From: an uncultured delta proteobacterium
GTDB lineage: Bacteria; Desulfobacterota; Binatia; UBA9968
Direction: 5' to 3'
DNA length: 64,000 bases
Assembly (NCBI GenBank): GCA_963727625.1
Contig: CAVSHR010000003.1
Coordinates: forward strand, 160,001 to 224,000
Part shown: positions 1 to 64,000 of the stretch, in pieces
Layout: the number at the start of each line of letters is the position of its first letter
Position numbering within the stretch: position 1 is the first letter of the stretch
Made by a program: the position numbers and the translations under genes
The notes under the pieces: model-generated
Databases searched by the model: none
What the model was told of the DNA's origin: nothing
The model's input: only the letters and a program-made list of their open reading frames with translations

Positions 1-1059
1 GCGCTTTTGATCGCTCGGTGAAATGCGATTGCCGAAAATTGAAGAAGCGAAGCCGCACTGCGGGCTCAGTCCTAGCCGGTCTTTTGAAATGTACCGGGTG
101 GCTTCGGTGATGCGTTCCGTCAACACTTCGATCGATTCCAAATCCGGTTTTTTCGTCGTTACCAGTCCTAAGACGACAAATTTTTCGCTCGGCACATCCC
201 GCAACGGCTCGAATGACCCGGAGCGAGCATCGTCGTATTCCAACAGCAGCCGCTGGGCTTGAATGCCGCGGAACAAGTTGCGGCTGATCGCTTCATAACC
301 CCCTTGTGACAGCCACCGGCTGCCCTGGTTGCCGCGTCAAATGTGAAACCCGAAGGTGACATCATTAAAGCCCTTGATTACGGCGTTGTCGAGTTCGATG
401 CCGAGGGAAAGCCATTTTTCCAAACTCCAGCCGAGTCCTTCATAGAAGGCGCGGGTGCTAGGATCGACCAGCAACCCGTAATGCGGCGCATCGATCTGAA
501 TGTATGCTGCGCCGAGGCGATTCAATTCCGCGACCTCATCGCGCAAGATTTTTACAATATCGGCGAGAAAGCCGTCGAGCGTCGGATAGGCAGCGGAAGA
601 ATATTTCGGCGACCAAAAATTGGCCCATAAACTGGGACTCGGAAGCGTCACTTTCGGAATTTTCCCGGTTTTGCTCTTGAGGTAAGAAAATTCAGACGCC
701 GAGAGAAAACGAAGGCGATTCAGTTTGGCGACGGCGCCGAGGCGGCGCGGCCGTCGAGTCTTGTGCACGCCCCCGTCGTCGCGCCAATCGCCCCACAGAA
801 AAGCGTCGAGATTGAATCGGCCGAAGCCGCTCACCGCGGCGGTCATTTGAGTTTGAAACGACTGGCGGCGCATCTCGCCGTCGGTGACGATTTCCAGGCC
901 GATACTTTCTTGCAAAGCGATGGCCTCGTCGACGGCGCGGTCTTCTATGACTTTGAACTGAGCAGCCGTTATGACTTCGGCAGCAAGTTGCTTTTGAGCC
1001 TCCAGCAGTTCGGCCGGGCGAAGTAAGCTGCCGACAACGTCGGTATGAGTGGTAATCAC
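1..1059 (-). CDS. Cobalamin-independent methionine synthase II (MetE C-terminal-like) family protein, probable selenoprotein (UGA at 337-339); runs off the window start
   Basis: N-term DVVGSLLRP, TDGEMRR, IQIDAP. The ORF track stops at GFHI-TGA, but the same frame continues open to base 1 as RGNQGSRW...LLLEYDDARSGSFEPL...VVLGLVTTK...LSPQCGFASS. TGA replaces the Cys of the HxCRGN Zn motif. Confidence 0.9.
308..324 (-). promoter_or_regulatory. Candidate bacterial SECIS hairpin
   Basis: Minus strand GGCAGCC-GGT-GGCTGTC: 7-bp stem with a G-starting apical loop 19 nt after the in-frame UGA. Confidence 0.65.
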
Positions 1060-1182
1060 AGCACTTTCCCAGCCGTAAAAACCGTCGCGGTGATTCGCCC
1101 TGAATTCACGCGGACCAGAAAATTGTTACAGAAGGTTTTGCTCTTCGAAATTCGCTAGAGGCCGATTGCTATTTCGCTCGGC

Positions 1183-2319
1183 TCAAAATCCCGACAAGCG
1201 ATAAAACGTCGCCGGGTTCGATTCCAAAATTCTAATTTTAGCCGCATCGCTGATATCGGTTCTGTCACGCAGCATTTTCTCAGCGAAACGCTCCCGGTCG
1301 CCGTGCGGCATGTCCGAGCCGAACAGGATCTGGCCGTGGCCGACCAAATCCAAGACTTGCGGCAACAGCACGTCTTCGACTTCAGCGCTGAAATAGAGAT
1401 TGCCCTTCTTGATATAGTCCATGGGCTCGACCTTCTGGACTGGCGCCGTGCGCGAGACCACGTTGGCGAGATTTTTCCCCGAGTGTTGGTAGCGATGGTG
1501 CAATCTTTCGAGGATGAAGTGCACCCAGAGACAGCCGGCTTCCAAATAGACCACGCGGAGACTCGGGAAGCGATCAAAAATCCCGCCGCTCATCATCGAC
1601 ACCAGGCCCATCAGTACCGGCATGGAGAAGGCGATCACGCCGGACGGATAGATATGGCTGTACAGATTATTGATCGACGGGCAGGCCCAGCCGACGTGAA
1701 CGGCGAGCGGCAAATCAACCTCGGCCACGGCTTCATAAAACGGTAGCAAGCCCGGGTCGTCGAGCAAGCGGTCGCCGGCAGTGCCCAGAATCATCATGCC
1801 CACCGCGCCGAGCTTTTTCGATTCCCTAACTTGTCTGACCGCGGCCGGAATATCGTCGAGATTGACCACGCCGACCCATTTGAGCCGCTCTTGGCCCGAT
1901 AGCACGTCGCCAAGCCAACGGTTGTAGGCGTCGCACATGGCGCTGACGTAAGCCGGATTGCAGCTCAGGGGATAGGCTAGAAATAACGTCGGATAAAGTA
2001 CCTGGAGCCAGATGTTCTCTTCGTCCATGATCGCCAGGCGCTCGCTCAAGTTCGTCAACTCCATGCCGCCGACAGTGTCGGGCTTGCGCCGCGCGTGGCG
2101 CACGGGCTTGCCTTGATAGCTCACCGGCGTGCCGAGGTTGTTGCAGCCGCGGCCGACGCGGCGCGGAAAGAGCTGCTCATCGATCATCCAATAGGCCAAA
2201 CCGTCTTCTGCGCCGCTGACCACCTGGGGGCGCTGGGAGCGAAAGGCGGGAGCGAAATATTTGTCGCTGAATGTTGCCAGGTTTTCTTCGACGTGACCGT
2301 CGGCATCGATGACGCGCAT
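1183..2319 (-). CDS. Amidohydrolase family protein (Amidohydro_2; decarboxylase/hydratase-like)
   Basis: IDADGH metal motif, LAVHVG, YLEAG, FGSDMPH; GGAGGA RBS before MRVIDADGH. Confidence 0.9.
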   Translation of the reverse strand: MRVIDADGHVEENLATFSDKYFAPAFRSQRPQVVSGAEDGLAYWMIDEQLFPRRVGRGCNNLGTPVSYQGKPVRHARRKPDTVGGMELTNLSERLAIMDEENIWLQVLYPTLFLAYPLSCNPAYVSAMCDAYNRWLGDVLSGQERLKWVGVVNLDDIPAAVRQVRESKKLGAVGMMILGTAGDRLLDDPGLLPFYEAVAEVDLPLAVHVGWACPSINNLYSHIYPSGVIAFSMPVLMGLVSMMSGGIFDRFPSLRVVYLEAGCLWVHFILERLHHRYQHSGKNLANVVSRTAPVQKVEPMDYIKKGNLYFSAEVEDVLLPQVLDLVGHGQILFGSDMPHGDRERFAEKMLRDRTDISDAAKIRILESNPATFYRLSGF

Positions 2320-2387
2320 GAACAATTCCTCCAGTCGAGTGCTCAGGTTCTTATAACAAGCCTGCTTTGCGCCATTCAACCCGCGTT

Positions 2388-2527
2388 TTGAATGGAATCC
2401 GGCTCAAGGGAAGCAACGCCGTCTCCGACGATTCGCACGACGACTCTCCGGAGGTGGAGACTATTTCGATGACGCCTACGGAGGCCAAACGCAGGCGAAA
2501 TCAGCGTTGCTCAGTGGGATCGTTCAA
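2388..2527. repeat. Nested palindromic intergenic element (REP/MITE-like or structured RNA)
   Basis: Nested inverted repeats TTGAATG/CGTTCAA, AGCAACGC/GCGTTGCT, GTCTCC/GGAGAC and CGCCTACG/CGCAGGCG between two co-oriented genes. Confidence 0.5.
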
Positions 2528-2589
2528 TCGTGCTCCGCGAGTTTAACATGAGGCGGAAATGGAATTTCAAGCAAGCCAATTTGCGCGGC

Positions 2590-3594
2590 TTACGGCCAGC
2601 CGTAAAAGCGCTTGGCGTTTTCACCCAAAATTTTTGCTTTGGCTTGTTCGGAAATGTCCTTGCGCTCGCGGATGGTGGCGGTGACGAAGGGAAACATTCC
2701 GTCCCAGTGGGGGTAGTCGGAAGCGAAAAGGATTTTGTCGTCGCCGATACGGTCGATGACATAGGGCACCGTTTCTTCTTCGGGCTCCATGGCAAAGAAC
2801 CAGTTGCCATGCTTGATATACTCGCTCGGTTTGCTTTTACAGAGCGGCGCTTCGGCTTTGCCGCGCTTCTCCCACTCTTCGTCCATCCGTTCCGTCCAGT
2901 AGGGCACCCAGCCGACGCCGCATTCGAGAAAAGCGATGCGCAGTTTGGGAAAACGCTCCGCGACCCCGCCATACATCAAGCCGGCAAATTGGATAAATGT
3001 CTCCACGGGACGACCGATGGTGTGCATGAAGATAAAGCTGTCGAAGCGGATTTCACCCGCCGGTCCCTCGCGCCGGTTATGCACGCAGAACGGCACGTCG
3101 AGGCGCTCAAGCTCTTCATAGAGCGGCCAGAAGGTTTTCGAGCCCAAGTGTTCTTTCATGCCTTGCGTAGCCACGGCGATCGAAGCCAAGCCGAGCTTGG
3201 TGACGGCGCGGTTGGCTTCTTCAACCGCCGCTTTCGGGTCTTGCAGCGGCACTAGAGCAACTGCCTTGAGCCGCGGACTTTGGCTGCACACTTCGGCGAT
3301 GAAATCGTTGTAAGCGCGCGCGTAGGCGACCGCGTAGTCGTGTTCGAGCATGCCGTTGACGGCAAAACTGCTGGTGGGAAACAGGACGGAAACATCGATC
3401 TTTTCTTTGTCCATGTCCCGGAGGCGAGTGGGCAGATCGTTTTTCTCCAAGCCACCCAATAATCCCCCCATGTTGGTATCCATGCCGTCGGACGGCAACA
3501 GTCCGCCGGTGCGTTTTGAATACGGTTCTGGCAGGCGTTTACGTATATCGGTATCTTTTTCGACGATGTGGCCGTCGGCATCGATCGTGTTCAT
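2590..3594 (-). CDS. Amidohydrolase family protein (Amidohydro_2)
   Basis: IDADGH, FCVH, FLECGVGW, FASDYPHWD motifs. Confidence 0.9.
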   Translation of the reverse strand: MNTIDADGHIVEKDTDIRKRLPEPYSKRTGGLLPSDGMDTNMGGLLGGLEKNDLPTRLRDMDKEKIDVSVLFPTSSFAVNGMLEHDYAVAYARAYNDFIAEVCSQSPRLKAVALVPLQDPKAAVEEANRAVTKLGLASIAVATQGMKEHLGSKTFWPLYEELERLDVPFCVHNRREGPAGEIRFDSFIFMHTIGRPVETFIQFAGLMYGGVAERFPKLRIAFLECGVGWVPYWTERMDEEWEKRGKAEAPLCKSKPSEYIKHGNWFFAMEPEEETVPYVIDRIGDDKILFASDYPHWDGMFPFVTATIRERKDISEQAKAKILGENAKRFYGWP

Positions 3595-3723
3595 GGCGCT
3601 TCCTCCGCAGTGATAGTCGTCGAAGAAATCTTCGACGGCCCGGAGCTTAGTCGGAGGACCGTGCCGCTGTCAACGCTAAAACCGTAGAATAAATTTCGAA
3701 TGTAAATCGGGAAAGGGCTAAGC

Positions 3724-4044
3724 TTAGCGCCGCCTTGAGCCGGTGGACGCAGTGGGGATTTGATTTGACGCAAGCTCTTGCGCCTCTTCTTCACTCAAGG
3801 TGCGGGTCTTTTCGACCTCCGCTTCGCGCGCCACCAACACGCGCACTTGTCCCTGCGCCATCGGCTTGGCGTAGGTCTTGATCAGCCAGACTTTGCCGGT
3901 GAAGCGGTTGATTTTATAGGCGGCGTCGACCGGCCCGCTCGGCGGAGTGACTGTGTACACTCCGCCGAGCAAGAAGGCGGCTAGCAACAAGATTGCCGCG
4001 CCAGCGCCGGCCCAAAGAAACCTTTTCATCGCGGCTGAATTCAT
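3724..4044 (-). CDS. Small membrane-anchored hypothetical protein
   Basis: GAAGGGAG RBS before MNSAAMKRFLWAGAGAAILLLAAFLLGG (hydrophobic helix); co-oriented with neighbours. Confidence 0.65.
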   Translation of the reverse strand: MNSAAMKRFLWAGAGAAILLLAAFLLGGVYTVTPPSGPVDAAYKINRFTGKVWLIKTYAKPMAQGQVRVLVAREAEVEKTRTLSEEEAQELASNQIPTASTGSRRR

Positions 4045-4081
4045 TGGCGCTCCCTTCGCCGGCCCGACGGTCGCGGGCAAG

Positions 4082-4438
4082 TTAGTATTCACTGCGCTGG
4101 CGCTGTAACCGCTGAATCTCCTGCTGGTTGCGGTTAATCTCGGTTTGATTGCGGTAGAGCTGCTGCTGTTGCTGATAGTTGGTATTTTCCTGACCCTGCA
4201 ACTGATCCCCGACCAAGGCGCCGGCGCCAAGACCGAGCGCACCACCGATCGCCGCCCCCGCGCCTGGATGCCCAACTGCCGCGCCGACGATGCCGCCGGC
4301 CGCCGCCCCGCCAAGCGCGCCGATGCCGGCCCCCTTTTCTCGCGTGCTGAGCGGTCCGCCCGCGCAGCCGGTCAGCAAAAGCGTTCCAGCAACAAACGTC
4401 ACTGCCGTGGCATTAAGAATTTTCTCACTGGCAAACAT
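4082..4438 (-). CDS. Glycine-zipper lipoprotein
   Basis: Lipobox LTGC, GxxxG zipper GAGIGALGGAAAGGIVGAAVG, Gln-rich coiled-coil tail; GGAGGAG RBS. Confidence 0.85.
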   Translation of the reverse strand: MFASEKILNATAVTFVAGTLLLTGCAGGPLSTREKGAGIGALGGAAAGGIVGAAVGHPGAGAAIGGALGLGAGALVGDQLQGQENTNYQQQQQLYRNQTEINRNQQEIQRLQRQRSEY

Positions 4439-4460
4439 AAGCTCCTCCACTTTCCTTCCG

Positions 4461-4766
4461 CTAAAACTTGTTGGGTTTTCCCTCGCCCTTTGCTTTGCCG
4501 TTGTTTTGTTTAACCCGGTCCGCACCGCTTTCTTTTTCGTCGTGCATTTTGTGGCGTTCCTCGGCACGCATCCAGCCCCGCTCGGGATCGGCAGACCATT
4601 GGCTATTGGTATTCAAAGTGCCGTTTTCGCTCCTGTGCGCGGTAGCCTTACCGCCACGCGGTTTTCCGGCGTCTTTGCCGGCGCCTGCGGCCTCGGAGGC
4701 GTTAGACCATAAGACCAGCAGCCCGCTGAGCAGGACTGCAACTAAAACGTTGCCAGACGCTTTCAT
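4461..4766 (-). CDS. Small secreted hypothetical protein
   Basis: Signal peptide MKASGNVLVAVLLSGLLVLWSNASEA; AAAGGGGG RBS. Confidence 0.65.
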   Translation of the reverse strand: MKASGNVLVAVLLSGLLVLWSNASEAAGAGKDAGKPRGGKATAHRSENGTLNTNSQWSADPERGWMRAEERHKMHDEKESGADRVKQNNGKAKGEGKPNKF

Positions 4767-4777
4767 CTCTCCCCCTT

Positions 4778-4981
4778 TCAGGCTTTTGAAGGCTCCCCGC
4801 CGGACTGTGTCGCTTTAATGGAACCAGTCGCGGTCAAGGCTTCGTGCAAGGGTTGCAGTTGAACCTTATTGATATTCTCATTTATGCGCCGGGCCATTTC
4901 GGTTACCAGCCCGAGGATCGCCATGAAATTGCCTGATTTCAGTGACCGTTGCTGACTATTGTCGGATGTTTTTGTTTTCAT
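4778..4981 (-). CDS. Small hypothetical protein, first ORF after a sigma-54 promoter
   Basis: 67-aa ORF with AAAGG RBS; no recognisable domain. Confidence 0.35.
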   Translation of the reverse strand: MKTKTSDNSQQRSLKSGNFMAILGLVTEMARRINENINKVQLQPLHEALTATGSIKATQSGGEPSKA

Positions 4982-5017
4982 AACTTTGCCTTTCTCGCTT
5001 TCCCGATCACCCTGAAC

Positions 5018-5032
5018 GCAACGCCGATGCCA
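5018..5032 (-). promoter_or_regulatory. Sigma-54 (-24/-12) promoter; IHF-like site at 5051-5063
   Basis: TGGCATCGGCGTTGC has exact GG-N10-GC spacing; TTTCAATCACTTA is one mismatch from WATCAANNNNTTR. Confidence 0.7.
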
Positions 5033-5090
5033 AGCGAACTTATCATGCTATTTCAATCACTTATGACAAATCCGTAGTACTTATCACCAA

Positions 5091-5122
5091 GTAAATATGT
5101 CGGCTAACCGGGAGAAATTACC
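5091..5122. promoter_or_regulatory. Putative upstream activator (enhancer) sequence, copy 1
   Basis: GTAAATATGTCGGCTAACCGGGAGAAATTACC; similar to 5979-6011 and at a similar distance (about 55-60 bp) from a sigma-54 promoter. Confidence 0.5.
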
Positions 5123-5183
5123 GGGCGTGCCAACCGCTGCCGCAACCGCACCACCGGCGGGATCTACGAGTGGGCTGGGAAAA

Positions 5184-5885
5184 CTATCTGAGGGCACGTA
5201 GTGCTTGGATACGTTCTGAAGTCGCGGGGTGAGTTGAAAGGATGCCGCCACCGGTGTCGCCGTTGCGGCGCACGAGCCAGGTCAAGGTGTCGATCATAGT
5301 CTTTTTTGAATAGCCGGCTCGTTGCAAAAGAGTGACTGCGTGTCGGTCGGCTTCAAGCTCGAGCGGACGGGTGTAACTGTTGCTGATCAATGTGCCGGCA
5401 ATCGGGGTTACCGAACTGCTGCCGGGAATAAGTTCTTCCAACAACGCAACTCCCATGCTAACGCCGGTGCCGATGATCTGTGCCTTGGCAGGATGACCGA
5501 GATCCTCATGAGCGATCTCATGGGCGAGCACGCCGCGCAGTTGCTCATCGTTGGCGCGATGCAACAGGCCGGAGGTGACGTAGTAATGGCCGTTACCCGC
5601 GCTCGCGGCATTAATCGCCGGATCATCGACGATGGACAAGCGGACCTCCTCACGCGCTAGGCGCTGATCTGTGACGCGCAGTAGCGGCAGCATGACCGAG
5701 CGCAGCCGGGCCGTCTGTTGTTCCGCGCGGGCCGAAGAGTAGTCGCGCCGATCTTCCCGCTCATTGCGAAATGCGCCGGCTTGGGACGCGGCGCTGAGAA
5801 AAAACACGGCGGTTAAAAAGACCAGCCACCGGGTCGGTTGGTTCATCGTCATAGCCTCTGACTTGGCGCTTGTAAGGGTGGACAT
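5184..5885 (-). CDS. M48 family zinc metallopeptidase (exported)
   Basis: INAASAG, VLAHEIAH, ELEAD, STHPATSERI motifs; signal peptide. Confidence 0.9.
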   Translation of the reverse strand: MSTLTSAKSEAMTMNQPTRWLVFLTAVFFLSAASQAGAFRNEREDRRDYSSARAEQQTARLRSVMLPLLRVTDQRLAREEVRLSIVDDPAINAASAGNGHYYVTSGLLHRANDEQLRGVLAHEIAHEDLGHPAKAQIIGTGVSMGVALLEELIPGSSSVTPIAGTLISNSYTRPLELEADRHAVTLLQRAGYSKKTMIDTLTWLVRRNGDTGGGILSTHPATSERIQALRALR

Positions 5886-5910
5886 AATTCTATCCAGAAT
5901 TTAAATTAGA

Positions 5911-5925
5911 GCAATGCCCATGCCA
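5911..5925 (-). promoter_or_regulatory. Sigma-54 promoter of the M48 peptidase
   Basis: TGGCATGGGCATTGC. Confidence 0.7.
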
Positions 5926-5978
5926 CCGAACAGTCCCGGTAATGACGAGAGTTGCGCGAAGATGGCCGTCGCCGGCCG

Positions 5979-6006
5979 GGAATAAATGTTCGGCGCCGGG
6001 GAAAAA

Positions 6007-6011
<5 letters not shown>
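5979..6011. promoter_or_regulatory. Putative upstream activator sequence, copy 2
   Basis: GGAATAAATGTTCGGCGCCGGGGAAAAATTACT; overlaps the response regulator stop codon. Confidence 0.45.
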
Positions 6012-7362
<1,351 letters not shown>

Positions 7363-8898
7363 TTATTGTATCGCCTCCAGGGGCAGCGTGATTCGGAAAG
7401 TCGCGCCGTTCCCGTCACCGTTACGATCATGATAGACCAGCGAGCCGCCATGGGATTCGACAATCAACTGGCTGAGCGGCAAGCCGATTCCGCTGCCGCC
7501 GACTTTAGTGGTTTTGCCGAATTCAAACAATTCCGCGCGCCGTTCAGGCGGCACGCCCGGGCCCGCGTCGCTGATTTCGACGACCAACTCCCGGTCGTTG
7601 TAATTGGCCGACACGTGAATTTCGCCGCCGTCGGGCTGCGCTTCCATGGCGTTGCGCAACAAGTTATCAAAGCTCTGACGCAGCCGGGTCGCATCCCCCT
7701 GGATTGGCCATGGTCCGGGCGCGAGCGTGGCCGCAAGCTTGATCTTTTTTACCGCGCAGGCCGAGCCCGCCGCCTCCAAGCTCTTGCCCAGTACTTCGCC
7801 GACATCGATCGGTTTTTTTTCCATCGCCACCGGCGCCGAGTAGTCGGTAAAGTCGCGCACCAAGCGATCGACTTGACGTATGCTCGAATCCAGCGCCGAA
7901 AGCGAGCGGCGTGATTGCGCGTCGTTATCATCTTCGGCGCTGACCTTGTTGCGCAGCACCTCGAGATGAATCGTTAGCGCGTTGAGCGGGGTTTTCACCT
8001 CGTGAGCGAGAGTTCGCGCGGCGATCGCCAGGCGCTGCACCGGCGCCGGCACACCGACGATTTTGCGCTGCTTCATCACCAAGCGGTCGATCAAATCCAG
8101 GCTCGCGCCAACTTCGTCGTCGCTGGCGTAGGTGGGGCGAGCGGCGTAGGTGCCTGCTTCGGCCTGGCGCAGGGTATCGCTGATCAGGCGAAAGCGGCGG
8201 GTGTAGAGCGCGGTGGTGACGAAAGCGCTGAGCAGCGCCACGACTCCGCCGAGGATGAAGAGCAAAATAAACTGGTGCCATAGCCCCGACAAGAGTCCGG
8301 TCCAATCGGCCGGATTAATCCAAAGTCGCAGGCCTCCCGGGCTGCTCACGCCGGCGGGCATTTGTAAGGGAACCCAAATGTCGTAGTATGGGATATTGCC
8401 TTGGCGTTTGGCGTTGACGACCGTCTCCCCAGCGCGCAATTTGTCGAGCAGGGTTTCACTAACGAGCGTTCGGTCCCGATCCCCTTCCACCGAGCTGTAG
8501 AGCAATTTCCCTTCCGCGTTGACCACCCACATGGCTGCGATGCTCGCGCTGCGATCGAGAAACGCCTGTATCAGCCCTTTCACTTCGGCCTGGCGCGGCG
8601 GAGTATAGCGCAGGGGCCTGCTCGACGAGCTTCCGGTGCTTTTTCCAGGTAAAAGATTGCCTAGAAAATCCCAAAAAGACGAAGATCGTTGTCCTTGCCG
8701 GGGCTGGACGACAATCGAGCGCTCGCGCAAACTGTCGGCCAGGGCGATTTCTACTTGCCGCGCCATTAACAACGCGGTCTGGAGCGTCGCCTCAGTAGTG
8801 AGGCGCTGGGCGATCAGCCAGATGCCCGCGCCGAGAATGCTGAAAATTACCACGACCGTGCCGCAAAAAACCGCGATTTGTTGCTGGCGTAGACTCAT
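7363..8898 (-). CDS. Membrane sensor histidine kinase
   Basis: Two TM helices, H-box LAHEVKTPL, N-box NLLRNAMEA, DAGPG, GSGIGL; abuts the response regulator. Confidence 0.93.
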   Translation of the reverse strand: MSLRQQQIAVFCGTVVVIFSILGAGIWLIAQRLTTEATLQTALLMARQVEIALADSLRERSIVVQPRQGQRSSSFWDFLGNLLPGKSTGSSSSRPLRYTPPRQAEVKGLIQAFLDRSASIAAMWVVNAEGKLLYSSVEGDRDRTLVSETLLDKLRAGETVVNAKRQGNIPYYDIWVPLQMPAGVSSPGGLRLWINPADWTGLLSGLWHQFILLFILGGVVALLSAFVTTALYTRRFRLISDTLRQAEAGTYAARPTYASDDEVGASLDLIDRLVMKQRKIVGVPAPVQRLAIAARTLAHEVKTPLNALTIHLEVLRNKVSAEDDNDAQSRRSLSALDSSIRQVDRLVRDFTDYSAPVAMEKKPIDVGEVLGKSLEAAGSACAVKKIKLAATLAPGPWPIQGDATRLRQSFDNLLRNAMEAQPDGGEIHVSANYNDRELVVEISDAGPGVPPERRAELFEFGKTTKVGGSGIGLPLSQLIVESHGGSLVYHDRNGDGNGATFRITLPLEAIQ

Positions 8899-9002
8899 CC
8901 GGCGATAAGGATAGCAGATCGGGCAAAGCCAGCAAAGTTTCTTGTTTGTGCCAAACAGGTTCGCCTTGCGCCCCCTAGCCCTTTATTGCATATTGAAGTG
9001 TA

Positions 9003-10013
9003 ATGCTCGTCGATATTTTCAAACGCCCGCTCAAGGACCTGCGCATCTCAGTGACTGACCGGTGCAATTTCCGTTGCACCTATTGCATGCCGTTGGATGA
9101 GTACGAGTGGATCGACAAAAAAGAAATTTTGACCTTCGAGGAGATCACCCGGTTAGCGAAGCTTAGCGTCGAGTTCGGCGTCGAGAAGATTCGCCTGACC
9201 GGTGGCGAGCCACTGGTGAGGAAGGATTTGCCGGTGCTGATTGAAAAGCTTGCCGTGCTCCGAGGATTGGAAGACCTCTGTCTCACGACCAACGGCGCCT
9301 TGCTGAGCGAGCGGATTCAGGCGCTTAAGGCAGCCGGCCTGCAGCGCATCAACATCAGCATCGACAGCCTGGACCCCGACAAGTTCAGGCGCATGACCAA
9401 GCGCGGTGATCTCAACAAAGTGCTGGACGGGATCTTCGCGGCTAAGCAGGCAGGCCTGGCACCGATCAAGCTAAACGCTGTAGTCGAGCGCGGCGTCAAC
9501 GACGATGACATCATTCCGCTGGTCGAGTTTGCCCGGGAACATGGCTTTGCCATGCGCTTCATCGAGTACATGGACGTCGGCAACGCCAACAATTGGACTT
9601 CGGCGAAGCTGGTGCCGAAAACGGAAATCATCGAAAAGATTCACGCGCGCTATCCGCTCAGAGAAATGGGCCGGGATCAGGGTAGCGCACCGTCGGTGGA
9701 TTATGAATTCGTCGACGGACGCGGCGACATCGGCGTGATCGCGTCGGTGACCGAGCCTTTTTGCGGCAGCTGCACGCGCTTGCGTCTAACCGCGGACGGA
9801 AAATTTGTCACCTGCCTGTTCTCCCAGGTGGGACACGACGTCAAAGCCTTGCTACGGGGCGGTGCTACCGATGGCGAGATCAGAACCTTTCTCGCTTCGA
9901 TCTGGCAGAACAGGACGGACCGATATTCCGTCGAACGCCTGGAAGCGATGAAATCGGCTAACTACGACCCCAAGAGCCACCGCAAGATCGAAATGATCTC
10001 GCTAGGCGGTTAA
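9003..10013 (+). CDS. moaA: GTP 3',8-cyclase (molybdenum cofactor biosynthesis)
   Basis: LRISVTDRCNFRCTYCMP, RLTGGEP, FCGSCTRLRLTADG...CLF, C-terminal GG. Confidence 0.97.
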   Translation: MLVDIFKRPLKDLRISVTDRCNFRCTYCMPLDEYEWIDKKEILTFEEITRLAKLSVEFGVEKIRLTGGEPLVRKDLPVLIEKLAVLRGLEDLCLTTNGALLSERIQALKAAGLQRINISIDSLDPDKFRRMTKRGDLNKVLDGIFAAKQAGLAPIKLNAVVERGVNDDDIIPLVEFAREHGFAMRFIEYMDVGNANNWTSAKLVPKTEIIEKIHARYPLREMGRDQGSAPSVDYEFVDGRGDIGVIASVTEPFCGSCTRLRLTADGKFVTCLFSQVGHDVKALLRGGATDGEIRTFLASIWQNRTDRYSVERLEAMKSANYDPKSHRKIEMISLGG

Positions 10014-10033
10014 TTCGATCAGGTTTTTTTCCG

Positions 10034-10318
10034 CTAATCTTTCGGCAGCAAGCCGCGGCGCTCCAGACTCGCACGCTCCTCCGGGGTCAAGCGCGGGATG
10101 GTAACGTAGCCACGGTTTTCGTAGACGCGGGCACAACTATCCATAAAGCTTTCGCTAAAAAGAGGTCCGATGCCGACACTTGAACCGCTGCACTCTGCGG
10201 TAGCGCCGGTCTGCGGCTGAATCATTTTTATGGTTTGACTCGCACAGGCAGAAATCGCGAGCAAGCTAAGGGCAAAAACAATCCGTTCGGTGTAAGCGTG
10301 CAACTTTGGGTCTTTCAT
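10034..10318 (-). CDS. Small lipoprotein
   Basis: Lipobox ISAC after a hydrophobic stretch; two further Cys; GAGGAAG RBS. Confidence 0.65.
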   Translation of the reverse strand: MKDPKLHAYTERIVFALSLLAISACASQTIKMIQPQTGATAECSGSSVGIGPLFSESFMDSCARVYENRGYVTIPRLTPEERASLERRGLLPKD

Positions 10319-10473
10319 TTGCCAGGCTTCCTCGTGAGCGAACTTGCGCGGCCCTCTGCAAATGACTAATACCATTTAGGCGCACGATTTAGAACCCCGC
10401 TAACGCGCCGGCGAGGATCGCTGAGCGCCATCGATAGGAATAGCTAGAGTCAACAATTGTCCAGAGGGCGGGA

Positions 10474-10536
10474 ATGTTACTCAAAGACAAGATCGCGCTG
10501 GTCACCGGCTCGACCCACAATATCGGGGCCGATTGA
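10474..10536 (+). pseudogene. N-terminal stub of a short-chain dehydrogenase
   Basis: GAGGG RBS then MLLKDKIALVTGSTHNIGAD-stop: the SDR beta1/Gly-rich start, truncated. Confidence 0.6.
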
Positions 10537-10577
10537 GTGCGTATCCGCAACGCCCCCTCCGCCAAAGTGAACAATCG

Positions 10578-11360
10578 ATGCGAACTCCGGCGTCACGCCA
10601 ATTGTCACCTCCAACACTTAGGCTCGCGATCGTCGCATGTCTAAGCACCGCGACCGCGACGTTTGGCGCCAGTTACGACGAATTGAGGTCGGAGGCGGTT
10701 CAGCGCTGCCAAGCGATCGATCCCGGCGCCTATCAGACTGGCCTGTTTTTCAATTCCGACGGCTATCGTTCCTACTATGTTCGATCGGAGTGTTTTCAAA
10801 GAATTGCAGTGGAGTTTCGCGACGAGACGCTTTGTGCCGAAGTCAAGCAGCGATATTCGCTGTTTTCGTCCAGCTGGGGTTATTCGCTCGCGCAATGCCA
10901 CAAGCTGGTCCACGGAGGCATTGCTGTGGATGAAAATACTTTGACGGAGATCAAGCAGCGCTATCGCCAGGGAGCGGTGCGACTGCGCGATTTTCGCCTC
11001 GAACGAAACGGCAACGGCCGCGACTTCGACATCATTCCATCGTTCACCGGCGCATTCGGTCATGGCTACAATCTGCGCTTTGAGCTTTTTCCAACCGCAG
11101 CCGCTAACCCCCCCGTGCTCTTACATACCTCTGGTTATTATGTAGACGGCAACAGCAACCTGCGCATTTTTGTCAGACAAGAGGAGATCCGCCAACCCTT
11201 TCCCGACCTTGTCCTGGGGCGGCCCTATACGGTGCGCGCGACTTTGACGCTTAATATTGGCAACGGCGGTCAAGCCGGGAAGTGGAGCGATGCATTCATC
11301 GAACGTATCTTCCCGGCGCGAGAGCGCAGCCAATCTTTGGACAGAGAAGTTAAGTTCTGA
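10578..11360 (+). CDS. Secreted hypothetical protein
   Basis: Signal-like LRLAIVACLSTATATFG, Cys-containing helical N-domain, beta-rich C-domain. Confidence 0.7.
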   Translation: MRTPASRQLSPPTLRLAIVACLSTATATFGASYDELRSEAVQRCQAIDPGAYQTGLFFNSDGYRSYYVRSECFQRIAVEFRDETLCAEVKQRYSLFSSSWGYSLAQCHKLVHGGIAVDENTLTEIKQRYRQGAVRLRDFRLERNGNGRDFDIIPSFTGAFGHGYNLRFELFPTAAANPPVLLHTSGYYVDGNSNLRIFVRQEEIRQPFPDLVLGRPYTVRATLTLNIGNGGQAGKWSDAFIERIFPARERSQSLDREVKF

Positions 11361-11448
11361 CTGCGAGGGGAAAACCCGTCGGCGAAAAATAGCAGGCCGA
11401 TCGCTGATATAGAAACCGTGATTCACTATTCTCAACAGGTTCTGACCT

Positions 11449-12663
11449 ATGCCATTTCCATTGAGTCGTGACGGCTGGCTGCTTTTCATCACCTGCGGGG
11501 TCCGTTCGTTTGCTTATGGTTTTCTCTCGGTCATTCTAGGGCTGTACCTCGATTCCGCCGGACTTAGCCCCGGCACAATCGGCTGGATATTTACCGCGGC
11601 GCTCGCGGGCGGTGCCGTCATGACGATCCTCGTCACCAGTGTAGCCGACCGCTTCGGGCGCGGAATATTTTTGATCATTGGTGCAATCCTAATGGCTTTG
11701 GCGGGCTGCGTGTTTGCCGTCAGTCACGATCCTATTTTTCTCGCGATCGCTGCGATCTTTGGCACTATAAGCCCTTCCGGCAAAGAAGTCGGTCCATTTC
11801 TTTCCATCGAACAGGCGATTTTGCCGCAGACGACTCCCGCTCAGCACCGTACAGCTATTTTCTCCGCGTATAATCTCGTCGGCTCGTTCGCCGGGGCAAT
11901 CGGCGCGCTAGCGGTCGGGTTACCCACGCTTTTCGCGCTGTCGGCGGCGGCGGGTTATCGACTGCTCATTTGGAGTTATGTCGCGGCGGCACTGATTCTC
12001 GCGATGTTATTCACTTTGCTCTCGAAAGACGTGGAAACTCGGCAGCCGGTCGGCTCTCAACGCCTGCGAATCGGCGTGCACAAGTCGCGCGGCATCGTCG
12101 CTAAATTGGCCGGCCTGTTTGCGCTGGATGCTTTCGCCGGTGGGTTCATCGTACAAAGCATCATCGCTTACTGGTTTTATCTTCGTTTCAAGACAGACTT
12201 GAACGTTTTAGGCGGCATCTTTTTCGGCACGAATATCCTCGCTGCCTTGTCGTTTCTCGCAGCTCCCGCGATCGCGCGCCGGATTGGCTTGCTGAATACG
12301 ATGGTGTTCACTCACCTGCCGTCGAATTTTCTGATTCTTCTGGTGCCGCTGATGCCGAACCTCAAGCTCGCTGTGGTCATGCTGCTGCTGCGCAATTCTC
12401 TGTCGCAGCTCGACGTGCCGACGCGCCAATCGTATACGATGGCAGTGGTTGATGCCGATGAACGGGCGGCGTCAGCGGGCATCCTATCGGTTGCCCGTAA
12501 CGCCGGCGCCGCGCTGGCGCCGTTGTTTACCGGGGCAATCCTCGCTCGGCCAACTTGGGGCCTGCCTTTCTTACTCGCGGGAGGGTTGAAGGTTGTTTAT
12601 GACCTATGGATCTTCGTAGTGTTTCGGCGTGTGAAGCCGCCGGAAGAGAACGAACCACGTTGA
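11449..12663 (+). CDS. MFS transporter
   Basis: About 12 TM helices, ADRFGR motif A, GTISPSGKEVGPF, DVPTRQSY. Confidence 0.93.
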   Translation: MPFPLSRDGWLLFITCGVRSFAYGFLSVILGLYLDSAGLSPGTIGWIFTAALAGGAVMTILVTSVADRFGRGIFLIIGAILMALAGCVFAVSHDPIFLAIAAIFGTISPSGKEVGPFLSIEQAILPQTTPAQHRTAIFSAYNLVGSFAGAIGALAVGLPTLFALSAAAGYRLLIWSYVAAALILAMLFTLLSKDVETRQPVGSQRLRIGVHKSRGIVAKLAGLFALDAFAGGFIVQSIIAYWFYLRFKTDLNVLGGIFFGTNILAALSFLAAPAIARRIGLLNTMVFTHLPSNFLILLVPLMPNLKLAVVMLLLRNSLSQLDVPTRQSYTMAVVDADERAASAGILSVARNAGAALAPLFTGAILARPTWGLPFLLAGGLKVVYDLWIFVVFRRVKPPEENEPR

Positions 12664-12691
12664 TCCTGCAAAGCTGTGACACTGAAGCTCT

Positions 12692-13504
12692 TCACGAATC
12701 GCTGTACGAGTATCCGTCCAAGAAAGAAAATCCGCGCATCCGCTGCTTCACCGCATCGATCAACTCCTGATTCCACTCCACGTCCGTGCGAGATTTATGG
12801 GAAGATTTGTAAATAACGCTGGCACAATCACTCAAATAACTTTCGTCAGAGCCCATGCCAAGGGAAGCACACAGCGCCATAAGCGTGCTCTTGGGATTAT
12901 TGATGAGGGATTCATGATAAATATTATGGACGGCGCCGGTCGCTACCTGAGGCTTCAGCGTTTCGACTATCTCGCACATGGAAAAGTATCTGTTGATCGC
13001 ATTCGGCAGAAATTCTCCGCTTCTGATTTTCATGGTGCTGATGTTGTCATAAGGATTTCTGATGACATGAATGAGCTTGAGGTCGACCCCTTTTAGCTTT
13101 TGCCGCAGTGATTTCAGGAGGGATGGGTTCCGACGCAGTCGAGTCAGTCCGGTTGACTCGCCGATGACCCGCGGCTTATCAAACCTGCCTTGCCACTGAT
13201 TAGGGACTTCGTAAGAGTACCGACGCTGTTTCCTACCTGTTCTGGCGACCTGCCGAGAATTTTGCATCAACAAGTAGAAAATTTGTTGTTTACCAAACCC
13301 ATACTTAAGATACCTGAGTGCGCTGGTTTGGCTGGCCACGATCATATTTGGATGGGCATCCAGCAGAAATCCGATGAGAGTGTGGCCGCTGCGTGGATAA
13401 CCAATAAACATAACAAAGGTTTTGATGTCATTAAAAATTCTTGGCTCGTAAACGGTGTGGCAAAGAGAGGTAAAGAACCGATAAGGAATGGTCAGTAAAT
13501 CCAT
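12692..13504 (-). CDS. Sulfotransferase family protein
   Basis: 5'-PSB FIGYPRSGHT, 3'-PB IHVIRNPYDNIST; visibly AT-richer than its flanks. Confidence 0.85.
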   Translation of the reverse strand: MDLLTIPYRFFTSLCHTVYEPRIFNDIKTFVMFIGYPRSGHTLIGFLLDAHPNMIVASQTSALRYLKYGFGKQQIFYLLMQNSRQVARTGRKQRRYSYEVPNQWQGRFDKPRVIGESTGLTRLRRNPSLLKSLRQKLKGVDLKLIHVIRNPYDNISTMKIRSGEFLPNAINRYFSMCEIVETLKPQVATGAVHNIYHESLINNPKSTLMALCASLGMGSDESYLSDCASVIYKSSHKSRTDVEWNQELIDAVKQRMRGFSFLDGYSYSDS

Positions 13505-13708
13505 GGGGTAAAACTCCTAACAATTATGATCCGAAACTGATTAGAACGCGAAGTTGGAGCAATCGGTTTCAGAATTGTATTAACGAGACCGGCTCCAAAC
13601 TCGACGAATTCAATCTTTATTGAAATAGCGGATATTTGGCAAAGGACGCAAGCGCCAGGGTAGAATTGAACGGCACTATCATCAACGAACCAAGGCATTC
13701 ATTCTCCT

Positions 13709-13841
13709 ATGAGCCGTTCTATTCTCGAAGTCCTCACAGTCGCTTTGCGGAGAGGCCCGACTTACTTCGGCGGGCCGATGGCGCACTTGGGATATTTTCG
13801 TGATGAATTGGGAGACCGGCGCAGGCGGCTGGAGGAGCGGA
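13709..13841 (+). pseudogene. 5' fragment of a chromate transporter (ChrA)
   Basis: MSRSILEVLTVALRRGPTYFGGPMAHLGYFRDEL mirrors SLLEVLWVSTRLGLTSFGGPIAHLGYFHEE of the intact chrA. Confidence 0.8.
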
Positions 13842-13984
13842 GCCGCGCTGGCGCCATTGTTTGCCGGGGCAATTCTTGCTCGGCCAACTTGGGTGTTGCC
13901 TTTCTTAATGCCGGGAGGCTAAAAATTTATTTTTGACCTGTGGATTTTCACGGTCATTCGCAACGTGTAGCCGCCGGAAGAAAT
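13842..13984 (+). repeat. Degenerate copy of the MFS gene 3' end (12508-12650)
   Basis: GCCGCGCTGGCGCCATTGTTTGCCGGGGCAATTCTTGCTCGGCCAACTTGGG...GCCGCCGGAAGA aligns with the MFS 3' end, with substitutions and indels. Confidence 0.85.
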
Positions 13985-14015
13985 GAAGATTGCAGGATGG
14001 TAGGCCGCGATCAGA

Positions 14016-14763
14016 TTAATCCGGTGGGCATATAGATTCCGGGATTCTAAACTTGCGCTGATAGGCCCCCGCGATCATTCCAGTGATGCGTTTGAATAAA
14101 CGCCGGAAAAAAGCTGGCTCCTCATAGCCGACTTGCCAGCTGATCTCGTCAACCGGCGCCTCGGTGCGCTCGAGCCGGCGCTTGGCTTCTTCGACGCGCA
14201 AACGTTGCACGTAGGCGATAGGCAAATAGCCGGTAGCCACCTTGAACCGACGTTTGAAGCTCCGTAGGGCAACGCCGGAACGGCGTACGGCTTGCTCGAC
14301 GGGGTTGGCGACGGAAAAATGGCTGCTCTGCCATCGCTGCGTGAGTTGGATTGCGGTGTCCCGATGATCGGTGACCGGTTCGAAGACGACCAAGGGCTAT
14401 AGCCCTTGGTCGTGCGACTGAAAGGCATAAAATTTGGCGATTGCCCTGCGCTGCTGTCGGTCCCGCATACCGGGAGATGAGATAGAGCACCAAATCGTGC
14501 CAAGAGGTCGAAGCGCCCGACATGACGAACTCCTCGTGAGGTCCCGCTGCAACAAGTGTTCGCTCGGGCACTAATCGGACATTCGGAAAGTTCTTGCGAA
14601 AAGTTTGCGCATAAATCCAGTGAATTGTTGCGTCCTTTTCATTCAGTAGTCCGGTCTCCGCGAGCAACGGCACTCCCGAACAAGTGGAACATAACGTCGC
14701 GTCGCGTGCATGCATCGCCGCCCCAATCATCGCTATGATCATAGCCAACAACGGCTTAATCAT
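14016..14763 (-). pseudogene. GlxA-family (DJ-1/PfpI + AraC) regulator, 5'-truncated, frameshifted, internal stop
   Basis: LCSTCSG...ATIHW...WHDLVLYLI in one frame; +1 shift near 14445; in-frame TAG near 14400; AraC HTH RSFKRRFK...VGYEEPAFFRRLFKR. Confidence 0.85.
14386..14413. repeat. Perfect 28-bp spacerless palindrome
   Basis: ACGACCAAGGGCTA|TAGCCCTTGGTCGT. Confidence 0.95.
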
Positions 14764-14919
14764 CGCGTTCTCACGTACTAGGAACCCCTGACCTGGTAGT
14801 TTGTACGGTGCGCTCGTTTTTGTCGCAGTGACTTTGAATTACAAAAAGTCCAGCGTGGCCTCGACGTAATACAAGGCTTTCCGCGACGTGCCGACAATTT
14901 GTAGACTCTGGCTAGACAA

Positions 14920-15348
14920 TTAGGCGCGCGGATGCCGTTCCGCCAATTCAATCTCGTGGCCGTCCGGGTCGCGGATCCAAGCGCTCAGGCCCATGCCGTC
15001 GGATCTCTGCTTCAGCGGGCGAATGAAAGCGACGTCTTTCTTTTCGAGAATCGCGCAAAGCTTGCGAAGATCGCTCGTGTCAATGCCAATGTGAATGTTT
15101 GCCGGCGTTACCTGAGTTGGTGCTCTCTCACTGATGTCTTGAATCAATTCGAGGAATGGCGTGCTCGCTTCGTCGCCGTAACCGATCAAGCCGACTTCCA
15201 CCTTGCGGGCGTCACTGGCGTGGCGCTCTTTCACTTTCATGCCGAGCAGGCGCTTATAGAACGCAATGGATCGATTGAGATCGGCCACCGGCAACATCGT
15301 GTGGTGGACGCGGAAACCAAGGTCCTTGACCAAACAGTCATTCTTCAT
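14920..15348 (-). CDS. VOC/glyoxalase I (lactoylglutathione lyase-like) protein
   Basis: HTMLPVADLNRSIAFY, LELI, HIGI, IRDPDGHEIEL. Confidence 0.9.
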   Translation of the reverse strand: MKNDCLVKDLGFRVHHTMLPVADLNRSIAFYKRLLGMKVKERHASDARKVEVGLIGYGDEASTPFLELIQDISERAPTQVTPANIHIGIDTSDLRKLCAILEKKDVAFIRPLKQRSDGMGLSAWIRDPDGHEIELAERHPRA

Positions 15349-15401
15349 AACACCTCCTCCGTCAGACTTCGACGTGACGCCGCTTTTTTTGGCGTTTCAT
15401 T

Positions 15402-16634
15402 TCAAATACGGGCTACCATCTCCCCCCCCAGAGCGGTCATAACAACGACCAGCCAAGGGGGACATTTCCAAAACATCAAAAGCCCGAAGGCGAGGAGTCC
15501 AAGCCCGAAGTCGGCGGGAGAATAGATCGCGCTGCTCCACACCGGTCTGTAGAGCGCGGTCAGCAGCAAACCAACCACTGCTGCGTTGATACCTTTCAAA
15601 GCAGATTGGAAGACCGGCACCGAACGAAGCAGGTCCCAAAATGGCAAAGCGCCGGCGACCAACAAAAAAGAAGGAAGGAAAATCGCAACCAGAGTTAGAA
15701 ATGCTTCTGGCAAACCGTTCAGCTCCGTGCCCATGACAGCACCGAGGTATGCAGAAAAAGTAAAAAGCGGTCCGGGCACGGCTTGAGTAGCTCCATAGCC
15801 CGCCACGAATTGCTCGTTCGTGACCCAACCCGGACCCACGACCTCGGATTGAAGCAGCGGAAGAACGACATGACCGCCGCCAAAAACGAGTGAGCCGACG
15901 CGAAAAAAACTGTCAAAAACTTCAACCGCATGAACCGCCCATACTTGTCTCAAAAGAGGCAGGCCTAAGAGGAGCGCAAAAAAAATAATCCAGGCGGTCA
16001 ATCCAGTTTTTTTGCCGACAGGAAAACGCATGTGAGAGACCGAAGAAGAAGCCGCACCGGGAAAAATCATTAAACCAATGATGGCGGCGATGGCGATCGA
16101 TGAAAGCTGCCCTATGGCAGTTGGCCATGCGAGCGTGACTATCGAAGCGAGAACTGCAATCGTGGCGCGCTCCCGGTCCGGACAAAGCGAACGGGCCATT
16201 CCCCAGACTGCTTGGGCAACGACGGCAACTGCAACAACTTTAAGCCCGTGTAGCCAACCCGTATCTGCAGCGCTCGCGAACGCGCCGATACCGAAGGCAA
16301 ACACGATCAGCGCAAGCGCCGACGGCATGGTAAAGCCCAGCCATGCGGCAACACCGCCGAGGAGCCGCGCACGGGCAATGCCGATCGCGATGCCAACCTG
16401 GCTGCTGGCTGGCCCAGGCAGAAACTGGCAGAGCGCGACGAGGTCGGCATAACTTTGCTCATCAATCCACTTTCTGCGCTTGACGTACTCTTCGTGAAAA
16501 TAACCGAGATGCGCGATCGGACCGCCGAAGGAGGTCAGTCCGAGGCGGGTCGAAACCCAGAGGACTTCAAGAAGGGAACCGCGGTGGCGACCGAGAGTCA
16601 CTTGATCAGTGACAATTTCAGGTTGCTCACTCAT
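15402..16634 (-). CDS. chrA: Chromate efflux transporter (long-chain CHR)
   Basis: FGGPIAHLGY, CQFLPGPASSQ, FGGGHVVLP, QAVPGP duplicated halves. Confidence 0.95.
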   Translation of the reverse strand: MSEQPEIVTDQVTLGRHRGSLLEVLWVSTRLGLTSFGGPIAHLGYFHEEYVKRRKWIDEQSYADLVALCQFLPGPASSQVGIAIGIARARLLGGVAAWLGFTMPSALALIVFAFGIGAFASAADTGWLHGLKVVAVAVVAQAVWGMARSLCPDRERATIAVLASIVTLAWPTAIGQLSSIAIAAIIGLMIFPGAASSSVSHMRFPVGKKTGLTAWIIFFALLLGLPLLRQVWAVHAVEVFDSFFRVGSLVFGGGHVVLPLLQSEVVGPGWVTNEQFVAGYGATQAVPGPLFTFSAYLGAVMGTELNGLPEAFLTLVAIFLPSFLLVAGALPFWDLLRSVPVFQSALKGINAAVVGLLLTALYRPVWSSAIYSPADFGLGLLAFGLLMFWKCPPWLVVVMTALGGEMVARI

Positions 16635-17004
16635 AGTGCTCAGCCACCTCTTCCAATGACCCCTCGGCGATTTTTAAAGCCTTAAGGGCAGTTTCCAAAT
16701 CCTCGCTCGGATGAGTCTTGAGAAACTTGCTTCCCTGATTTTTTATGCCCTTGACGATCTTGTGCCATTGCTTTGCCCGCCGGTGCGCTTTGAGATTTCG
16801 CTTGTGCCGAATCTCTCCGCCGAGTCCGGTATGTTCCAGCGTCTCTTCTACTGTATGTTCAGCGATTTCGAGCGCTAATAAGCCGTGCGCGAGATCTTCG
16901 TATCCTGTTTTTTTATAGATTGCCTTCAGCTGTTTTTGAAGTCGTTTGAATTCCTTTCTCAACGCTGTCATCTGAGTCTTTTGAGCTTGTCCAACTTGAG
17001 CCAT
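16627..17004 (-). CDS. Helical hypothetical protein with an internal repeat
   Basis: EDLAHGLLALEIAEHTVEE / EDLETALKALKIAEGSLEE; AAGGAGG RBS; overlaps the chrA start. Confidence 0.75.
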   Translation of the reverse strand: MAQVGQAQKTQMTALRKEFKRLQKQLKAIYKKTGYEDLAHGLLALEIAEHTVEETLEHTGLGGEIRHKRNLKAHRRAKQWHKIVKGIKNQGSKFLKTHPSEDLETALKALKIAEGSLEEVAEHYE

Positions 17005-17046
17005 TCTTCGAGTTCCTCCTTTGGGTTTGTTGGTTGGTTATTTTAC

Positions 17047-17606
17047 TCACATTTCCCATTTCTGATTGGTTACAGGTGGAGCAGTCGGCTGTGCGATATA
17101 AATGAACCTATAGCCCCTCTCGGTATGGCATCCGTTGCCCGCGCTTAACGTCTCGTCATACGATTTTTGAAACGCTGCTGGACTCCTGTGCTTTATGGCC
17201 TCGGCCAACTGGGCAATCTGAGTCTGAAGGACGGAATCTAATACAATTGAGATTTTGATCCCGTTCTTCTCTGCGTTCAGCGCCTTCGGAGCCTCCATGG
17301 TTTTCCTAAGTTCATCGAGCTCGTATTTTGATAGCTCCCAATTCCTGGCTTTGGACGCGAATCAGTAATTACCCGCGTGCAGTTGAATCGTGGTCATGGA
17401 CTCTCCCAACCGGGCGTGCGATCTTTGGCTGCTGCGAGTTCGGATTGCATCCGCTGGAGGGAATTTTGCAGCGCGACAAATCCGCCGTCGGTAGCCTTGT
17501 CCGAACCGCGGACTGGACTCTCCAAGCTCAGAACTCGGACGAAGAGAACCAAAATAAGAACTGCGTACAAAATTACACCGCCCTTGAGGTAAACCGCAGG
17601 CTTCAC
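17047..17606 (-). pseudogene. Degraded periplasmic four-helix c-type cytochrome-like gene
   Basis: Signal anchor, frameshift near 17410, TGA at 17362-17364, then FASKARNWELSKYELDEL...SAGNGCH (CxxCH with the first Cys lost). Confidence 0.65.
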
Positions 17607-17651
17607 ACTTTTTTCCTTTGACCAGGTGCCGCCGGATTTGCCACCGGCAGC

Positions 17652-17990
17652 TCACTCATCCTCCAGCAACTCGCCGAAAAGCTCGCTAACTTTTTGTCTC
17701 GCGGCGAGCAAAGCCTTCCGGCCTAGGGGGGTCGCTTCATACAACCGCCGCAGACTTTTCCCAGACCGCTCGCTGGTCGATCGCAGGTACCCCTTGTGCT
17801 CAAGCCCGTGCAGCAATGGATAAAGAGTGCCCGGGCTAAGTCGGTAACCGTGTCGGCCCAATTCCTCGATGAACCATAGACCGAAGACGGGACGCTTCGA
17901 GGCGTGGTGAAGGATGTGAAGGCGGATCAGTCCTGCATAGAGATCCTGGTCCCGTGCTTCTTGGCTTTGGTTCTTCTTAGCTTTCTGCAT
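17652..17990 (-). CDS. PadR-family transcriptional regulator
   Basis: LIRLHILHHA, LSPGTLYPLLHGLEHKGYL, RRLYEATPLG. Confidence 0.92.
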   Translation of the reverse strand: MQKAKKNQSQEARDQDLYAGLIRLHILHHASKRPVFGLWFIEELGRHGYRLSPGTLYPLLHGLEHKGYLRSTSERSGKSLRRLYEATPLGRKALLAARQKVSELFGELLEDE

Positions 17991-17996
17991 TTCGTT

Positions 17997-18025
17997 ATCG
18001 AAATCCGATATAGAATGATTTCGAT
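17997..18025. promoter_or_regulatory. Inverted repeat, likely PadR operator
   Basis: ATCGAAATC-N11-GATTTCGAT just upstream of the PadR start. Confidence 0.5.
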
Positions 18026-18359
18026 CACCTGTCAATGACGTTGAGCCGGTCCGTCAATAGCAGAGCTCTGTTTGTGTGGTCAGGGCAGTTGACGTCCGAT
18101 ACGCTGCATTCGCCGAACTTAAACGGTGGTTGTTGGATGACTCTTCCGCGCTTTCGATAAACCGGTGCGGTCGCGTGATTGGCGCGCCGGTTACCTCCGC
18201 GCTTCAGCTCAGCCATTCGAGTCCATAAGGTAAAGCAATGGAGGCTTGTCGCTGTTTCTCTTCAAATATGCAACGATACTGTCGTTACGAATAAAGATTT
18301 TAGATTGTTAATTTCGATGTTTCTCCCGGGCTAGCCGCCTGGGGGAAGGAGTAAGAGTA

Positions 18360-19709
18360 ATGTCGGGGTCGGACATCGGTAACGAAGTTCTCGCAATCGG
18401 TTTGTTAATCGTGGCCAATGCTTTCTTTGCGATGTCGGAGTTGGCCGTGATCAGCGCACGAAAGTCCAGGCTGCAAAAGTGGGTGAAGATGGGCAATCGG
18501 CGCGCCAAGGCCGCCCTGGATCTCGCGATCACGCCGAGCAAATTTTTGTCGACCATGCAGATCGGAATCACTTTGGCTGGCATTCTGACCGGCGCCATCG
18601 CCGGACGCAGTCTTGCCGACCGCATGGCGGCTTATCTCGAATCGCTGCCGCTGATCGCGCCCTATCACCGCGAAGTTGGTTTAGTTCTCGTGGTTCTCGT
18701 AACGACCTTCACCGTGTTGGTGCTCGGAGAATTGGTGCCGAAGCGTCTCGCGCTGCGACATCCCGAGATGATCGCAACATTTATTTCACTACCCCTGCGC
18801 TGGTTCACGAAACTTTGCGCACCCCTGCTGCGCTTGCTTAACTTCTCGACCGAGGCGGTCTGCCGGCTATTCGGCAGAACCGCCAACGATGAGCCACCGG
18901 TCACCGAAGAAGAGATCAAGAGGCTGGTGCGCCAGGGTGCCGCGGCCGGAGTCTTCGAAGAAGCGGAGCAGGATATGGTGGAAGCGGTGCTCCGGCTGGG
19001 CGATAAGACGGCGCGCGCGCTTATGACTCCAAGAACTCAAATCGCTTGGCTCGATCTCGAAACTGGCGTCGACAAGATCCGCGAGAAAATTATTTCCAGC
19101 GGCCATTCTTGTTTGCCCGTCGGTAAGGGCAGCCTGGATAAGGTTGCCGGCGTGGTCCACGCCAAGGATTTGCTCGGGCTCCATCTCGGCGGCGGTTCTT
19201 TGAATTTAAAGTCGGTGATTCAAGAACCTTTTTTCGTGCCCAGATCGGTGAGCATTTTAGAGGTGTTGGATGCGTTTAAGCAATCGGGACAGCATGTCGC
19301 GCTGGTGGTCGACGAGTACGGCGGCATCGAAGGTTTGCTGACCCCTCACGACGTTCTTGAAGCGATCGCCGGCGACATTCCTTTCGACGGCAAACCGGCG
19401 GACCCCAAGGCAATACAGCGCCAGGATGGCTCTTGGCTGCTCGACGGCATGTTGTCGATAGAGGAGTTCAAAGAGATTTTTCACGTCGAGAACCTCCCGG
19501 GAGAGAAACGCGACGCCTACCAGACCCTCGGCGGTTTCATCTTTACCCGGATGGAAAGGGTGCCGTCGGTCAGCGAAACTTTTGAATGGAATGGCTTGCG
19601 CTTTGAAATTGTCGACATGGATGGCAAGCGTATCGACAAGGTATGGGTCGGTAATATAGCCCATAGAGTCGAGGATCTCCCGGTTTCATCGTCGGTCGAA
19701 CTAGATTGA
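18360..19709 (+). CDS. Hemolysin/CNNM-CBS-CorC domain membrane protein (TlyC-like)
   Basis: NAFFAMSELA, STMQIGIT, GELVPK, MTPRT, VVDEYGG, TLGGF, DMDGKRIDKV. Confidence 0.93.
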   Translation: MSGSDIGNEVLAIGLLIVANAFFAMSELAVISARKSRLQKWVKMGNRRAKAALDLAITPSKFLSTMQIGITLAGILTGAIAGRSLADRMAAYLESLPLIAPYHREVGLVLVVLVTTFTVLVLGELVPKRLALRHPEMIATFISLPLRWFTKLCAPLLRLLNFSTEAVCRLFGRTANDEPPVTEEEIKRLVRQGAAAGVFEEAEQDMVEAVLRLGDKTARALMTPRTQIAWLDLETGVDKIREKIISSGHSCLPVGKGSLDKVAGVVHAKDLLGLHLGGGSLNLKSVIQEPFFVPRSVSILEVLDAFKQSGQHVALVVDEYGGIEGLLTPHDVLEAIAGDIPFDGKPADPKAIQRQDGSWLLDGMLSIEEFKEIFHVENLPGEKRDAYQTLGGFIFTRMERVPSVSETFEWNGLRFEIVDMDGKRIDKVWVGNIAHRVEDLPVSSSVELD

Positions 19710-20166
19710 TGGTACCCGGTCAGCGACGGGGTTGGCATCTCGCATCGTGAGACAGAAGTTTATGGAAACCGATCTTACAGCGCGCTGAGGAGCGTCAAAG
19801 ATCGATTTTCGCTGCCGCGAAAGCGCTTCACAGCCGCTATACGGGGGCGCGGGCGCACGACTGCCTGTCGAAGCGCTGAATTAAAAGCCGTCATTGCTGA
19901 TAAATCCGCTAAGCAGTTTGATTTAAGGCGACGTAAATTGATCAATGCTCGGCATGGAGGAATTTCTTGAATCGCAGTTTTTTATTGTCGGATAAGGGTT
20001 TAAACGCCACCGTTCGCGTTGCCGGCGAAACTGTGCCTGACATCGATCTCAAGATGCAAAATTCGAGCTTGCGGAGTGCGCCGGAATTGAACTTCTACTC
20101 GGCGGCATCGCCATGTCGCACCAGGATGACGAGGCGCTCGGTCACAGCGCAGCGCCGCAGTTTTTC

Positions 20167-20188
20167 GATAATATATACGAATATTATC
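20167..20188. promoter_or_regulatory. AT-rich 8-6-8 inverted repeat (ModE-box-like geometry)
   Basis: GATAATAT-ATACGA-ATATTATC about 100 bp upstream of a molybdopterin-binding gene. Confidence 0.4.
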
Positions 20189-20291
20189 CGCATAAACGCC
20201 GATGAACGAAGCGCCCCGAGAGCCTGGACAAATCGGTTTTGGTGAGAATATATTCTATTATAAAAGAAAATCCGAAGAGGAAACCGCCCGA

Positions 20292-21281
20292 ATGCTTAAA
20301 GTCATTCCCGTTGAAGAAGCCGTGGGGTTGCCCCTGGCCCATGACATCACCGAGATCGTGCCTGGCAAACATAAAGGGCCCGCCTTTCGCCGCGGACATA
20401 TCGTGCGCCAGGAAGATATCTCCAAGCTTTTGGATGTCGGCAAGCGCCATCTCTACGTCATGGAGCTCGAAAAAGACGAGCTGCATGAGGAGGACGCGGC
20501 GCGCCGGCTCGCCAGGGCGGCCGCTGGGCCTAATCTAAAAATGACCGATCCGAGCGAGGGCCGGATTAATTTAGTCGCGGAAATTTCGGGACTGCTCAAA
20601 GTTGACGCCGAGCGGCTCTATAGATTCAACTCCTTAGGCGATCTGATGATGGCGACTCTGCCGGGCAACCGTTACGTCAGAAAAGGCACGGTGGTGGCCG
20701 GCACCCGGACGATTCCGGTCATCGTAAAAGAAGAATTGATCCAAAGAGCCGAGGCAGTATGCAAGGCTAAACCGATCGTCACCTTGCTGCCGATGCCGCC
20801 GAAGAAAGTGCATTTGGTCGTGACCGGCAGCGAAGTTTTTACCGGCCGGATAAAGGACGGTTTTGGCCCGGTGGTAACGCGGAAGATCGGCGAGCTCGGT
20901 TCGATGGTAGAGTCAGTCAAGTTGGCGCCCGACGACCCCGATGTGATCGCCGGCGAGATTGAGGCCGCCAAGCAGGCTGGCGCCGACATCATTCTGGTGA
21001 GCGGCGGCATGTCCGTTGACCCCGACGATAAAACGCCGGAAGGGATCCGGCGCAGCGGCGCGAAATTTGAAACGCACGGTTTTCCCGTCCTGCCCGGCTC
21101 GATGTTTGTCATGGCCTATCTCGGTGAAACTCCGGTCATGGGTCTTTCAGGCTGCGTGCTTCACGACCCGTTCACGGCGTTCGATGCTCTGCTGCCGCGC
21201 ATGCTCGCCGGGGAAAAAATCACGCGCGCCGACATCATGGCCATGGGCCACGGCGGTTTGCAGCGCAAGCACGACCATTGA
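20292..21281 (+). CDS. Molybdopterin-binding (MoeA/MogA-like) protein
   Basis: LAHDITEIVPG, LHEEDAA, VTGSEV, GGMSVDPDDKTP, PVLPGSM. Confidence 0.88.
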   Translation: MLKVIPVEEAVGLPLAHDITEIVPGKHKGPAFRRGHIVRQEDISKLLDVGKRHLYVMELEKDELHEEDAARRLARAAAGPNLKMTDPSEGRINLVAEISGLLKVDAERLYRFNSLGDLMMATLPGNRYVRKGTVVAGTRTIPVIVKEELIQRAEAVCKAKPIVTLLPMPPKKVHLVVTGSEVFTGRIKDGFGPVVTRKIGELGSMVESVKLAPDDPDVIAGEIEAAKQAGADIILVSGGMSVDPDDKTPEGIRRSGAKFETHGFPVLPGSMFVMAYLGETPVMGLSGCVLHDPFTAFDALLPRMLAGEKITRADIMAMGHGGLQRKHDH

Positions 21282-21351
21282 AACAGCGAGTCGTGATCAG
21301 CGATTAGTCGATGAGCAAAAGTAACGTGGGAGCAACTGACCGGAGGAAACC

Positions 21352-22002
21352 GTGGATATTCTGCGAACCCTGAAAGAGCGGTGCGATCCCAAATACGCGG
21401 CGTTAGTTGTCGTCGACGTGCAGAATGACTTCGTCAGTCCAGACGGCAGCGCTGCCAAGCGCGGTGAGGACGTGAACGCGGCGATCGCCATCATGCCAAC
21501 GCTGCAGCGTCTGATCCACGAAGCGCGGCGCGTGGGTCTCACGATCGTCTACATCAGAACGACCCACAGCGAGTGGACCGATACACCGTCGTGGATCTAT
21601 CGCACATCGCAGAAAGGCGGACTTTCTACTTGCCGCGAGGGTGCCTGGGGCGCCGAGTTCTATCAGGGGATTTCTCCGTTGCCATCCGAACGGGTGGTGG
21701 TGAAACATCGCTACAGCGCCTTTATCAACACGGATCTCAATACGGTGCTCAAGGCGCGCAATATCCAGAGCGTGCTGGTCTGCGGCGTGGCGACCAATGT
21801 CTGCGTCGAAACGACCGCGCGCGACGCCTACATGTTCGATTATTACGTCACGATGATCGATGATTGCTCGGCGGCCTACGAAGCCAAGTTGCACTTTGGC
21901 ACGCTGGACAATATACGCCGCCACTTTGGCTTAGTCGCTTTGTCCAATGAAATTATCGACACCTGGCGCGATTTAACGACAAAACCGGCGGCCGGGATTT
22001 AA
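21352..22002 (+). CDS. Cysteine hydrolase (isochorismatase/RutB-like)
   Basis: VVVDVQNDF, KHRYSAF, GVATNVCVETTARDA. Confidence 0.92.
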   Translation: MDILRTLKERCDPKYAALVVVDVQNDFVSPDGSAAKRGEDVNAAIAIMPTLQRLIHEARRVGLTIVYIRTTHSEWTDTPSWIYRTSQKGGLSTCREGAWGAEFYQGISPLPSERVVVKHRYSAFINTDLNTVLKARNIQSVLVCGVATNVCVETTARDAYMFDYYVTMIDDCSAAYEAKLHFGTLDNIRRHFGLVALSNEIIDTWRDLTTKPAAGI

Positions 22003-22029
22003 ATTAAAAAGATAGCCATCGTTCAATAG

Positions 22030-22068
22030 AAAACGGCCTGGCAGGAGCTTTTCTGCCAGGCCGTTTTT
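22030..22068. terminator. Bidirectional rho-independent terminator
   Basis: AAAACGGCCTGGCAG-GAGCTTTT-CTGCCAGGCCGTTTTT between convergent genes. Confidence 0.9.
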
Positions 22069-22086
22069 GTCGAGTATCAAGCGAGA

Positions 22087-23115
22087 TCACTTCATCAGGT
22101 CGGCATTAATGCGTTCGAGAGCTTCGAGGGGCGGTTGCAGATCGTCTTGTGTAAGCTCCGAGAGCGGAACGTCGCACAAGTTGAGCTCGTCGGCGAACTC
22201 CTTGCGGTTCGGATTATAATAGATCAAGCCAGTCAAGAATTTTCCCTCGGCGATGGCGCCATGGATGGCCTGGATCGCTTGCGCCTTGCTGGTCGGATCG
22301 TAATCCTTACCGAGTTTGTGCAGGATGATGTGCGAGCCGTCGTGCAATTGCACCTCGTGGTCCGTGCCCTCGTCGTAGTCGGCTTCGATGTTCTCGTACG
22401 GCGGAATAAAGTCGAGTTCATGGATCGGGTCGAGATGGCCTTTGACGTATTTTAAACTCTTGGTCGAGCCTTCATGATTATTGAACGTAACGCAGGGGCT
22501 GATGACATCTAAAATCGCGCTGCCCTTATGCGCTAGGGCGCCCTGAACCAGCGGCGTTAGCTGTTTGCGATCCCCGGAGAAACTCCGCGCCACGTAGGTA
22601 GCGCCCAACGTAATCGCCAGCTCCGCCAGATCGATGGCTGGAATATCGTTGACTTTACCCCCCTTCATGACCGAGCCGACATCCGCCGTGGCGGAAAACT
22701 GCCCCTTGGTCAAGCCGTACACGCCATTGTTCTCGATAATGTACGTGATATTCACGTTGCGCCGCATCATGTGGCAAAAATTACCCAAACCGATGGCAGA
22801 GGTGTCACCGTCGCCGGAGACACCGATTGGCAGCAACGTATGATTCGCCAAATTGGCCCCGGTCGCAACCGCGGACATCCTGCCGTGAACGGCATTAAAG
22901 CCGAATGATTGACTCAGAAAATATGCCGGAGTTTTAGAAGAACAACCGATGCCGCTCAATTTAACCACTTTGTGAGGGTCGATGCTGTTTTCGAAGTAGG
23001 CCCGTTGCACCGAGGCTGATATTGCGTCGTGGCCGCAGCCGCGGCACATCGTCGAGGGCGCGCCATTGTAATCTTTTTCTGTTAGGTTAATACGATTGAG
23101 TTTTGCTTCTGCCAT
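22087..23115 (-). CDS. korB: 2-oxoacid (2-oxoglutarate-type):ferredoxin oxidoreductase beta subunit
   Basis: CRGCGH, SGIGCSS, HGR, TPP motif GDGD...NN, YGLTKGQ, SPCVTFN. Confidence 0.9.
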   Translation of the reverse strand: MAEAKLNRINLTEKDYNGAPSTMCRGCGHDAISASVQRAYFENSIDPHKVVKLSGIGCSSKTPAYFLSQSFGFNAVHGRMSAVATGANLANHTLLPIGVSGDGDTSAIGLGNFCHMMRRNVNITYIIENNGVYGLTKGQFSATADVGSVMKGGKVNDIPAIDLAELAITLGATYVARSFSGDRKQLTPLVQGALAHKGSAILDVISPCVTFNNHEGSTKSLKYVKGHLDPIHELDFIPPYENIEADYDEGTDHEVQLHDGSHIILHKLGKDYDPTSKAQAIQAIHGAIAEGKFLTGLIYYNPNRKEFADELNLCDVPLSELTQDDLQPPLEALERINADLMK

Positions 23116-23145
23116 TGCCCCTGTTCCTTTTGTTTTTGAACTTAA

Positions 23146-24966
23146 TTAAGCGGTTTTCGCCGTCTGCGCCGCCTCGAAAATCTGTTTGACGACTTCCCCG
23201 GGGGTGATGGGGAGGCCGTTGTAAACTAGAATACTGATGATCTTCGCACCCAGCGTGGGGTTTTCATCCTTGATGATCGCGGCCACCTGCGCGTCACGGT
23301 TTTGCTCAACCAGATAGATGGTGTCATGCTCGGCCAAAAATTCCATCACTTCGGCGGTGAGCGGTAGAGCACGAATCAGCATATGGTTGGTCTTCAACCC
23401 GTGCGTTTTCAAGCGATCGCGCGCCTCTCGCACCGATTCATAGCTCGAGCCGTAGCAGATAATCCCGGTCTTGACGCCCTTCTCTTTTTCAATGATCGGC
23501 TTGGGAACAAATTTCCGCGCGGTATCGAATTTTTTGCGCAGTCTGTCGAGGATGTACTTGTAATCGTGCTCGTCCTCCGAATAATTGGCGTCCGCATTGT
23601 GGCCAGAGCCGCGAGTGAAATATGACGCCGTTCGGTTTTGATTCCCCGCTACGGTACGGTACGGAATGCCGTCGCCGTCTTGGTCATAGTAGCGGCGAAA
23701 CTTCTTGCCGGCCTTCACCCATTCATCGAGCTGTGCGGCGCTCAAACGTTTGCCGAAATCGAACGGCTCCTGGTTCAGTTTCAGCGGCTCCGAAGGCCAA
23801 AAATTCATACCAAGGTCAAGATCCATGGCCATGAAAACCGGAGTCTGGAAGCGATCGGCAAAGTTGAAACTCTGACGCGCGAAGTCGAAACAGGAATTCA
23901 TGTCGTGGGGAATCAAGATGATATGGCGCGTATCGCCGTGCGACGCGCCGTACATGAGCGAAATGTCGGACTGCTGGGTGCGAGTCGGCAAGCCGGTTGA
24001 CGGCCCGCCGCGCTGGATAATGAAAAACACGCAGGGAATCTCGGCGAAATAAGCCAAGCCGATGGATTCATTCATGAGCGAAAGCCCCGGCCCGGAGGTC
24101 GAAGTCATGGCACGCGCGCCGGCCCAGCCCGCACCAACGATCATTCCCACCGAGGCGATTTCATCTTCGGCTTGAACGATGGCGTAAGGTTTTTTGCCAT
24201 CCTTGGGCTTGCGCAGTCGGGGTAGATAGTACTCCATCGTTTCGGCGAGCGAGCTCGAAGGCGTGATGGGATACCAGCAAACGACCGATGCGCCGCCATA
24301 AATTGCGCCGAGCGCTGCCGCGGTGTTGCCTTCCGTGATGATTTTGCCTTTGTTGCCGTCCGGGATGGTTTCGAGGCGGGCGATGCTTTGTTTGAAATTT
24401 TGTTCCTTGCAGTATTGATAACCGGCGTCGATACAAATCAAGTTGGACTCGATGACCGCCGGCTTCTTGCCGAAAGTATCTTCGAGCACCGCTTTGATCA
24501 CCGACATGTCGATGCCGAAGAGATAGGCCAGCGCGCCGACATAGACCATGTTGCGCTGTTTGGCGCGCAGCGGCGATGCCGGCACCAGCTTGGCAACCAG
24601 CTTGCTCGCCGGAAATCCGACGTACTGGACGCCGTCGCGCTTTAAAGCTGCCGTCAGAGGCGTGGAGTCGTCGTGTAGAATCAGGCCGCCGTCGCGCACG
24701 CGGTAGATATCCTTCGCGGCGGTGGCGTCGTTGAACATCACCATTACGTCAATGACATCTTTGCGACTTAAATAGCCGTCTGCCGAAGCGCGGATCTGAT
24801 ACCAAGTCGGCAAACCCTGGATATTGGAAGGAAACATATTCTTCGATGAGCAGGGGATGCCCATTTTGAAGATCGCCTTGAAAAGAATGTTGTTCGATGA
24901 GGCGCTTCCTGACCCATTCTCGGTGGCGACGCAGATGTTGAGATCATTGATTAACGGTGTGTCCAA
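23146..24966 (-). CDS. korA: 2-oxoacid:ferredoxin oxidoreductase alpha (gamma-alpha fusion) subunit
   Basis: NGSGSASSN, YPITPSS, QAEDEIA, TSGPG, QRGGPSTGLPT. Confidence 0.9.
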   Translation of the reverse strand: MDTPLINDLNICVATENGSGSASSNNILFKAIFKMGIPCSSKNMFPSNIQGLPTWYQIRASADGYLSRKDVIDVMVMFNDATAAKDIYRVRDGGLILHDDSTPLTAALKRDGVQYVGFPASKLVAKLVPASPLRAKQRNMVYVGALAYLFGIDMSVIKAVLEDTFGKKPAVIESNLICIDAGYQYCKEQNFKQSIARLETIPDGNKGKIITEGNTAAALGAIYGGASVVCWYPITPSSSLAETMEYYLPRLRKPKDGKKPYAIVQAEDEIASVGMIVGAGWAGARAMTSTSGPGLSLMNESIGLAYFAEIPCVFFIIQRGGPSTGLPTRTQQSDISLMYGASHGDTRHIILIPHDMNSCFDFARQSFNFADRFQTPVFMAMDLDLGMNFWPSEPLKLNQEPFDFGKRLSAAQLDEWVKAGKKFRRYYDQDGDGIPYRTVAGNQNRTASYFTRGSGHNADANYSEDEHDYKYILDRLRKKFDTARKFVPKPIIEKEKGVKTGIICYGSSYESVREARDRLKTHGLKTNHMLIRALPLTAEVMEFLAEHDTIYLVEQNRDAQVAAIIKDENPTLGAKIISILVYNGLPITPGEVVKQIFEAAQTAKTA

Positions 24967-25043
24967 AGTACGACCTCCTTAAAGCTGTTCCAAAACTCTT
25001 CAATTTTATCACATACCCCTGGAAAGACAACAACTTAGATATT

Positions 25044-25904
25044 TTACCCCGGAGTGTATTGATCTTCGTTATCGAAAAATTCGGCTACTTCCTTCCAGCT
25101 GCGACGAACTTGTTCGTCGACGTTAAATGCGCGCGCGTATTGAAGAATTTCCGGCATGGCGATCAAACCGGTCAATTCGCCGCCGGTGCCGCTGACCGGC
25201 ATGTTGCGGATATCCCGCCGGTACATCTCCGCAAGCACATCGCCGATCAAGGCTGAATGCGGCATGGTAATCAACGGCGCTGTCATGACCTTTTGAATAG
25301 GGGTTTCTTTTACCGGCAGCTCTTTCGTCGCCACGCGTTTGAGAGCATCGCGCTCGGTAAAAATCCCGCTTGGTTTTTCACTGGCCGTGACTATCACAGC
25401 GGTGGAACTTTTTTTGTTCATTAACTCAATGGTTCCATGCACCGAAGCGTTTTCATCCAACGTCACAATTGTCGCGGCGGCGATATCGCCTAAAGTTTTG
25501 GTCTCGCTTAGACCCTGGCCGAGCTCGACCGCAATGCTGAGAATACGCCGCATGGAAACGACGCCGATAATCTTGCCGCGCCGGCCGCGCACCAGCAGGT
25601 GGCGGAATTTGCCCCGATACATTTTTCCGAAGGCATCAATGATGTGAGTTTCCTCGCGCACGGCGCGGACGGGGGTGGTCATCACACTTCTAATCGCCGT
25701 TTTACGCGTATCGATGCCGGTGTTGAGGATGCGCTTCAAGACGTCTTTCTCGGTGAAGATGCCGATCGGAATGTCATCGTCGGTCACGATAATACGGCCG
25801 ACGTCCTCTGCCACCATGATTTCCATGACGTGAAAGATCGACGACGATGCCGGCGCCGTCGTGAGATGGGTCGTCATGACTTCGCTGACTTTATTGGAAA
25901 GCAT
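25044..25904 (-). CDS. Tandem CBS-domain protein (four CBS)
   Basis: Two GIFTE(K/R)D motifs with VMT repeats; GAAGGAGG RBS. Confidence 0.88.
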   Translation of the reverse strand: MLSNKVSEVMTTHLTTAPASSSIFHVMEIMVAEDVGRIIVTDDDIPIGIFTEKDVLKRILNTGIDTRKTAIRSVMTTPVRAVREETHIIDAFGKMYRGKFRHLLVRGRRGKIIGVVSMRRILSIAVELGQGLSETKTLGDIAAATIVTLDENASVHGTIELMNKKSSTAVIVTASEKPSGIFTERDALKRVATKELPVKETPIQKVMTAPLITMPHSALIGDVLAEMYRRDIRNMPVSGTGGELTGLIAMPEILQYARAFNVDEQVRRSWKEVAEFFDNEDQYTPG

Positions 25905-26092
25905 CCGGTCACCTCCTTCGAAGTGGTTACAGAAACGGCAGCGATTGAACAACTTGACGGATTATAATTATAGCACCTGTCCGGCCGGAGAACACAAGCT
26001 TCCGGCGATTTCTTTAAAGCCGGCAAAACATTGCGGCCCGGTGTGCCGGCATGTTAGATTTGCACTTGTTCTCCTTGGGGGGATATTTGATC

Positions 26093-26407
26093 ATGAGCCG
26101 GCGGGAAAACGAATTCGACCACGGATTGGTCACCGAGACCAAAAAGAAGGTCAAACGCCCGCCGCTTTATAAAGTTTTGCTGCATAACGACGATTACACG
26201 ACTAAGGAATTTGTTGTGCAGATCCTGCAGTATGTGTTTCACAAGGAGCAAACCGAAGCCGTTCAAATTATGCTCCACGTACACAAAAAAGGCATCGGCG
26301 TGGCCGGTGTTTACAGTTATGAGATTGCCGAAACCAAGGTTTCTCTGGTTGATGAACTCGCGCGGCAGCATGAGTATCCGCTGAAATGCACGATGGAAGA
26401 GGCTTAG
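26093..26407 (+). CDS. clpS: ATP-dependent Clp protease adaptor
   Basis: PPLYKVLLHNDDYTTKEFVV...IMLHVHKKG...IAETK. Confidence 0.96.
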   Translation: MSRRENEFDHGLVTETKKKVKRPPLYKVLLHNDDYTTKEFVVQILQYVFHKEQTEAVQIMLHVHKKGIGVAGVYSYEIAETKVSLVDELARQHEYPLKCTMEEA

Positions 26408-26408
26408 A

Positions 26409-28688
<2,280 letters not shown>

Positions 28689-28715
28689 ATTGTTCTTGCC
28701 GCGCCGCACAGCCGG

Positions 28716-29981
28716 ATGGAACAACGGGTCGTCACGTCATTTCTGATATTCTTTGCACTCGATTTCCTGGTTGAATTTGTACTCAACGAATTGAATCTCC
28801 GCTACGTGCGCGCCTGCTGGGCGCAAAAACGGATCCCCGAGCTTTTTCGCGACAAGCTGAACGCGGAAGGATATCAAAAGTCAGTAGAGTACACCCTGGC
28901 CAAAGGCCGCTTCGGCCGCTGGGTCGAAATTTATCATCGAACCATCAACCTGGTGATTTTATTCAGTGGAATTTTGGCCTTTCTCGATCAATTCGCAGAC
29001 GCGATTGCGCGAGAGTTTTCCCTGGGCCTTTACGGCCAGGGAATTATATTCTGTCTCGCCGTTGGCGGCCTCTTTTCGGTGGCGAGTTTGGCGAGCGATG
29101 TTTACTCGACCTTCGCTCTCGAGGCCAAGTTCGATTTCAATAAGACGAGTGTCGGTCTTTACGTTAGCGATAAGCTCAAAGGTTTGTTGCTCGGGGTCCT
29201 GATCGGCATCCCGTTTCTCCTCGTCGTGTTCTGGCTGATGGATGTGATGGGCCGTTTCTGGTGGATCTGGGCGTTTGTCTTTATTACAGCTTTTCAGCTC
29301 CTAATGGTTGTCATTTTTCCGACGTTCATCGCGCCCTGGTTCAATAAATTCGAGCCGCTCAAGGAAGGAGAGTTTCGCGAGCGTATCCTGGCGCTAGCGG
29401 ACAAGGTTGGTTTCAAGACAAGCGGCATCTATTCGATGGACGGCTCGAAACGGTCGTCCCATTCGAACGCTTATTTCACCGGTATCGGCAAATCTAAGCG
29501 CATCGTGCTGTTCGACACGCTGCTCGAGCAGATGAGCATGGCGCAGGGACTGGCCGTGCTCGCCCACGAGATGGGCCATTACAAAATGAAACATATCCGC
29601 AGAATGCTGATCGTCCAGACCGTTTTTTTATTAATCGGCCTTTTTATTCTCAATTTATTGTTGGACTACCGGCCGCTCTACGCCGGTTTCGGTCTGGAAC
29701 CGAGCCACCACGCCGCTCTGATGCTGTTCAGCCTGCTATCGGGTCCATTTACCTTTTACCTTGGGCCGCTGATGAACTTTCTATCGCGAAAGCATGAGTA
29801 TGAAGCGGACCGTTTTGCCGCGCTCACCTTGGGCGATGGCAAAGCGATGGAAGAGGCGTTGGTCAACTTGACGGTGAAAAATTTATCGAACTTGACACCC
29901 CACCCCTGGTATTCGGCCTACCACTATTCCCACCCCACACCCACAGAACGCATCAGCGCGCTTCGGCAGTCGGCAACTTAG
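28716..29981 (+). CDS. M48 family membrane zinc protease (Ste24/CAAX-like)
   Basis: DGSKRSSHSNAYFTG, LAHEMGH, HEYEAD, YSHP; several TM helices. Confidence 0.92.
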   Translation: MEQRVVTSFLIFFALDFLVEFVLNELNLRYVRACWAQKRIPELFRDKLNAEGYQKSVEYTLAKGRFGRWVEIYHRTINLVILFSGILAFLDQFADAIAREFSLGLYGQGIIFCLAVGGLFSVASLASDVYSTFALEAKFDFNKTSVGLYVSDKLKGLLLGVLIGIPFLLVVFWLMDVMGRFWWIWAFVFITAFQLLMVVIFPTFIAPWFNKFEPLKEGEFRERILALADKVGFKTSGIYSMDGSKRSSHSNAYFTGIGKSKRIVLFDTLLEQMSMAQGLAVLAHEMGHYKMKHIRRMLIVQTVFLLIGLFILNLLLDYRPLYAGFGLEPSHHAALMLFSLLSGPFTFYLGPLMNFLSRKHEYEADRFAALTLGDGKAMEEALVNLTVKNLSNLTPHPWYSAYHYSHPTPTERISALRQSAT

Positions 29982-30022
29982 CGCTTCGGTCCGCTTTTCG
30001 GTAAGATTCAGCAGATGGGAAA

Positions 30023-30046
30023 TGGTCGGGGCGAGTGGATTTGAAC
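30023..30046 (-). mobile_element. Orphan tRNA-Pro 3' end fragment; probable att site of an integrative element
   Basis: Minus strand GTTCAAATCCACTCGCCCCGACCA = T-loop + acceptor strand + CCA; the matching 5' half (CGGGGCG) is not present upstream. Confidence 0.7.
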
Positions 30047-30490
30047 TCCGATGAGCGTAACAAGGCCGAGGATGATCACTAAGTAGCGATGTTTTTAAGG
30101 TAAGTGCTTGCCACATCAACCGGGGTTGAAACCCAAAATTTACCTCAAAACACGGCTAACCCCCCCAAGACCCGAAACCGTCCAGAGCGGCAAAAATGTG
30201 AGGGTCATTGAGTCCCTATTTCAACGCTCAAGGCCTAATCGGGGATAGAGCTAAAAATATATAAGAGCGCTTGTAGCGAAGCCATTTTAATGGTTCAAAT
30301 ATTTCCAAAGCTCCACATCACCAGCTCACCCATCTAGAATTCTCAACCGGCAATCTCTTCGTTCCTTGCGCGATTCACAACTTGTGCGCGGGACCCTCAA
30401 GGGTCCCCAAACACTCCCATCGCAGAATTCACTGAGATCCTGTCAAATCCATGGAGCTGCTCCTTTGATCACTTCATCGTTCGTGGCAAG

Positions 30491-31315
30491 TTAGAATACT
30501 TCCGCTGGTACACCGGTGCGCCAGCGCACTTCACCGGCGATCCATTGCAGCGTGATCACACTGACTTTTTCAATTCCTTTGTCTGGGGGCTCACGATCCA
30601 GGCTATAAATCTGAACGCCGGCGGGATGAATCTCCCGGATTTTCTGAATCCACATCGAAACCGATTCAGGGTCGGTGTTGGTGACTCTTCCCTGGATAAA
30701 ACAGGACTGGAGGTAAATATTCTTGAGTGCTTTCAATCCAACGATAATTTCGCCCATGTACACCGGCGCCGTAGGATGGTTGAGCTGGCAAAACATTTCC
30801 TCGCTGCCAGCGTCGAATTTCATGATTTTTACATCGATAAGTTCCAGCGCGGCGCGAACGGATGGTTCGCCTAAGGTCGACGAGTTTGACAGAATCGAAA
30901 TGCACGCATCGGGTTGGTAACGGTCACGAAGCTCTTTCATTTTGACAATGATTTCGGTGAGTGCCGGATAGACCGTAGGTTCGCCATTGCCGCAGATGGT
31001 GATGGAATCGAGCGTTTTTTTCCCACGGGACAGATCCGCCAACACCTTCTCGACAGCCGTTCCAACCTCATCAACCGTTGGTAGATTATCCAGCCCTCCG
31101 GAAGCGGGCGTCGTGTCTTCAGTCCAGCCGTATTGGCAGTAAATACAATTGAACGAACAGAGTTTATACGCGGTTGGCAGCAAGTTGATGCCGAGAGAAA
31201 TGCCGAGGCGGCGCGATTGAACGGGGCCGTAGACGATCTCCGGTTGCGGCGAATATTTATTCAGCAGTTGCGGCGGCCGGTGGCCTGTGCGTGATCTTAC
31301 CGTGATACGGTTCAT
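30491..31315 (-). CDS. Radical SAM protein (TYW1-like/COG0731-type)
   Basis: YGPVQSRRLGISLGINL, CSFNCIYC, GNGEPT, LSNSS. Confidence 0.88.
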   Translation of the reverse strand: MNRITVRSRTGHRPPQLLNKYSPQPEIVYGPVQSRRLGISLGINLLPTAYKLCSFNCIYCQYGWTEDTTPASGGLDNLPTVDEVGTAVEKVLADLSRGKKTLDSITICGNGEPTVYPALTEIIVKMKELRDRYQPDACISILSNSSTLGEPSVRAALELIDVKIMKFDAGSEEMFCQLNHPTAPVYMGEIIVGLKALKNIYLQSCFIQGRVTNTDPESVSMWIQKIREIHPAGVQIYSLDREPPDKGIEKVSVITLQWIAGEVRWRTGVPAEVF

Positions 31316-31340
31316 GCCGATTCCGGTCGCAACCGATGGC

Positions 31341-32492
31341 TCAGCGGTTTGCCTTTCGGTAACCCAACACGTCTTGCGCGATAATGAGCTTTTGAATGTT
31401 CACCGAACCTTCGACGATTTGATAGGACTTGGCATCGCGGTAATAACGTTCAACGGGAAATTCCGTCGAATAACCGTAGGCGCCGAGCATTTTGAGCGCG
31501 GCGTCGGCGGAGAATGCCGCGGCTTCGGCACCGGCGTATTTCGCCATCGAGGCCTCCCAGTTGTAGGGTTGGCTGCGGTCAGCTAGACAGGCTGCGCGGT
31601 AAACCAGCAGACGGGCCGCTTCTTCCTGTACGATCATCTGCGCGATGAGATCTTGGTTCATTTGAAACTGGCCGATCTTTTGACCGAACTGCTCGCGCTG
31701 ATTGGCATAGCTCACTGCCGCCTCGCGGGCGGCCTTGGCGAGTCCGATGGCGCCGGCGGCGCAGCCTAGGCGCGTGTGATTCAAGTGGCGCATGCAGATT
31801 TTGAAGCCGTCGCCTTCTTGACCGATGAGATTCTCCGCGGGAATTTTAAAATTGTCGAAGGTTAACTCGCCGGTGGGCGAGGCATGCGCGCCCAACTTGT
31901 CGAGGTCGCGGCGGGTCACACCGGGCTGATTCAAGTCCGCATAGAAGGCCGACATGCCGCGATGCTTCTGCGCGCGGTCGGTGTACGCAAAGAGGATGCC
32001 GGCGTCGGCCACGGTGGCATTGGTGATCCAGATTTTGGTGCCGTCGAGGCGATAGTAGTTGCCGTCGCGCCTGGCAGTAGTCTTCATCGCCGCCACATCC
32101 GAGCCGGCGTCGGGTTCGGTGATGGCGAATAATCCCACGGATTCGCCGCTTAGAAATCCCGGTATATGTCTAGTCTTTTGCTGTTCGTTGCCGAACTCGA
32201 AAATCGTCACGGCCGGACCGGCTTGCATATTCAAATAAACCCGAATGGCGCTGTGAACGCGCGCGATTTCTTCCGAAATCAGAGCGTGGGCGAGGAAGCC
32301 GAGACCGTTGCCGCCGTACTCTTCGGGAATCAAACAGCCGTAGAATCCCAACTCGCCCATTTTGATCACTAGATCTTTGCGAAAAATATGTTCCCGGTCG
32401 TCCTTCGTTGCGCTCGGAGCGATCTCTTTCTCGGAAAAGTCACGCGCTAATTTCTGAACTTCGGCCAACTCTTCCGGCAGCTCAAAATCCAT
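31341..32492 (-). CDS. acd: Acyl-CoA dehydrogenase, non-decarboxylating glutaryl-CoA dehydrogenase type
   Basis: ITEPDAGSD; KLGAHASPTGEL, LNHTRL, FQMNQDLIAQM, LGAYGYSTE and C-terminal LGYRKANR match my recollection of the Desulfococcus glutaconyl-CoA-forming enzyme. Confidence 0.75.
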   Translation of the reverse strand: MDFELPEELAEVQKLARDFSEKEIAPSATKDDREHIFRKDLVIKMGELGFYGCLIPEEYGGNGLGFLAHALISEEIARVHSAIRVYLNMQAGPAVTIFEFGNEQQKTRHIPGFLSGESVGLFAITEPDAGSDVAAMKTTARRDGNYYRLDGTKIWITNATVADAGILFAYTDRAQKHRGMSAFYADLNQPGVTRRDLDKLGAHASPTGELTFDNFKIPAENLIGQEGDGFKICMRHLNHTRLGCAAGAIGLAKAAREAAVSYANQREQFGQKIGQFQMNQDLIAQMIVQEEAARLLVYRAACLADRSQPYNWEASMAKYAGAEAAAFSADAALKMLGAYGYSTEFPVERYYRDAKSYQIVEGSVNIQKLIIAQDVLGYRKANR

Positions 32493-33648
32493 GTCGGCGC
32501 TCCTTGTGCAAAAGGCTCTTAGCGATCACGAGCTTTTGAATTTCCGAGGAACCTTCATAGATGCGCAGGGCGCGCACGTCGCGGTAAAGTCGTTCCATAA
32601 CGTTTCCTGCCACGACACCGTTGCCGCCGTGAATCTGTAGCGCCTGGTCGACGATTCGCTGCGCCGCTTCCGTGGCGAAGAGCTTGGCGATAGATGACTT
32701 GAGCGGCAGATCCGGTCCCTCCATGTCATGTGTCCAGGCAGCCTGATAAACGAGAAGACGGGACGCCTCTAAATCGGCCGCCATCTCGGCGATCTTAAAT
32801 TGAATCCCCTGAAATTCGCCGATGGCGCGGCCGAACTGCCGTCGGTTTTGGCTGTAAGAAATCGCTTCCGCCAAGGCTCTGCGGGCGAAACCGACAGCGG
32901 CGGCGCCGACGCTGCAGCGCAGGGTGTCAAGGGTCCGATAAGCGATAGTCAGTCCATCTCCTTCGCCGCCGAGCATTTGTTGTCGCGGCACGAAACAGTT
33001 TTCAAAGGCCACGACGCCGATCGGGTGAGGGGAAAGCAACCGAGTTTTTTCCTTGACCGTGAAGCCGGGAGAATTGGCTTCTACGATAAAAGCGCTAACG
33101 CCCTTGGCCTTCGCACCGGGGTCTGATGAGGCGAAAACGATGTAGGTGTGCGCGATGCCGGCGTTGGAGATGAAGCATTTAATCCCGTCTAAACAGTAAC
33201 CGTCGCGGACTTTTGTCGCCCGTGTGCTAATGGCCGAAGCGTCGGACCCGGCTTCAGGCTCGGTGAGCGCGAAAGCCGCGATGTTTTCCGCGGTCGCTGC
33301 CGGCGGCAAGTACTTCTTCTTTTGCTCTTCCGAGCCGGAGACGACGATCGGGTAACTGCCGAGGGCTTGAACACCGAACATGACGTCTGCCAGGGCTGAA
33401 CAAGAGGCGAGTTCTTCGCGGATCACGCAAAGGTCGCGAGCCTGAACGGTTGCACGGAGGCCTCCGTATTGACCCGGAACCACATAACCCATGAAACCGT
33501 CTTGGCCGAGTTGTCGCGCGAGCCGGATGGCGTCGCGCTCAAGCGTTTCTGGATCAGACTCAAGATTCAGCGCATTGCGATGCGACCATGAACTGAGCCT
33601 TTCACGTAGTGTGCGAGCTTGATCATCGTCTAAAAAGTCCATGATCAA
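32482..33648 (-). CDS. Acyl-CoA dehydrogenase (family found in 2-aminobenzoyl-CoA abm clusters)
   Basis: DLCVIREELA...LADVMFGVQALGS, FALTEPEAGSD, SPHPIG, YRDVRALRIYEG. Confidence 0.85.
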   Translation of the reverse strand: MIMDFLDDDQARTLRERLSSWSHRNALNLESDPETLERDAIRLARQLGQDGFMGYVVPGQYGGLRATVQARDLCVIREELASCSALADVMFGVQALGSYPIVVSGSEEQKKKYLPPAATAENIAAFALTEPEAGSDASAISTRATKVRDGYCLDGIKCFISNAGIAHTYIVFASSDPGAKAKGVSAFIVEANSPGFTVKEKTRLLSPHPIGVVAFENCFVPRQQMLGGEGDGLTIAYRTLDTLRCSVGAAAVGFARRALAEAISYSQNRRQFGRAIGEFQGIQFKIAEMAADLEASRLLVYQAAWTHDMEGPDLPLKSSIAKLFATEAAQRIVDQALQIHGGNGVVAGNVMERLYRDVRALRIYEGSSEIQKLVIAKSLLHKERRHGF

Positions 33649-33660
33649 CAGCCAGCGGTG

Positions 33661-34110
33661 TCAGCTGGAAATTTCCTTTTGATAATGCAGCATTTTGCCC
33701 TGGACGAAGCCGAGCCGGCTGAAAAAATCCTGCATTTCATTCTGGCTGTTGCTCACCAGGGTGAAGATGGTCTTGATACCGTGGTCTTCAGCCGATTCGG
33801 CGAATTGACCGACTAATTCCTGAGCAATTCCCTTGCGGCGATAGGCTGGGTCAACACCGATTATTTCAATCCACGCTACGGTCCCCGGCAATCCAAATTC
33901 AAATTCACCGGCCCGCCCCAATACAAACCCGACCACGCGGTTGTCGCGTTCGGCCACCAAAGAGGCCCAGTGGGGCCGAATAGCTTCGGAGATTTCGATT
34001 CTCTTCTCCCAGTACTCGGGCCGCGCCACCCCGGTCTGGCGCTCCTCCATGCTGACGATCGCAGGGAGATCGCGCTTCTCCAGATTTCTGACATAGATCT
34101 CTTTTTTCAT
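33661..34110 (-). CDS. GNAT N-acetyltransferase, BadL-like
   Basis: LVAERDNRVVGFVLG..EFGL...WIEIIGVDPAYRRKGIA, as in GNATs of benzoyl-CoA reductase clusters. Confidence 0.8.
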   Translation of the reverse strand: MKKEIYVRNLEKRDLPAIVSMEERQTGVARPEYWEKRIEISEAIRPHWASLVAERDNRVVGFVLGRAGEFEFGLPGTVAWIEIIGVDPAYRRKGIAQELVGQFAESAEDHGIKTIFTLVSNSQNEMQDFFSRLGFVQGKMLHYQKEISS

Positions 34111-34133
34111 AGGCTTTTCCTCTCGCTTCGAGC

Positions 34134-34928
34134 TTAACTCCGGTTAAAACGCTGCGGTCGTTTCTCGACGAAGGAATTGTATCCCTCCACGAAGTCCGCG
34201 GTTTCCATGCACCTCGCCTGGGCTGCCGCTTCCATTTCCAGCGCAGTTTCTAGATTGATGTTCGCTTCATATTCGAGAAGCTCCTTGGTGACTCCCAGCG
34301 CGTACAGCGGCCCGTCCTTCAATCGATTTGCCCACTTGTAAGTTTCATCCATCAAAGCATCAGCCGGCACGACGCGATTGGCCAAACCGATACGGTGCGC
34401 CTCCTGGGCATCGATGGTATCGCCGAAGTAGACCAGCTCGGTGGCTTTGCCCAGGCCGACGATTCTCGGCAACAAGTACAGCGCGCCCATATCGGCGCCT
34501 GATAGACCCACTTTTACGAATAGAAAAGCCGCACGTGCTTTGTCGGAGAAGAGGCGCAAGTCCGAGGCGAGCATGAGCATCGCGCCAGCGCCGGCGGCGA
34601 TGCCGTTGACTGCGGCGATGATCGGCTTCTTTAAGGCGCGCATGTTTTTGATGACGTTGCAGGTCATGCGCGTGAAATTATAGAGTTCGTCGCCTTTCAT
34701 CTTGAGCAGCGGCCCGATGATGTCGTCGACCCGGCCGCCGGAACAAAAACCTTTGCCGGCTCCGGTCAGCACAACGACCTTGACCGTGTTGTCATGGGCC
34801 ATTTCCGCCGTGAGTTTTTCCAATTCGGCGTAAGTCTGGAAGGTCAGCGCATTGAGTCTTTCGGGATCGTTTAGGCGTATCGTTGCAATTCCTTCGTTGT
34901 TCTCAAAAACAAAACTCGAATAACTCAT
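34134..34928 (-). CDS. Enoyl-CoA hydratase family protein (abm-cluster type)
   Basis: NALTFQTY, FCSGG..DIIGPL, FLFVKVGLSGADMGA..LLPRIVG. Confidence 0.88.
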   Translation of the reverse strand: MSYSSFVFENNEGIATIRLNDPERLNALTFQTYAELEKLTAEMAHDNTVKVVVLTGAGKGFCSGGRVDDIIGPLLKMKGDELYNFTRMTCNVIKNMRALKKPIIAAVNGIAAGAGAMLMLASDLRLFSDKARAAFLFVKVGLSGADMGALYLLPRIVGLGKATELVYFGDTIDAQEAHRIGLANRVVPADALMDETYKWANRLKDGPLYALGVTKELLEYEANINLETALEMEAAAQARCMETADFVEGYNSFVEKRPQRFNRS

Positions 34929-34960
34929 CCGGTGCTTCTCCTTGCATCTAGCGTTTCGAT

Positions 34961-35740
34961 TCAGGCCATCACCGCGCCGCCATCGACCTGGATGCCCTGG
35001 CCGGTAATCCCTCTAGCGCGATCTGATGCGAGCATCAACGTCACGTACGCCACTTCTTGCGGTTCGATCAGGCGCCGCTGCGGGCAACTCGCCGCCAGCA
35101 GTCCGATCGCTTCATCCAGGGACTGGCCGCGTTTTTCCGCCATGCGTCGCGCGTTGTCACGGGTCAATTCAGTGTTGACGTAGCCGGGGCATACGGCATT
35201 GACGGTCACGCCCGACCTCGCGGTTTCGATCGCCAGAGAGCGGGTCAGGCCGAGAAGCGCGTGTTTCGATGTGGCATAGGCGGCAATTTGCGGGTAGGCG
35301 ACCCGCGCTACCGTCGAAGCGATATTGATAATCCGACCCCATCGCGCGCTGACCATTGGCCGCAAAAAAGCTTTGCAGCAGTTGTAGGCGGCGCTCAGAT
35401 TGACGCGCATGACTTCTTCCCAAAGACTATCCGGCATTTCGAGAAAGGCCGCCGCCGGCGCGATGCCGACGTTGTTCACGAGGATTTGCACCTCGCCGAA
35501 ACGACTTTCGATCTGGCGCTGTAAATTTTCGACCTCGGTTTTTTTTGTCACGTCGCAGGTCGTTGCCATCAGTTCGGCGCCGTGGCTGTCTACTTCCGCG
35601 GCGAGCTGGTCAAGGGTCTCCGCCGTTCTGCCGGTTACGACCAGCCGGCTTTTCTCCGCGGCAAATGCCAGAGCAATGGCCCTACCGATGCCGCGCCCGG
35701 CGCCGGTCACCAGAACGACTTTGCCGCATAGATCTTTCAT
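34961..35740 (-). CDS. SDR family 3-hydroxyacyl-CoA dehydrogenase-like protein
   Basis: TGAGRGIG, VNNVG, YATSK, NAVCPGY. Confidence 0.9.
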   Translation of the reverse strand: MKDLCGKVVLVTGAGRGIGRAIALAFAAEKSRLVVTGRTAETLDQLAAEVDSHGAELMATTCDVTKKTEVENLQRQIESRFGEVQILVNNVGIAPAAAFLEMPDSLWEEVMRVNLSAAYNCCKAFLRPMVSARWGRIINIASTVARVAYPQIAAYATSKHALLGLTRSLAIETARSGVTVNAVCPGYVNTELTRDNARRMAEKRGQSLDEAIGLLAASCPQRRLIEPQEVAYVTLMLASDRARGITGQGIQVDGGAVMA

Positions 35741-35743
35741 GGG

Positions 35744-36523
35744 TCAGTCGCCGGTAAAGTTCGGTTTGCGTTTCTCCAAAAACGCTTTAGTTCCCTCGGC
35801 CAGATCCTGGGTGTGCGCGATCGCGCCGAAAGTTCGCGCTTCGAATTCAAGGCCCGCCGCCAAGCCGACATCCAGGCTACGATTGATCAGCATCTTCGAG
35901 GCTTGCAGGGCGAGACGCGGCAAGGCGGCCAGCTTGGCGGCGAGACTGTTCGCTTCCGCCAAATACGTTCCCGTCGGCGCGACTTTCATGACCAAGCCCG
36001 CGGCCAGCGCTTCTTGGGCCGTGATCGGATCGCCGGTGAGAATCATTTCTTTGGCCTTGGCGATGCCGATCAAACGCCCCAGTCTTTGCGTGCCGCCGCC
36101 GCCGGGAAAAGCGCCGATCTTGATTTCCGGGAGCCCAAAGCGCGCGCTCTCCGAAGCGATGCGAAAATCGGCGGCCAAAGCCAATTCGCAACCGCCGCCG
36201 AGGGCAAATCCCGAAATTGCCGCAATCACCGGTTGAGGCAGCGATTCAACTTGGTCAAAAAGGATTTGAAATTCCCGTGCGTGGTGATAAGAGGACTCGG
36301 CGTTGGCGGGACCGCCCATTTCGCCGATGTCCGCACCGGCGCAAAAGATTTCGTCACTCCCGGTAATGACGACCGCTCGTATCGCCGGTTTGCGCGCCAG
36401 TTCGTGCAGTAGGCTCTCCATTTCTTGGCGCATCTGCGTATTAAACGAATTTTTCTTTTCCGGCCGGTTCAACCGGATTGTCGCGACCGCACCGTCCTCT
36501 TGAAATTGCAGGGTTTGATACAT
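35744..36523 (-). CDS. Enoyl-CoA hydratase (crotonase)
   Basis: FCAGADI, ALGGGCELA, FGLPEIKIG..PGGGGTQRL (both catalytic Glu present). Confidence 0.92.
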   Translation of the reverse strand: MYQTLQFQEDGAVATIRLNRPEKKNSFNTQMRQEMESLLHELARKPAIRAVVITGSDEIFCAGADIGEMGGPANAESSYHHAREFQILFDQVESLPQPVIAAISGFALGGGCELALAADFRIASESARFGLPEIKIGAFPGGGGTQRLGRLIGIAKAKEMILTGDPITAQEALAAGLVMKVAPTGTYLAEANSLAAKLAALPRLALQASKMLINRSLDVGLAAGLEFEARTFGAIAHTQDLAEGTKAFLEKRKPNFTGD

Positions 36524-36582
36524 TCCTTCCTCATTTGAAGAATATCGTTTAATGAATACTTATGCTTGTTGACCGAGCGCCA

Positions 36583-36830
36583 TTACGGGTATCGCCCGTA
36601 TACCGCTCTGTCCGGATAAACCTTTTGCCAATACTGAGCCGATTCCAACAACTCACGGCAGGCCTTGTTGCAGATCGCTGCTCGGCCAAACCTGCGCCAT
36701 CGCAAGCCAGAACATCCAACGCATGACCGCGCAGCTGAGGATAGGCTTGCAACCGGACGCTATGACTGAGCTTATCGAGCGGACATTTCAACGAGAGGAC
36801 GTAATCGGCGGATAAAAATCTACACATCAT
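36583..36830 (-). pseudogene. Small Cys-rich protein with a probable single-base frameshift near 36677
   Basis: GGAAAGG RBS; MMCRFL...KCPLD...DVLACDGAGLAEQ, then a shifted frame reads ICNKACRELLESAQYWQKVYPDRAVYGRYP-stop. Confidence 0.5.
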
Positions 36831-36848
36831 GGCCTTTTACCTTTCCTC

Positions 36849-37703
36849 TCACTTTAGATTGAAGAGCTCCGCCGCGTTATCGCGCAGCAGTTTACGCTTG
36901 GTGGTTTCTTTCAACCCCATCTCTTCCCACTGATCGAGACTCTCTTTCCAGGGCAGGCCGTTGGTTCCCCAAAGACAACGATCCAGACCCATGCGGCTGT
37001 TAATATAATGAATAATCTCGGGCTTGAGATATTTTGGCATCCAGGCGTCGACGCCGAAGTAAACGTTGTCCCATTTGTAGCAGACCGAAATCAGCTCCTC
37101 GACCCAGGGCCAACCGGTATGGGCGCCAATGATCTTGAGGTCGGGAAAATCGCTGGCGATACGATCCAGATAAATCGGCCGTGCATGCTCGCTAGGCATC
37201 GCTTCGAGAACATGCCCCACTTGCATCGACACCGGCACATTAAGCTCCACGCACTTGGCATAGAGCGGATACATTTTGGCGTCGTGCAACGGGATGTCGA
37301 AACCGTAGATGTGAATATAAACACCCTTGAAACCATGGACCTTGATCGCTTGCTCCAGTTCCTGCAACGACTCCTTGATTCGGAATGGATTGTAACTGGC
37401 AAGGCCGACAAAGCGGTTTGGATAACGAGTCGTGTATTGCGCGACTTCTTCCAGGGTCGTGTCCATGTACATCCACTTGTTGCGGTACGACCACATCTTG
37501 CACTGGGTGATGAAAACCTTGTCGACGCCCGCTTCGTCCATCTTGGCGATCATCGCCTCGATGCTGTCGTACTGCGGCAGGCCGCCGATGGCCTTCTCCA
37601 TACGGCAGATGAGCTCGCCCTTTTTCGCCTCGTTCCACTTGGCGATGAATTCCGGCGTCGCGACGTAATACATGATGTCGATGGCTTTGATGTCGTTTCG
37701 CAT
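36849..37703 (-). CDS. Amidohydrolase family protein (possible C-C or C-N hydrolase)
   Basis: TIM-barrel motifs VYIHIYG, YPLYAKC, QVGH, IGAHTGWPW, WGTN; atypical N-terminal metal motif (IDIMYY). Confidence 0.85.
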   Translation of the reverse strand: MRNDIKAIDIMYYVATPEFIAKWNEAKKGELICRMEKAIGGLPQYDSIEAMIAKMDEAGVDKVFITQCKMWSYRNKWMYMDTTLEEVAQYTTRYPNRFVGLASYNPFRIKESLQELEQAIKVHGFKGVYIHIYGFDIPLHDAKMYPLYAKCVELNVPVSMQVGHVLEAMPSEHARPIYLDRIASDFPDLKIIGAHTGWPWVEELISVCYKWDNVYFGVDAWMPKYLKPEIIHYINSRMGLDRCLWGTNGLPWKESLDQWEEMGLKETTKRKLLRDNAAELFNLK

Positions 37704-37718
37704 GGCTACCTCAAAATA

Positions 37719-37798
37719 AAATGGATAATTGAAAATTGAAGATGATAACTCAAAATTTGACGTTTCATTTAATTATCCATTCTCCATTATCAATTTTC
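37719..37798. repeat. AT-rich inverted repeat with heptamer periodicity
   Basis: AATGGATAATT...AATTATCCATT plus AATTGAA-AATTGAA and TCCATTC-TCCATTA-TCAATTT. Confidence 0.6.
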
Positions 37799-38563
37799 TT
37801 ACACCATCGTCAGCCCGCCGCTCACGCTCAATGTTTGTCCGGTGATAAATTCTGCCGCCGGCGACGTGAAAAAAAACACCGCCTCGGCGATTTCTTCGGG
37901 TTTCGCCGGACGCCGAAAGGGTGTGGCTTTGGTCACCGCTTCGATGATCTTTGCGGTTTGTTCCGATTGACTCCTGACGGCTTGTAACAGAGGAGTCTCT
38001 GTAAGCCCAGGGCAGACGACGTTGACGTTGATCTTATAGCGCGCGACTTCGCGCGCTATCGTTTTAGAAAACGCGATCACCGCCCCTTTGGAACCGGCAT
38101 ACACCGCTTCCCAACTTGAGCCGACGCGCCCGGCGTCGGAGGCGATGTTGACGATCTTGCCGCCGCCGCGAGAGATCATCTGGGGCAAAACGGCTTTGGC
38201 AGTGTAAAGCACAGACTTGAAATTGATCGCCAACAGTTTCTCCCAGGTCTCTTCGTTGCTTTCCACGAAGGGTTCCAAACGATCCCAACCCTGGCAGTTG
38301 ACTAAAATGTCGACCTGCCCGAAGCGCGCGAGAATCTCGCTCACCATGCGATCCACATCAATTTTCTTGGTCAGATCGACCTGGCAAGCCAGCGCGTCGA
38401 CGCCGAGAGCTTTAACTTCAGCGCTGACTTTCTCGGCATTATCCGTGGCGATATCCGCAATCGCGGTTTTCGCGCCGGCACGAGCCAATGCCAGGGCCAC
38501 CGCTCGTCCGATACCTCCACCACCGCCGGAAATCAAAGCGACTTTTCCTTGAAGCTCCTTCAT
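37799..38563 (-). CDS. badH: SDR, 2-hydroxycyclohexanecarboxyl-CoA dehydrogenase (BadH)-like
   Basis: SGGGGGIG, GWD, NIASDAGRVGSS.EAVY, NVVCPG, C-terminal LSVSGGLTM as in R. palustris BadH. True start at 38563. Confidence 0.75.
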   Translation of the reverse strand: MKELQGKVALISGGGGGIGRAVALALARAGAKTAIADIATDNAEKVSAEVKALGVDALACQVDLTKKIDVDRMVSEILARFGQVDILVNCQGWDRLEPFVESNEETWEKLLAINFKSVLYTAKAVLPQMISRGGGKIVNIASDAGRVGSSWEAVYAGSKGAVIAFSKTIAREVARYKINVNVVCPGLTETPLLQAVRSQSEQTAKIIEAVTKATPFRRPAKPEEIAEAVFFFTSPAAEFITGQTLSVSGGLTMV

Positions 38564-39390
38564 GCGACCCTCGCTTCCTCGACCGGACTCGTTTTCTCGG
38601 CGCGCAGTTTTTCGAGGCGGCGTAGCGCCAAGAGGGCGGCCCCCAAAGCGCCGACGAGTTCGGGTTCCTCGCTTACGTTGATCTTTCTTTTGAGCGTTTC
38701 CTCCAGCGCTTTGACCATGCCTTTTTGCCGAGCCACGCCGCCGACGAAGGTAACCTCGTCTTCCATACCGGAGCGCTTGAGCAACGCCAAGGCCCGCGAA
38801 GCAAGCGAGTTGTGCACGCCGCGGAGAATATTTTCGATAGTCTCTCCGTTTGAGACGTGATTGATAATCTCCGATTCGGCCAAGACTGCGCAGACGCTGC
38901 TGATGGTCTGCGGCTTCTTCGCTTGAATCGAGAGATCCCCGACTTGCTCGATTCCGACCTCGAGATACTTGCAGGCGCGTTCGATGAAGCCGCCGGCCCC
39001 CGCAGCGCACTTGTCGTTGGTGCGGAACTCGCGCACCTTGCCGGTGTCGGTGACCCGCAGCGCTCGCGTGCTTTGCGCGCCGATGTCGAGCACGCAGCGG
39101 GTCTTGGGAAAGAGAAAAACCGCGCCTCGGCCGACGCAAGTAATATCGGTAATCTGCACGTCGCGAAAGGGGACGTTATAGCGACCGAAGCCGGTGGTGG
39201 CTATGTAATTGATGTCGTTATCCTTGAGCCCCGCTTCTTGAAGCGCCAAGTCCAACACCTCCCGGGCGACCGCGGCGAAATCCGGCCGGGTTTTGACGGA
39301 TGCTCTGGCGCAAATACGCCTGTCCCCATCCATGATCACCGCCTTGGTCGACTTTGCGCCCATGTCAATGCCAGCGACAAAAGTCATCAT
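38560..39390 (-). CDS. bcrD: Class I aryl-CoA reductase ATPase (ASKHA) subunit, BcrD/BzdP-like
   Basis: GIDMGAKSTK, TTGFGR, LDIGAQ, NDKCAAGAG, SVCAVLAESE. Confidence 0.75.
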   Translation of the reverse strand: MMTFVAGIDMGAKSTKAVIMDGDRRICARASVKTRPDFAAVAREVLDLALQEAGLKDNDINYIATTGFGRYNVPFRDVQITDITCVGRGAVFLFPKTRCVLDIGAQSTRALRVTDTGKVREFRTNDKCAAGAGGFIERACKYLEVGIEQVGDLSIQAKKPQTISSVCAVLAESEIINHVSNGETIENILRGVHNSLASRALALLKRSGMEDEVTFVGGVARQKGMVKALEETLKRKINVSEEPELVGALGAALLALRRLEKLRAEKTSPVEEARVA

Positions 39391-39408
39391 GCCTCCTTAA
39401 AATAAGCG

Positions 39409-40242
39409 TCAGGCAGTCGGCTCTGCCTGGATCGCTGTTGCCTGGGGCTTTTCCCCTGTTGCCTTCGTGGCGCGCTCCAGGGCGAAGATGCTTGCGCCCA
39501 GTGCGCCGACGAAATGAGAATCCGGACTGACGTTGAGCTTCATACCGAGTTTTTCTTCGAGCGCACGCACCATGCCGATGTTGAGCGACACGCCGCCGGT
39601 GAAAGTCACTTCAGGTTCAATGCCGACACGCCGCACCAGTGAAATGGTCCGCGCGGCGATAGCGCTGTGCACGCCGCCGAGGATATCCTCGGTTTTTTTG
39701 CCTTGGGCGAGGTAGGACATGATGTCAGACTCGACGAAAACCGTGCAGACGGTGGTCAGGCGCACGGGATTTCGCGCTTGGAGCGAGATATCGCCGATAT
39801 CGCCCAAGCCCATGCCCAAAGCCTCGGCGGCGCTGGCAAGAAATCTTCCGGTGCCGGCGGCGCACTTGTCGTTCATGACGAAGTCCTTGACATCGCCGTC
39901 GATGCCGATTTTGATGCCCTTGGCATCCTGGCCGCCCATGTCGATCACCGTGCGCGTGTTGGGAAAAAGATAACTCGCGCCGCGCGCATGGCAGCTGATC
40001 TCGGTGATCTGGGCGTCGCCGAAGGTCACTTTGTAGCGGCCGTACCCGGTGCCCACTACGTAAGCGACATCTTCCCGTTTGACTCCCGATTTTTGCAGCG
40101 CTTCGACGAAGCACCTTTCGGCGGCCCGGGTGACGTAAGCGCCGGTGTCGGTCAAGGCTCGGGCGATGATCTCAAACTTGTCGTTGAGTATAATTCCTTT
40201 GGTCTGAGTCGAGCCAACATCGATCCCTGCGGCGTAAATCAT
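39409..40242 (-). CDS. bcrA: Class I aryl-CoA reductase ATPase subunit, short BcrA/BzdQ-like
   Basis: [49 protein letters not shown]. Confidence 0.75.
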
Positions 40243-41540
40243 GCTGCGCCTCCTGCCTCCGCGCTGGCACGGACCATTTTCTTGTGCTCCAATGATTCGA
40301 AAAAAGCGTCGATGCGGTTTTTGAGCTGGGCTTCGGAAAAATATCGCGGATCTTCGATATCCGATTCGATCAACAGAGTGGGAACGTTTAGTTCTTTGGT
40401 GAAATATTCACGCATGTCGCCCTGTCCCGCGGAAAAGAGGCGGCAGCTTTTGACCGAGTGAATCACCAGAGCGTCGGCATGCCACTCTTCGACATAACGG
40501 CGGATCTGCTGGTAGCGCTGCAAGAAGTTGCGGTTGGTGACGTTCCACTGGAGCATATGCTGGGCGATGGATTCCAACGGGTGGTTGGTATCATGCCGGA
40601 AGCCGAATTCCCACAGGCCGCCGACAGTGGAGTAGGTCGAGGCCACCGCCACCGCCCCCCATTTGGAAAACATATCTCGAAATGTCCGCAGGTACGGCCA
40701 AGGCGGCGGTCCTTCAATGACGAAGCGGAAACGCTCCTCAGGTAACGGCCCGGTTCCAAGCCGCACTTTTTCTTCCATCTCTTTAAGGGCAGTTTCAAAA
40801 AATCTCACTCCCTCTTCGGTTCCCCTCAGGCAATAGAGCGGCGCCATCATAGTCACCGAATCGAAATAGGCGTCGAAGGGAGAAGGAGTATTCTTGGTTA
40901 GCCCCTTGATGCGCGACCACATCTCGCCGGTTTCGCTCGAGCGGCGGACGATTTCTTTCAGCCGCGCGTAGTCGAGCTTCTTTCCTGTCAATTTCTCGCA
41001 GATCTCGATCACCTCTTCAAGCTGGCGCACGACGTAAGTAATGTCCTCTGGGCTCGGTTGTCCGGATGGATCGCGCGAAAATGGAATGTCGAGGTTGTAC
41101 AGTTGCCCGTCGCAGTACTCGGCCAGGTGCTCGAACCACTGGAGGTAGACATTGCAGCCCACGTAGTTGCAGAGGATCAGCGACGGCAGCGGAATCGTTG
41201 CGAAGGGGGTCTTGCGGTCGCCGAGAAACATGCCCACATCCGCTTTCACATAGGCGCAGTTGTCCATCGAGTAGCCGAGTTCCTCGGCCTTTTGGATAAA
41301 CGGCAGGGCGCTCTTTTTGACCGCAAGCTGCAGGGCATCGATCTCCGGATAGATTGGGATCATGTCGAACGCTTGGATCAATTCCACCGGGTTGCCGCTG
41401 ATCAGCATGTAGACGGCTTTGCCCTCGCCCTTTTCCGCGGCCCGGGTGACGCGCTCGAAGTAGCGCCCCATCATGTCTTTTTGCAGCAGATGCATCTGAC
41501 CCTGATACTGAGTTTTTTCGGCTACAGCTGTTTCCGCCAT
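40239..41540 (-). CDS. bcrB: Class I benzoyl-CoA reductase catalytic subunit B-like
   Basis: [63 protein letters not shown]. Confidence 0.82.
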
Positions 41541-41549
41541 AAGGTTCTC

Positions 41550-42707
41550 CTAATCGAAAAGCATTGACTCGACAAAGGTCTCGACCTCGGTACGCGCTTT
41601 ATCGAAGATCCACATCTTTTCCTCAAACTCGAGGCATAGGTGCGGAATACCCTCTTTTTCCAGCGCCCGTTTATAAAGTGCGTAGTCGAACAGCGCTGGC
41701 TCGCAGAATTTTGCTGCCAGGATTAATACCGCGGTGGCGCCGGTCTCCTTGAATTTGTCGATGAGATGTTTGGATTTGGGCTCGCGGGTATCGTGTTTGA
41801 CGCCGGAATAAACGCTTTGATTGATGTAAGCATCGGCGATGTTACGCAGGGGATCGCCTTCGGTCGAGATATCTCCAGGAAACCAGCGCCAACCAACGAG
41901 GAAGTCATCGTCCAGAATGTAGCAGCCGGCGGCCTCCAGGCCGTCGAGCAGCTCGATGGGCGGCTGCTCGCAGAAAGAGCCTTCGAGGACGACTTTGATC
42001 CTATCCTTGGGCTTTTCGTGGCGTTGGCGCAGTTCCGGCAGCGCTTCGTTGAGTATGGCGATGTGTTCCTGTGGCGGGAGCAGGGTGCCGACGCGGGTTA
42101 AGACGTAACACTCTACAGTGGAAAGATTCTGCGGCGTCTCTCTGCGGATGGCATAGAGTTCCCGCATCAGGCGACGCTGTTCATTATACAGCGAGATACT
42201 ATTTCTCAAGCCATCGTCGGTGATCTTTTTTCCGGACAATTGCTCATAGCTGGCGGCAAGCCTTTTGTACTCAGAGATCAAGTATTCCACGGTATGGGGG
42301 GAAGTCATGTTCTGGGGAAAGTGTATGTATTCCACCATCAGATCGGGAAAGTTTCTTTTGAAAACGCTGCCGAGATTGCGCGCCGGGTCGCAGATCGAGT
42401 GAAAAACCATGCCGTCGAGAAACTTGAGCCTCTCGGTGAGTCCCAACTCAAGGGTGCTTTTGACAATGGAACAAATGAAGGATTGAAAACGAGAATCGGC
42501 GTGGGCGATCTCCAGCCGGTTGCCGGCGCCGATGATGCCGACAGGCAGCATGCCCGCGGCATGAATGAGTTCGACGGGAGTGTAGACCGGATAGCACCCG
42601 ACCATTTTCTTATCGGGATTCGCTTTCTTCGACTCTACGGCGAGATCGAGTGGCGAAATCTCAAGGGGCTCGCGGTACCGAGAAACAAAATTCTCGACAG
42701 TTGTCAT
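41550..42707 (-). CDS. bcrC: Class I benzoyl-CoA reductase subunit C-like
   Basis: PVYTPVELIHAAG, FQSFICSIVKSTLELGL, SICD, GSFCEQPP, KFCEPALFD. Confidence 0.82.
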   Translation of the reverse strand: MTTVENFVSRYREPLEISPLDLAVESKKANPDKKMVGCYPVYTPVELIHAAGMLPVGIIGAGNRLEIAHADSRFQSFICSIVKSTLELGLTERLKFLDGMVFHSICDPARNLGSVFKRNFPDLMVEYIHFPQNMTSPHTVEYLISEYKRLAASYEQLSGKKITDDGLRNSISLYNEQRRLMRELYAIRRETPQNLSTVECYVLTRVGTLLPPQEHIAILNEALPELRQRHEKPKDRIKVVLEGSFCEQPPIELLDGLEAAGCYILDDDFLVGWRWFPGDISTEGDPLRNIADAYINQSVYSGVKHDTREPKSKHLIDKFKETGATAVLILAAKFCEPALFDYALYKRALEKEGIPHLCLEFEEKMWIFDKARTEVETFVESMLFD

Positions 42708-42744
42708 GGATCGCTCCGTTATAACCTTTTTATCGGAGAGTTTC

Positions 42745-42759
42745 GCAATATGGGTGCCA
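42745..42759 (-). promoter_or_regulatory. Sigma-54 promoter of the aryl-CoA reductase operon
   Basis: TGGCACCCATATTGC, 37 bp upstream of the bcrC start. Confidence 0.8.
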
Positions 42760-42887
42760 CTGGTTCTTGAACGTTTGTAGCAGTTCTCGCTTGAATTTTC
42801 CCAACAATAGGAAAGATGTGTGAAAACTTTCTCAGACGTCAGAACGGCGCCTGCGATTTCTCTTGACTAAAGCTCGACTAAAGATGG

Positions 42888-42902
42888 TGGCATGTGCCTT
42901 GC
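42888..42902 (+). promoter_or_regulatory. Divergent sigma-54 promoter
   Basis: TGGCATGTGCCTTGC upstream of the ferritin-like gene. Confidence 0.72.
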
Positions 42903-42957
42903 TCGATAAATCACTGATCCCCCGCCTAATAAGTTCGCTTACGAAAGGAGAACGGTT

Positions 42958-43524
42958 GTGGCGCGAACTCTAAGGTCTCATTCTATCAAAGCCATCGCCG
43001 GGCAAAGGGCGGAGGACGCCATGTGGGGCATCCCCGAGTCGCCTGAGTTCTCCGCCGTGCAGCATATGATGAATGAGTTTAAGACCCACGAAAACGACGA
43101 GGCGGAGTGGCTGAAGACTTACCAAAAGACTGCCGATGAAACAGACGATCCGCTCGTTCGCTTTCTGTTGAGTCTGATCATCGCCGACGAGGAGCGGCAC
43201 CATCAGATCATTGACCGCATGATAGCGAGGCTTAAAAACGACCTCGCCGAAACGCGGCCGGAAAAAATTTTCCAAGAAAAACAAGGTCCCGCCGGCAAAA
43301 ATGCCGGGCTACGAGCAGCGTTGGATCGATTTCTCGAAGTCGAGCGCAACGGCATCAAGGAATATGAGAGGTTGAGCAAGGCCAGCGGGGGGTTAGGTCA
43401 TGACTTGTTCGGACTGCTCTGCCGCACGATGGTTCATGACTCGATGAAGCACATCGGCATTCTCGATTTTTTACGGCGCAGGTTGCGTGAGCCCAAGAGC
43501 GCTAAACCTAGGCGAAAAAAGTGA
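42958..43524 (+). CDS. Ferritin-like (rubrerythrin-type) four-helix protein; alternative start at 43021
   Basis: E...DEERH and E...DSMKH di-iron-type pattern; RBS before both candidate starts. Confidence 0.75.
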   Translation: MARTLRSHSIKAIAGQRAEDAMWGIPESPEFSAVQHMMNEFKTHENDEAEWLKTYQKTADETDDPLVRFLLSLIIADEERHHQIIDRMIARLKNDLAETRPEKIFQEKQGPAGKNAGLRAALDRFLEVERNGIKEYERLSKASGGLGHDLFGLLCRTMVHDSMKHIGILDFLRRRLREPKSAKPRRKK

Positions 43525-43616
43525 AGAGTGGCACTATACCCATGTCACCGCGTTACATACCGCCACGCGGTTGAGTTGGTTCCGCACGCATCGACCGATC
43601 GACCTCTGTGGCGACA

Positions 43617-44705
43617 TTAATTGAGAAACTTCATTTCGATGAAATCGACCAGAGGACCGATGCGATCCGGTTGAAAATTCGGGGCTGTGGCTGCCGGCGA
43701 TTTCGAGCCCACCGTCGCAACAACTAAATCACTCGCCCTGCATAGACGTTTATCGTCGTGCCCCGACAGCACTTCGATCTTTGGCCCAGGTTCCTCGTGA
43801 AACCCTTCCACTAAGACGATGTCGTGGCCACTAAAATGAGGCAAGATTTGCTCCAGTGAATTGCGATCACTGGCGGCGCGAAATAGCGCAACGTGAGCCG
43901 GTGCCATCAGCGCAACCGTATGGGCACCCGCTCGCCGGTGGCGCCAGGTGTCCGTGCCCACAGAGTCCACTTCGGCGGGAAAGTCGGAATGATGATGTTT
44001 GACAGTGCCAACCCGATATCCGCGCGCGGTTAACTCGGCGACGAGTTTTTCGATGAGCGTGGTCTTGCCGACTTTCTTAAAGCCGACGACATGTAAAACT
44101 CGGGCGGGGACTGCGGTTCGTGAGCGGTCGGGCGGCTGGGACGCCCCGTTGGACTGCGCGCATGGAATGCAGAGCGTTTGTCCTGCCAGGTGAATTTCCC
44201 GACGGAGATTTATTCCCTCGCCGCAAGAGTCACAATAGACCCTTGGGCTACGAAAGCCCGGCATGTTCTCTTCGGGGATTTCTACCCAGGCTGGCTGAAT
44301 CCCAAAGAGTAAATCCTCGGGCATGACGGTGTAAGCTTGCTTTTGCGCCTCCCTGGGATTTGCCGCATTGGGCGCATAGGCGGCAGCATGGTCTCGCGCA
44401 TTGTCTTTGGCGAGAACTCGAACCGCTTTCTGCGCTGCCGTGTTTATAAAGGTTGCCGCCATCTTGCCATAGTCGAGAAACTTCAGGGTTCGCTTGCCCA
44501 GCGAGCAGCCGGTCACGGCTTGCACTGCGTCGGTGGCGCAACGATCCATCTCGACGTAAACAATCAGTTTTTTGCAGCCGTGTGGTTCGTCGATACCGAC
44601 TTCACGGCAACCTACCATGGCCATGCGCACGCCGAGCACTTGCCCGGCGCAGTGATGTCCGTGAAGAGAGGACGATTCCTTCAGCAGTTCAGTCAATGGG
44701 CGCAT
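43617..44705 (-). CDS. FmdE-family domain + zinc finger + MobB fusion
   Basis: HGHHCAGQVLG, CATDAVQAVTGCSLGK, DYGKMAATF; CDSCGE...LCIPC; then GFKKVGKTTLIEKL, VKHHH, DTWRHRRAGA, VLVEGF. Confidence 0.88.
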   Translation of the reverse strand: MRPLTELLKESSSLHGHHCAGQVLGVRMAMVGCREVGIDEPHGCKKLIVYVEMDRCATDAVQAVTGCSLGKRTLKFLDYGKMAATFINTAAQKAVRVLAKDNARDHAAAYAPNAANPREAQKQAYTVMPEDLLFGIQPAWVEIPEENMPGFRSPRVYCDSCGEGINLRREIHLAGQTLCIPCAQSNGASQPPDRSRTAVPARVLHVVGFKKVGKTTLIEKLVAELTARGYRVGTVKHHHSDFPAEVDSVGTDTWRHRRAGAHTVALMAPAHVALFRAASDRNSLEQILPHFSGHDIVLVEGFHEEPGPKIEVLSGHDDKRLCRASDLVVATVGSKSPAATAPNFQPDRIGPLVDFIEMKFLN

Positions 44706-44780
44706 AGGTCTTTCAAACTATTTCAACTACCGAATTCAGTTCACGAACTCGCGCGCGCTCGGGGCAATTGCGCCATCTAT

Positions 44781-46292
44781 TCATGACCGACTTTTCTCAA
44801 GTCGCAACTGTTGCCAGACAGAGACCGCTTTTTGGCCGTTGCGATCGCTCTGCGAGCCATCCCAAACGGCGAATGCCACCGGGACCGTCTCGCCCGGTGT
44901 GAGCTGACGATCTCGGGAACTCTCGGTTCTCAAGGGCCGGATCATCACCACGCGCCACTGACCTTCGCGCCAGACCGCGCTGCCGCGAATCTGTTGGTCA
45001 TCGAGGGGTTGTGGGGTCAAAGTGCCGAAGCCCTCGGCGTTCAATTCAGTTATACGGGACTGTGGTACCACCGAGTACAGTCCGTTCCCCGCAGCGCGCG
45101 CCGTCGCATAAACGGGGTCCGAGTCGAATGGATAGTCGTCTATTGCTAAGTTGGGATATGCTTTGGTGAAAGAATCGGCAATCGCTTTCAGTCCATTATC
45201 CGCGCGCCAGTACCAGATGTTGACGCCCGCGGTTTTTTCACCCATCGTGAAGCTCGGTGTTTTCCCGCTGAGGGGGAACTGAGCGGCGACAGCGTCGGCG
45301 AATGCTTGCGGTCGGGCCGCCGAAAAATCTGCGGTGGGATCATCCCATTCGATACATAAAGCCAAATCGCTTACTGTGTACAGGGCCCGAATCCGGAGGG
45401 AGCGAATAGTTTTTTCTCGCGCCCACAGCGTCATCAGTTTGACTTCGATAGGCGACACGCGCTCCCAGTCAGGGTTGAACGGATCCGCGGGATCGATGGC
45501 TGTTCGGGCGCGCTTGGCCGTGATTAAGACCGAAGGGTTGGCCAGGGCAGGCTTAACTGGCGTGCGCCCAAGAGACTGCACATAGGCGACCAGTTCCCAG
45601 GACTGTTCCGGAGTTAGCGAGTCGCTGAACACGGGCATCGGTGTGCCACCGACTCCGACTTGAATCACCTTGTAGATATCTTGCGGGGTCGCGCCCTGTT
45701 TGAAAAGGTCCGGGCGTGTGAGGTCGCGCGGGCGGATGGGATATCCCCATTCATCTCGAAGGTCTGCAACCGAGGAGCCATCGCCTCGTCCGCCCGGCCC
45801 ATGACAGGAATCACAACCGGCATCGACATAGAGTTGCTTACCCGCTGCGACCATCTTCGGTGTGAGGTGTGGCAGGGCGGGAATCTTGACCGGCTGGCCC
45901 GGCTTGGAAAAGGCGGCGGAAAAGGTTTTGATGTAGTCCACCAGGGCCAAGCGATCGCTTGGACTGAGATTCGCCCAAGCGGGCATGGCGGTCCCGGGTA
46001 TTCCCCGGGTGATCGTGCGCAAAAGATCGGCATTCGTCGGTGTAGTCGGAGTCGACCGAAACTTAAAAATTCCGCGGGTAAAATCACGCGGTTCGGGAAA
46101 AATGAGATAGGCTCCCGGCCCGTCTCCACGGCCCTCCGCTCCATGGCAAACCGCACAGTTGGCGGAATAAAGTTCCTTGCCACGGGTTAGGCTTATTGTC
46201 GGGCGATTTATTTTCTGCGCCGCCAACGCCAACGTTGATGCGAACACCGCGACCACAAGGCCGATCATCCAATTGAACTTCATGCGGATCAC
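44781..46292 (-). CDS. Dihaem cytochrome c fused to an EbdC/NxrC-like haem b domain (gamma subunit)
   Basis: Signal peptide; CAVCH and CDSCH, each followed by PRD..G...GTxMP; C-domain EWDDPT, DAVAAQFP, FTMG (Met), AFAVWDG...RNGQK (Lys). Confidence 0.87.
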   Translation of the reverse strand: MIRMKFNWMIGLVVAVFASTLALAAQKINRPTISLTRGKELYSANCAVCHGAEGRGDGPGAYLIFPEPRDFTRGIFKFRSTPTTPTNADLLRTITRGIPGTAMPAWANLSPSDRLALVDYIKTFSAAFSKPGQPVKIPALPHLTPKMVAAGKQLYVDAGCDSCHGPGGRGDGSSVADLRDEWGYPIRPRDLTRPDLFKQGATPQDIYKVIQVGVGGTPMPVFSDSLTPEQSWELVAYVQSLGRTPVKPALANPSVLITAKRARTAIDPADPFNPDWERVSPIEVKLMTLWAREKTIRSLRIRALYTVSDLALCIEWDDPTADFSAARPQAFADAVAAQFPLSGKTPSFTMGEKTAGVNIWYWRADNGLKAIADSFTKAYPNLAIDDYPFDSDPVYATARAAGNGLYSVVPQSRITELNAEGFGTLTPQPLDDQQIRGSAVWREGQWRVVMIRPLRTESSRDRQLTPGETVPVAFAVWDGSQSDRNGQKAVSVWQQLRLEKSRS

Positions 46293-46318
46293 GCTGCTCC
46301 CTCCTTTAATTTGCCACT

Positions 46319-47074
46319 TCAGTGCCGGGTCGAATCCTCCATTCCAGCACCGCAGGCCGCAACACATGAAAAGTTAGTCCCTTCGGGCTCAGCGGAGGCG
46401 GGTGCCGGCTCGAGATCGTTCGCCCCAAGATCAACACCGACATCGTGACAGTGCGCCTTTACGCAATCTGCCGTGATATCAGCGATTAATTCGAAAATGC
46501 CTCCACCAGCCCGGTCGCGGAGCTGTTTGAGAAAGCTCGGCGCCCATCGCCCAAGGTGGTCCCTTAAAAAACCGATTCCGGCCTGGCCACAAAGGTCGGC
46601 ATTCTCCCCCCACTCATGAAGTAGTGCATAGGCTTCTTTCAGCGCGAGTACGTGCATGAATTCGAGCTCGACGGCGATGTGGTCCGGTCGCTCCCGCCGA
46701 GTGTCGGACGGCTCCAGGCCAAATGCCCGGTAGAAACCGCTCACGTCCGCCAGACACTGAGTTTCCTGAAAAACATGATGGGTGCCATAGTCGGCTTCGT
46801 ACGGGCGTAGCTCGCCCGCCGCCGTATGGCCGAAGATCGCTACATGCTCGCCCACGAATTGCTCCGCCGTCATCGCCTGAAGTCTTTCTGGCAAACATGT
46901 AAAGCCCCTAGCGCTCCAGCCTAGAACGGAACGAACGCGTTCCAAGTCTCCTGGCGACGAATCGTGAAGCAGCTGCCACGATGCACTGTCAGGGTAGACA
47001 TAGAGCGTGGAGAGGTAATGATAGAGGGCGCTCCGTGCGTGCGCCTGTTCGATTCGTCGGCTTATGGTGTGCAT
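46319..47074 (-). CDS. TorD/DmsD-family molybdoenzyme chaperone
   Basis: PYEADY, LADVSGFYRAFGL, ERPDHIAVELEFM, FLRDHLGRW. Confidence 0.9.
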   Translation of the reverse strand: MHTISRRIEQAHARSALYHYLSTLYVYPDSASWQLLHDSSPGDLERVRSVLGWSARGFTCLPERLQAMTAEQFVGEHVAIFGHTAAGELRPYEADYGTHHVFQETQCLADVSGFYRAFGLEPSDTRRERPDHIAVELEFMHVLALKEAYALLHEWGENADLCGQAGIGFLRDHLGRWAPSFLKQLRDRAGGGIFELIADITADCVKAHCHDVGVDLGANDLEPAPASAEPEGTNFSCVAACGAGMEDSTRH

Positions 47075-47088
47075 CGCGGGGTCTCCGT

Positions 47089-48364
<1,276 letters not shown>

Positions 48365-48372
<8 letters not shown>

Positions 48373-48637
48373 CGTGACCTCCCCGGGATTCACTCTTAAA
48401 ACGTTTGCGCACGCGCTCGATGAGGCTTTGCACATAGGCCTCACCTCGCGCACGGTAGATCGAATGGGCGCCGGCATAAAAAGGATCGCGGAAGAGACCC
48501 AGCAAACGTTCGCGGTCGTAGCCGAGCCAGACGAATTCCTCCACGAAACATTCGGCCATCACCTCCGTGTCTCCTTCGGGCACGGAGACTCGAACCAGCT
48601 CCATCGGGTCGTCGTCTTCAAGGGGTTTGCGTGCCAT
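48365..48637 (-). CDS. Small acidic accessory protein between the alpha and beta genes
   Basis: 90 aa, EDDDPMELV...MAECFVEEF..LG...LFRDPFYAG; overlaps the beta start. Confidence 0.75.
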
Positions 48638-48699
48638 GCTTCATCCGTCCTTAATATGGCTGGTTTTCTTACGTCCGGCCGTCTCGCGGTCCAGTGCGG

Positions 48700-51600
48700 T
48701 TATTTGTCATTTACCTTGATCATCTCTCCGCCGAGATAGCGCGTCATGAAATCCGCTTCGGCGCCGGGAGTCCGGCCGGTGCGTGCCGTTTCCCAAATTC
48801 CCTTGCCTTCGAGCCCGCCGTCCTCGGCCTTGACGATCCGGATGAGCGTTTCCTTCGGCACCGTATTGACTGCGTGGTTGTCGACGTCGAAGCCGAACAC
48901 GAAGCCCACGCTTCCGGTTTTCTTGTGGAACAGCGTGTCGGTCTGGTGCATCGGAGGAAGCCAGCCGCGCGTGATGGATTGATGCGAGCCGTAGCGATAA
49001 GAGGCTTGGTAACCGGTTTCGGGCGCCAGCGCGCGTTTGTCCGGACGGGTTTCGTGAGCCCGGACGGTTCGTTCCGTGGCAATCCAGCCGGTGTGCTTTA
49101 GAACCGTGAAGTGATAGGGCAGGGCCGGATTGAACTTCACTCTAACCATGCAGCGGAAAGCGCGGTAACGAGAGTCATCGGGCTTCCAGCCGACGTAGGG
49201 CCGGTCCACCGGGTTCGCGTCAACGTAGACGTAGTCGCCGTCATGGAGACCCATTGCCATCCCGGCTTGCGGGTTTAGTTGGATCTGGCGGTCGGCGACG
49301 CCGGGAGCCCGCTTGTCCATGCGATAGGGGTCGCCGAAATTGCACGACCAGATCCAGTTCCAGTCCACCGTCGACCACGACGAGTGGGTTGAATGGCGGC
49401 TCTTAGGAGTGGAGCAGAAAAAGCGAAATCCCTGAGTCCAAAGCGGATTGACGCTCTTCTTCACCTCGGACCACGCCATCTTGACATTGCGCACCGAGCG
49501 CAGGTCGGCGTCCATGGCATCCAGTGGAATACCGTAGTTCTCTGGGCGAACGAAGGGACTGGTCGAGACGATGACGTTGGGGAGATAGGGCGTCGCTTCG
49601 GGTCCCTCGCGGTGGACGATCAGGTTCTCCCCGTACTCGATCGCTTCGGGGAGATCGCAGTAGGCATTGAGCCGTCCCGTATCGGTGTAAAACGGGACAT
49701 CATCGTGAACTTGCTCCCAGAAAGGCACCCGGGGATAAGTACGGAACAGCATGAGCGCTGTTCCTGGCGAACCGTAGCCCCCCTTGATGATTTTATCGAC
49801 CCCGTACGACTCACGCTGGTTCCGCGTCGTTGTCGAGCTGTCGAATACCCGTTGGAGATAGACCTGCGGCTTTTTCTCCGAGACGTATTTCCAATAATCT
49901 CGGAAGCGGTGATCGCCGAATTTATCGCTCAGGGCCGCGGCCACGCCGGCGAAAATCGCCGCATCGTCCTTGGAGTCGTACAGCGGTTTGATGCCCTCGC
50001 CGCCCCAGATCTGGATGAAGGGATTGGAGCAGGAGCCGCCGCACTCGATCGTTTCAAATTCCATCCACGAATTGGCCGGCAGCACCAGGTCGGCGTATTC
50101 CGCGGAGCCGGTCCATTCGATTTGTTGATCGACGATCATGTCGACCTTCGGCAACACGTTGACGATCAGATGATAAACCCACTTGGACTGGTTGATGAAA
50201 TTTGCGTTGTTGTACCACATCATCTTTGTCGGACAGGGAAGATGGGATTTGCCGGTAAAGACTTTTCGTCCTTTGGGAGTGTCTACAGAGAGGATTTTTT
50301 CCCCGTAACCCCAGTACGAAGGTTCCTCTGCTTCGGTCGTGTCGCGCAACTGTTCACGCGTCAAACGCGCCTTTTCGTCCAGTACCGGATGAAAAGGATC
50401 TTCGTGCACGTAGGCGCCCACTCCAGGACCGCTCCACGGCGAGGCCTGAAACAGCGCGCCTTTGTAATTGCCGGCCCAGGTAAAGGCGCCGGCGCCATGC
50501 ACTCCGATGTTCCCGGTCAGGATCAGCGGCAGGTAGGTGGCGCGGTTATGAAGCGTGGCGTGGAAGTAGTGGTTGATCCCTTCACCGAAGTGAATAGCCG
50601 CGGGCTTGATCGTGGCAAGGTCCTTGGCGAGTTGGTGCACGACCTGCTTTTTCGCTCCGGAAATCTGTTCGACGGTGTCGAGGTCATAGTCTTTCAGATG
50701 CGCTTTGTAAATCGACCATACGGTCATTACTTCGACCGCCGTGCCGTCGATCAACCGCGTTTTGCCTGTCCATTCGAGTTTTGGATCAATGCCTTTGGCC
50801 ACGAGCCTTCCGCCCACGTCATCCCTCGTTACCGCCTTGAGACTCTGGCTCTTTGCGTCGAAGACAACGAAATCACCAAGTTTGTCGTACTGTTCGCGGC
50901 TAAGGTTTTGCAGTTTGAAGCTCGGGCCGTTGGGATCAAGGCTTGCTTTGTAATCTGGAAAGAGTTCCTGAGCATGTAATCGCTTGAGAGTATCGGTTCG
51001 AATCAGGAACGGCATGTCGCTAAAATGCTTGACAAAGTCGGCATCGTACCAACCCTCGTCCATGAGGATTTTGCTGAGGCCGAGGAACACGGCGGTGTCT
51101 GATAGACCGGGCCGCACCGGAATCCACGTATCACATTTGGTGGCGGGGGCGTTGTACTCTGGTGAAATGACGTAGATTTTACCGCCTCGCTCCATGATCT
51201 CAGTCATCCAGTGGGAATCGGCCATCTTATTTTCAATGAGATTTTTCCCGACTTGAATATGCAGCTTCGTGAAGCGCAGGTCATTAAAATCACAGTCCGA
51301 TGTTTGCAGACCGTGGACGAAGGGTTGTCCCGGCGCCTGGTCGCCGCGCCAGGTGTATTCATTCCAATCCCGCGACCCGAGCGCCTTCGCTTCAGGCACG
51401 CCGCGGACGTGATGATCGAGCAGCGCCATCATGTTAACGAATCGGTAAATGCCGAACTTTCCGAGCACACCGTGAATGGGCAGGTTCGAGCCGAACTTCA
51501 TCGTTCGCGTGCCGGCCTCGTTCCAATGCGTGAGCATTAAAGGATCATAGCCGTCGGCGAGCAGGCGCTGCTTGCCGCTCTCACTGCTATAGGTCTTGGC

Positions 51601-52170
51601 GATCGCCGCGAGGCCTTCGGCCGCGTAGCGAGACGCCTCTTTCCATGAGACGCGCACAAACTGATCATTGCCACGATCATCGAAACGGAATTTCTGACGA
51701 AGCTCAGGGCGGTCCGAAAGCGAAGGGAAATTCGCGTCAGCCCATTCTTTCCATCCCTTGCGGATGACAGGCCCTTTGAGACGGTGAGGTCCGTAGACGC
51801 GCCGTTGAAACGTGTAACCCTTCAAACAGCCTCGCGGGTTCCAGTTTACCGATGCTTTGTTACCATAGAGATCGCCGTAATCGCCGTTGGTGTATTCTTG
51901 TTCGCTGCGCAGAACGATGCCGTTGCGAACGAAAGCCCGGAGCCTGCACATATGAGTGTCGTTAGGGCCGCACACCCAAGTGAAGCTTCGGTCATAGCGA
52001 TACTGATCACGGTAGATTTTTTCCCATTCGCGATTGGGATAGAAGGCCAGCGGATTTTCCACGCCGGCGATCGGCTGGAGGAGACGTAGAGCCAGAGCGG
52101 CCCGGCTAAAAAGAAGACCGGCGCCCGCCGTCGTTCCCGTCTTGAGAAAATCGCGTCTGGTCAGATCCAT
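48700..52170 (-). CDS. nxrA: Tat-exported Mo-bis-PGD alpha subunit, periplasmic NXR-like
   Basis: TRRDFLK Tat motif, NPL..YP.REWEKIYRDQY, FS0 motif CGPNDTHMC...PRGCLKG, Asp ligand in YTWRGDQ, GEGINHYFH, TPKSRHSTHS. Confidence 0.85.
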   Translation of the reverse strand: MDLTRRDFLKTGTTAGAGLLFSRAALALRLLQPIAGVENPLAFYPNREWEKIYRDQYRYDRSFTWVCGPNDTHMCRLRAFVRNGIVLRSEQEYTNGDYGDLYGNKASVNWNPRGCLKGYTFQRRVYGPHRLKGPVIRKGWKEWADANFPSLSDRPELRQKFRFDDRGNDQFVRVSWKEASRYAAEGLAAIAKTYSSESGKQRLLADGYDPLMLTHWNEAGTRTMKFGSNLPIHGVLGKFGIYRFVNMMALLDHHVRGVPEAKALGSRDWNEYTWRGDQAPGQPFVHGLQTSDCDFNDLRFTKLHIQVGKNLIENKMADSHWMTEIMERGGKIYVISPEYNAPATKCDTWIPVRPGLSDTAVFLGLSKILMDEGWYDADFVKHFSDMPFLIRTDTLKRLHAQELFPDYKASLDPNGPSFKLQNLSREQYDKLGDFVVFDAKSQSLKAVTRDDVGGRLVAKGIDPKLEWTGKTRLIDGTAVEVMTVWSIYKAHLKDYDLDTVEQISGAKKQVVHQLAKDLATIKPAAIHFGEGINHYFHATLHNRATYLPLILTGNIGVHGAGAFTWAGNYKGALFQASPWSGPGVGAYVHEDPFHPVLDEKARLTREQLRDTTEAEEPSYWGYGEKILSVDTPKGRKVFTGKSHLPCPTKMMWYNNANFINQSKWVYHLIVNVLPKVDMIVDQQIEWTGSAEYADLVLPANSWMEFETIECGGSCSNPFIQIWGGEGIKPLYDSKDDAAIFAGVAAALSDKFGDHRFRDYWKYVSEKKPQVYLQRVFDSSTTTRNQRESYGVDKIIKGGYGSPGTALMLFRTYPRVPFWEQVHDDVPFYTDTGRLNAYCDLPEAIEYGENLIVHREGPEATPYLPNVIVSTSPFVRPENYGIPLDAMDADLRSVRNVKMAWSEVKKSVNPLWTQGFRFFCSTPKSRHSTHSSWSTVDWNWIWSCNFGDPYRMDKRAPGVADRQIQLNPQAGMAMGLHDGDYVYVDANPVDRPYVGWKPDDSRYRAFRCMVRVKFNPALPYHFTVLKHTGWIATERTVRAHETRPDKRALAPETGYQASYRYGSHQSITRGWLPPMHQTDTLFHKKTGSVGFVFGFDVDNHAVNTVPKETLIRIVKAEDGGLEGKGIWETARTGRTPGAEADFMTRYLGGEMIKVNDK

Positions 52171-52377
52171 CCTCGCCCCCTTAGCTAGCCAAATTTTTTC
52201 ATTGACCGATCGTGGTCTCAGCCGTCCAAAAAACCCGGGCAAACCGAACGGCGCCGGACTTTATTGAGCCTTTCGAGCCGCGAGCTTTGCCAGGGTTGTG
52301 GCTTCGAACAGCCCAGAGTTTCATCTGGGTCGTACAGGAGTCAACGGACCACTTTAGTCCTTTAAGCTGTCGAAGGA

Positions 52378-52392
52378 GCAAAATCGGTACCA
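52378..52392 (-). promoter_or_regulatory. Sigma-54 promoter of the molybdoenzyme operon (about 195-nt leader)
   Basis: TGGTACCGATTTTGC. Confidence 0.65.
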
Positions 52393-52679
52393 ATACTAAG
52401 GACAATGTTTTCCCTCTGATTGTTTGTCAAAGCCGGAGAGAATTTTTCATGAAATAGGAAAATCCCGGTTGGATTTCCAAATTTTGCGACCTCGTTTTCG
52501 TGCGTCAGACAAATAGGTTCAAATCTTCTGATCACGATTCCTGAAATGAATTTGGGGTAATATCTTTATTCTGGAAAAACGAAATATTTTCGCCACGCCC
52601 AGATGGCCACGTACGCAGTTCAAGCCGGGTCAGCGTCAGAGCAAGATCAATCCGCCTCGACTCCTTGCTGGGTTTAGCA

Positions 52680-52966
52680 TTTGTTTTTGTTTCCTCGCCA
52701 GCCTTCACCGTGCCGTCTTGGCGAGCTTGCCGAGCGTCTCGTGCCAAACCTCGATGGTATGATTGCCCGCCGGAATGTCGCTGATCGTGAAATTGCCGCC
52801 CCTGTCGGTCGCAGCGATGTAGGGGTGATCGGCGACAACTCGACCAGACGGGGGTGCCGCCTAATGATGTCGCGAGCGATTCGGTGAGAGCCTGAGCGCC
52901 AAATGAAAAATACGATGCAGCGACCAACGCGATGAATAGCGAAACACTCCGCATTGCCCGATTCAT
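52680..52966 (-). pseudogene. Internally deleted secreted protein with a carboxypeptidase-regulatory-like domain
   Basis: Signal peptide MNRAMRSVSLFIALVAASYFSFGAQA; another frame gives HPYIAATDRGGNFTISDIPAGNHTIEVWHETLG. Confidence 0.6.
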
Positions 52967-53238
52967 CGCTAGCCCCAGTTTAGTAAGGGATGATTTTCCT
53001 CATCGAACAAATTCAAGACTATTGACGAACCGCGGATGTCCTAGGAGGCTACAGCGAGACCGGCAGAACATTCCCGTTTTTAGGAAGGCGAATTCTCTTC
53101 TTTACCAAACAATGGAAAAACCAATTGTGAACTCTGCAAGGGAAGGTGTCTAGGAACCATTCTTGATTACGTCGCGGACGCCCTTATTGCTAACAATAAT
53201 CTCGAGATTTTGACACTTCTCTAAAACAAACAACTGTG

Positions 53239-53253
53239 TGGCATGTAATCTGC
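53239..53253 (+). promoter_or_regulatory. Sigma-54 promoter, implying an almost leaderless transcript
   Basis: TGGCATGTAATCTGC ends 14 bp before the ATG at 53268; no Shine-Dalgarno. Confidence 0.55.
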
Positions 53254-53267
53254 ACAGCTTCATATCC

Positions 53268-54458
53268 ATGGATTTTAATGAGCGGCCGTTTACCGTCATT
53301 TGGGAAACGACACGGGCTTGCGATCTCGCATGCATTCACTGCCGCGCGGAAGCCCGCGCGCGGCGCGATCCGGAGGAACTGAACTTTGCGGAAGTCCAAG
53401 GACTGATCCAAGGCATCAAAGAGTTCGGTTCGCCCCATCCGATCTTTGTCTTAACCGGCGGCGATCCGGCTAAGCGTCCGGATATTTTTGACATCATCAA
53501 GTACGCTCGAAGCGAAGGTCTCCGCGTGGCCATGACGCCGTCAGCTACGCCGTTGATCACGCGCGATACGGTTCGCCGTTTCGCCGAGGCGGGACTGGTT
53601 CGTCTCGCCGTGAGCTTGGATGGCAAAGATGCCGCCGCCCACGACGGCTTTCGAGGCGTCCATGGTTCATTTGAGCGGACCCTGAAAATTCTCGATTGGT
53701 GCCGCGATTTCGGTCTGGAGTCGCAGATCCACACGACTGTAACCCGCCATGTGTTGGCCGATTTACCGGCGGTCGCGGCGATGATCGCCGAGCGCGGTAT
53801 CAAACTCTGGGCGCTCTTTCTGCTCATCGCAGTTGGCCGGGCGGCGCGCCCGGAGATTCGCCGGCTCAATATCACTGCGCGCGAGGTCGAGTCACTGTTT
53901 CATTGGCTATACGATCTGAACAAATCAGCCCCGTTTGATGTCACGCCGCGCGAAGGCTATCACTACCGGCGCGTGCTATTGCAGCGACGCGCGGCTGAAT
54001 TGGCCATGCCCGTGGAGCAACTTTTCACCGAGGCATACGACAGGTCATGGACACCGTCAGAGGTCGCGCCAAACGCCAAGGCGACCAAGATTCTGCGCGC
54101 CCCCCTCGGCGTCAACGATGGTCGAGGCGTCGTATTCATTTCTCACACTGGTGATGTTCAACCAAGCGGCTTTTTGAATCTCGCCGGAGGCAATATTCGC
54201 TCTCAGTCATTGTCGGAAATCTACCGATCGTCAGATTCGTTTATCCGCGTGCGCGACTACACGCAGCTCAAAGGCAAGTGCGGCGTGTGCGAGTTCAAAT
54301 CGATCTGTGGTGGTAGCCGCTCGCGAGCTTACGCGATCACCGGCGATCCCATGAGCAGCGATCCCTACTGTGTTTATCAGCCGGCGGCTTGGCAAGCTCG
54401 GCACTCCACGGCAAGGGCTCAAGCCGAAAATCGCGGGCGGCTGGGACACGCGAACTAA
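53268..54458 (+). CDS. Radical SAM/SPASM protein, Ahb/NirJ haem-biosynthesis-like
   Basis: VIWETTRACDLACIHCRA, LTGGDP, HDGFRG, GVNDGRG.VFISH.G.V.PSGFL, GKCGVCEFKSICGGSRSRA...DPYC. Confidence 0.85.
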   Translation: MDFNERPFTVIWETTRACDLACIHCRAEARARRDPEELNFAEVQGLIQGIKEFGSPHPIFVLTGGDPAKRPDIFDIIKYARSEGLRVAMTPSATPLITRDTVRRFAEAGLVRLAVSLDGKDAAAHDGFRGVHGSFERTLKILDWCRDFGLESQIHTTVTRHVLADLPAVAAMIAERGIKLWALFLLIAVGRAARPEIRRLNITAREVESLFHWLYDLNKSAPFDVTPREGYHYRRVLLQRRAAELAMPVEQLFTEAYDRSWTPSEVAPNAKATKILRAPLGVNDGRGVVFISHTGDVQPSGFLNLAGGNIRSQSLSEIYRSSDSFIRVRDYTQLKGKCGVCEFKSICGGSRSRAYAITGDPMSSDPYCVYQPAAWQARHSTARAQAENRGRLGHAN

Positions 54459-54490
54459 GAGTTAGAAAAGCAGCCAAAAGGAGAAAGAAT

Positions 54491-55075
54491 ATGGAACCTA
54501 CGACCTCCCATGGTTGCGCTGGCAGCCATCAAGCCGAGAAACCGACGGCGATTCTCAGCGATGAGCATCGCATCATCGAACGGGTGCTCGGCGCCGTCGA
54601 GAAGCTGGCGAAAGGTTCGGTAGGCCCACTGGACCCTTGGAAGAAGGCGCTCGATTTTATCCGCCGCTTTGCCGATCAGTGCCATCACATCAAGGAAGAA
54701 AAGGTTCTGTTTCCGGCCATGGAGGCGCATGGGATTCCGAACGAAGACGGGCCCATCGGAATGATGCTGATGGAACACGAGGAAGCGCGATCGTACGTGC
54801 GAGCCATGCTCGCGGCAATTACTCTGATCGAAAGCAACAACGAGGCCGGTAAAACAAGCCTTATCAGCAGCGCGCAAGCCTACTGCCGTCTACTGCGCGA
54901 GCATATCCAAAAGGAAGACGAGATTCTGTTTCGCATGGCTGACGAGGCGATTCCCGCCGAAGAACAGAAAAAGCTCTCGGCAGCTTTCGCTCAGCACGAG
55001 GCCGAAGAAATGGGCGCGGGAGTCCATGATAAATATCTGAAGATCGCGGCGGAATTGGAAGGCGTCACGAGATAA
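54491..55075 (+). CDS. Hemerythrin-domain protein
   Basis: EH..I, HHIKEE.VLFP, EHEEAR, HIQKED.ILF. Confidence 0.9.
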   Translation: MEPTTSHGCAGSHQAEKPTAILSDEHRIIERVLGAVEKLAKGSVGPLDPWKKALDFIRRFADQCHHIKEEKVLFPAMEAHGIPNEDGPIGMMLMEHEEARSYVRAMLAAITLIESNNEAGKTSLISSAQAYCRLLREHIQKEDEILFRMADEAIPAEEQKKLSAAFAQHEAEEMGAGVHDKYLKIAAELEGVTR

Positions 55076-55189
55076 AGCCAATTCATGACCCCGTTGCCGA
55101 GCACGGCAGAGCCACCGTGGGCGCTTCATAAGTCAATTAGGAGGGCCGTCTTTATAAACCGATCGATGGCTATTAGGAAGGGAGTTGTT

Positions 55190-56191
55190 ATGAAGAGGTT
55201 GATGATCATCTTTATTTCCTTGGTCGGGTTTATTCAAATCGCGCCTTCCTATGGCGCTTCACTCTATGAAGGCAAGACGATCACCATCGTCGTTGGCTAC
55301 AAACCGGGAGGGGGCTATGACAGGTATGCGCGCCTCATCGGCAAATATCTGCCCAAATACATCCCGGGAAGTCCCGGTGCTATTGTCCAGAATATGCCGG
55401 GAGCGAGCAGTGTCATTGCGGCGAATCATCTTTTTAGCGTCGCCAAGCCCGACGGTCTGACAATCGGGACTTTTAATAATGCTACGGTCATTGCGCAATT
55501 GATCAAAGTTGCAGGAGTGAGGTTCGATTTAACCAAGTTTGCTTGGTTGGGCAGTGCTGCCAGCGATGCAGTGATCCTCAGCGTGCGCTCCGATCTGCCG
55601 TACAAGACCGCGGACGACTTGCGAAAGGTCAAGCAGTTCGTGATCGGCACCACCGGACCCGGAAGCTCGACCCATGATTTCCCTGCGCTCCTAGATGAGT
55701 TCGCTGGTTTCGACTTCAAGCTTGTCCCCGGTTATTCGTCGAGCGCGGACGTAATGCTCGCCCTCGAGCGTAAAGAGGTGGACGGCCGGGCCGGATCTTA
55801 CGATTCGATCAAGCCCTTTATCGAACGTGGTCTGGTGCGTCCTATTATTCGCAATCGGACCTCGGCTCCGGGGATCGAAAAACTACCGGTCGACGAAGAT
55901 CTTGCAACGAGTCAAAACGGCAAGCTCATCATGGCTGTCAACGCAGTCCCGACGCAAATCTACCGGCCATTCGTAGCACCTCCGGGAACAGCTACGGACG
56001 CGATAAAAATCCTGCGCGACGCATTTGCCAAAGCGCTCAAGGACAAAGATCTCCTTGCGGAAGCTAAGAAGGGCAAGATGACCATCGATTACGTGTCGCC
56101 GGAGGAGGCTATGAAGGTTGTCTCCGAGGTTTTAAGTCAACCACCGGCCGTAGTCCAGGAGTTGGCGAAACATATCAAGTTTGGGGAATGA
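55190..56191 (+). CDS. tctC: Tripartite tricarboxylate transporter substrate-binding protein (Bug/TctC)
   Basis: Signal peptide, IVVGYKPGGGYDRYAR, QNMPGA, KPDGLTI, APPGT. Confidence 0.88.
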   Translation: MKRLMIIFISLVGFIQIAPSYGASLYEGKTITIVVGYKPGGGYDRYARLIGKYLPKYIPGSPGAIVQNMPGASSVIAANHLFSVAKPDGLTIGTFNNATVIAQLIKVAGVRFDLTKFAWLGSAASDAVILSVRSDLPYKTADDLRKVKQFVIGTTGPGSSTHDFPALLDEFAGFDFKLVPGYSSSADVMLALERKEVDGRAGSYDSIKPFIERGLVRPIIRNRTSAPGIEKLPVDEDLATSQNGKLIMAVNAVPTQIYRPFVAPPGTATDAIKILRDAFAKALKDKDLLAEAKKGKMTIDYVSPEEAMKVVSEVLSQPPAVVQELAKHIKFGE

Positions 56192-56223
56192 GACCTTGCA
56201 CCAACTAGAAATTTGCGAAGGGG

Positions 56224-56247
56224 AGAGCGCGGCTTGATCCGCGCTTT
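56224..56247 (+). terminator. Stem-loop between tctC and tctA
   Basis: AGCGCGG-CTTGAT-CCGCGCT followed by a short T run. Confidence 0.45.
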
Positions 56248-56277
56248 CCGCTTAAGGGAAAGCTAGCGGCCTTAACG

Positions 56278-57789
56278 ATGCTCGATGCGTTTGTCCAAGG
56301 GCTGTTCGTAATCTTTCAATGGCACACTTTTCTCATGATGCTGTTGGGCATCTTTCTAGGCTTCTGGGTGGGACTGCTCCCGGGTCTCGGCGGCTCTACC
56401 ACCCTGGCTCTGATGCTTCCCTTTATTTACAAAATGACGCCTGTGGAAGCCTTTGCATTCCTGTTGGGGATGCACTCGGTGGTCTCCACCACTGGAGACA
56501 TCACATCGGTGCTATTTGGAATTCCCGGCGAGGGGACCACCGCAGCAACGATTTTGGACGGTCACGCAATGGCAAAAAATGGCGAGGCCGGACGGGCACT
56601 GGGAGCGGCGCTCATGAGTTCCCTGATCGGCGCCGTGATTGGCGCCTTTGCCTTGGCTCTGGCGATCCCGGTCGTGCGCCCGCTGGTCCTCTCATTCGGG
56701 GCGCCGGAACTGTTCATGCTTGCCATTGTCGGCATCGCCTTTATCTCGTCGCTGAGCGGGCAGGGGGGACGGGCCTTGTTGCGCGGAATTCTCGCCGGGC
56801 TTTTGGGACTCTTGTTCGCTCTCGTGGGTCAAGACCCGCAGGCCGGCGTTCTGCGCTTCACCTTCGGCCAGCTCTATCTATGGAACGGGCTCGACTTGAT
56901 CCCGGTTTTGGTGGGCGTCTTCGCCATTCCCGAGATCATTGACCTCGCCGTCAGAGGAACCTCGATCGCAGGCGAACTGCCGCCTGAGAATCTTGGCAGA
57001 GGCGTTTGGGTCGGGGTCAAAGATACCTTCGTGCATTTTTGGCTAACCGTCCGATGCAGCCTCTTGGGCACCTTCATCGGAATCATGCCGGGTTTAGGTG
57101 GCGGGGTGGCGCAGTGGATCGCGTACGGCCATGCGGTGCAGAGCGCGCGCACCAGCGAGGAGCGAGCCGGATTCGGCAAAGGAGACATCCGGGGGGTATT
57201 GGGTCCGGGCGCCGCCAATAACTCCAAAGAAGGAGGGTCCCTTATCCCAACCATTGCGTTTGGAGTTCCCGGCAGCTCATCCATGGCGATTCTCCTGGGC
57301 GCGTTTTTCCTTCTCGGGATCATGCCGGGACCTGACATGTTGGATAAGCATCTCGTTCTTACCTTTTCCATGGTCTGGACAATGGTCGTCGCCAATATTA
57401 TTACCGTTGCCGTCAGCCTTTTTTTTCTAAATTACCTGGCCATGCTTACGTTGATCCGCGGCACAGTGCTTATCCCATTCATTCTTTTCTTCGCTTTCAT
57501 TGGGGCCTATACCTCAAACAATCATCTAGGCGATTTGTTGGTTTTTCTCGCGTTCGGCTTTCTCGGCTATCTCATGATCAAATGCGGCTGGCCTCGAGCC
57601 CCGCTGGTTCTCGGCTTTGTTTTGGGCAGGATAGCGGAGAACAATTTTTACATTTCAACCATTCGCTACGGCCCCTCCTGGATTCTCCGCCCGTTGGTCC
57701 TGGTTCTCATCGCTTTGTCGGTAATCGTGCTTTTTTTTCCTTTTATGCGCTTTAAGGGGCGACCGTTGGCCGGGGGAAATGAACCGTGA
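56278..57789 (+). CDS. tctA: Tripartite tricarboxylate transporter large permease
   Basis: GLLPGLG, GIPG....ATILDG, ANNSKEGGSLIPTIAFGVPGS, PGP. Confidence 0.93.
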   Translation: MLDAFVQGLFVIFQWHTFLMMLLGIFLGFWVGLLPGLGGSTTLALMLPFIYKMTPVEAFAFLLGMHSVVSTTGDITSVLFGIPGEGTTAATILDGHAMAKNGEAGRALGAALMSSLIGAVIGAFALALAIPVVRPLVLSFGAPELFMLAIVGIAFISSLSGQGGRALLRGILAGLLGLLFALVGQDPQAGVLRFTFGQLYLWNGLDLIPVLVGVFAIPEIIDLAVRGTSIAGELPPENLGRGVWVGVKDTFVHFWLTVRCSLLGTFIGIMPGLGGGVAQWIAYGHAVQSARTSEERAGFGKGDIRGVLGPGAANNSKEGGSLIPTIAFGVPGSSSMAILLGAFFLLGIMPGPDMLDKHLVLTFSMVWTMVVANIITVAVSLFFLNYLAMLTLIRGTVLIPFILFFAFIGAYTSNNHLGDLLVFLAFGFLGYLMIKCGWPRAPLVLGFVLGRIAENNFYISTIRYGPSWILRPLVLVLIALSVIVLFFPFMRFKGRPLAGGNEP

Positions 57790-58268
57790 GGCGTCTTTTG
57801 AATCTTCGCTGCGCCCTCAGTTTAGCGACCGCATGTGTTGCCGGGTATGCGCTATACGCTTCATGGAGTTGGCCGTTCCGAACGGCGCTCTTCCCAAGGG
57901 TTATCGCGCTTCCGATTCTTTTCCTTGCCCTGATTGAATTGGCCCTGAATATCTGGAGCATCGAAGGAGAACGCGAGGGTCATGCGGTGGATTTCCAACT
58001 CACCGACACCGTTGAGCCTGCCTTGGCTAGGAAGAGAACGATAGCTATAACTATGTGGACGGTGGGCTTTCTGTTGCTCATTCTTTTGGTTGGCTTTCCT
58101 CTCGCAGTTCCGATCTTTGTTTTTGCTTATTTGAAACTAGCCGGCCGAGAGCCCTGGACGCTCACCATTGCTTTAACGGCAATTTCCTGGCTTTCCATGG
58201 AAGGCTTTTTCACCAGACTTCTCCATCTGCCATTCCCGGAAGGCTGGATTTTTGGATTCTTGAGTTAG
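57786..58268 (+). CDS. tctB: Tripartite tricarboxylate transporter small permease
   Basis: Four TM helices, LFP, C-terminal F..LL.LPFPEG; overlaps tctA. Confidence 0.85.
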   Translation: MRRLLNLRCALSLATACVAGYALYASWSWPFRTALFPRVIALPILFLALIELALNIWSIEGEREGHAVDFQLTDTVEPALARKRTIAITMWTVGFLLLILLVGFPLAVPIFVFAYLKLAGREPWTLTIALTAISWLSMEGFFTRLLHLPFPEGWIFGFLS

Positions 58269-58304
58269 CGCTTGCGCCGTTAGCGGCGATAAAGGCAGGG
58301 CCTC

Positions 58305-58967
58305 ATGATTTCCAACGCAGCAGCGCACGCCTTGCCGCAACGCACCCAATCCGTCGGAGAGGAAATCGCAAACGCCGTCAGTCACGGTGTCGGTTTGCTG
58401 GCGGCAGTGGTTGCGGCCCCAGTCCTCGTGGCTACCGCCGTTCAGCGCGGCGGGATTGTTGAAATCGTGAGCGCGAGCGTCTTCGGGACGACGATGGTGC
58501 TGGTGTACCTCACATCCACCCTGTACCACGCGTTGCCAAGAAATAGAGCCAAGCGGGTATTCCGGATTCTCGATCATGGAGCAATCTTCCTCCTGATCGC
58601 CGGCACCTACACCCCGTTCATGCTCGGCCCGCTGCGTGGAACCTGGGGTTGGACACTGCTCGGGCTGGTGTGGGGTATGGCCATCGCCGGAATCGTTCTC
58701 AAGGCCGTTTGCGGTGTCCGCTACCCGAAACTTTCGACATTCCTATATATCGCCATGGGCTGGCTGGTCATTATCGCGATTGAGCCGTTGTGGCTCAAGG
58801 TGCCAATGTCGGGTTTCTTTTGGCTATTAGCAGGCGGTGTCGCGTATACGGCGGGCGTTGCATTCTTTGCGCCGCAGCGGCTCCGCTACAGCCATTTTGT
58901 CTGGCATCTATTTGTTCTCGCGGGCACCGCGTGTCATTTTACCGCGGTGCTGTGGTACGCGGTCTAA
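58305..58967 (+). CDS. Hemolysin III / PAQR family membrane protein
   Basis: EEIANAVSH, STLYH, DHGAIFLLIAGTYTP, HFVWHLFV. Confidence 0.93.
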   Translation: MISNAAAHALPQRTQSVGEEIANAVSHGVGLLAAVVAAPVLVATAVQRGGIVEIVSASVFGTTMVLVYLTSTLYHALPRNRAKRVFRILDHGAIFLLIAGTYTPFMLGPLRGTWGWTLLGLVWGMAIAGIVLKAVCGVRYPKLSTFLYIAMGWLVIIAIEPLWLKVPMSGFFWLLAGGVAYTAGVAFFAPQRLRYSHFVWHLFVLAGTACHFTAVLWYAV

Positions 58968-59150
58968 CGTGGGCTCCCCGTCTTGGCTATCGCGGAAATG
59001 TAGCAGTCCGCCGTGGACGCTCGTTTTGCTGAATTGAAGGCTCCTCTGGGATTCAGCATGCAGTTTCTGCTTTTCCCGTGCTCCACCGGCACAGCTGCTT
59101 CTCTCCGAGTGCTGTGTTCTCACACGCGCTGGTTTGCATCGGACAACAAC

Positions 59151-60596
59151 TTATAGGTCGATCAAATCGGCGGCTGCCTGGTAAGTCTCGAATTTCATCC
59201 TGACGTAAGGCGATGTATAGCCGTTGCGAATGCGCTCGATGCGATTGGGACGGCGATAAAACTCGCGGTTAGCCCAAGCGGAAAGTTTCCCCAGCTTCTC
59301 GCGGGAGAGATATCGAGTCGGCATGATCGAATGGAGCGCGTCCCAATTCTGTAAATCGAGATTCTCGATGCGCTCTTCTCTCATCGCTTGCCTCCAGACG
59401 GGCGAGCCGGGCAGAGGGGTGAGGAGCATCAAGACGCCGGTATCCGGATCGATCTCATCGACCACCTTGAACCGGTGCTTAATTTTTTCCGCATCGTCCT
59501 GCCAAAAGCCGTTCATATACGTCCCCACAGTGGCGATGTCATTGCTCCGAAGGAGCTGCACCAGCTCCTTCAAGTCTGCAATGGTGTAGCGCTCTTTGCT
59601 CTTGTGAATATTGGCCAATTCTTCATCGGTTCCCGCTTCGATGCCGAAGAGCACCTGGTAACAGCCGGCTTTTCTCATTCTCGGAACAAGGTCGGCGTCG
59701 CGGATGAGGTTGCGCGCCCGGCCCATGAAAAACCACTGGATGTCGAGATCGCGATTTTCCAACTCGTCCAAAAGATCCAGCATCTTCTGGCGGTCGGAGT
59801 TAAAATCGTCGTCCAAAAAGTTAAGCGCCTTAACGCCGTACGATTTGTTTAGGATTTCCATCTCGTCGGCGACCCGTTTGCCGCTGCGGGTTCTATGCAG
59901 GAAAAAATCTCCGCTGCGGCGCGGATCAATAAGGCCCCACTCGTAGCAAAAATTGCACGCGCCTTCGCAGCCACGGCTGGTCACGGCTTCGTTGAAGTGC
60001 TCGATCCGTGAGAAACCGACGTATTGGTCCAGTGGAAACAGATCGTAGGCTGGCATGGGCAATGTGTCGAGCTCGGGAATAAGCGGGCGGGGAGCGGTCA
60101 ACCGGATTTCCGAGCCGCGCCTGTAGGCGAGCCCGCTGATTTCCGCGACGTTAGGCCGCCGGCATTGAAGTTCAGCGAGCAGCTCCGCCAATGTGAGTTC
60201 CGCTTCGCCGAGGAGGATATAATCGACTTGTGGCGAGAAGGTGAGAACCTCTTTGGCCAGCGCCGAGACGCCCAGCCCGCCGAGGATCGTTACGACCTGA
60301 GGCAAGTGTTCCTTGAGCAATGCCATGGTCTCGATGAAGCGGACCAGCGGCGTGGCGCCGCCGTCGGTGACCAAACGGGTGCCGAGAAAGATCGCGTCGG
60401 GCGCCGCGGGTTTGATGTGATCAAGCATCGCCGCCGTGTCCAGCCCGAGAGCGCGGCAATCGAGAACCGCTACCGCCGCGGCATCCTGCTGGCGGACATA
60501 GGCTGCCAGTTGGGCGTGCAGCGGATTGCAAGCAACATGTTTGGTTCCCCAGCGCATCCAGTTTTCCATCGGTGGGGTTAAGAACAGTAATTTCAT
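59151..60596 (-). CDS. Cobalamin-binding radical SAM protein (class B)
   Basis: B12 domain (ILGG, GEAE), PMPAYDL, TSRGCEGACNFC, LDDDF, FGIE, TPLPGS. Confidence 0.9.
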   Translation of the reverse strand: MKLLFLTPPMENWMRWGTKHVACNPLHAQLAAYVRQQDAAAVAVLDCRALGLDTAAMLDHIKPAAPDAIFLGTRLVTDGGATPLVRFIETMALLKEHLPQVVTILGGLGVSALAKEVLTFSPQVDYILLGEAELTLAELLAELQCRRPNVAEISGLAYRRGSEIRLTAPRPLIPELDTLPMPAYDLFPLDQYVGFSRIEHFNEAVTSRGCEGACNFCYEWGLIDPRRSGDFFLHRTRSGKRVADEMEILNKSYGVKALNFLDDDFNSDRQKMLDLLDELENRDLDIQWFFMGRARNLIRDADLVPRMRKAGCYQVLFGIEAGTDEELANIHKSKERYTIADLKELVQLLRSNDIATVGTYMNGFWQDDAEKIKHRFKVVDEIDPDTGVLMLLTPLPGSPVWRQAMREERIENLDLQNWDALHSIMPTRYLSREKLGKLSAWANREFYRRPNRIERIRNGYTSPYVRMKFETYQAAADLIDL

Positions 60597-60638
60597 TTCA
60601 ACCTCGGCATGACGAAAAGTGGGACTAGAAACTTTAAG

Positions 60639-60653
60639 TATTGATTATCAATA
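60639..60653. promoter_or_regulatory. Perfect 7-1-7 AT-rich palindrome (operator candidate)
   Basis: TATTGAT-T-ATCAATA, 42 bp upstream of the B12 radical SAM start. Confidence 0.5.
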
Positions 60654-60852
60654 TACGAGCAATATCCGGGCCGACTCGTCAGGATGCCGATGTTTGGGCG
60701 TCCGTCAGAGCAGAACAAAGAGCCCGCATGATTCGAATCGCGCCGCCGCTGTTCTCTGATCTGGGAATAATCAATTGAAATTTTCCAAATTCTACGAATG
60801 AAACATCCGCAGGCAGCGCGAGACTTCAGTGAGTTATCACCCCAGTCGCGGC

Positions 60853-60867
60853 TGGCCTGGATATTGC
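60853..60867 (+). promoter_or_regulatory. Sigma-54 promoter of aceA-glcB
   Basis: TGGCCTGGATATTGC, 38 bp upstream of the ATG. Confidence 0.6.
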
Positions 60868-60905
60868 GGCAATTGGTTAAATAAATCACCGGCGGGGTAT
60901 GCTTC

Positions 60906-63365
60906 ATGAACAATGTAACGCGGCTGGTTTCCCGGCGCGATGTGGAGGCGATTGAATGGGCAAAGGAACTACGCAATACCGAGGTGTGGTTTCATAGCGA
61001 ACGGTTTCGCGATATCACGCGTTTGCATACGCCCTATGAAGTCGTCGCCTTGCGCGGCAGCTTGGCGGAAGATTACACGGTCGCAAGACAGTCATCGGTT
61101 AAGCTGTTCGATTACCTTCAGCGGCTCCTCAAAGAGAAGAAACAAGAAACGACCTACGGGCCGTTTTCGTCCACCGGAGCGGTCAGGGCGGTGATGGAAG
61201 GGATCAAGGTGCTCTATCTCGGCGGGTGGGCGACTTCGGCGAAGGGCTCGGACTCGGAGGATCCCGGCGCCGACCTGGCGAATTACGCGCTGGATCGCGT
61301 TCCTAAAGAAGGAGCTTCATGGGTGCGCGCCTTGCTGCACCAGGACGAAGTCCAAAAGTCTTCGCGCCTGCGCATGACCTCGGCGCAAAGAAAGAAAAAT
61401 CCCGCGGTTGAATTCAGTCCGCCCATGATCATTCCCGACGGCGACACGGGACATGGCGGTGAGCATCATGTCCGCAATCTCGTCAAAAAATTTGTCGAGG
61501 GCAAGATTGGTGCGATCCACATTGAAGATCAGCGGTCGGGCTGCAAGGTGTGCGGCCACCAAGGACAGAAAGTGTTGGTCTCCACCGCCGAGATGATCTC
61601 CCGGCTGAATGCCGCGCGGCTGCAGTACGACATCATGCGCGTGCCAGGAATAATCGTTGCACGCACCGATTCCCATGACGCGACGGCCATCGATAGCGTG
61701 GACGATCAGCGCGATCATCCGTTTGTTTACGGCGCGACCAATTCGCGGATTGTCCCGTTCAAAAACGTCAGTTTGGCGGTCATCCGGAAATTTTACCAGG
61801 CGGGCTTCAAGGAAATAAACGGTCATCTGCTGCACCATATTTCAGACCAGGCCTACAAATTCGCGGAGGAGTGGTTGCGTCAAGAACGTCTCAGCGACCG
61901 GATTAATGAAGGTATAGCGAAAATCACCAAAGAGAGTGACGCGCTCAAGAAGTTGCGCCGGGGACTTCGGCGGCAAGATTCCAGCCAGCGGGATTTTCGC
62001 GAGCAGTCGGCGGTGTCCGAACTTACGATCAAAAAAATTACTGAGGAAACGCTCGATAGCGTTATGGCGGCAGTCCGCCAGGCGTGGGCGGAAAAGGCCG
62101 GGCTCAAGACCTACGCTGAAGCCGTGGCTGATGCCCTGGCGAGCCGCGCTCAAACCCGGGCCAAGCTCGGCTTGACGGTGGAGCGCTGGAAAACTTTTGC
62201 CCGCAGCGTGTCCCTTGCCGAAGCACGCGAGCGCGCGGCCTCCATGGGCATGGAGATTTTTTGGGATTGGGACTTGCCGCGGACGGCGGAAGGGTTTTAC
62301 CCGATTACCGGCGGGCACGATATGGCGATCCAAAGAGGATTGGCGACGGCTCCTTTTGCTGATCTGCTTTGGCGCGAGACCGCCAAGCCGGATTTAGTGG
62401 ATGACAAGCTCTGGGCCGATGCCGTCCATGCGGTGTTTCCGCAGAAAATGCTCGCTTACAACCTGTCGCCCTCGTGGAACTGGGACGCCTGGGGATTTAC
62501 CGACGACCAAATCCGCGGCTTCGCCAATGAGCTGGGCAAAATGGGCTATGTCTTCAACTTTATCACCTATGGCGGCCACCAAACCGAAGCGTTGATGAAT
62601 GGGCGGTTGGCGCGGGCGCTTAAAGAAGAAGGCGTGCTCGGTTTCGTGCGGCTGGTTCAGCGCGCTCTTCGCTTAGCCAACGATCCGGCGCAGTATCCCC
62701 AGACTTTTGTCGGCGGCGAGTGGGCGGATCGCTTCCGGCGTGCGGCTCGCGGTCCGTCGCTCACCACGTCGTCAATGGGCGGGAAGTCGACGGAGACACA
62801 GCATCGAAAAACGGTAGAGGTGCCGACGAGCGTACTCGAAAGGTGGCTGCGCATCTGGACCGATCATTGGAACAAAAAAGGGCTCTATGACCAAGGGGGA
62901 CTTAGCGTCGAGCTCAAAGAACACTGGGCCGGCGCCGAGGAGATGATGCTCAATGTTTTCGACGGCGCAAGCGACAAGATCGCTGAAATCATCTTTCGGG
63001 TCGATAAAGACCGGGAAGGACGAAAATTTCTCGCCGTCAAAGATCAGAATACGATTAGAAAGTATCGCAACCGCAGGCTCATGTCGCTGATGCATTTCTT
63101 TCTCCTGCACCGATACAAAACCGATCTGGTCCACTATGTGACGCCGAGTGTCGATAATCGCCTGTCGGTCCAGCGGATGATTCACAACGGCGTGTTCAGA
63201 TCGGCAAGAACCGATGATCCGAACATCATCGCCATCGAAGTCGATACCGCGCGGGCGCCAAAGATTTTCGCTAACGACGAATCGATCAAACGGTTCATCG
63301 CAAAACCGTTGGCATCGTCCGCAGGCCGCACTGCCGCCGTGCCCGTGCGCGCCACTGCGGGGTAG
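60906..63365 (+). CDS. aceA: Isocitrate lyase, long Icl2 type with C-terminal acetyl-CoA-binding-like domain
   Basis: YLGGW, DGDTGHGG, HIEDQ...KVCGH...VLV, ARTD, LAYNLSPSWNW, FITYGG; C-domain DQNT...RLM.L.H..L.HR.K...YVTP..DN as in mycobacterial Icl2. Confidence 0.9.
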   Translation: MNNVTRLVSRRDVEAIEWAKELRNTEVWFHSERFRDITRLHTPYEVVALRGSLAEDYTVARQSSVKLFDYLQRLLKEKKQETTYGPFSSTGAVRAVMEGIKVLYLGGWATSAKGSDSEDPGADLANYALDRVPKEGASWVRALLHQDEVQKSSRLRMTSAQRKKNPAVEFSPPMIIPDGDTGHGGEHHVRNLVKKFVEGKIGAIHIEDQRSGCKVCGHQGQKVLVSTAEMISRLNAARLQYDIMRVPGIIVARTDSHDATAIDSVDDQRDHPFVYGATNSRIVPFKNVSLAVIRKFYQAGFKEINGHLLHHISDQAYKFAEEWLRQERLSDRINEGIAKITKESDALKKLRRGLRRQDSSQRDFREQSAVSELTIKKITEETLDSVMAAVRQAWAEKAGLKTYAEAVADALASRAQTRAKLGLTVERWKTFARSVSLAEARERAASMGMEIFWDWDLPRTAEGFYPITGGHDMAIQRGLATAPFADLLWRETAKPDLVDDKLWADAVHAVFPQKMLAYNLSPSWNWDAWGFTDDQIRGFANELGKMGYVFNFITYGGHQTEALMNGRLARALKEEGVLGFVRLVQRALRLANDPAQYPQTFVGGEWADRFRRAARGPSLTTSSMGGKSTETQHRKTVEVPTSVLERWLRIWTDHWNKKGLYDQGGLSVELKEHWAGAEEMMLNVFDGASDKIAEIIFRVDKDREGRKFLAVKDQNTIRKYRNRRLMSLMHFFLLHRYKTDLVHYVTPSVDNRLSVQRMIHNGVFRSARTDDPNIIAIEVDTARAPKIFANDESIKRFIAKPLASSAGRTAAVPVRATAG

Positions 63366-63384
63366 AATGACAGGGGAACGATCC

Positions 63385-64000
63385 ATGCCGAATCCCGTCG
63401 AACTCGGCGGCTTGCGAATCGATGACAAACTTCATGCCCTGGTCCGAGATGAAATCGCGCCGGGCAGCGGTATCGAGCCCGATGGGTTCTGGATTGGCCT
63501 GAGCAAAATCGTTCACGATCTGGCTCCCAAGAATCGCACTTTGCTTGAGAAGCGCGATACGCTGCAGCGCCGAATCGACTCCTGGTGTCTCAGTCATCGC
63601 GGCCAGGCTTTCAATGTTGCTGAGTCTCAGCGGTTTCTCGAAGAGATCGGCTACTTAGTTCGAGAAGGTGAAAACTTTCAGGTGGCGACGGAAAGCGTCG
63701 ATCGCGAAATCGCCGAAGTGTCCGGCCCCCAACTGGTGGTTCCTCTCGACAACGCGCGCTACGCTCTCAACGCCGCCAATGCCCGCTGGGGGAGTTTATA
63801 CGACGCTCTCTATGGCACGGATGTCATCGCCGAGGATGATCGTGCCGAGAGGGGTGAAACTTACAATCCGGTGCGCGGCGCGAAGGTCATCGCCAAAGCT
63901 GAAGCTTTTCTTGACGGCGCCATGGGTCTTGAATTCGGGAGATTTTCCGACGTCGTGCGATTTTCCCTCAGGGACGGCAGCGGCGCCACACAATTGATTG
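63385..64000 (+). CDS. glcB: Malate synthase G (5' part; runs off the window end)
   Basis: Manual translation: MPNPVELGGLRIDDKL...FW..L..IVHDLAPKNRTLL.KRD.LQ..ID...GPQLVVPLDNARYALNAANARWGSLYDALYGTDVI. Confidence 0.95.
   Translation, partial: MPNPVELGGLRIDDKLHALVRDEIAPGSGIEPDGFWIGLSKIVHDLAPKNRTLLEKRDTLQRRIDSWCLSHRGQAFNVAESQRFLEEIGYLVREGENFQVATESVDREIAEVSGPQLVVPLDNARYALNAANARWGSLYDALYGTDVIAEDDRAERGETYNPVRGAKVIAKAEAFLDGAMGLEFGRFSDVVRFSLRDGSGATQLI

Follow-up and report, generated by a model that had tools for sequence, protein, structure and literature searches.

Does the TGA codon that interrupts a MetE-like gene in an uncultured bacterium of the Binatia end translation, or does it encode selenocysteine (Sec) at what would be a zinc site? 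The gene lies on the minus strand at the start of the window, by which we mean the whole 64,000-nucleotide stretch of DNA that was analyzed. Mechanical ORF calling cuts the gene at this codon and returns a 240-aa ORF at 337..1059 (minus strand), which ends in GFHI before the stop, and a separate, open-ended fragment of 92 aa at 1..276 (minus strand). When the TGA is translated as U, a single unbroken frame of 353 residues extends up to the window edge, with U241 located within an H-I-U-R-G-N motif and the LEYD and SPQCGF motifs downstream of it. Inside the window 112 codons follow the TGA; 14 more lie past the window start and are followed by a TGA stop. The evidence presented below makes it very probable that this is a functional selenoprotein gene encoding a protein of 367 aa from the MetE catalytic-domain superfamily, single-domain ('core') and of the YxjG/YxjH/1YPX type, although there is no experimental evidence for the incorporation of selenium. 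The coordinates of the gene and its features are collected in Table 1.

Table 1. Location of the MetE-like gene, its recoded codon and associated features; positions refer to the window unless a contig or locus is named.
Feature	Position	Strand	Details
MetE-like selenoprotein CDS	1..1059 plus 44 nt past the window edge	minus	367 aa; GTG start at 1059-1057
Same CDS on the contig	C3:159956-161059 (locus L131:11956-13059)		last 14 codons and TGA stop lie beyond the first base of the window
In-frame UGA (Sec241)	337..339	minus	aligns with Cys643, a zinc ligand in E. coli MetE
Putative SECIS hairpin	308..324	minus	5' arm 324-318, loop GGU 317-315, 3' arm 314-308; spacer 336-325 (12 nt)
His239 codon	343..345	minus	corresponds to His641, a zinc ligand in E. 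coli MetE; invariant in the alignment of relatives
Glu274 codon (LEYD)	238..240	minus	corresponds to zinc ligand Glu665; invariant in the alignment of relatives
Cys335 codon (SPQCGF)	55..57	minus	corresponds to zinc ligand Cys726; invariant in the alignment of relatives
Two Amidohydro_2 genes (PF04909)	2379-1183 and 3594-2590	minus	upstream, same strand; local context only

The protein matches Pfam family PF01717 (Meth_synt_2) with an E-value of 4.8e-18 and a score of 66 bits (gathering cut-off 21), and its best sequence match in the PDB is 1YPX (E 4.6e-37). An AF2 model with a pLDDT of 90.2 was used to search for structurally related proteins with Foldseek, which returned T. maritima MetE (1T7L) with an E-value of 1.9e-20 and a TMq of 0.76; the TMt against 1YPX was 0.87. 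By NCBI thresholds the protein is related to the YxjG/YxjH type yet is not a member of it, as it scores 212.8 bits against the NCBIfam equivalog model PRK06233 (cut-off 576) and 224.8 bits against the subfamily model PRK06520 (cut-off 313). Nor does the protein qualify as MetE proper: the TIGR01371 model, with its cut-off of 929.95, gives 35.7 bits for the protein and 29.7 bits for the locus. Orthologues that carry Cys at the site are named 'cobalamin-independent methionine synthase II family protein' by NCBI.

Alignment with E. coli MetE, for which the zinc ligands and homocysteine-binding residues are listed in PMC7857596, places H641, C643, E665 and C726 onto H239, U241, E274 and C335, and S433, E484 and D599 onto S11, E62 and D190. 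These zinc and homocysteine positions line up in 15/15 aligned sequences. Alignment is the sole basis for inferring the zinc-ligand role, the substrate and the methyl donor. E. coli MetE shares the common barrel fold with our protein, but it is a 753-aa enzyme with an N-terminal folate-binding domain, whereas the protein studied here lacks that domain and has Sec at the position of Cys643. The short MetE homologues of the YxjG/YxjH/1YPX type, of which yxjH is under the control of a methionine-specific T-box in lactobacilli (PMC6004538), likewise consist of a single catalytic domain of ~370 aa with HxCRGN, LEYD and SPQCGF motifs, and differ in retaining the first zinc cysteine. The core folate-independent methionine synthases MesA-MesD, which use other methyl donors, e.g. 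corrinoid proteins or MesX (Price et al. 2021, PMC7857596), also contain the catalytic domain only and conserve the zinc and homocysteine residues. MesD, which has MesX (DUF1852) as its partner, is only distantly similar to our protein, judging by the match to its structure 3RPD (E 1.7e-6), and the relevant sections of PMC7857596 do not describe a Sec form of MesA-MesD.

The codon at the Sec241 column was surveyed in the best 80 of 321 relatives' loci, which come from species-representative genomes and share 62–80% identity. TGA was found in 52/80 and TGC or TGT in the remaining 28/80. The TGA-bearing loci are drawn from several phyla, and the groups represented are Binatia, Poribacteria, Acidobacteriota, Latescibacterota, Methylomirabilota and others. 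Among the closer relatives of the window, 24 of the 25 loci with sequence at this site carry TGA in exactly this column and the lone exception has TGC. All nine paralogues checked (35–45% identity) have Cys here; the orthologous clade is marked by the signature RGNQGSRWL, as opposed to RGNQRSMWH in the Cys paralogues. The UGA shares its column with the first thiolate ligand of the zinc and alternates there with Cys codons in orthologues. The frame that follows the TGA is under purifying selection like the upstream part: dN/dS is 0.129 downstream and 0.105 upstream (82 usable of 231 pairs), mean amino acid identity is 0.675 after the TGA and 0.717 before it, and no further in-frame stops occur until a common end near codon 368. 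Public read contigs (three runs, representing small shares of the stretch) cover window positions 1-311, 379-411 and 833-1059 and leave the TGA itself uncovered (bins 325-360 are empty). A 202-nt contig from an RNA library is identical to window positions 842-1043. These read data are uninformative on the codon or on expression.

Profile searches of the source genome identified selA (607.5 bits), selB (397.5 bits) and selD (377 bits), all above their curated cut-offs, and tRNA-Sec (selC) was also found. The selD gene itself contains one in-frame TGA and is thus a Sec-containing selD. The genome possesses the complete machinery for Sec insertion. Across the relatives with the TGA form, selA is present in 23/24, the sole miss being a 65%-complete genome, and it is present in 5/5 TGA-form genomes of other phyla. 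The only relative with the Cys form (G009, 93% complete) has neither selA nor selB above cut-off. As selA was detected in 5/5 of the Cys-form genomes tested from other phyla, Sec is not obligatory for the enzyme. For the same reason we rejected loss of the Sec machinery as the origin of the Cys state outside the Binatia; that explanation fits relative G009 only.

The bacterial SECIS (bSECIS) model requires a loop of 3–9 nt, a stem of 4–16 bp and a G among the first two loop nucleotides (PMC13188914), together with a UGA-to-loop distance of 16–37 nt and an MFE of ≤ -7.5 (PMC13188914, Fig. 2 legend). The hairpin that follows the UGA fits this model, satisfying all of its constraints with a 7-bp stem (GGCAGCC/GGCUGUC), a 3-nt loop with G first, a UGA-to-loop distance of 19 nt and an MFE of -10.9 kcal/mol. 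Folding of the single sequence after the UGA was no better than that of shuffled sequences (z 0.26; 121/200 shuffles fold as well). One sequence consequently shows nothing beyond chance, and it is the comparative evidence that carries the case for the hairpin. A hairpin energy of -7.5 kcal/mol is reached in 49/52 Sec forms versus 14/28 Cys forms. In the alignment 91.8% of cells are paired, compared with at most 82.7% when the partners are slid, and the covariation score was exceeded in 0/500 shuffles, with one pair varying from C-G to A-U or G-U. Only one pair underlies the covariation, and 20/47 distinct rows lack pairing at 17-31, so that the conserved core amounts to only ~5 bp plus the loop. 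The Arg codon in the loop is CGG in 22/22 orthologues; at each of the other 10 invariant Arg columns, 3–6 different codons occur. The 52 Sec forms use CGG (46) or CGT (6) at this position; the 28 Cys forms use CGC (19), CGG (5) or CGT (4). The Sec-versus-Cys contrasts in codon and energy were not corrected for phylogeny. The hairpin also overlaps the conserved peptide GSRWL, and part of its conservation is therefore at the level of the protein. An Rfam scan of window positions 1-1100 at E ≤ 10 gave three chance-level matches only, none of them at the hairpin.

A first-pass annotation, made from the sequence alone, had described this locus as a selenoprotein gene that gene callers would split, with the TGA at the Cys of the HxCRGN motif, 112 open codons after it, the remaining zinc ligands kept in LEYD and SPQCGF, and a 7-bp stem with a G-starting loop 19 nt downstream. 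Every point of this observation checked out and its core interpretation is supported: the split is seen in the ORF calls, the positions of the TGA and of the remaining ligands are upheld by the alignment with E. coli MetE, and the stem and loop are as described. One refinement is needed, in that the 112 codons hold within the window and the true end is 14 codons further. The comparisons proposed there were also borne out. Cys and TGA interchange in homologues at exactly this column, the hairpin is conserved in homologues with a Sec-specific codon choice, and selA, selB, selC and selD are all present, which rules out the absence of Sec machinery that would have refuted the proposal.

Termination at the UGA would make the locus a nonsense pseudogene, or would leave a truncated product of 240 aa, the remainder being either untranslated or produced as a separate piece. 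Standard ORF calling does stop at the TGA, and the real stop of the gene is also TGA. Against termination, the TGA recurs in 52/80 species-level genomes from several phyla, purifying selection persists in frame (dN/dS 0.129), and the part downstream of the codon encodes half of the barrel together with two zinc ligands, Glu274 and Cys335. The downstream piece lacks a conserved start, and the alignment is continuous through the site. We regard this explanation as virtually ruled out. The UGA might instead be read through without selenium, for instance with a near-cognate or suppressor tRNA supplying Cys, Trp or Gly, or under another genetic code, and the tolerance of Cys at this position in 28/80 orthologues could be taken to favor this. 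However, TGA serves as an ordinary stop in the genome, including at the end of the MetE-like gene, and a dedicated Sec system is present. The TGA form co-occurs with selA in 23/24 relatives and in 5/5 genomes of other phyla, the relative without selA and selB carries TGC, and codon choice in the Sec forms is SECIS-specific. Selenium-free read-through is in our judgment highly improbable.

It remains conceivable that the inserted Sec does more than bind zinc passively: its selenolate could be the reacting nucleophile, taking up the methyl group as a Se-methyl intermediate and handing it on, or it could pair with Cys335 in a redox-active selenenylsulfide that switches the enzyme. In the alignment the active-site Sec adjoins Cys335 and His239; Sec is found at methyl-acceptor or methyltransferase sites elsewhere, in methylated-DNA-protein-cysteine methyltransferase and arsenite methyltransferase (PMC13188914 Table 1); and in B. 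subtilis MetE the cysteine at the zinc site is subject to S-thiolation (PMC4360819). In contrast, the four zinc-ligand positions and three homocysteine residues are exactly as in MetE, which fits the standard zinc-thiolate mechanism, and since Cys orthologues are common (28/80) the chemistry must run with sulfur too. We consider such a role for Sec241 unlikely and favor the reading of Sec as a zinc ligand.

Gene neighborhood was rejected as a guide to function, as no gene is conserved across phyla around the 80 orthologous loci. An adjacent amidohydrolase, counting any match, is found at 10/80 of these loci, with ≥60% identity in 4 and at a variable distance; shared gene order here is limited to a few close relatives. 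A convergent TauE gene lies near 19 to 24 loci and UbiD near ~10, all of them Binatia-clade loci. The suggestion in the first-pass annotation that the amidohydrolases point to catabolic thiol-alkyl transfer is unsupported, given that this neighbor is rare and that the three homocysteine residues are kept in 15/15 sequences. Its idea that the enzyme is something other than a housekeeping methionine synthase is compatible with the full MetH encoded in the genome. Six full-length Cys paralogues are also present, and no full-length MetE was found in the source genome by a TIGR01371 profile search. Considering MetH and the six paralogues, we propose that the protein is an accessory enzyme and not the housekeeping methionine synthase.

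In the proposed mechanism, SelB with Sec-tRNA(Sec) would bind the hairpin, whose GGU loop is 19 nt away from the UGA, and insert Sec241. The catalytic zinc would be held by His239, Sec241, Cys335 and Glu274, and would bind the thiolate of homocysteine, or that of an alpha-amino-acid thiol closely resembling it, recognized via the conserved Ser11, Glu62 and Asp190. The zinc-activated thiolate would then attack a methyl (alkyl) donor. The identity of this donor is unknown; with the N-terminal folate-binding domain missing, it is not expected to be methyl-folate bound as in MetE. The selenolate ligand may either render the zinc-bound substrate more nucleophilic or make the metal site more resistant to oxidative inactivation, and the enzyme would act as an accessory methyl-harvesting transferase of the homocysteine type. 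A bolder reading, which we can neither favor nor dismiss, is that Sec241 directly ligates the catalytic zinc, that Sec may be ancestral in the clade with the GSRWL of Cys descendants a SECIS fossil, and that selenium was selected either because it adapts alkylation at the zinc-bound thiolate to poor methyl donors or because it preserves an oxidation-prone MetE-type metal site in aerobic bacteria, Binatia and Poribacteria among them. To our knowledge there is no earlier natural catalytic zinc-selenolate site; Sec241-Zn would be the first, and the protein would be a non-redox selenoenzyme.

Formate dehydrogenase (Mo/W) and [NiFeSe] hydrogenase also have Sec in place of a metal-ligating Cys and a SECIS element right after the UGA (PMC13188914). 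Those enzymes perform redox chemistry at Mo/W or Ni, whereas here the metal is inferred to be redox-inert zinc and the reaction a group transfer. Arsenite methyltransferase and methylated-DNA-protein-cysteine methyltransferase resemble our protein in having Sec in a methyl-transfer active site (PMC13188914 Table 1), but they have unrelated folds and their Sec has no zinc-ligand role.

The first-pass annotation could not decide whether this Sec family had been catalogued. The MetE family (PF01717) is absent from the 119 prokaryotic selenoprotein families of a 2026 inventory (PMC13188914 Table 1), and the NCBIfam selenoprotein models include none for it. We found no description of a Sec-containing MetE-family protein in the literature searched, including the relevant parts of PMC12013277, PMC10418091, bioRxiv 10.1101/2021.03.15.435355 and bioRxiv 10.1101/2022.07.06.499078; supplementary tables, which may list further candidates, were excluded. 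The selenoprotein family has thus probably not been catalogued so far.

Redox enzymes make up nearly all of the selenoproteins known so far. If our interpretation is correct, Sec on a redox-inert zinc in methyl or alkyl transfer widens the known uses of selenium, and a natural Sec/Cys pair in which both forms are common offers a way into the effect of selenium on zinc-thiolate alkylation and on the oxidative inactivation of MetE-type sites. Standard callers split this gene or cut it short in no fewer than 52 species-representative genomes, and a Sec-flagged family model would mend many annotations. The selenoprotein would also add a selenium requirement to the biology of poorly known soil and sponge bacteria.

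Reading the in-frame TGA at window positions 337-339 of the minus-strand MetE-like gene as selenocysteine (Sec, U) joins the two ORFs of a mechanical listing in a single frame, with U241 in an H-I-U-R-G-N motif followed by LEYD and SPQCGF. Past the window start, this frame remains open for 14 more codons before a TGA stop. The first-pass annotation had proposed a Sec zinc ligand and a SECIS hairpin; since the ORF listing and the read-through translation give one continuous frame, its coordinates, its 112 in-window codons after the TGA and its hairpin all held. We consider it very likely, taking the statement as a whole and without selenium-incorporation data, that the gene is a genuine, conserved selenoprotein gene whose product adds a new Sec variant to a known enzyme family. 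We are more confident of Sec decoding, and less so of the zinc-ligand chemistry and the substrate.

Coordinates of the selenoprotein gene and related features (G000, source genome; C, contigs; L131 and L020, extracted loci)
Feature	Location	Strand	Remarks
Complete MetE-like selenoprotein gene	G000:C3:159956-161059	-	367 residues, TGA read as U
ORF, 240 aa	window 337..1059	-	mechanical listing; ends GFHI, then stop
Open-ended fragment, 92 aa	window 1..276	-	mechanical listing
SECIS hairpin	stem window 324-318 paired with 314-308, loop GGU 317-315	-	7 bp, 12 nt past UGA
selA-selB-selD (L001, L009, L010)	G000:C5:715112-719466
tRNA-SeC, anticodon tca	C5:768830-768924		~50 kb from sel genes
Full-length Cys paralogues, G000	C4:1307517-1308593, C4:1306241-1307296, C6:63204-64274, C2:626044-627084, C9:41899-42960, C4:17348-18253
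Fragment copy (L020)	G000:C9:460950-461267		first 106 residues
Cys paralogue with in-frame TAG	G010:C215:966-2045		in a relative
UbiD-family decarboxylase	L131:9422-11020	+	immediately left of window
TauE/SafE-family membrane protein	L131:11198-11947	+	immediately left of window; converges on selenoprotein gene
Peptidase_M48 family gene	window 5184-5885	-	E 7.1e-26; unrelated to selenoprotein gene

Whole-genome six-frame searches of 60 relatives identified 23 further genomes with an orthologue (62-80% identity) containing exactly one in-frame TGA; one other orthologue had no stop and one was truncated before the site. The TGA occupies the identical column in 24 of the 25 loci covering the site (22/23 when the unpublished genomes G005 and G035 are excluded), the exception being TGC in relative G009. 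None of the listed matches at ≤46% identity had a TGA, and the more distant paralogues had TGC or TGT at this column in 9/9 cases. A wider scan of one genome per species (GTDB) returned 321 relatives, and the best 80 loci were kept, named as Candidatus Binatia and many other lineages; they overlap the genomes of the first search and are not additional to them. TGA was present in 52 and TGC/TGT in 28. Sec forms occurred in records labelled Binatia, Poribacteria (6), Acidobacteriota, Latescibacterota, Methylomirabilales, Tectomicrobia, Desulfobacterales and Caldilineaceae. Purifying selection was the same on either side of the TGA: over the 82 usable pairs out of 231, median dN/dS was 0.105 upstream (codons 1-240) and 0.129 downstream (codons 242-367). 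Five loci (L051, L057, L062, L078 and L086) have GenBank titles of Verrucomicrobiia, Chloroflexota, Udaeobacter or Syntrophobacter and orthologues that, at 74-80% identity, nest among those of the Binatia clade, a placement suggestive of binning errors, recent transfer or the labels given by submitters.

The source genome (98.45% complete, 15 contigs) carries consecutive selA, selB and selD genes that score 607.5, 397.5 and 377 bits, respectively, each above its curated cut-off. Its selD, a Sec-containing form, itself contains one in-frame TGA, and a hairpin ~27 nt past that codon (CGUGCAA-GUC-UUGCACG; stem 7-8 bp, loop GUC) is comparable to that of the studied gene, but lies farther from its UGA. 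selA was found in 23/24 TGA-form relatives, the single miss being a 65%-complete genome, and in 5/5 TGA-form genomes of other phyla. The Cys-form relative G009 (93% complete) had neither selA nor selB above cut-off. However, selA was likewise present in 5/5 Cys-form genomes from other phyla, which counts against a simple rule linking the Cys form to absence of selA.

The bacterial SECIS model specifies a loop of 3-9 nt, a stem of 4-16 bp, a G in the first two loop positions, a UGA-loop distance of 16-37 nt and an MFE ≤ -7.5 kcal/mol (PMC13188914). The studied hairpin has a 3-nt loop starting with G, a 7-bp stem, a UGA-loop distance of 19 nt and an MFE of -10.9 kcal/mol. A single-sequence fold of the region was no better than shuffles, and the SECIS case therefore rests on comparison. 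Across the 52 Sec forms 91.8% of cells were paired, compared to at most 82.7% for slid partners, and the covariation score was reached by 0/500 shuffles. One stem pair varies from C-G to A-U (2) or G-U (2). An outer pair is broken in 20/47 distinct rows, thus the conserved core is ~5 bp plus the loop. The strongest RNA-level signal comes from synonymous sites. The loop-forming Arg codon is CGG in 22/22 full-length relatives, whereas 3-6 different codons appear at each of the 10 remaining invariant Arg columns. Entropy at four- and six-fold sites is 0.94 within codons 242-252 (n=5) versus 1.56 elsewhere (n=68; p 0.013). Among the best 80 loci, without phylogenetic correction, this codon was CGG in 46 and CGT in 6 Sec forms, and CGC in 19, CGG in 5 and CGT in 4 Cys forms. 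A hairpin of -7.5 kcal/mol or better was present in 49/52 Sec forms versus 14/28 Cys forms.

A FastTree phylogeny of 81 orthologues, with four paralogues as outgroup, implies a minimum of 8 switches between Sec and Cys, of which well-supported branches force 5. There are 38 Sec forms and 1 Cys form in the Binatia clade, and the rows closest to the root are Sec forms, with weak support. The hairpin-encoded peptide GSRWL is kept in Cys-form orthologues, and is RSMWH in the paralogues. An ancestral Sec in the clade is possible, being compatible with GSRWL retention and the tree, but the tree cannot separate gain from loss.

The protein matched the cobalamin-independent methionine synthase catalytic domain in Pfam (PF01717, E 4.8e-18). 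The closest NCBIfam models fell below cut-off (PRK06520, 224.8 bits vs 313; PRK06233, 212.8 bits vs 576), and no selenoprotein-specific NCBIfam model matched. The top solved relative by sequence was 1YPX (E 4.6e-37), a 375-aa 'putative vitamin-B12 independent methionine synthase family protein'; 3RPD (the structure of MesD) and structures of full-length MetE gave only weak sequence matches. AlphaFold2 prediction from 39 sequences gave a model (mean pLDDT 90.2) that resembled MetE structures, with E 1.9e-20 and TMq 0.76 for 1T7L, as well as 1YPX (TMt 0.87). When the C-terminal half of E. coli K-12 MetE was included in a MAFFT alignment, its zinc ligands H641, C643, E665 and C726 coincided with H239, U241, E274 and C335, and its homocysteine-binding S433, E484 and D599 with S11, E62 and D190 (residue list from Price et al. 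2021, PMC7857596). With Sec coded as C, none of these seven columns varies among the 15 sequences of the alignment. Unlike E. coli MetE, the protein lacks the N-terminal folate-binding domain and is therefore a 'core' MetE-type enzyme, distinct from MetE itself.

The full-length database proteins of the clade are Cys forms, named 'cobalamin-independent methionine synthase II family protein' or '5-methyltetrahydropteroyltriglutamate--homocysteine methyltransferase', and none is named as a selenoprotein. No MetE, PF01717 or COG0620 entry appears among 119 prokaryotic selenoprotein families (PMC13188914 Table 1, a May 2026 review), nor is there any mention in the relevant sections of deep-Sep (PMC12013277) or the Haft and Gwadz preprint; 'methionine synthase' has zero occurrences in the Sargasso Sea, GOS, Olavius and ISME 2016 selenoproteome papers. 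A Sec-containing MetE-family protein was not found in the open-access full text searched. As supplements and subscription journals were outside this scope, it is probable, not certain, that the Sec form is so far uncatalogued.

The source genome encodes a full MetH (1662.9 bits vs a cut-off of 1010.85), no full-length MetE and six full-length Cys paralogues. It also holds a fragment copy, 75% identical to the studied gene, with no continuation in any frame, which is likely a gene remnant. The TAG-containing paralogue, from a 60%-complete relative, may be an assembly error or pseudogene. Two Amidohydro_2 genes lie upstream of the studied gene, with TauE and UbiD convergent. The UbiD and TauE/SafE pair adjoins it in ~10-20 Binatia-clade loci and not elsewhere, and none of these genes is a conserved partner beyond close relatives. 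The presence of MetH, absence of MetE, Cys paralogues and unconserved neighbours lead us to an accessory role: the enzyme is likely a zinc-dependent methyl (alkyl) transferase of the homocysteine type that uses an unidentified methyl donor other than folate, its substrate being inferred. With up to 23 matches per genome in relatives, the core MetE-like family is expanded in Binatia for an unknown purpose. Selenium may act as a softer zinc ligand that would render the bound thiolate more nucleophilic, or it may protect an oxidation-prone site, the latter idea drawing on a report that YxjG and the active-site cysteine of MetE undergo S-thiolation (PMC4360819).

Follow-up and report, generated by a model that had tools for sequence, protein, structure and literature searches.

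The substrates of the canonical ring-opening enzymes Had and Oah are the dienoyl-derived 6-hydroxy and 6-oxo monoenes, respectively. Descriptions of the thn operon also join a class I-like reductase to crotonases, acyl-CoA dehydrogenases (ACADs) and an amidohydrolase, ThnN (PMC12016498, PMC13689101); this BamU homologue is presented as the current candidate for ring opening (PMC12016498). The acetyltransferase BadL of Rhodopseudomonas palustris acetylates aminobenzoates and is described as regulatory, not catabolic, in benzoate degradation, with the badL-badM pair offering a precedent (PMC6191541). One review describes the enzyme that converts 2-aminobenzoyl-CoA anaerobically as no more than an activity (PMC4539516).

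The stretch analysed here (the window) covers 64 kb of the 6.6-Mb, 98%-complete genome of an uncultured soil or sediment bacterium. A check of the ORF list confirmed an operon of 14 ORFs on the minus strand, from 42707 to 30491, all of them named in an earlier note on this DNA. Intergenic gaps range from −11 to +95 nt, except in the stretch with the small ORF. The interpretation in that note was partly supported; its reading of the operon as a route for a substituted aryl-CoA was not. Gene calls rest on NCBIfam and Pfam profile scans, and scores are given in bits with the family cut-off:

42958..43524, plus: ferritin/rubrerythrin-like protein, divergently transcribed; weak Pfam matches (Ferritin 22.5, Rubrerythrin 17.7 bits)
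42745..42759, minus: sigma-54 −24/−12 element TGGCACCCATATTGC, 38 nt 5' of the bcrC-like start codon
41550..42707, minus: BcrC-like subunit, HGD-D family, 385 aa; TIGR02263 345 bits (cut-off 421)
40239..41540, minus: BcrB-like subunit, HGD-D family, 433 aa; TIGR02260 312 bits (cut-off 487)
39409..40242, minus: ATPase subunit, BcrA/BzdQ-like but compact, 277 aa; TIGR00241 278 bits (cut-off 125)
38560..39390, minus: ATPase subunit, BcrD-like, 276 aa; TIGR00241 234 bits (cut-off 125)
37799..38563, minus: SDR1, BadH-like short-chain dehydrogenase; TIGR03206 297 bits (cut-off 431)
36849..37703, minus: PF04909 (Amidohydro_2) metal-dependent hydrolase; Pfam 120.5 bits
36549..36830, minus: small Cys-rich protein gene, frameshifted; 93-aa ORF here, 76–81 aa and intact in relatives
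35744..36523, minus: ECH1, crotonase; best NCBIfam NF006007 255 bits (cut-off 355)
34961..35740, minus: SDR2, 3-hydroxyacyl-CoA-dehydrogenase-like, abm-type trio; NF009093 246 bits
34134..34928, minus: ECH2, enoyl-CoA hydratase NF006107/PRK08258, abm-type trio; 358 bits (cut-off 330)
33661..34110, minus: GNAT acetyltransferase; PF00583 67 bits
32482..33648, minus: ACAD1, acyl-CoA dehydrogenase, abm-type trio; best NCBIfam AcrC 303 bits
31341..32492, minus: Acd-type (non-decarboxylating) glutaryl-CoA dehydrogenase; NF045552 483 bits (cut-off 470)
30491..31315, minus: radical SAM protein, last operon gene; CX3CX2C at C53/C57/C60, PF04055 28.8 bits (cut-off 29.5)
22087..24966, minus: 2-oxoacid:acceptor oxidoreductase alpha and beta; TIGR03710 539 bits (cut-off 483), TIGR02177 212 bits

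The reductase genes follow the order C-B-A-D, comprising two HGD-D subunits and two different HgdC-type ATPases. BcrB and BcrC were the best NCBIfam matches of the two HGD-D subunits, HadB and HadC the second best, and all four reductase subunits scored under the NCBIfam equivalog cut-offs. Further scores of the BcrC-like subunit were 227 bits for HadC, 143 for BzdN and 260 for PF06050. The BcrB-like protein, the probable substrate/[4Fe-4S] subunit, scored 206 bits against the HadB profile and matched MbdO (9g87, 253 bits), HadB (185 bits) and BzdO (106 bits) in the PDB. Its residues C95, C129 and C366 are kept in 16–17 of 17 BCR-type rows of the alignment and in all ten dehydratase-like rows. 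The BcrA/BzdQ-like ATPase, which carries Cys127 and Cys166, aligned with just the C-terminal half of the TIGR02259 model (205 bits, cut-off 578); the BcrD-like ATPase, 44% identical to it, scored 189 bits against TIGR02261 (cut-off 313) and contains Cys128 and Cys167.

In the tree, the B subunit fell within a BCR-type clade (100/100 support) with MbdO-like rows and rows over the BcrB cut-off (P0127, 630 bits; P0133, 815 bits). This clade was separate from rows with HadB as best match (10/10 scanned), in agreement with the earlier assignment to class I and not to the 2-hydroxyacyl-CoA dehydratases. Profile and tree comparisons show the four genes to encode a predicted ATP-dependent class I (Bcr/Mbd-type) aryl-CoA reductase, which forms its own well-supported, uncharacterised lineage. 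Its members (66–97% identity) come from MAGs only, labelled Binatia, Acidobacteriota, Methylomirabilia, Chloroflexota, Eremiobacterota and others. One BcrC-like gene, and no second, was found in the window's genome.

The element TGGCACCCATATTGC is the sole exact TGGCAC-N5-TTGC match in the 64-kb window (chance expectation 0.16; at least one match in 15 of 100 shuffles). A similar element (TGGCA[CT]-N4-6-T[TC]GC) was found 45–86 nt 5' of bcrC in all 27 Binatia-type relatives whose sequence extends far enough 5', and 39 other loci yielded one doubtful match, at position −246. The predicted sigma-54 promoter is conserved in the Binatia-type relatives. No activator gene adjoins the operon; within the window, the sigma-54 activator domain closest to it is at 6424-6924.

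In a genome-wide profile search, the best matches to Oah (81 bits, cut-off 464), Had (149, 339), Dch (138, 292.5) and BadI (134, 468) all stayed under the cut-offs. The earlier note had recognised none of these enzymes and had called the lower pathway non-canonical, and both statements hold at genome scale. CoA ligase and ferredoxin genes, also missing from its reading, and thiolase genes were not found within the operon. All four AOR-family proteins of the genome scored higher to AOR than to BamB, and tblastn detected no homologues of abmA, kynA or BadM-like Rrf2. The single aryl-CoA ligase gene over cut-off belongs to the benzoate-CoA ligase family (579 bits, cut-off 375) and adjoins an aldehyde dehydrogenase gene, not tryptophan/anthranilate genes. 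An HcrA-like gene scored 849 bits.

Candidates for the absent steps lie directly 3' of the reductase genes. For SDR1, TIGR03206 (BadH) was the best of 231 NCBIfam matches, the next reaching 230 bits. Among 42 loci flanked by 3 kb or more on either side, SDR1 is directly 3' of bcrD in 20, and the CBAD-SDR1-amidohydrolase arrangement occurs in 18. The amidohydrolase, whose best PDB match is the uncharacterised protein BB4693 (3irs, 88 bits), is 74–96% identical across Binatia-type and Acidobacteriota loci. Its orthologue (at least 74% identity) was present in 19 of the 42 genomes and Had or a Had-like protein in 15, while eight had neither. Since the two were never found together (0/42), this distribution points to non-orthologous replacement of the canonical ring-opening enzymes by SDR1 and the amidohydrolase, although it spans few related genome groups and hence few independent events. 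Oah had no match at E ≤ 1e-40 in 17 of the 18 SDR1+amidohydrolase genomes; the 1.6-Mb MAG G209 carries an Oah (465.7 bits) on another contig, which counts against replacement. Characterised PF04909 enzymes act as decarboxylases, hydratases or lactonases, with no proven C-C hydrolase among them. ThnN may serve as a precedent for a ring-opening role here. ECH1 is weakly Dch-like (TIGR03189, 88 bits) and is proposed to be a dienoyl-CoA (or monoenoyl-CoA) hydratase. At locus L083 (genome G217), the ECH following the amidohydrolase was the most Dch-like match of that search (189 bits).

Relatives of the lineage were informative about the substrate. In six of twelve Acidiferrales-type genomes, Had (430–443 bits, cut-off 339) and a Dch-like gene (169–181 bits) adjoin Oah (542–552 bits, cut-off 464), in two of the six on the reductase's own contig, 13–22 kb away. 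In these six, no BcrB-like gene was found other than a reductase of the same lineage (~73% identity), with one match each, and an AFOR_N search found no AOR-family (class II) gene (0/6). At locus L101, HcrCAB-like genes (the alpha subunit scores 868 bits, against 561 for the next-best family) and then Oah/BadI-like, Dch-like and Had-like genes stand directly 5' of CBAD. The presence of had-oah without another recognisable ring reductase in the six relatives, together with the 4-hydroxybenzoyl-CoA-reductase-like genes at L101, makes benzoyl-CoA the likely substrate, and not a substituted aryl-CoA as had been suggested earlier; at 67–73% identity, the specificity of the Binatia-type branch could differ.

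The best plasmid-borne ECH2 homologues (~50% identity) sit in abm-type clusters in both records examined, so the link of the SDR-ECH-ACAD trio to abm made in the earlier note stood. In Paracoccus denitrificans PD1222 the homologue adjoins a 'bifunctional salicylyl-CoA 5-hydroxylase/oxidoreductase', in Roseivivax kynA and a CoA ligase. The P. denitrificans abm-type ECH, ACAD and SDR are 50, 41 and 36% identical to ECH2, ACAD1 and SDR2; ACAD1 had no NCBIfam match over cut-off. A trio of this type also occurs near the same reductase lineage in six Acidiferrales-type genomes with bona fide had-oah, and because of this coexistence it is better read as serving beta-oxidation of the ring-opened product.

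We give slightly better than even weight to the operon encoding a complete route that needs no oxygen and leads from benzoyl-CoA (or a very close analogue) to the level of glutaconyl/crotonyl-CoA. The reductase would convert benzoyl-CoA to cyclohexa-1,5-diene-1-carbonyl-CoA, which ECH1 would hydrate. SDR1 would then oxidise the 6-hydroxy group in the role of the Zn-dependent Had, and the amidohydrolase would take the role of Oah, performing hydration and hydrolytic ring opening to 3-hydroxypimeloyl-CoA. SDR2, ECH2, ACAD1, Acd and a thiolase encoded elsewhere would carry out beta-oxidation via glutaryl-CoA, though a Thauera-type scheme offers ACAD1 and ECH2 no firm place. Electrons would come from a ferredoxin reduced by a 2-oxoacid oxidoreductase, the GNAT would be a BadL-like regulatory enzyme, and transcription would depend on sigma-54. 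If true, the benzene ring would be broken by an ATP-driven, oxygen-free pathway with the usual ring-opening enzymes replaced by two unrelated ones.

A variant of the Rhodopseudomonas-type (Bad) pathway is unlikely, though it accounts for several features. ECH1 would be BadK and SDR1 BadH, and the amidohydrolase, in place of BadI, would open 2-oxocyclohexane-1-carbonyl-CoA to pimeloyl-CoA; ACAD1, ECH2 and SDR2 would provide one full beta-oxidation turn to 3-oxopimeloyl-CoA, with Acd oxidising glutaryl-CoA. By our own bookkeeping, every operon enzyme, ACAD1 included, would be used exactly once. BadH is the best match of SDR1, albeit under its cut-off of 431 bits, and the operon's GNAT is possibly BadL-like and regulatory by analogy; in 12 of 42 loci a GNAT stands beside an Rrf2 regulator 5' of bcrC, recalling the badL-badM pair (PMC6191541). 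This scheme, too, would need a replacement for BadI, for which the genome has no match over cut-off. However, relatives of the lineage go with Had and Oah, which makes a two-electron product more likely, and the ECH 3' of the amidohydrolase at L083 is Dch-like.

It is rather improbable that the reductase acts on 2-aminobenzoyl-, salicyloyl- or 3-hydroxybenzoyl-CoA in place of the O2-dependent abm monooxygenase/reductase. Reducing a 2-substituted ring would produce an enamine or enol and lead straight to the 6-oxo-monoene; the amidohydrolase might then serve as deaminase/hydrolase, leaving the remaining steps to the abm-type trio. Such a route would suit the homology of the trio to the salicylyl-CoA 5-hydroxylase/oxidoreductase-linked module (both plasmid clusters), the lack of Dch and Had over cut-off, the separate lineage of a reductase under the BcrB/BcrC cut-offs, and the 2-aminobenzoyl-CoA activity reviewed in PMC4539516. 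The operon also encodes a GNAT, and the earlier statement that BadL acetylates aminobenzoates agrees with PMC6191541, which nevertheless places BadL as a regulator in benzoate degradation. Against this route, the trio also accompanies the lineage in had-oah genomes that have no other recognisable ring reductase, and the product of the L101 HcrCAB-like enzymes would be benzoyl-CoA. The genome gave no tblastn match to abmA, kynA or a BadM-like Rrf2, and its sole aryl-CoA ligase over cut-off lies beside an aldehyde dehydrogenase gene.

It is very unlikely that the enzyme acts on something other than a monocyclic aryl-CoA, be it as a reductase of the thn kind, with a bicyclic (partly reduced) or alicyclic CoA ester as substrate, or as a dehydratase-like enzyme that depends on ATP, with the remaining genes degrading the compound in question. 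The thn gene combination (PMC12016498, PMC13689101), the sub-cut-off scores and the second-best HadB and HadC matches (206 and 227 bits) would fit, but the B subunit stands apart from HadB-best rows, two different ATPase genes are present as in BCRs, the MaoC dehydratases, CoA transferase, lyases and thiolase of the thn set are missing, and in relatives the lineage goes with Had, Oah and HcrCAB-like genes.

The small Cys-rich gene named in the earlier note is conserved, but the 93-aa ORF itself carries a frameshift, from a mutation or an assembly error, relative to a conserved protein of 81 aa. In all 12 relatives the ORF is intact at 76–81 aa, has a ribosome-binding site and keeps the five invariant cysteines C2, C15, C42, C53 and C57; the window has the conserved C terminus (CNKACRELLES...) in another frame, from ~36672. 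The protein matched no Pfam family, and its AlphaFold model was poor (pLDDT 58.5).

The 2-oxoacid:acceptor oxidoreductase is a possible source of low-potential electrons. At L057, L060, L064 and other loci, ferredoxin and 2-oxoacid:ferredoxin oxidoreductase genes lie 3' of the reductase genes, these oxidoreductases being 28–39% identical to the window's pair. The ferritin/rubrerythrin-like gene has the same place in 15 loci (39–73% identity), and its product may shield the oxygen-sensitive enzyme. RNA-library contigs matched the reductase genes at ≥90% identity in sediment (500) and salt-marsh (12) libraries, with 62 and 5 at ≥99%; most derive from relatives, and a DNA origin is possible. Radical SAM homologues (59–70% identity) occupy the same place in six loci. 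In genome G036, a 46% identical radical SAM homologue lies directly 5' of an amidohydrolase paralogue.

The operon consists of 14 closely spaced ORFs on the minus strand, running from 42707 down to 30491, as determined by ORF calling and NCBIfam/Pfam scans. A sigma-54-like element precedes bcrC here and in 27 of 27 Binatia-type relatives, compared with at most one of 39 other loci. The family scans and this conserved element therefore confirm the sigma-54 operon described in an earlier note made from the sequence alone. No sigma-54 activator adjoins the operon; about 28 are encoded in the genome.

Features of the operon, in the direction of transcription
42745-42759, minus strand: sigma-54 element TGGCACCCATATTGC, sole match of its kind in the window
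41550-42707, minus strand: BcrC-like subunit; TIGR02263, 345 bits (cut-off 421)
40239-41540, minus strand: BcrB-like subunit; TIGR02260, 312 bits (cut-off 487)
39409-40242, minus strand: HgdC/BcrAD-type ATPase (A-like); TIGR00241, 278 bits (cut-off 125)
38560-39390, minus strand: HgdC/BcrAD-type ATPase (D-like); TIGR00241, 234 bits (cut-off 125)
37799-38563, minus strand: short-chain dehydrogenase SDR1, best match BadH; TIGR03206, 297 bits (cut-off 431), next family 230
36849-37703, minus strand: amidohydrolase; PF04909, 120.5 bits
36549-36830, minus strand: small ORF (Cys protein), no family match
35744-36523, minus strand: crotonase ECH1
34961-35740, minus strand: second SDR, SDR2
34134-34928, minus strand: ECH2; NF006107/PRK08258, 358 bits (cut-off 330)
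33661-34110, minus strand: GNAT protein
32482-33648, minus strand: ACAD1
31341-32492, minus strand: Acd-type glutaryl-CoA dehydrogenase; NF045552, 483 bits (cut-off 470)
30491-31315, minus strand: radical SAM protein with a CX3CX2C motif

The small cysteine protein of the earlier note is present as an ORF, but as assembled its 93-aa form is a frameshifted copy and not an intact protein. The intact form, found in 12 of 12 relatives, has 76-81 aa and five invariant cysteines. It matched no Pfam family, and an AlphaFold model built from 12 sequences was poor (pLDDT 58.5, pTM 0.41). The radical SAM protein had no PDB relative worth naming at E ≤ 1, and its matches in the Atlas search were clusters named only 'radical SAM protein'.

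The four reductase genes (bcrC-, bcrB-, bcrA- and bcrD-like; CBAD) are contiguous, with overlaps or short gaps. Together they encode two HGD-D family proteins (PF06050 matches twice) and two different BcrAD/HgdC-type ATPases (TIGR00241 matches twice). The ATPases are paralogues with 44% identity, and their paired cysteines (C127/C166 in the A-like and C128/C167 in the D-like subunit) are presumably the ligand positions of HgdC. The cluster cysteines of the B subunit, C95, C129 and C366, are kept in 16-17 of 17 BCR-type rows. All four subunits scored below the NCBIfam cut-offs (BcrC 345/421, BcrB 312/487, BcrA 205/578, BcrD 189/313), and the match of the compact A-like subunit (277 aa) to the BcrA model was confined to the model's C-terminal half.

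The 150 best matches were taken from a profile-free search of 1.84 billion representatives with the B subunit. BcrB was the best NCBIfam family for all of the ten best full-length matches, two of which exceeded its cut-off (P0127, 630 bits; P0133, 815 bits); HadB was the best family for all ten rows sampled from the remaining matches. Trees were built for the B subunit only (FastTree, 118 rows; IQ-TREE with LG+G4, 36 rows), and clades were labelled by NCBIfam cut-offs and PDB matches, with 10 of the 12 outgroup rows scanned. FastTree placed the window's B subunit in a 28-row clade with BCR and MBR rows (support 100), and IQ-TREE recovered a BCR-type clade of 24 rows (100/100). Within the latter, the window lineage (9 rows), canonical BcrB (3 rows) and an Mbd-like group (8 rows) were separate, each supported at 100/99, in a branching order that IQ-TREE did not settle. 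A grouping of the B and C subunits with dehydratases, which the earlier note had named as evidence against its reading, did not appear in these B-subunit trees. Tree placement, conserved cysteines and paralogous ATPases together identify the predicted enzyme as a class I aryl-CoA reductase of the Bcr/Mbd type whose lineage is uncharacterised. In public annotation the B subunit goes by 'benzoyl-CoA reductase subunit B' at JGI and by '2-hydroxyacyl-CoA dehydratase' at NCBI, a discrepancy that the B-subunit tree settles in favour of a putative reductase.

A 2-hydroxyacyl-CoA dehydratase (HadBC/HgdAB) was considered and rejected: HadB (206 bits) and HadC (227 bits) came second to BcrB and BcrC, the tree separates the two groups, and two distinct ATPase genes are present, whereas 2-hydroxyacyl-CoA dehydratases have a single homodimeric activator, often encoded apart.

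The reductase shares the gene order C-B-A-D with the Bcr/Bad type (Thauera aromatica BcrCBAD, R. palustris BadDEFG; TIGR02263, TIGR02260, TIGR02259, TIGR02261), as well as two HGD-D subunits with two different HgdC-type ATPases and the cluster cysteines. BcrC and BcrB are the best family matches, and the 100/100 clade includes rows above the BcrB cut-off. However, the window's B subunit is only about 39-43% identical to those rows and belongs to its own lineage, no subunit reaches its cut-off, the A-like subunit is compact and the operon has no ferredoxin gene. Among solved structures, the B subunit best matched the 3-methylbenzoyl-CoA reductase MbdONQP (9g87, 9gai, 9gal, 9gba), with 253 bits for MbdO compared to 185 for HadB and 106 for BzdO. 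Mbd falls in the BCR-type superclade, but MbdO-like rows, such as P0138 (480 bits to 9g87), form the separate eight-row clade.

The likely substrate was assessed from a neighbourhood census of 42 loci that have 3 kb or more of sequence to either side of the reductase, in which gene neighbours differed by branch. CBAD was followed by SDR1 and the amidohydrolase at 18 loci and by SDR1 only at two. Genes for an Rrf2 regulator, GNAT, SnoaL-like and ScdA/hemerythrin proteins lay upstream at 12 loci, a Zn-dependent alcohol dehydrogenase (best match Had, 223-265 bits in the whole-genome search) with an ECH (best match BadI/Oah/MenB) was found at five, and five had none of these sets. At locus L101, the order is HcrCAB-like genes, genes resembling Oah/BadI, Dch and Had, and finally CBAD; the gamma, alpha and beta subunits were best or near-best to 4-hydroxybenzoyl-CoA reductase (alpha 868 bits; next family 561). 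Whole-genome searches found BcrB above cut-off in none of the 42 carrier genomes and exactly one BcrB-like gene in 40 of them. In the other two, G207 (locus L057) and G208 (L058), a second BcrB-like gene lies on another contig (292-295 bits to TIGR02260).

Six of the 12 Rrf2/GNAT-type genomes encode adjoining Had (430-443 bits) and Oah (542-552 bits), both above cut-off, with a Dch-like gene beside the pair. Two of these six have the pair and the reductase on one contig, separated by 13 and 22 kb. None of the six, searched as possibly incomplete assemblies, had an AFOR_N match, and therefore no class II reductase was seen there. This six-genome pattern is the strongest evidence that the reductase lineage most likely reduces benzoyl-CoA to a cyclic dienoyl-CoA.

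The earlier note had proposed instead that the reductase acts on a substituted aryl-CoA, taking the place of the abm monooxygenase. The abm link that it drew holds, as ECH2, ACAD1 and SDR2 (the trio) are homologous to proteins of abm clusters, which serve aerobic 2-aminobenzoyl-CoA metabolism (Azoarcus evansii; P. denitrificans PD1222 plasmid 1). ECH2 matched 234 plasmid records, all below 60% identity. The two that were opened, P. denitrificans PD1222 plasmid 1 and a Roseivivax record, both carry the ECH2 homologue with a MarR regulator, an ACAD and a CoA ligase; the former also encodes a 'bifunctional salicylyl-CoA 5-hydroxylase/oxidoreductase', an SDR, a thioesterase and RidA, and the latter kynA. 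Identities to the P. denitrificans proteins were 50% for ECH2, 41% for ACAD1 and 36% for SDR2, and nowhere else in the genome do the Paracoccus proteins have a better match. The operon thus contains an abm-type module, with ECH2 above its cut-off (358 vs 330 bits, NF006107) near ACAD1 and SDR2. In contrast to abm clusters, it has no thioesterase or CoA-ligase gene, and its reductase is of an oxygen-sensitive type. The P. denitrificans flavin monooxygenase/reductase AbmA had no tblastn match in the genome at E ≤ 1e-20, and RidA had none at the E-value used.

The trio also occurs, at 41-50% identity, upstream of the reductase at the Acidiferrales-type loci L084, L085, L089, L090, L093 and L095, and some trio-bearing genomes (L085 in G222, L089 in G224) also have canonical had-oah. 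Consequently, the trio says little about a ring substituent; on the simplest reading of these gene sets, it would oxidise the ring-opened dicarboxyl-CoA in aerobic abm and anaerobic routes alike. We therefore regard a substituted aryl-CoA as an improbable substrate, less likely than benzoyl-CoA.

Two neighbour sets were noted downstream of bcrD in other branches. Six Eremiobacterota/Vulcanimicrobiota-type loci (L107, L110, L111, L114, L118, L119) carry a tryptophanase/tyrosine-phenol-lyase family gene (NF009709 676 bits, TPL model 552, TnaA models 486-548) just downstream. At five Acidiferrales-type loci (L085, L087, L088, L090, L102), two URO-D-like genes, a homocysteine S-methyltransferase-like gene and a malate synthase gene are found; we assume that these genes may serve O-demethylase-like methyl transfer from methoxylated aromatics.

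The window's genome (6.6 Mb, 15 contigs, 98% complete) has one BcrC-like gene. The genome-wide profile search for dch, had and oah suggested in the earlier note returned nothing above cut-off: the best scores for the Thauera-type lower pathway were Dch 138/292.5, Had 149/339 and Oah 81/464, and BadI reached 134 against 468. If benzoyl-CoA is reduced here, the operon must therefore supply the lower pathway. A gene of the benzoate-CoA-ligase family above cut-off (579 vs 375 bits), with aldehyde dehydrogenase and class II aldolase genes as its neighbours, is found on the operon's contig at a distance of about 94 kb. Searches of the genome with tblastn found no match for abmA, kynA, a BadM-like Rrf2 or the ferredoxin type of locus L064.

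A class II reductase was rejected because each of the four AOR-family genes scored higher against AOR (206-390 bits) than against BamB 4z3w (115-204). Scores of 350-849 bits against the 4-hydroxybenzoyl-CoA reductase alpha model were obtained for about 27 genes encoding large subunits of the xanthine-dehydrogenase family (example C5:530870-533107), none of them above the cut-off of 995. The best of these paralogues, an HcrA-like gene with 849 bits, adjoins a CoA-ligase-like gene near the sigma-54 activator C5:536013-536513.

The chemistry proposed for the lower pathway is that of Thauera Dch-Had-Oah, namely hydration, oxidation and hydrolytic ring opening. Relatives of the reductase lineage carry Had and Oah, or Had-like and Oah/BadI-like genes, whereas the window's operon has SDR1 and the PF04909 amidohydrolase where Had and Oah are expected. 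The amidohydrolase is as conserved as the reductase wherever present (74-96% identity) and always follows SDR1. An orthologue of at least 74% identity is encoded by 19 of the 42 carriers and Had or a Had-like protein by 15; no carrier has both and eight have neither, a pattern that counts few independent events since the genomes are kin. Oah matches at E ≤ 1e-40 were absent from 17 of the 18 SDR1-amidohydrolase genomes, the exception being a 1.6-Mb MAG with a borderline match on another contig. At L083 (genome G217), the amidohydrolase gene is followed by an ECH that scored higher against Dch than any other in that search (189 bits). Such exclusion would follow from SDR1 taking over the role of Had and the amidohydrolase that of Oah, and in the Binatia-type branch these two probably replace them in the lower pathway. 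The broader proposal, that the PF04909 amidohydrolase and the BadH-like SDR form a new alicyclic ring-opening system which displaced Oah/BadI and Zn-dependent Had throughout a widespread soil lineage of benzoyl-CoA degraders, is advanced tentatively, at somewhat below even odds.

A comparable arrangement is found in the thn operon of culture N47 and strain NaphS2 (ThnBCDE, ThnN), which combines class I-like reductase genes with crotonases, ACADs and an amidohydrolase-superfamily protein (PMC12016498). The window's operon differs in having 14 genes rather than 22, and lacks the MaoC dehydratases, CoA transferase, lyases, thiolases, ferredoxin and OYE-type genes. PMC12016498 and PMC13689101 describe the amidohydrolase ThnN of the naphthalene degrader N47 as 'the best candidate' for opening the first ring, a candidate role only for a protein that was insoluble, and place its homologue BamU in the Geobacter bam cluster. 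Our amidohydrolase is likened to ThnN and to BamU of Geobacter metallireducens by superfamily and type of context alone (PMC12016498). If the proposed replacement is correct, the BamU/ThnN-like amidohydrolases found beside anaerobic aromatic gene clusters would gain their first function. The window offers a candidate function for this class, whose role is listed as open in the naphthalene-degradation field (PMC12016498).

The best solved relative of the amidohydrolase is the uncharacterised protein 3irs, followed with weak scores by decarboxylases and a hydratase of the ACMSD/LigW/LigJ kind. The matches of the amidohydrolase in the Atlas search were all of its own kind and came from Binatota, Methylomirabilota and Acidobacteriota. 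Among 201 genomes of the phylum, many paralogues adjoin ACAD, ECH and SDR genes, and no informative named context was found. At locus L126 of another genome in the phylum (G036:C143:13480-17322), a homologue of the operon's radical SAM protein (46%) lies directly upstream of an amidohydrolase paralogue (50%), an arrangement hinting that the two proteins may work together.

The operon also shares a BadH-like SDR and a GNAT gene with the R. palustris bad cluster, and Rrf2-GNAT pairs occur at 12 of the 42 loci. According to PMC6191541, the BadL acetyltransferase makes the effector of BadM, the Rrf2 repressor of the benzoyl-CoA reductase operon, and such pairing is proposed to be common in benzoate degraders. 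The operon's GNAT would fit this precedent by analogy. Unlike the bad cluster, which is under AadR/BadM control, the operon has a sigma-54 promoter, no BadI and a BadH score of 297 against 431, and the Rrf2 protein of locus L099 had no tblastn match in the genome.

The reductase lineage is widespread. A search of the protein collection with the B subunit gave 1653 relatives at E ≤ 1e-20, and the 120 listed of these were 72-96% identical, all from metagenomes or MAGs. Among contigs from one genome per species, 220 stretches encode a relative of the reductase; the best 80 come from MAGs at 66-97% identity, the closest being Binatia (92-97%). Other labels among these 80 were Acidobacteriota (Acidiferrales, Vicinamibacteria, Terriglobia), Methylomirabilia, Chloroflexota (Limnocylindria, Dehalococcoidia), Eremiobacterota/Vulcanimicrobiota, Dormiibacterota and others. 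Within the window's own phylum, a close reductase copy (71% identity) was found in just one other of 201 genomes sampled, and the cluster is therefore patchy there. We found no biochemical study of the lineage in the literature on benzoyl-CoA reductases, Binatia/Binatota and Acidobacteria MAGs.

To our knowledge, the biochemistry of anaerobic ring degradation has been worked out almost exclusively in a few Proteobacteria-type isolates; the MAGs carrying this lineage are labelled as many abundant, uncultured phyla of soil, peat, groundwater and sediment. If the enzyme is a benzoyl-CoA reductase, ATP-dependent ring reduction would be common in soils that are anoxic only at times, which bears on the turnover of lignin-derived aromatics. 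The window offers a concrete, testable case of non-orthologous replacement of ring-opening steps. A Binatota preprint counts annotated pathway genes (10.1101/2025.11.25.690425), and PMC9599518 does not mention benzoyl-CoA.

Most of the matching contigs from RNA libraries fall on the reductase genes: a sediment RNA library contained 500 contigs with at least 90% identity (62 with at least 99%), and a salt-marsh library contained 12 (five with at least 99%). They hint that the gene family is transcribed in anoxic habitats, although the libraries may contain DNA and most contigs come from relatives. Among the matching sequencing runs, the share of sampled words was at most 0.18, giving no basis for habitat or strain.

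A ferritin/rubrerythrin-like gene (42958-43524) is divergent from the operon and keeps this place in 15 loci, and 12 of 42 loci have ScdA/hemerythrin genes with the reductase; proteins of both kinds would be fitting where bacteria with an oxygen-sensitive enzyme encounter oxygen. A 2-oxoacid:acceptor oxidoreductase gene lies 5.5 kb downstream of the operon, and in other branches ferredoxin and 2-oxoacid:acceptor-type oxidoreductase genes directly follow the reductase genes. Directly upstream of the operon is a type II DMSO-reductase-family cluster (43617-52242, minus strand).

Molybdoenzyme cluster upstream of the operon
48700-52242, minus strand: alpha subunit, 1180 aa; full-length match to nitrite oxidoreductase subunit A (PDB 7b04), 1599.5 bits
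47089-48477, minus strand: beta subunit
46319-47509, minus strand: chaperone
44781-46367, minus strand: gamma subunit fused to c-type cytochrome domains
43617-44705, minus strand: MobB

Synteny of MobB, alpha and beta subunit genes is kept in five to six of the closest relatives, and this nitrite-oxidoreductase-like enzyme suggests a nitrate-linked anaerobic life. Two further radical SAM genes lie at 53238-54458 (plus strand) and 59151-60596 (minus strand); one belongs to the TIGR04053 radical SAM/SPASM family (450 bits, cut-off 395), and the other is B12-binding and BchE-like (180 bits, below cut-off). A long isocitrate lyase (60906-63365, plus strand; 819 aa; TIGR01346, 407 bits) has orthologues with 76-78% identity inside the reductase cluster, after the amidohydrolase, at loci L057, L058, L070 and L075.

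What the first reader, a model, noticed from the sequence alone, without database searches (positions are those of the whole stretch)
44781..52170. Periplasmic NXR-like molybdoenzyme with a divergent active-site region in an apparent heterotroph
Seen: Tat-exported alpha subunit with the CxxxDxxxC FS0 motif, and a beta subunit very like Nitrospira/anammox NxrB but with Cys (CTMAC) where Nitrospira has Asp. Near the Mo ligand it reads EYTWRGDQAPGQPFVHGLQT and TMKFGSNLP, where I recall NYTWHGDQ and KxRxGM in characterised NXRs; the NarG-like Y/D/QT residues are kept. Inference: a separate branch that could be a nitrite oxidase in an unrecognised nitrifier, a periplasmic nitrate reductase, or an enzyme for another oxyanion. 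Direction and substrate cannot be read from sequence.
Basis: partly seen in the sequence, partly recalled or inferred. Interest (0 to 1): 0.8.

Follow-up and report, generated by a model that had tools for sequence, protein, structure and literature searches.

The report
Variant nitrite/nitrate oxidoreductase operon, Binatia
An uncultured soil bacterium that looks like a heterotroph carries an intact operon for the exported molybdenum enzyme that interconverts nitrite and nitrate, and its odd active-site residues turn out to mark a very large, uncultured and biochemically untested sister group of the enzymes of the known nitrite oxidisers checked here.

Summary
The quoted residues are in the sequence. 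The operon (minus strand) encodes a Tat-exported alpha, a beta, a NarJ-type chaperone, a gamma (two c haems plus haem b) and FmdE-MobB. Alpha matches Kuenenia NxrA (PDB 7B04) end to end at 1599 bits.

The "divergent" residues are not peculiar to this gene. They define a discrete "R-type": Gly227-Ser-x-Leu-Pro231, His233, Glu271, Arg275. It occurs in 120 of 120 closest proteins and 68 of 80 related species-genome loci, all MAGs, with no mixed forms.

Kuenenia, Nitrospina gracilis, Ca. Nitrohelix and more distant paralogues have the "H-type" (Arg227-Gly-Gly-Met, Asn271, His275). R-type is therefore derived, and it is monophyletic (support 99-100).

The 98% complete genome (6.3% contamination) gave no hit for RuBisCO, CODH/ACS, NarG, NapA, NirK or NrfA. 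Its only chlorite-dismutase-family gene is HemQ. It has two aa3 oxidases and a second, cytochrome-bc-linked NXR-like operon.

Best reading is a reversible nitrite/nitrate oxidoreductase. I favour nitrate reduction (about 0.45) over nitrite oxidation (about 0.3), but direction is not shown.

This scan met the operon type before (look-alikes in 21 other windows), and papers from 2020 and 2023 report it. I found the residue signature in no paper searched.

The parts
52377..52392 (-). sigma-54-type promoter-like site TGGTAC-N5-TTGCT, about 207 to 222 nt upstream of the alpha start codon
   Evidence: It is the only match to TGGYAC-N5-TTGCW on either strand of the 64-kb window. 0.06 matches are expected by chance, and 5 of 100 shuffles gave one or more. 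It has the right orientation. With this strict pattern it is not found at the matching place in the two Binatia relatives L012 and L013. Function is inferred, not shown.
48700..52170 (-). alpha subunit (1156 aa): Tat signal, FS0 motif C67-x3-D71-x3-C75 with N70, Mo-ligand Asp277, R-type residues G227 S228 N229 L230 P231 H233 E271 R275
   Evidence: PF00384. 1599.5 bits over residues 1-1154 to 7B04_B, Kuenenia NxrA. D277 equals Ks Asp275, and N70/D71 equal Ks Asn70/Asp71.
47089..48372 (-). beta subunit (427 aa), four Fe-S cluster ferredoxin-type subunit
   Evidence: PF13247 and TIGR03478. 639 bits to 7B04_A, Kuenenia NxrB, over the full length.
46319..47074 (-). NarJ/TorD-type assembly chaperone (delta), about 251 aa from MHTISRR
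   Evidence: PF02613 at 70 bits. TIGR03482 at 95 bits, below its cut-off of 152. The start codon was chosen by reading the ORF.
44781..46283 (-). gamma subunit: Sec-type signal (MKFNWMIGLVVAVFASTLALAAQ), two class-I cytochrome c domains (CAVCH, CDSCH), then an EbdC/NxrC-type haem-b domain
   Evidence: PF09459 plus two cytochrome c domains. Residues 320-525 match 7B04_C (NXR-C) at 95.6 bits, and the positions of its Met155 and Lys305 haem ligands are kept. Residues 61-267 match 6H5L_B, a Kuenenia cytochrome, at 167 bits. The start at Met29 of the ORF is my choice.
43617..44705 (-). FmdE-domain plus zinc-ribbon plus MobB fusion (molybdopterin guanine dinucleotide cofactor supply)
   Evidence: PF02663, PF01258, PF03205 and TIGR00176. 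Homologues lie beside the operon in 8 of 80 related loci.
53238..54458 (+). divergently placed radical SAM/SPASM gene (TIGR04053, AhbD-like); possible accessory gene, association weak
   Evidence: TIGR04053 at 450 bits, above its cut-off of 395. Homologues lie within the flanks of 13 of 80 related loci. A hemerythrin gene follows (about 54389-55075, PF01814); hemerythrin homologues occur in 2 of 80 loci.

Best explanation
This is a complete operon for a periplasmic enzyme of the nitrite oxidoreductase (NXR) family that is linked to cytochrome c.

Shown:
- The Tat-exported alpha subunit keeps the Mo-ligand Asp (D277).
- It keeps the substrate-facing Asn70 and the 3Cys/Asp71 FS0 cluster.
- It keeps the NXR-type rather than NAR-type residues (Ks Glu527, Asn312, Lys917).
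- Beta aligns end to end with Kuenenia NxrB, the four-cluster subunit, and keeps the one cluster motif I checked.
- Gamma keeps the Met/Lys haem-b ligands and adds two c-type haems.

Inferred: nitrate and nitrite are interconverted at the Mo centre. Electrons run through FS0, FS1-4, haem b and the two c haems to or from the periplasmic cytochrome c pool.

Shown: it belongs to a derived, monophyletic 'R-type' subfamily. There, the loop arginine of the ancestral form (R227 in K-x-R-G-G-M) is lost, and an arginine appears two residues before the Mo ligand (H275R) together with N271E and L233H.

Inferred: the second shell of the Mo site has been rebuilt, which probably shifts anion affinity or redox tuning rather than changing the substrate.

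Inferred and weakest: in this non-autotrophic, aerobic-capable Binatia bacterium the enzyme mainly works as a nitrate reductase fed from quinol via a bc-type complex and cytochrome c when oxygen is scarce. Nitrite oxidation is its reverse capacity.
For: Family:
- 1599.5 and 639 bits, full length, to Kuenenia NxrA and NxrB, and 95.6 bits to NxrC.
- At 50% clustering the best full-length representative, at 59% identity, is H-type.
- Catalytic and cofactor residues are kept.
- Kuenenia NXR is bidirectional in vitro, with nitrate Km 14 uM (passages).

R-type signature:
- 120 of 120 top hits and 68 of 80 species-genome loci are R-type. 12 of 80 are H-type. There are no mixed forms.
- 15 positions discriminate 77 R rows from 46 H rows.
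- Three outgroup paralogues at 39-45% identity carry the H-type states at 227, 228, 230, 271 and 275.
- R-type needs one change of state on the tree, with support 100 and 99.

Heterotroph with an anaerobic flavour:
- No hit for RuBisCO or CdhC in a genome that is 98.45% complete with 6.3% contamination.
- The window encodes beta-oxidation, the glyoxylate shunt, a 2-hydroxyacyl-CoA-dehydratase-type cluster and a 2-oxoacid:ferredoxin oxidoreductase.
- A radical-SAM AhbD-like gene and a hemerythrin gene are adjacent.

Comparative:
- Of 40 R-type genomes, 23 showed no NarG, NapA-like or bc-linked paralogue.
- 9 of 40 have NrfA. 4 of those 9 have no other candidate nitrate reductase.
- Only 3 of 39 other R-type genomes have a RuBisCO hit above 400 bits, all three Pseudomonadota.
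Against: Direction is not shown by anything here.
- The genome already has a second NXR-like operon with its own cytochrome b, multihaem cytochrome c and NAD(P)-type flavoprotein. That operon is the more obvious quinol-linked nitrate reductase, so the R-type enzyme may have a different job.
- No NirK, NirS or NrfA above cut-off was found in the genome. Nitrite made by nitrate reduction would therefore have no respiratory sink.
- The cofactor design is the NXR one: Asp-ligated FS0, Met/Lys haem b and cytochrome c output. Two aa3-type oxidases are present. That fits nitrite oxidation equally well.
- No FNR-type box lies in the promoter region.
- No cultured R-type organism was found.
- MAG completeness was not reported for the compared genomes, so their absences are weak evidence.
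- The geometry of residues 227 and 275 could not be checked. The model was poor and no coordinates were available.
Confidence: 0.45

Rival explanations
1. It is the same enzyme, used mainly in the oxidative direction. The heterotroph oxidises nitrite to nitrate in the periplasm and passes the electrons through the c haems of gamma to its aa3 oxidases. That would give supplementary energy or nitrite detoxification, while the bc-linked paralogue does the nitrate reduction.
For: - NXR-type rather than NAR-type residues and cofactor ligands.
- Two aa3 oxidases.
- No respiratory nitrite reductase found, so nitrite needs another fate.
- A separate bc-linked NXR-like operon in the same genome suggests a division of labour.
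- Authors of MAG studies proposed nitrite oxidation for this enzyme group (passages).
Against: - No carbon-fixation marker found.
- All reference nitrite oxidisers and the anammox enzyme that I could test are H-type, not R-type.
- R-type sits mostly in lineages not known as nitrifiers.
- 9 of 40 R-type genomes carry NrfA.
- Only 7 of 40 R-type genomes have the paralogue, so a division of labour cannot be the general rule.
Confidence: 0.3
2. The rebuilt second shell (Arg275, Glu271, His233 and the Gly-Ser-x-Leu-Pro loop) has changed the substrate. The R-type enzyme would then act on another oxyanion or small molecule, such as chlorate/perchlorate, selenate or an as yet unknown substrate.
For: - Eight of the 15 discriminating positions cluster in two segments next to the Mo ligand.
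- The residue two before the ligand is Tyr in NarG and PcrA, His in H-type NXR and Arg here. The position therefore varies between enzymes of different specificity.
- All curated NCBIfam models score below their cut-offs.
Against: - 1599 bits to a proven nitrite/nitrate enzyme over the whole length (my estimate from that alignment is a little over 60% identity).
- Asn70, Asp277, Glu530, Asn314 and Lys923 are all kept.
- No chlorite dismutase. The single PF06778 gene is a HemQ equivalog at 323 bits against a cut-off of 253.
- The nearest other-substrate structures score only 176 bits (PcrA) and 139 bits (EbdA).
Confidence: 0.1

Closest known systems
Kuenenia stuttgartiensis NXR-ABC (PDB 7B04; Chicano et al. 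2021, PMC8387239)
   Same: - Full-length alignment of alpha, beta and the haem-b part of gamma (1599.5, 639 and 95.6 bits).
- Tat signal, Asn70, Asp71-ligated FS0 and the Mo-ligand Asp.
- Ks Glu527, Asn312 and Lys917 are kept.
- Met/Lys haem-b ligand positions are kept.
- The enzyme is proven to run both ways (passages).
   Different: - Ks has His273 and K-G-R-G-G-M-G. The window has Arg275 and K-F-G-S-N-L-P, plus 13 further clade-discriminating positions.
- Ks NXR-C has no fused c-haem domains.
- No NXR-T tubule subunit was looked for or seen here.
- The host is not an anammox bacterium.
Nitrospina gracilis and Ca. Nitrohelix vancouverensis NxrA (WP_237097077.1, WP_237097795.1, QPJ66041.1, QPJ64446.1; names)
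   Same: Same family and length, 54-55% identical over the full length, with the same FS0 Asp motif.
   Different: They are H-type at all the motif positions inspected (NYTWHGDQ; K-Y-R-G-G-M-G) and form a separate clade. Their hosts are nitrite oxidisers: N. gracilis grows chemoautotrophically on nitrite and CO2 (passages), and calling Ca. Nitrohelix a nitrite oxidiser is my recall.
'Novel Nxr-type' genes of Planctomycetota MAGs from the Oslofjord tunnel (PMC10732223) and of Planctomycetota/Verrucomicrobiota MAGs from a drinking-water plant (10.1101/2020.05.19.103440)
   Same: Seven loci from OFTM-labelled MAGs (L025, L027, L037, L041, L062, L065, L091) are R-type in my analysis. Six of them were long enough to be in the tree and fall in the same clade. 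Those authors also could not assign a direction (passages).
   Different: In the passages I read, those papers do not describe the residue signature. They lean towards nitrite oxidation. The window is from Binatia and has gamma downstream rather than upstream.
E. coli respiratory nitrate reductase NarGHI (PDB 1Q16)
   Same: Same superfamily, with an Asp Mo ligand. Y/D/QT align. Ser228 and Pro231 of the R-type loop coincide with the Ser and Pro that MAFFT aligns to them in NarG.
   Different: - Only about 100 bits, and TIGR01580 scores 129 against a cut-off of 1084.
- NarG is cytoplasmic, has a His-type FS0 motif and a NarI membrane subunit, and has Tyr two residues before the ligand.
- Ala, Thr and His stand in place of Ks Glu527, Asn312 and Lys917 (passages).
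The genome's own second NXR-like operon with cytochrome b, multihaem cytochrome c and a flavoprotein (G000 contig C5; locus L110)
   Same: Tat-type alpha with the C-x3-D-x3-C motif, 39% identical to the window's alpha, with beta, an EbdC-like gamma and a chaperone.
   Different: - H-type residues at the discriminating positions.
- A shorter beta of 375 aa.
- Encoded together with a bc-type module.
- Earlier notes of this scan read that operon type as a quinol-linked nitrate reductase (not tested here).
- The published description of Thermogutta terrifontis, a NarG-like gene beside bc1 genes (passages), resembles it. I could not fetch that sequence.

Membership tests
Periplasmic NXR of the Nitrospina/anammox (reported also Nitrospira) type | Tat-exported alpha subunit of about 1150 aa | tested here: met
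   MDLTRRDFLK start, 1156 aa.
Periplasmic NXR of the Nitrospina/anammox (reported also Nitrospira) type | FS0 bound by three Cys and one Asp (C-x3-D-x3-C), with the neighbouring substrate-facing Asn | tested here: met
   C67 G P N70 D71 T H M C75 aligns with Ks Cys67, Asn70 and Asp71.
Periplasmic NXR of the Nitrospina/anammox (reported also Nitrospira) type | Asp ligand of Mo, and the NXR-versus-NAR residues Glu527, Asn312 and Lys917 (Kuenenia numbering) | tested here: met
   D277, E530, N314 and K923.
Periplasmic NXR of the Nitrospina/anammox (reported also Nitrospira) type | Second-shell residues shared by Kuenenia and Nitrospina: His two residues before the ligand, and the K-x-R-G-G-M loop | tested here: not met
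   The window has Arg275 and K-F-G-S-N-L-P. Whether these residues are needed for the family's activity is unknown.
Periplasmic NXR of the Nitrospina/anammox (reported also Nitrospira) type | Haem-b gamma subunit with Met/Lys ligation | tested here: met
   The alignment to 7B04_C keeps the Met of 'MG' and the Lys of 'NGQK'.
Periplasmic NXR of the Nitrospina/anammox (reported also Nitrospira) type | Placement inside the clade of enzymes from proven nitrite oxidisers or anammox bacteria | tested here: not met
   It falls in the R-type sister clade (support 100 and 99). Nitrospira and anammox sequences were not in the tree.
Periplasmic NXR of the Nitrospina/anammox (reported also Nitrospira) type | Nitrite-oxidising activity in vivo or in vitro | not testable with these tools
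   No culture, no RNA run and no assay were available.
Cytoplasmic respiratory nitrate reductase NarGHI | Score over the curated narG/narH cut-offs, a His-type FS0 motif and a NarI membrane subunit | tested here: not met
   TIGR01580 scores 129 against 1084, and TIGR01660 scores 187 against 524. FS0 has Cys/Asp. There is no NarI-like gene in the operon.
Type II DMSO reductase family (TIGR03479/03478/03477/03482) | Scores over the curated subfamily cut-offs for alpha, beta, gamma and the chaperone | tested here: inconclusive
   These are the best-scoring models for all four proteins, but all score below cut-off: 312/985, 262/481, 151/170 and 95/152.
(Per)chlorate reductase systems (PcrAB/ClrABC with chlorite dismutase) | Close relation to PcrA/ClrA and a chlorite dismutase gene in the genome | tested here: not met
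   PcrA scores 176 bits against 1599 for NxrA. The only PF06778 gene is a HemQ equivalog.

The most novel reading that the evidence does not exclude
The R-type clade would be a functionally distinct enzyme class, not just a phylogenetic branch. On this reading, the move of the active-site arginine (lost at 227, gained at 275, paired with Glu271) retunes the Mo site. Common soil and sediment heterotrophs (Binatia, Acidobacteriota, Planctomycetota and others) would then oxidise nitrite aerobically without being autotrophs. That would be a large unrecognised source of nitrate. The residue pair 227/275 would also give a sequence marker that separates two working modes of NXR-like genes in metagenomes.
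Probability: 0.2. Interest if true: 0.8.

Novelty: new member of a known kind. Interest (0 to 1): 0.42.

Why it matters
NXR-like genes are routinely counted as nitrification or nitrate-reduction markers in metagenomes, although sequence does not tell the direction.

The commonest form in the collections searched here differs from the characterised enzymes that I could check at a fixed set of residues beside the molybdenum. That gives a concrete, testable handle.
- One can ask whether R-type and H-type enzymes differ in kinetics, redox tuning or direction.
- R-type genes should not be scored as nitrite oxidisers by homology alone.

For this particular window the result is more modest. It is a typical member of that clade, in a heterotroph that also has a second, bc-linked enzyme of the same superfamily.

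Tried and rejected
- Structure: the AlphaFold2 model of alpha from a 25-row alignment was poor (mean pLDDT 48.7, active-site segments under 50). No coordinates reach the script box. The distance between residues 227 and 275 and the Mo site could therefore not be measured, and the second fold job was not spent.
- Supplement of Chicano et al.: two held files had no hit for Arg225, His273 or the substrate tunnel. The SI PDFs, which may list active-site residues, are not held.
- Naming cultured R-type carriers: the 80 best genome loci are all MAGs. Cluster look-ups of 10 R-type proteins gave no isolate name.
- Naming Nitrospira or anammox references: cluster look-ups of 10 H-type proteins gave none. 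Nitrospira and Thermogutta terrifontis sequences were not obtained.
- The last protein search, on the paralogue, gave only MAG names.
- FNR-type box: none in the promoter region. Window-wide counts are near chance.
- The sigma-54-like site is not conserved under the strict pattern in relatives.
- Expression: no RNA holder was listed for the stretch, and the best DNA holders hold under a fifth of the sampled words.
- ATP-citrate-lyase domain search: no hit, but the control genomes were silent too, so it says nothing.
- The PF02239 (NirS) search gave only weak repeats of about 20 bits. I did not take these as NirS.
- Considered and rejected: a pseudogene or misassembly, because all frames are intact and colinear with 7B04.
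- Considered and rejected: a uniquely divergent enzyme, because the residues are clade-wide.
Full report
**1. What is there**

On the minus strand lie five co-directional genes:
- alpha, 48700-52170 (1156 aa);
- beta, 47089-48372 (427 aa);
- a NarJ/TorD-type chaperone, 46319-47074;
- gamma, 44781-46283;
- an FmdE-zinc-ribbon-MobB fusion, 43617-44705.

Gamma has a Sec-type leader, two CxxCH cytochrome c domains and an EbdC/NxrC haem-b domain (PF09459).

A sigma-54-type -24/-12 motif (TGGTAC-N5-TTGCT, 52377-52392) lies about 210 nt upstream of alpha, on the right strand. It is the only match in the 64-kb window, with 0.06 expected. With this strict pattern it is not conserved in the two closest relatives. 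I treat it as a lead.

**2. Family**

- Alpha aligns end to end with Kuenenia stuttgartiensis NxrA (7B04_B, 1599.5 bits). The next structures are PcrA (176 bits), EbdA (139) and E. coli NarG (about 100).
- Beta matches NxrB at 639 bits.
- The haem-b part of gamma matches NXR-C at 95.6 bits.
- The dihaem part of gamma matches chain B of 6H5L at 167 bits. A preprint passage names that entry as a Kuenenia HAO structure. That chain B is its dihaem redox partner is my recall.

From passages of Chicano et al., Asp275 binds Mo, Asn70 faces the substrate, FS0 has three Cys plus Asp71, and the haem b has Met155/Lys305 ligands. The window keeps all of these (D277, N70, D71, and the Met and Lys positions).

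A review lists Glu527, Asn312, Lys917 and Asp71 as NXR residues where NarG has Ala, Thr, His and Cys (passage). The window has the NXR residues.

All curated NCBIfam models stay below their cut-offs.

**3. The 'divergent' residues define a clade**

Counts:
- All 120 of the 120 best hits in the 5.8-billion-protein collection (66-89% identical) have YTWRGDQ and K-x-G-S-[NSC]-L-P-x-H-G.
- Of the 80 best loci from one-genome-per-species contigs, 68 have this 'R-type' and 12 have the 'H-type' (NYTWHGDQ, K-x-R-G-G-M-G). None is mixed.
- Met74 goes with R-type in 66 of 68 loci and with H-type in 0 of 12.

Verified H-type references:
- Kuenenia.
- Fourteen NxrA copies from genomes related to a Nitrospina MAG. 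Six of these were found by exact look-up in one cluster, whose named entries include N. gracilis and Ca. Nitrohelix vancouverensis.
- All 120 of the 120 sequences around the 50%-cluster representative P0121.

Discriminating positions. Across 77 R rows and 46 H rows, 15 alignment positions discriminate: 227, 228, 230, 231, 233, 239, 271, 275, 571, 653, 656, 661, 683, 775 and 1004 in window numbering.

Polarity:
- Three outgroup paralogues at 39-45% identity, including this genome's own, carry the H-type states at 227, 228, 230, 271 and 275.
- R-type is therefore the derived form.
- It lost the loop Arg227 and gained Arg275, Glu271 and His233.

Position 275 is two residues before the Mo ligand. 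It aligns with Tyr220 of NarG in PDB numbering (my recall of that numbering) and with the corresponding Tyr of PcrA.

Trees. FastTree on 127 rows gives the R-type as one clade of 77 with support 100. IQ-TREE (LG+G4, 59 rows) gives SH-aLRT 99 and a single change of state. The window groups with three Binatia sequences.

Limits of the trees:
- I left out partial sequences under 1100 aa.
- I sampled every sixth and every fourth protein hit.
- Nitrospira and anammox sequences are not in the trees.

**4. Who has it, and what is in print**

The 80 loci are all MAGs. They come from Binatia, Acidobacteriota, Planctomycetota, Kiritimatiellota, Pseudomonadota, Chloroflexota, Ignavibacteriota and other phyla.

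One R-type operon sits on a 10.8-kb contig of a MAG labelled Nitrospina. That MAG has no H-type copy. The 11 related genomes with a hit have the H-type wherever the hit covers the site (14 of 15 copies), out of 31 genomes searched. This may be mis-binning or gene transfer.

No isolate name appeared among the names or among 10 R-type clusters looked up.

Papers, as passages only:
- NXR-like genes clustering with Nitrospira, Nitrospina and anammox were reported from Planctomycetota and Verrucomicrobiota MAGs in 2020.
- 'Novel Nxr-type' genes were reported from Planctomycetota MAGs in 2023, with direction left open. Seven loci from those OFTM MAGs are R-type here.
- A 2025 atlas counted 665 periplasmic Nitrospira-clade NxrA/NarG sequences in 97,227 genomes.

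My searches found no paper that describes the R/H residue split. Supplements and figures were not visible to me.

This scan has met the operon type before. There are look-alikes in 21 other windows, and several follow-ups called it an ordinary member of a common clade. A word search of the scan's notes for the residue signature found nothing.

**5. The organism**

Earlier notes name it Candidatus Binatia. The closest alpha genes are from Binatia MAGs at 81-87% identity.

The assembly has 6.6 Mb in 15 contigs and is 98.45% complete with 6.3% contamination.

Not found:
- RuBisCO large subunit;
- CdhC;
- NarG or NapA;
- NirK, where the only hit is a multicopper oxidase;
- a convincing NirS;
- NrfA above cut-off.

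The ATP-citrate-lyase search is uninformative because its controls were silent.

Present:
- two aa3-type oxidases and a 767-aa haem-copper oxidase that matches no NCBIfam model;
- a HemQ-type member of the chlorite dismutase family.

The window itself encodes acyl-CoA dehydrogenases, an enoyl-CoA hydratase, a 2-hydroxyacyl-CoA-dehydratase/BcrAD-type cluster, a 2-oxoacid:ferredoxin oxidoreductase, isocitrate lyase, malate synthase, TctABC, MoaA and a MoeA-like gene.

On contig C5 there is a second NXR-like operon whose alpha is 39% identical to the window's. Its order is: flavoprotein, cytochrome b, four-domain cytochrome c, alpha, a 375-aa beta, an EbdC-like gamma, chaperone. Earlier notes read this operon type as a quinol-linked nitrate reductase. 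I did not test that.

**6. Comparison of 51 genomes (40 R-type including this one, 11 H-type)**

| Feature | All | R-type | H-type |
|---|---|---|---|
| Canonical NarG over cut-off | 5 of 51 | 4 of 40 | 1 of 11 |
| NapA-like at E <= 1e-100 | 8 of 51 | 8 of 40 | 0 of 11 |
| bc-linked paralogue (56% identity or more) | 9 of 51 | 7 of 40 | 2 of 11 |
| NrfA | 10 of 51 | 9 of 40 | 1 of 11 |

- 23 of 40 R-type genomes show no other candidate nitrate reductase.
- 4 of the 9 R-type genomes with NrfA have only the R-type enzyme to supply nitrite from nitrate.
- RuBisCO above 400 bits occurs in 3 of 39 other R-type genomes, all Pseudomonadota of the basal R subclade.
- Completeness of these MAGs was not reported, so absences are weak evidence.

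**7. How it most likely works**

Shown:
- an intact NXR-family alpha-beta-gamma enzyme with its chaperone and a cofactor gene;
- export signals;
- conserved catalytic and cofactor ligands;
- a conserved, derived second-shell signature.

Inferred: nitrite/nitrate interconversion at the Mo centre, with electron exchange to cytochrome c through the fused c haems.

Not shown: direction.

I favour nitrate reduction under low oxygen (0.45) for these reasons:
- the non-autotrophic host;
- the anaerobic-type neighbours;
- the NrfA co-occurrence;
- the fact that the R-type is often the only candidate nitrate reductase.

Nitrite oxidation stays a serious rival (0.3) for these reasons:
- the NXR-type cofactor design;
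- the aa3 oxidases;
- the missing nitrite sink;
- the presence of a separate bc-linked enzyme in the same genome.

A change of substrate is less likely (0.1).

The loss of Arg227 together with the gain of Arg275 and Glu271 could be a relocation of the pocket's positive charge. It could equally be a net loss of charge that shifts anion affinity or Mo potential. I could not test the geometry.

**8. Verdict**

The 'separate branch' idea holds.

The gene is a typical member of a very common clade that is already reported and remains uncharacterised. The operon itself is therefore not new.

What is worth carrying forward is the clean R/H residue split beside the molybdenum and the co-residence of two NXR-like systems in one heterotroph.

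Noticed in passing
own genome, contig C5 (locus L110:6793-18795, minus strand): A second NXR-like operon. Its order is: GltD-like Fe-S flavoprotein, 657-aa cytochrome b, 557-aa four-domain cytochrome c, 1224-aa Tat-type alpha (39% identical to the window's alpha, H-type residues), 375-aa beta, EbdC-like gamma, chaperone. The same paralogue type occurs in 9 of the 51 genomes compared.
   Followed up: partly
window 52532-52966 (minus strand): The 144-aa ORF upstream of alpha has a signal peptide. It seems to shift frame near 52860 into a 51-codon frame ending ...GNFTISDIPAGNHTIEVWHETLGKLAKTAR. That could be a frameshifted or decayed small exported protein. No homologue of the 144-aa ORF lies in any of the 80 related loci.
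   Followed up: no
locus L012, about 400 nt upstream of alpha: In the closest genome relative (a Binatia MAG, alpha 87% identical), the DNA directly upstream of alpha reads, by my own translation of the stretch printed, like an Rrf2-family (NsrR/IscR-like) regulator with three Cys. No family search was run on it. The window has no such gene at that place.
   Followed up: no
loci L040/L092 (genome G001): A MAG labelled 'uncultured Nitrospina sp.' carries an R-type operon on a 10.8-kb contig and no H-type copy. Its relatives with a hit carry the H-type. This could be mis-binning or horizontal transfer.
   Followed up: partly
genomes G079, G080, G081 (loci L084, L086, L089): Three Pseudomonadota MAGs of the basal R-type subclade have a RuBisCO large subunit (over 420 bits), and two of them also have canonical NarG. 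They are the best places to look for an autotroph that uses an R-type enzyme.
   Followed up: no
window 39409-42707 (minus strand): A BcrAD/BadFG-type ATPase and two HGD-D subunits (2-hydroxyacyl-CoA dehydratase or benzoyl-CoA-reductase-like) lie just downstream of the operon. Next to them are an SDR, an amidohydrolase and beta-oxidation genes. This is an anaerobic-style acyl-CoA pathway in a genome that also has aa3 oxidases.
   Followed up: no
own genome, contig C12 (locus L011:1312-3615, minus strand): A 767-aa haem-copper oxidase family protein (PF00115, 185 bits) matches no NCBIfam model at E <= 1e-10. Its length is like that of quinol-dependent NO reductases, which is my recall.
   Followed up: no
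window 53238-55075 (plus strand) and 13 of 80 related loci: A TIGR04053 radical SAM/SPASM gene (AhbD-like) recurs near NXR-like operons of both residue types. Here a hemerythrin gene follows it. It may be a maturation or oxygen-sensing accessory.
   Followed up: partly
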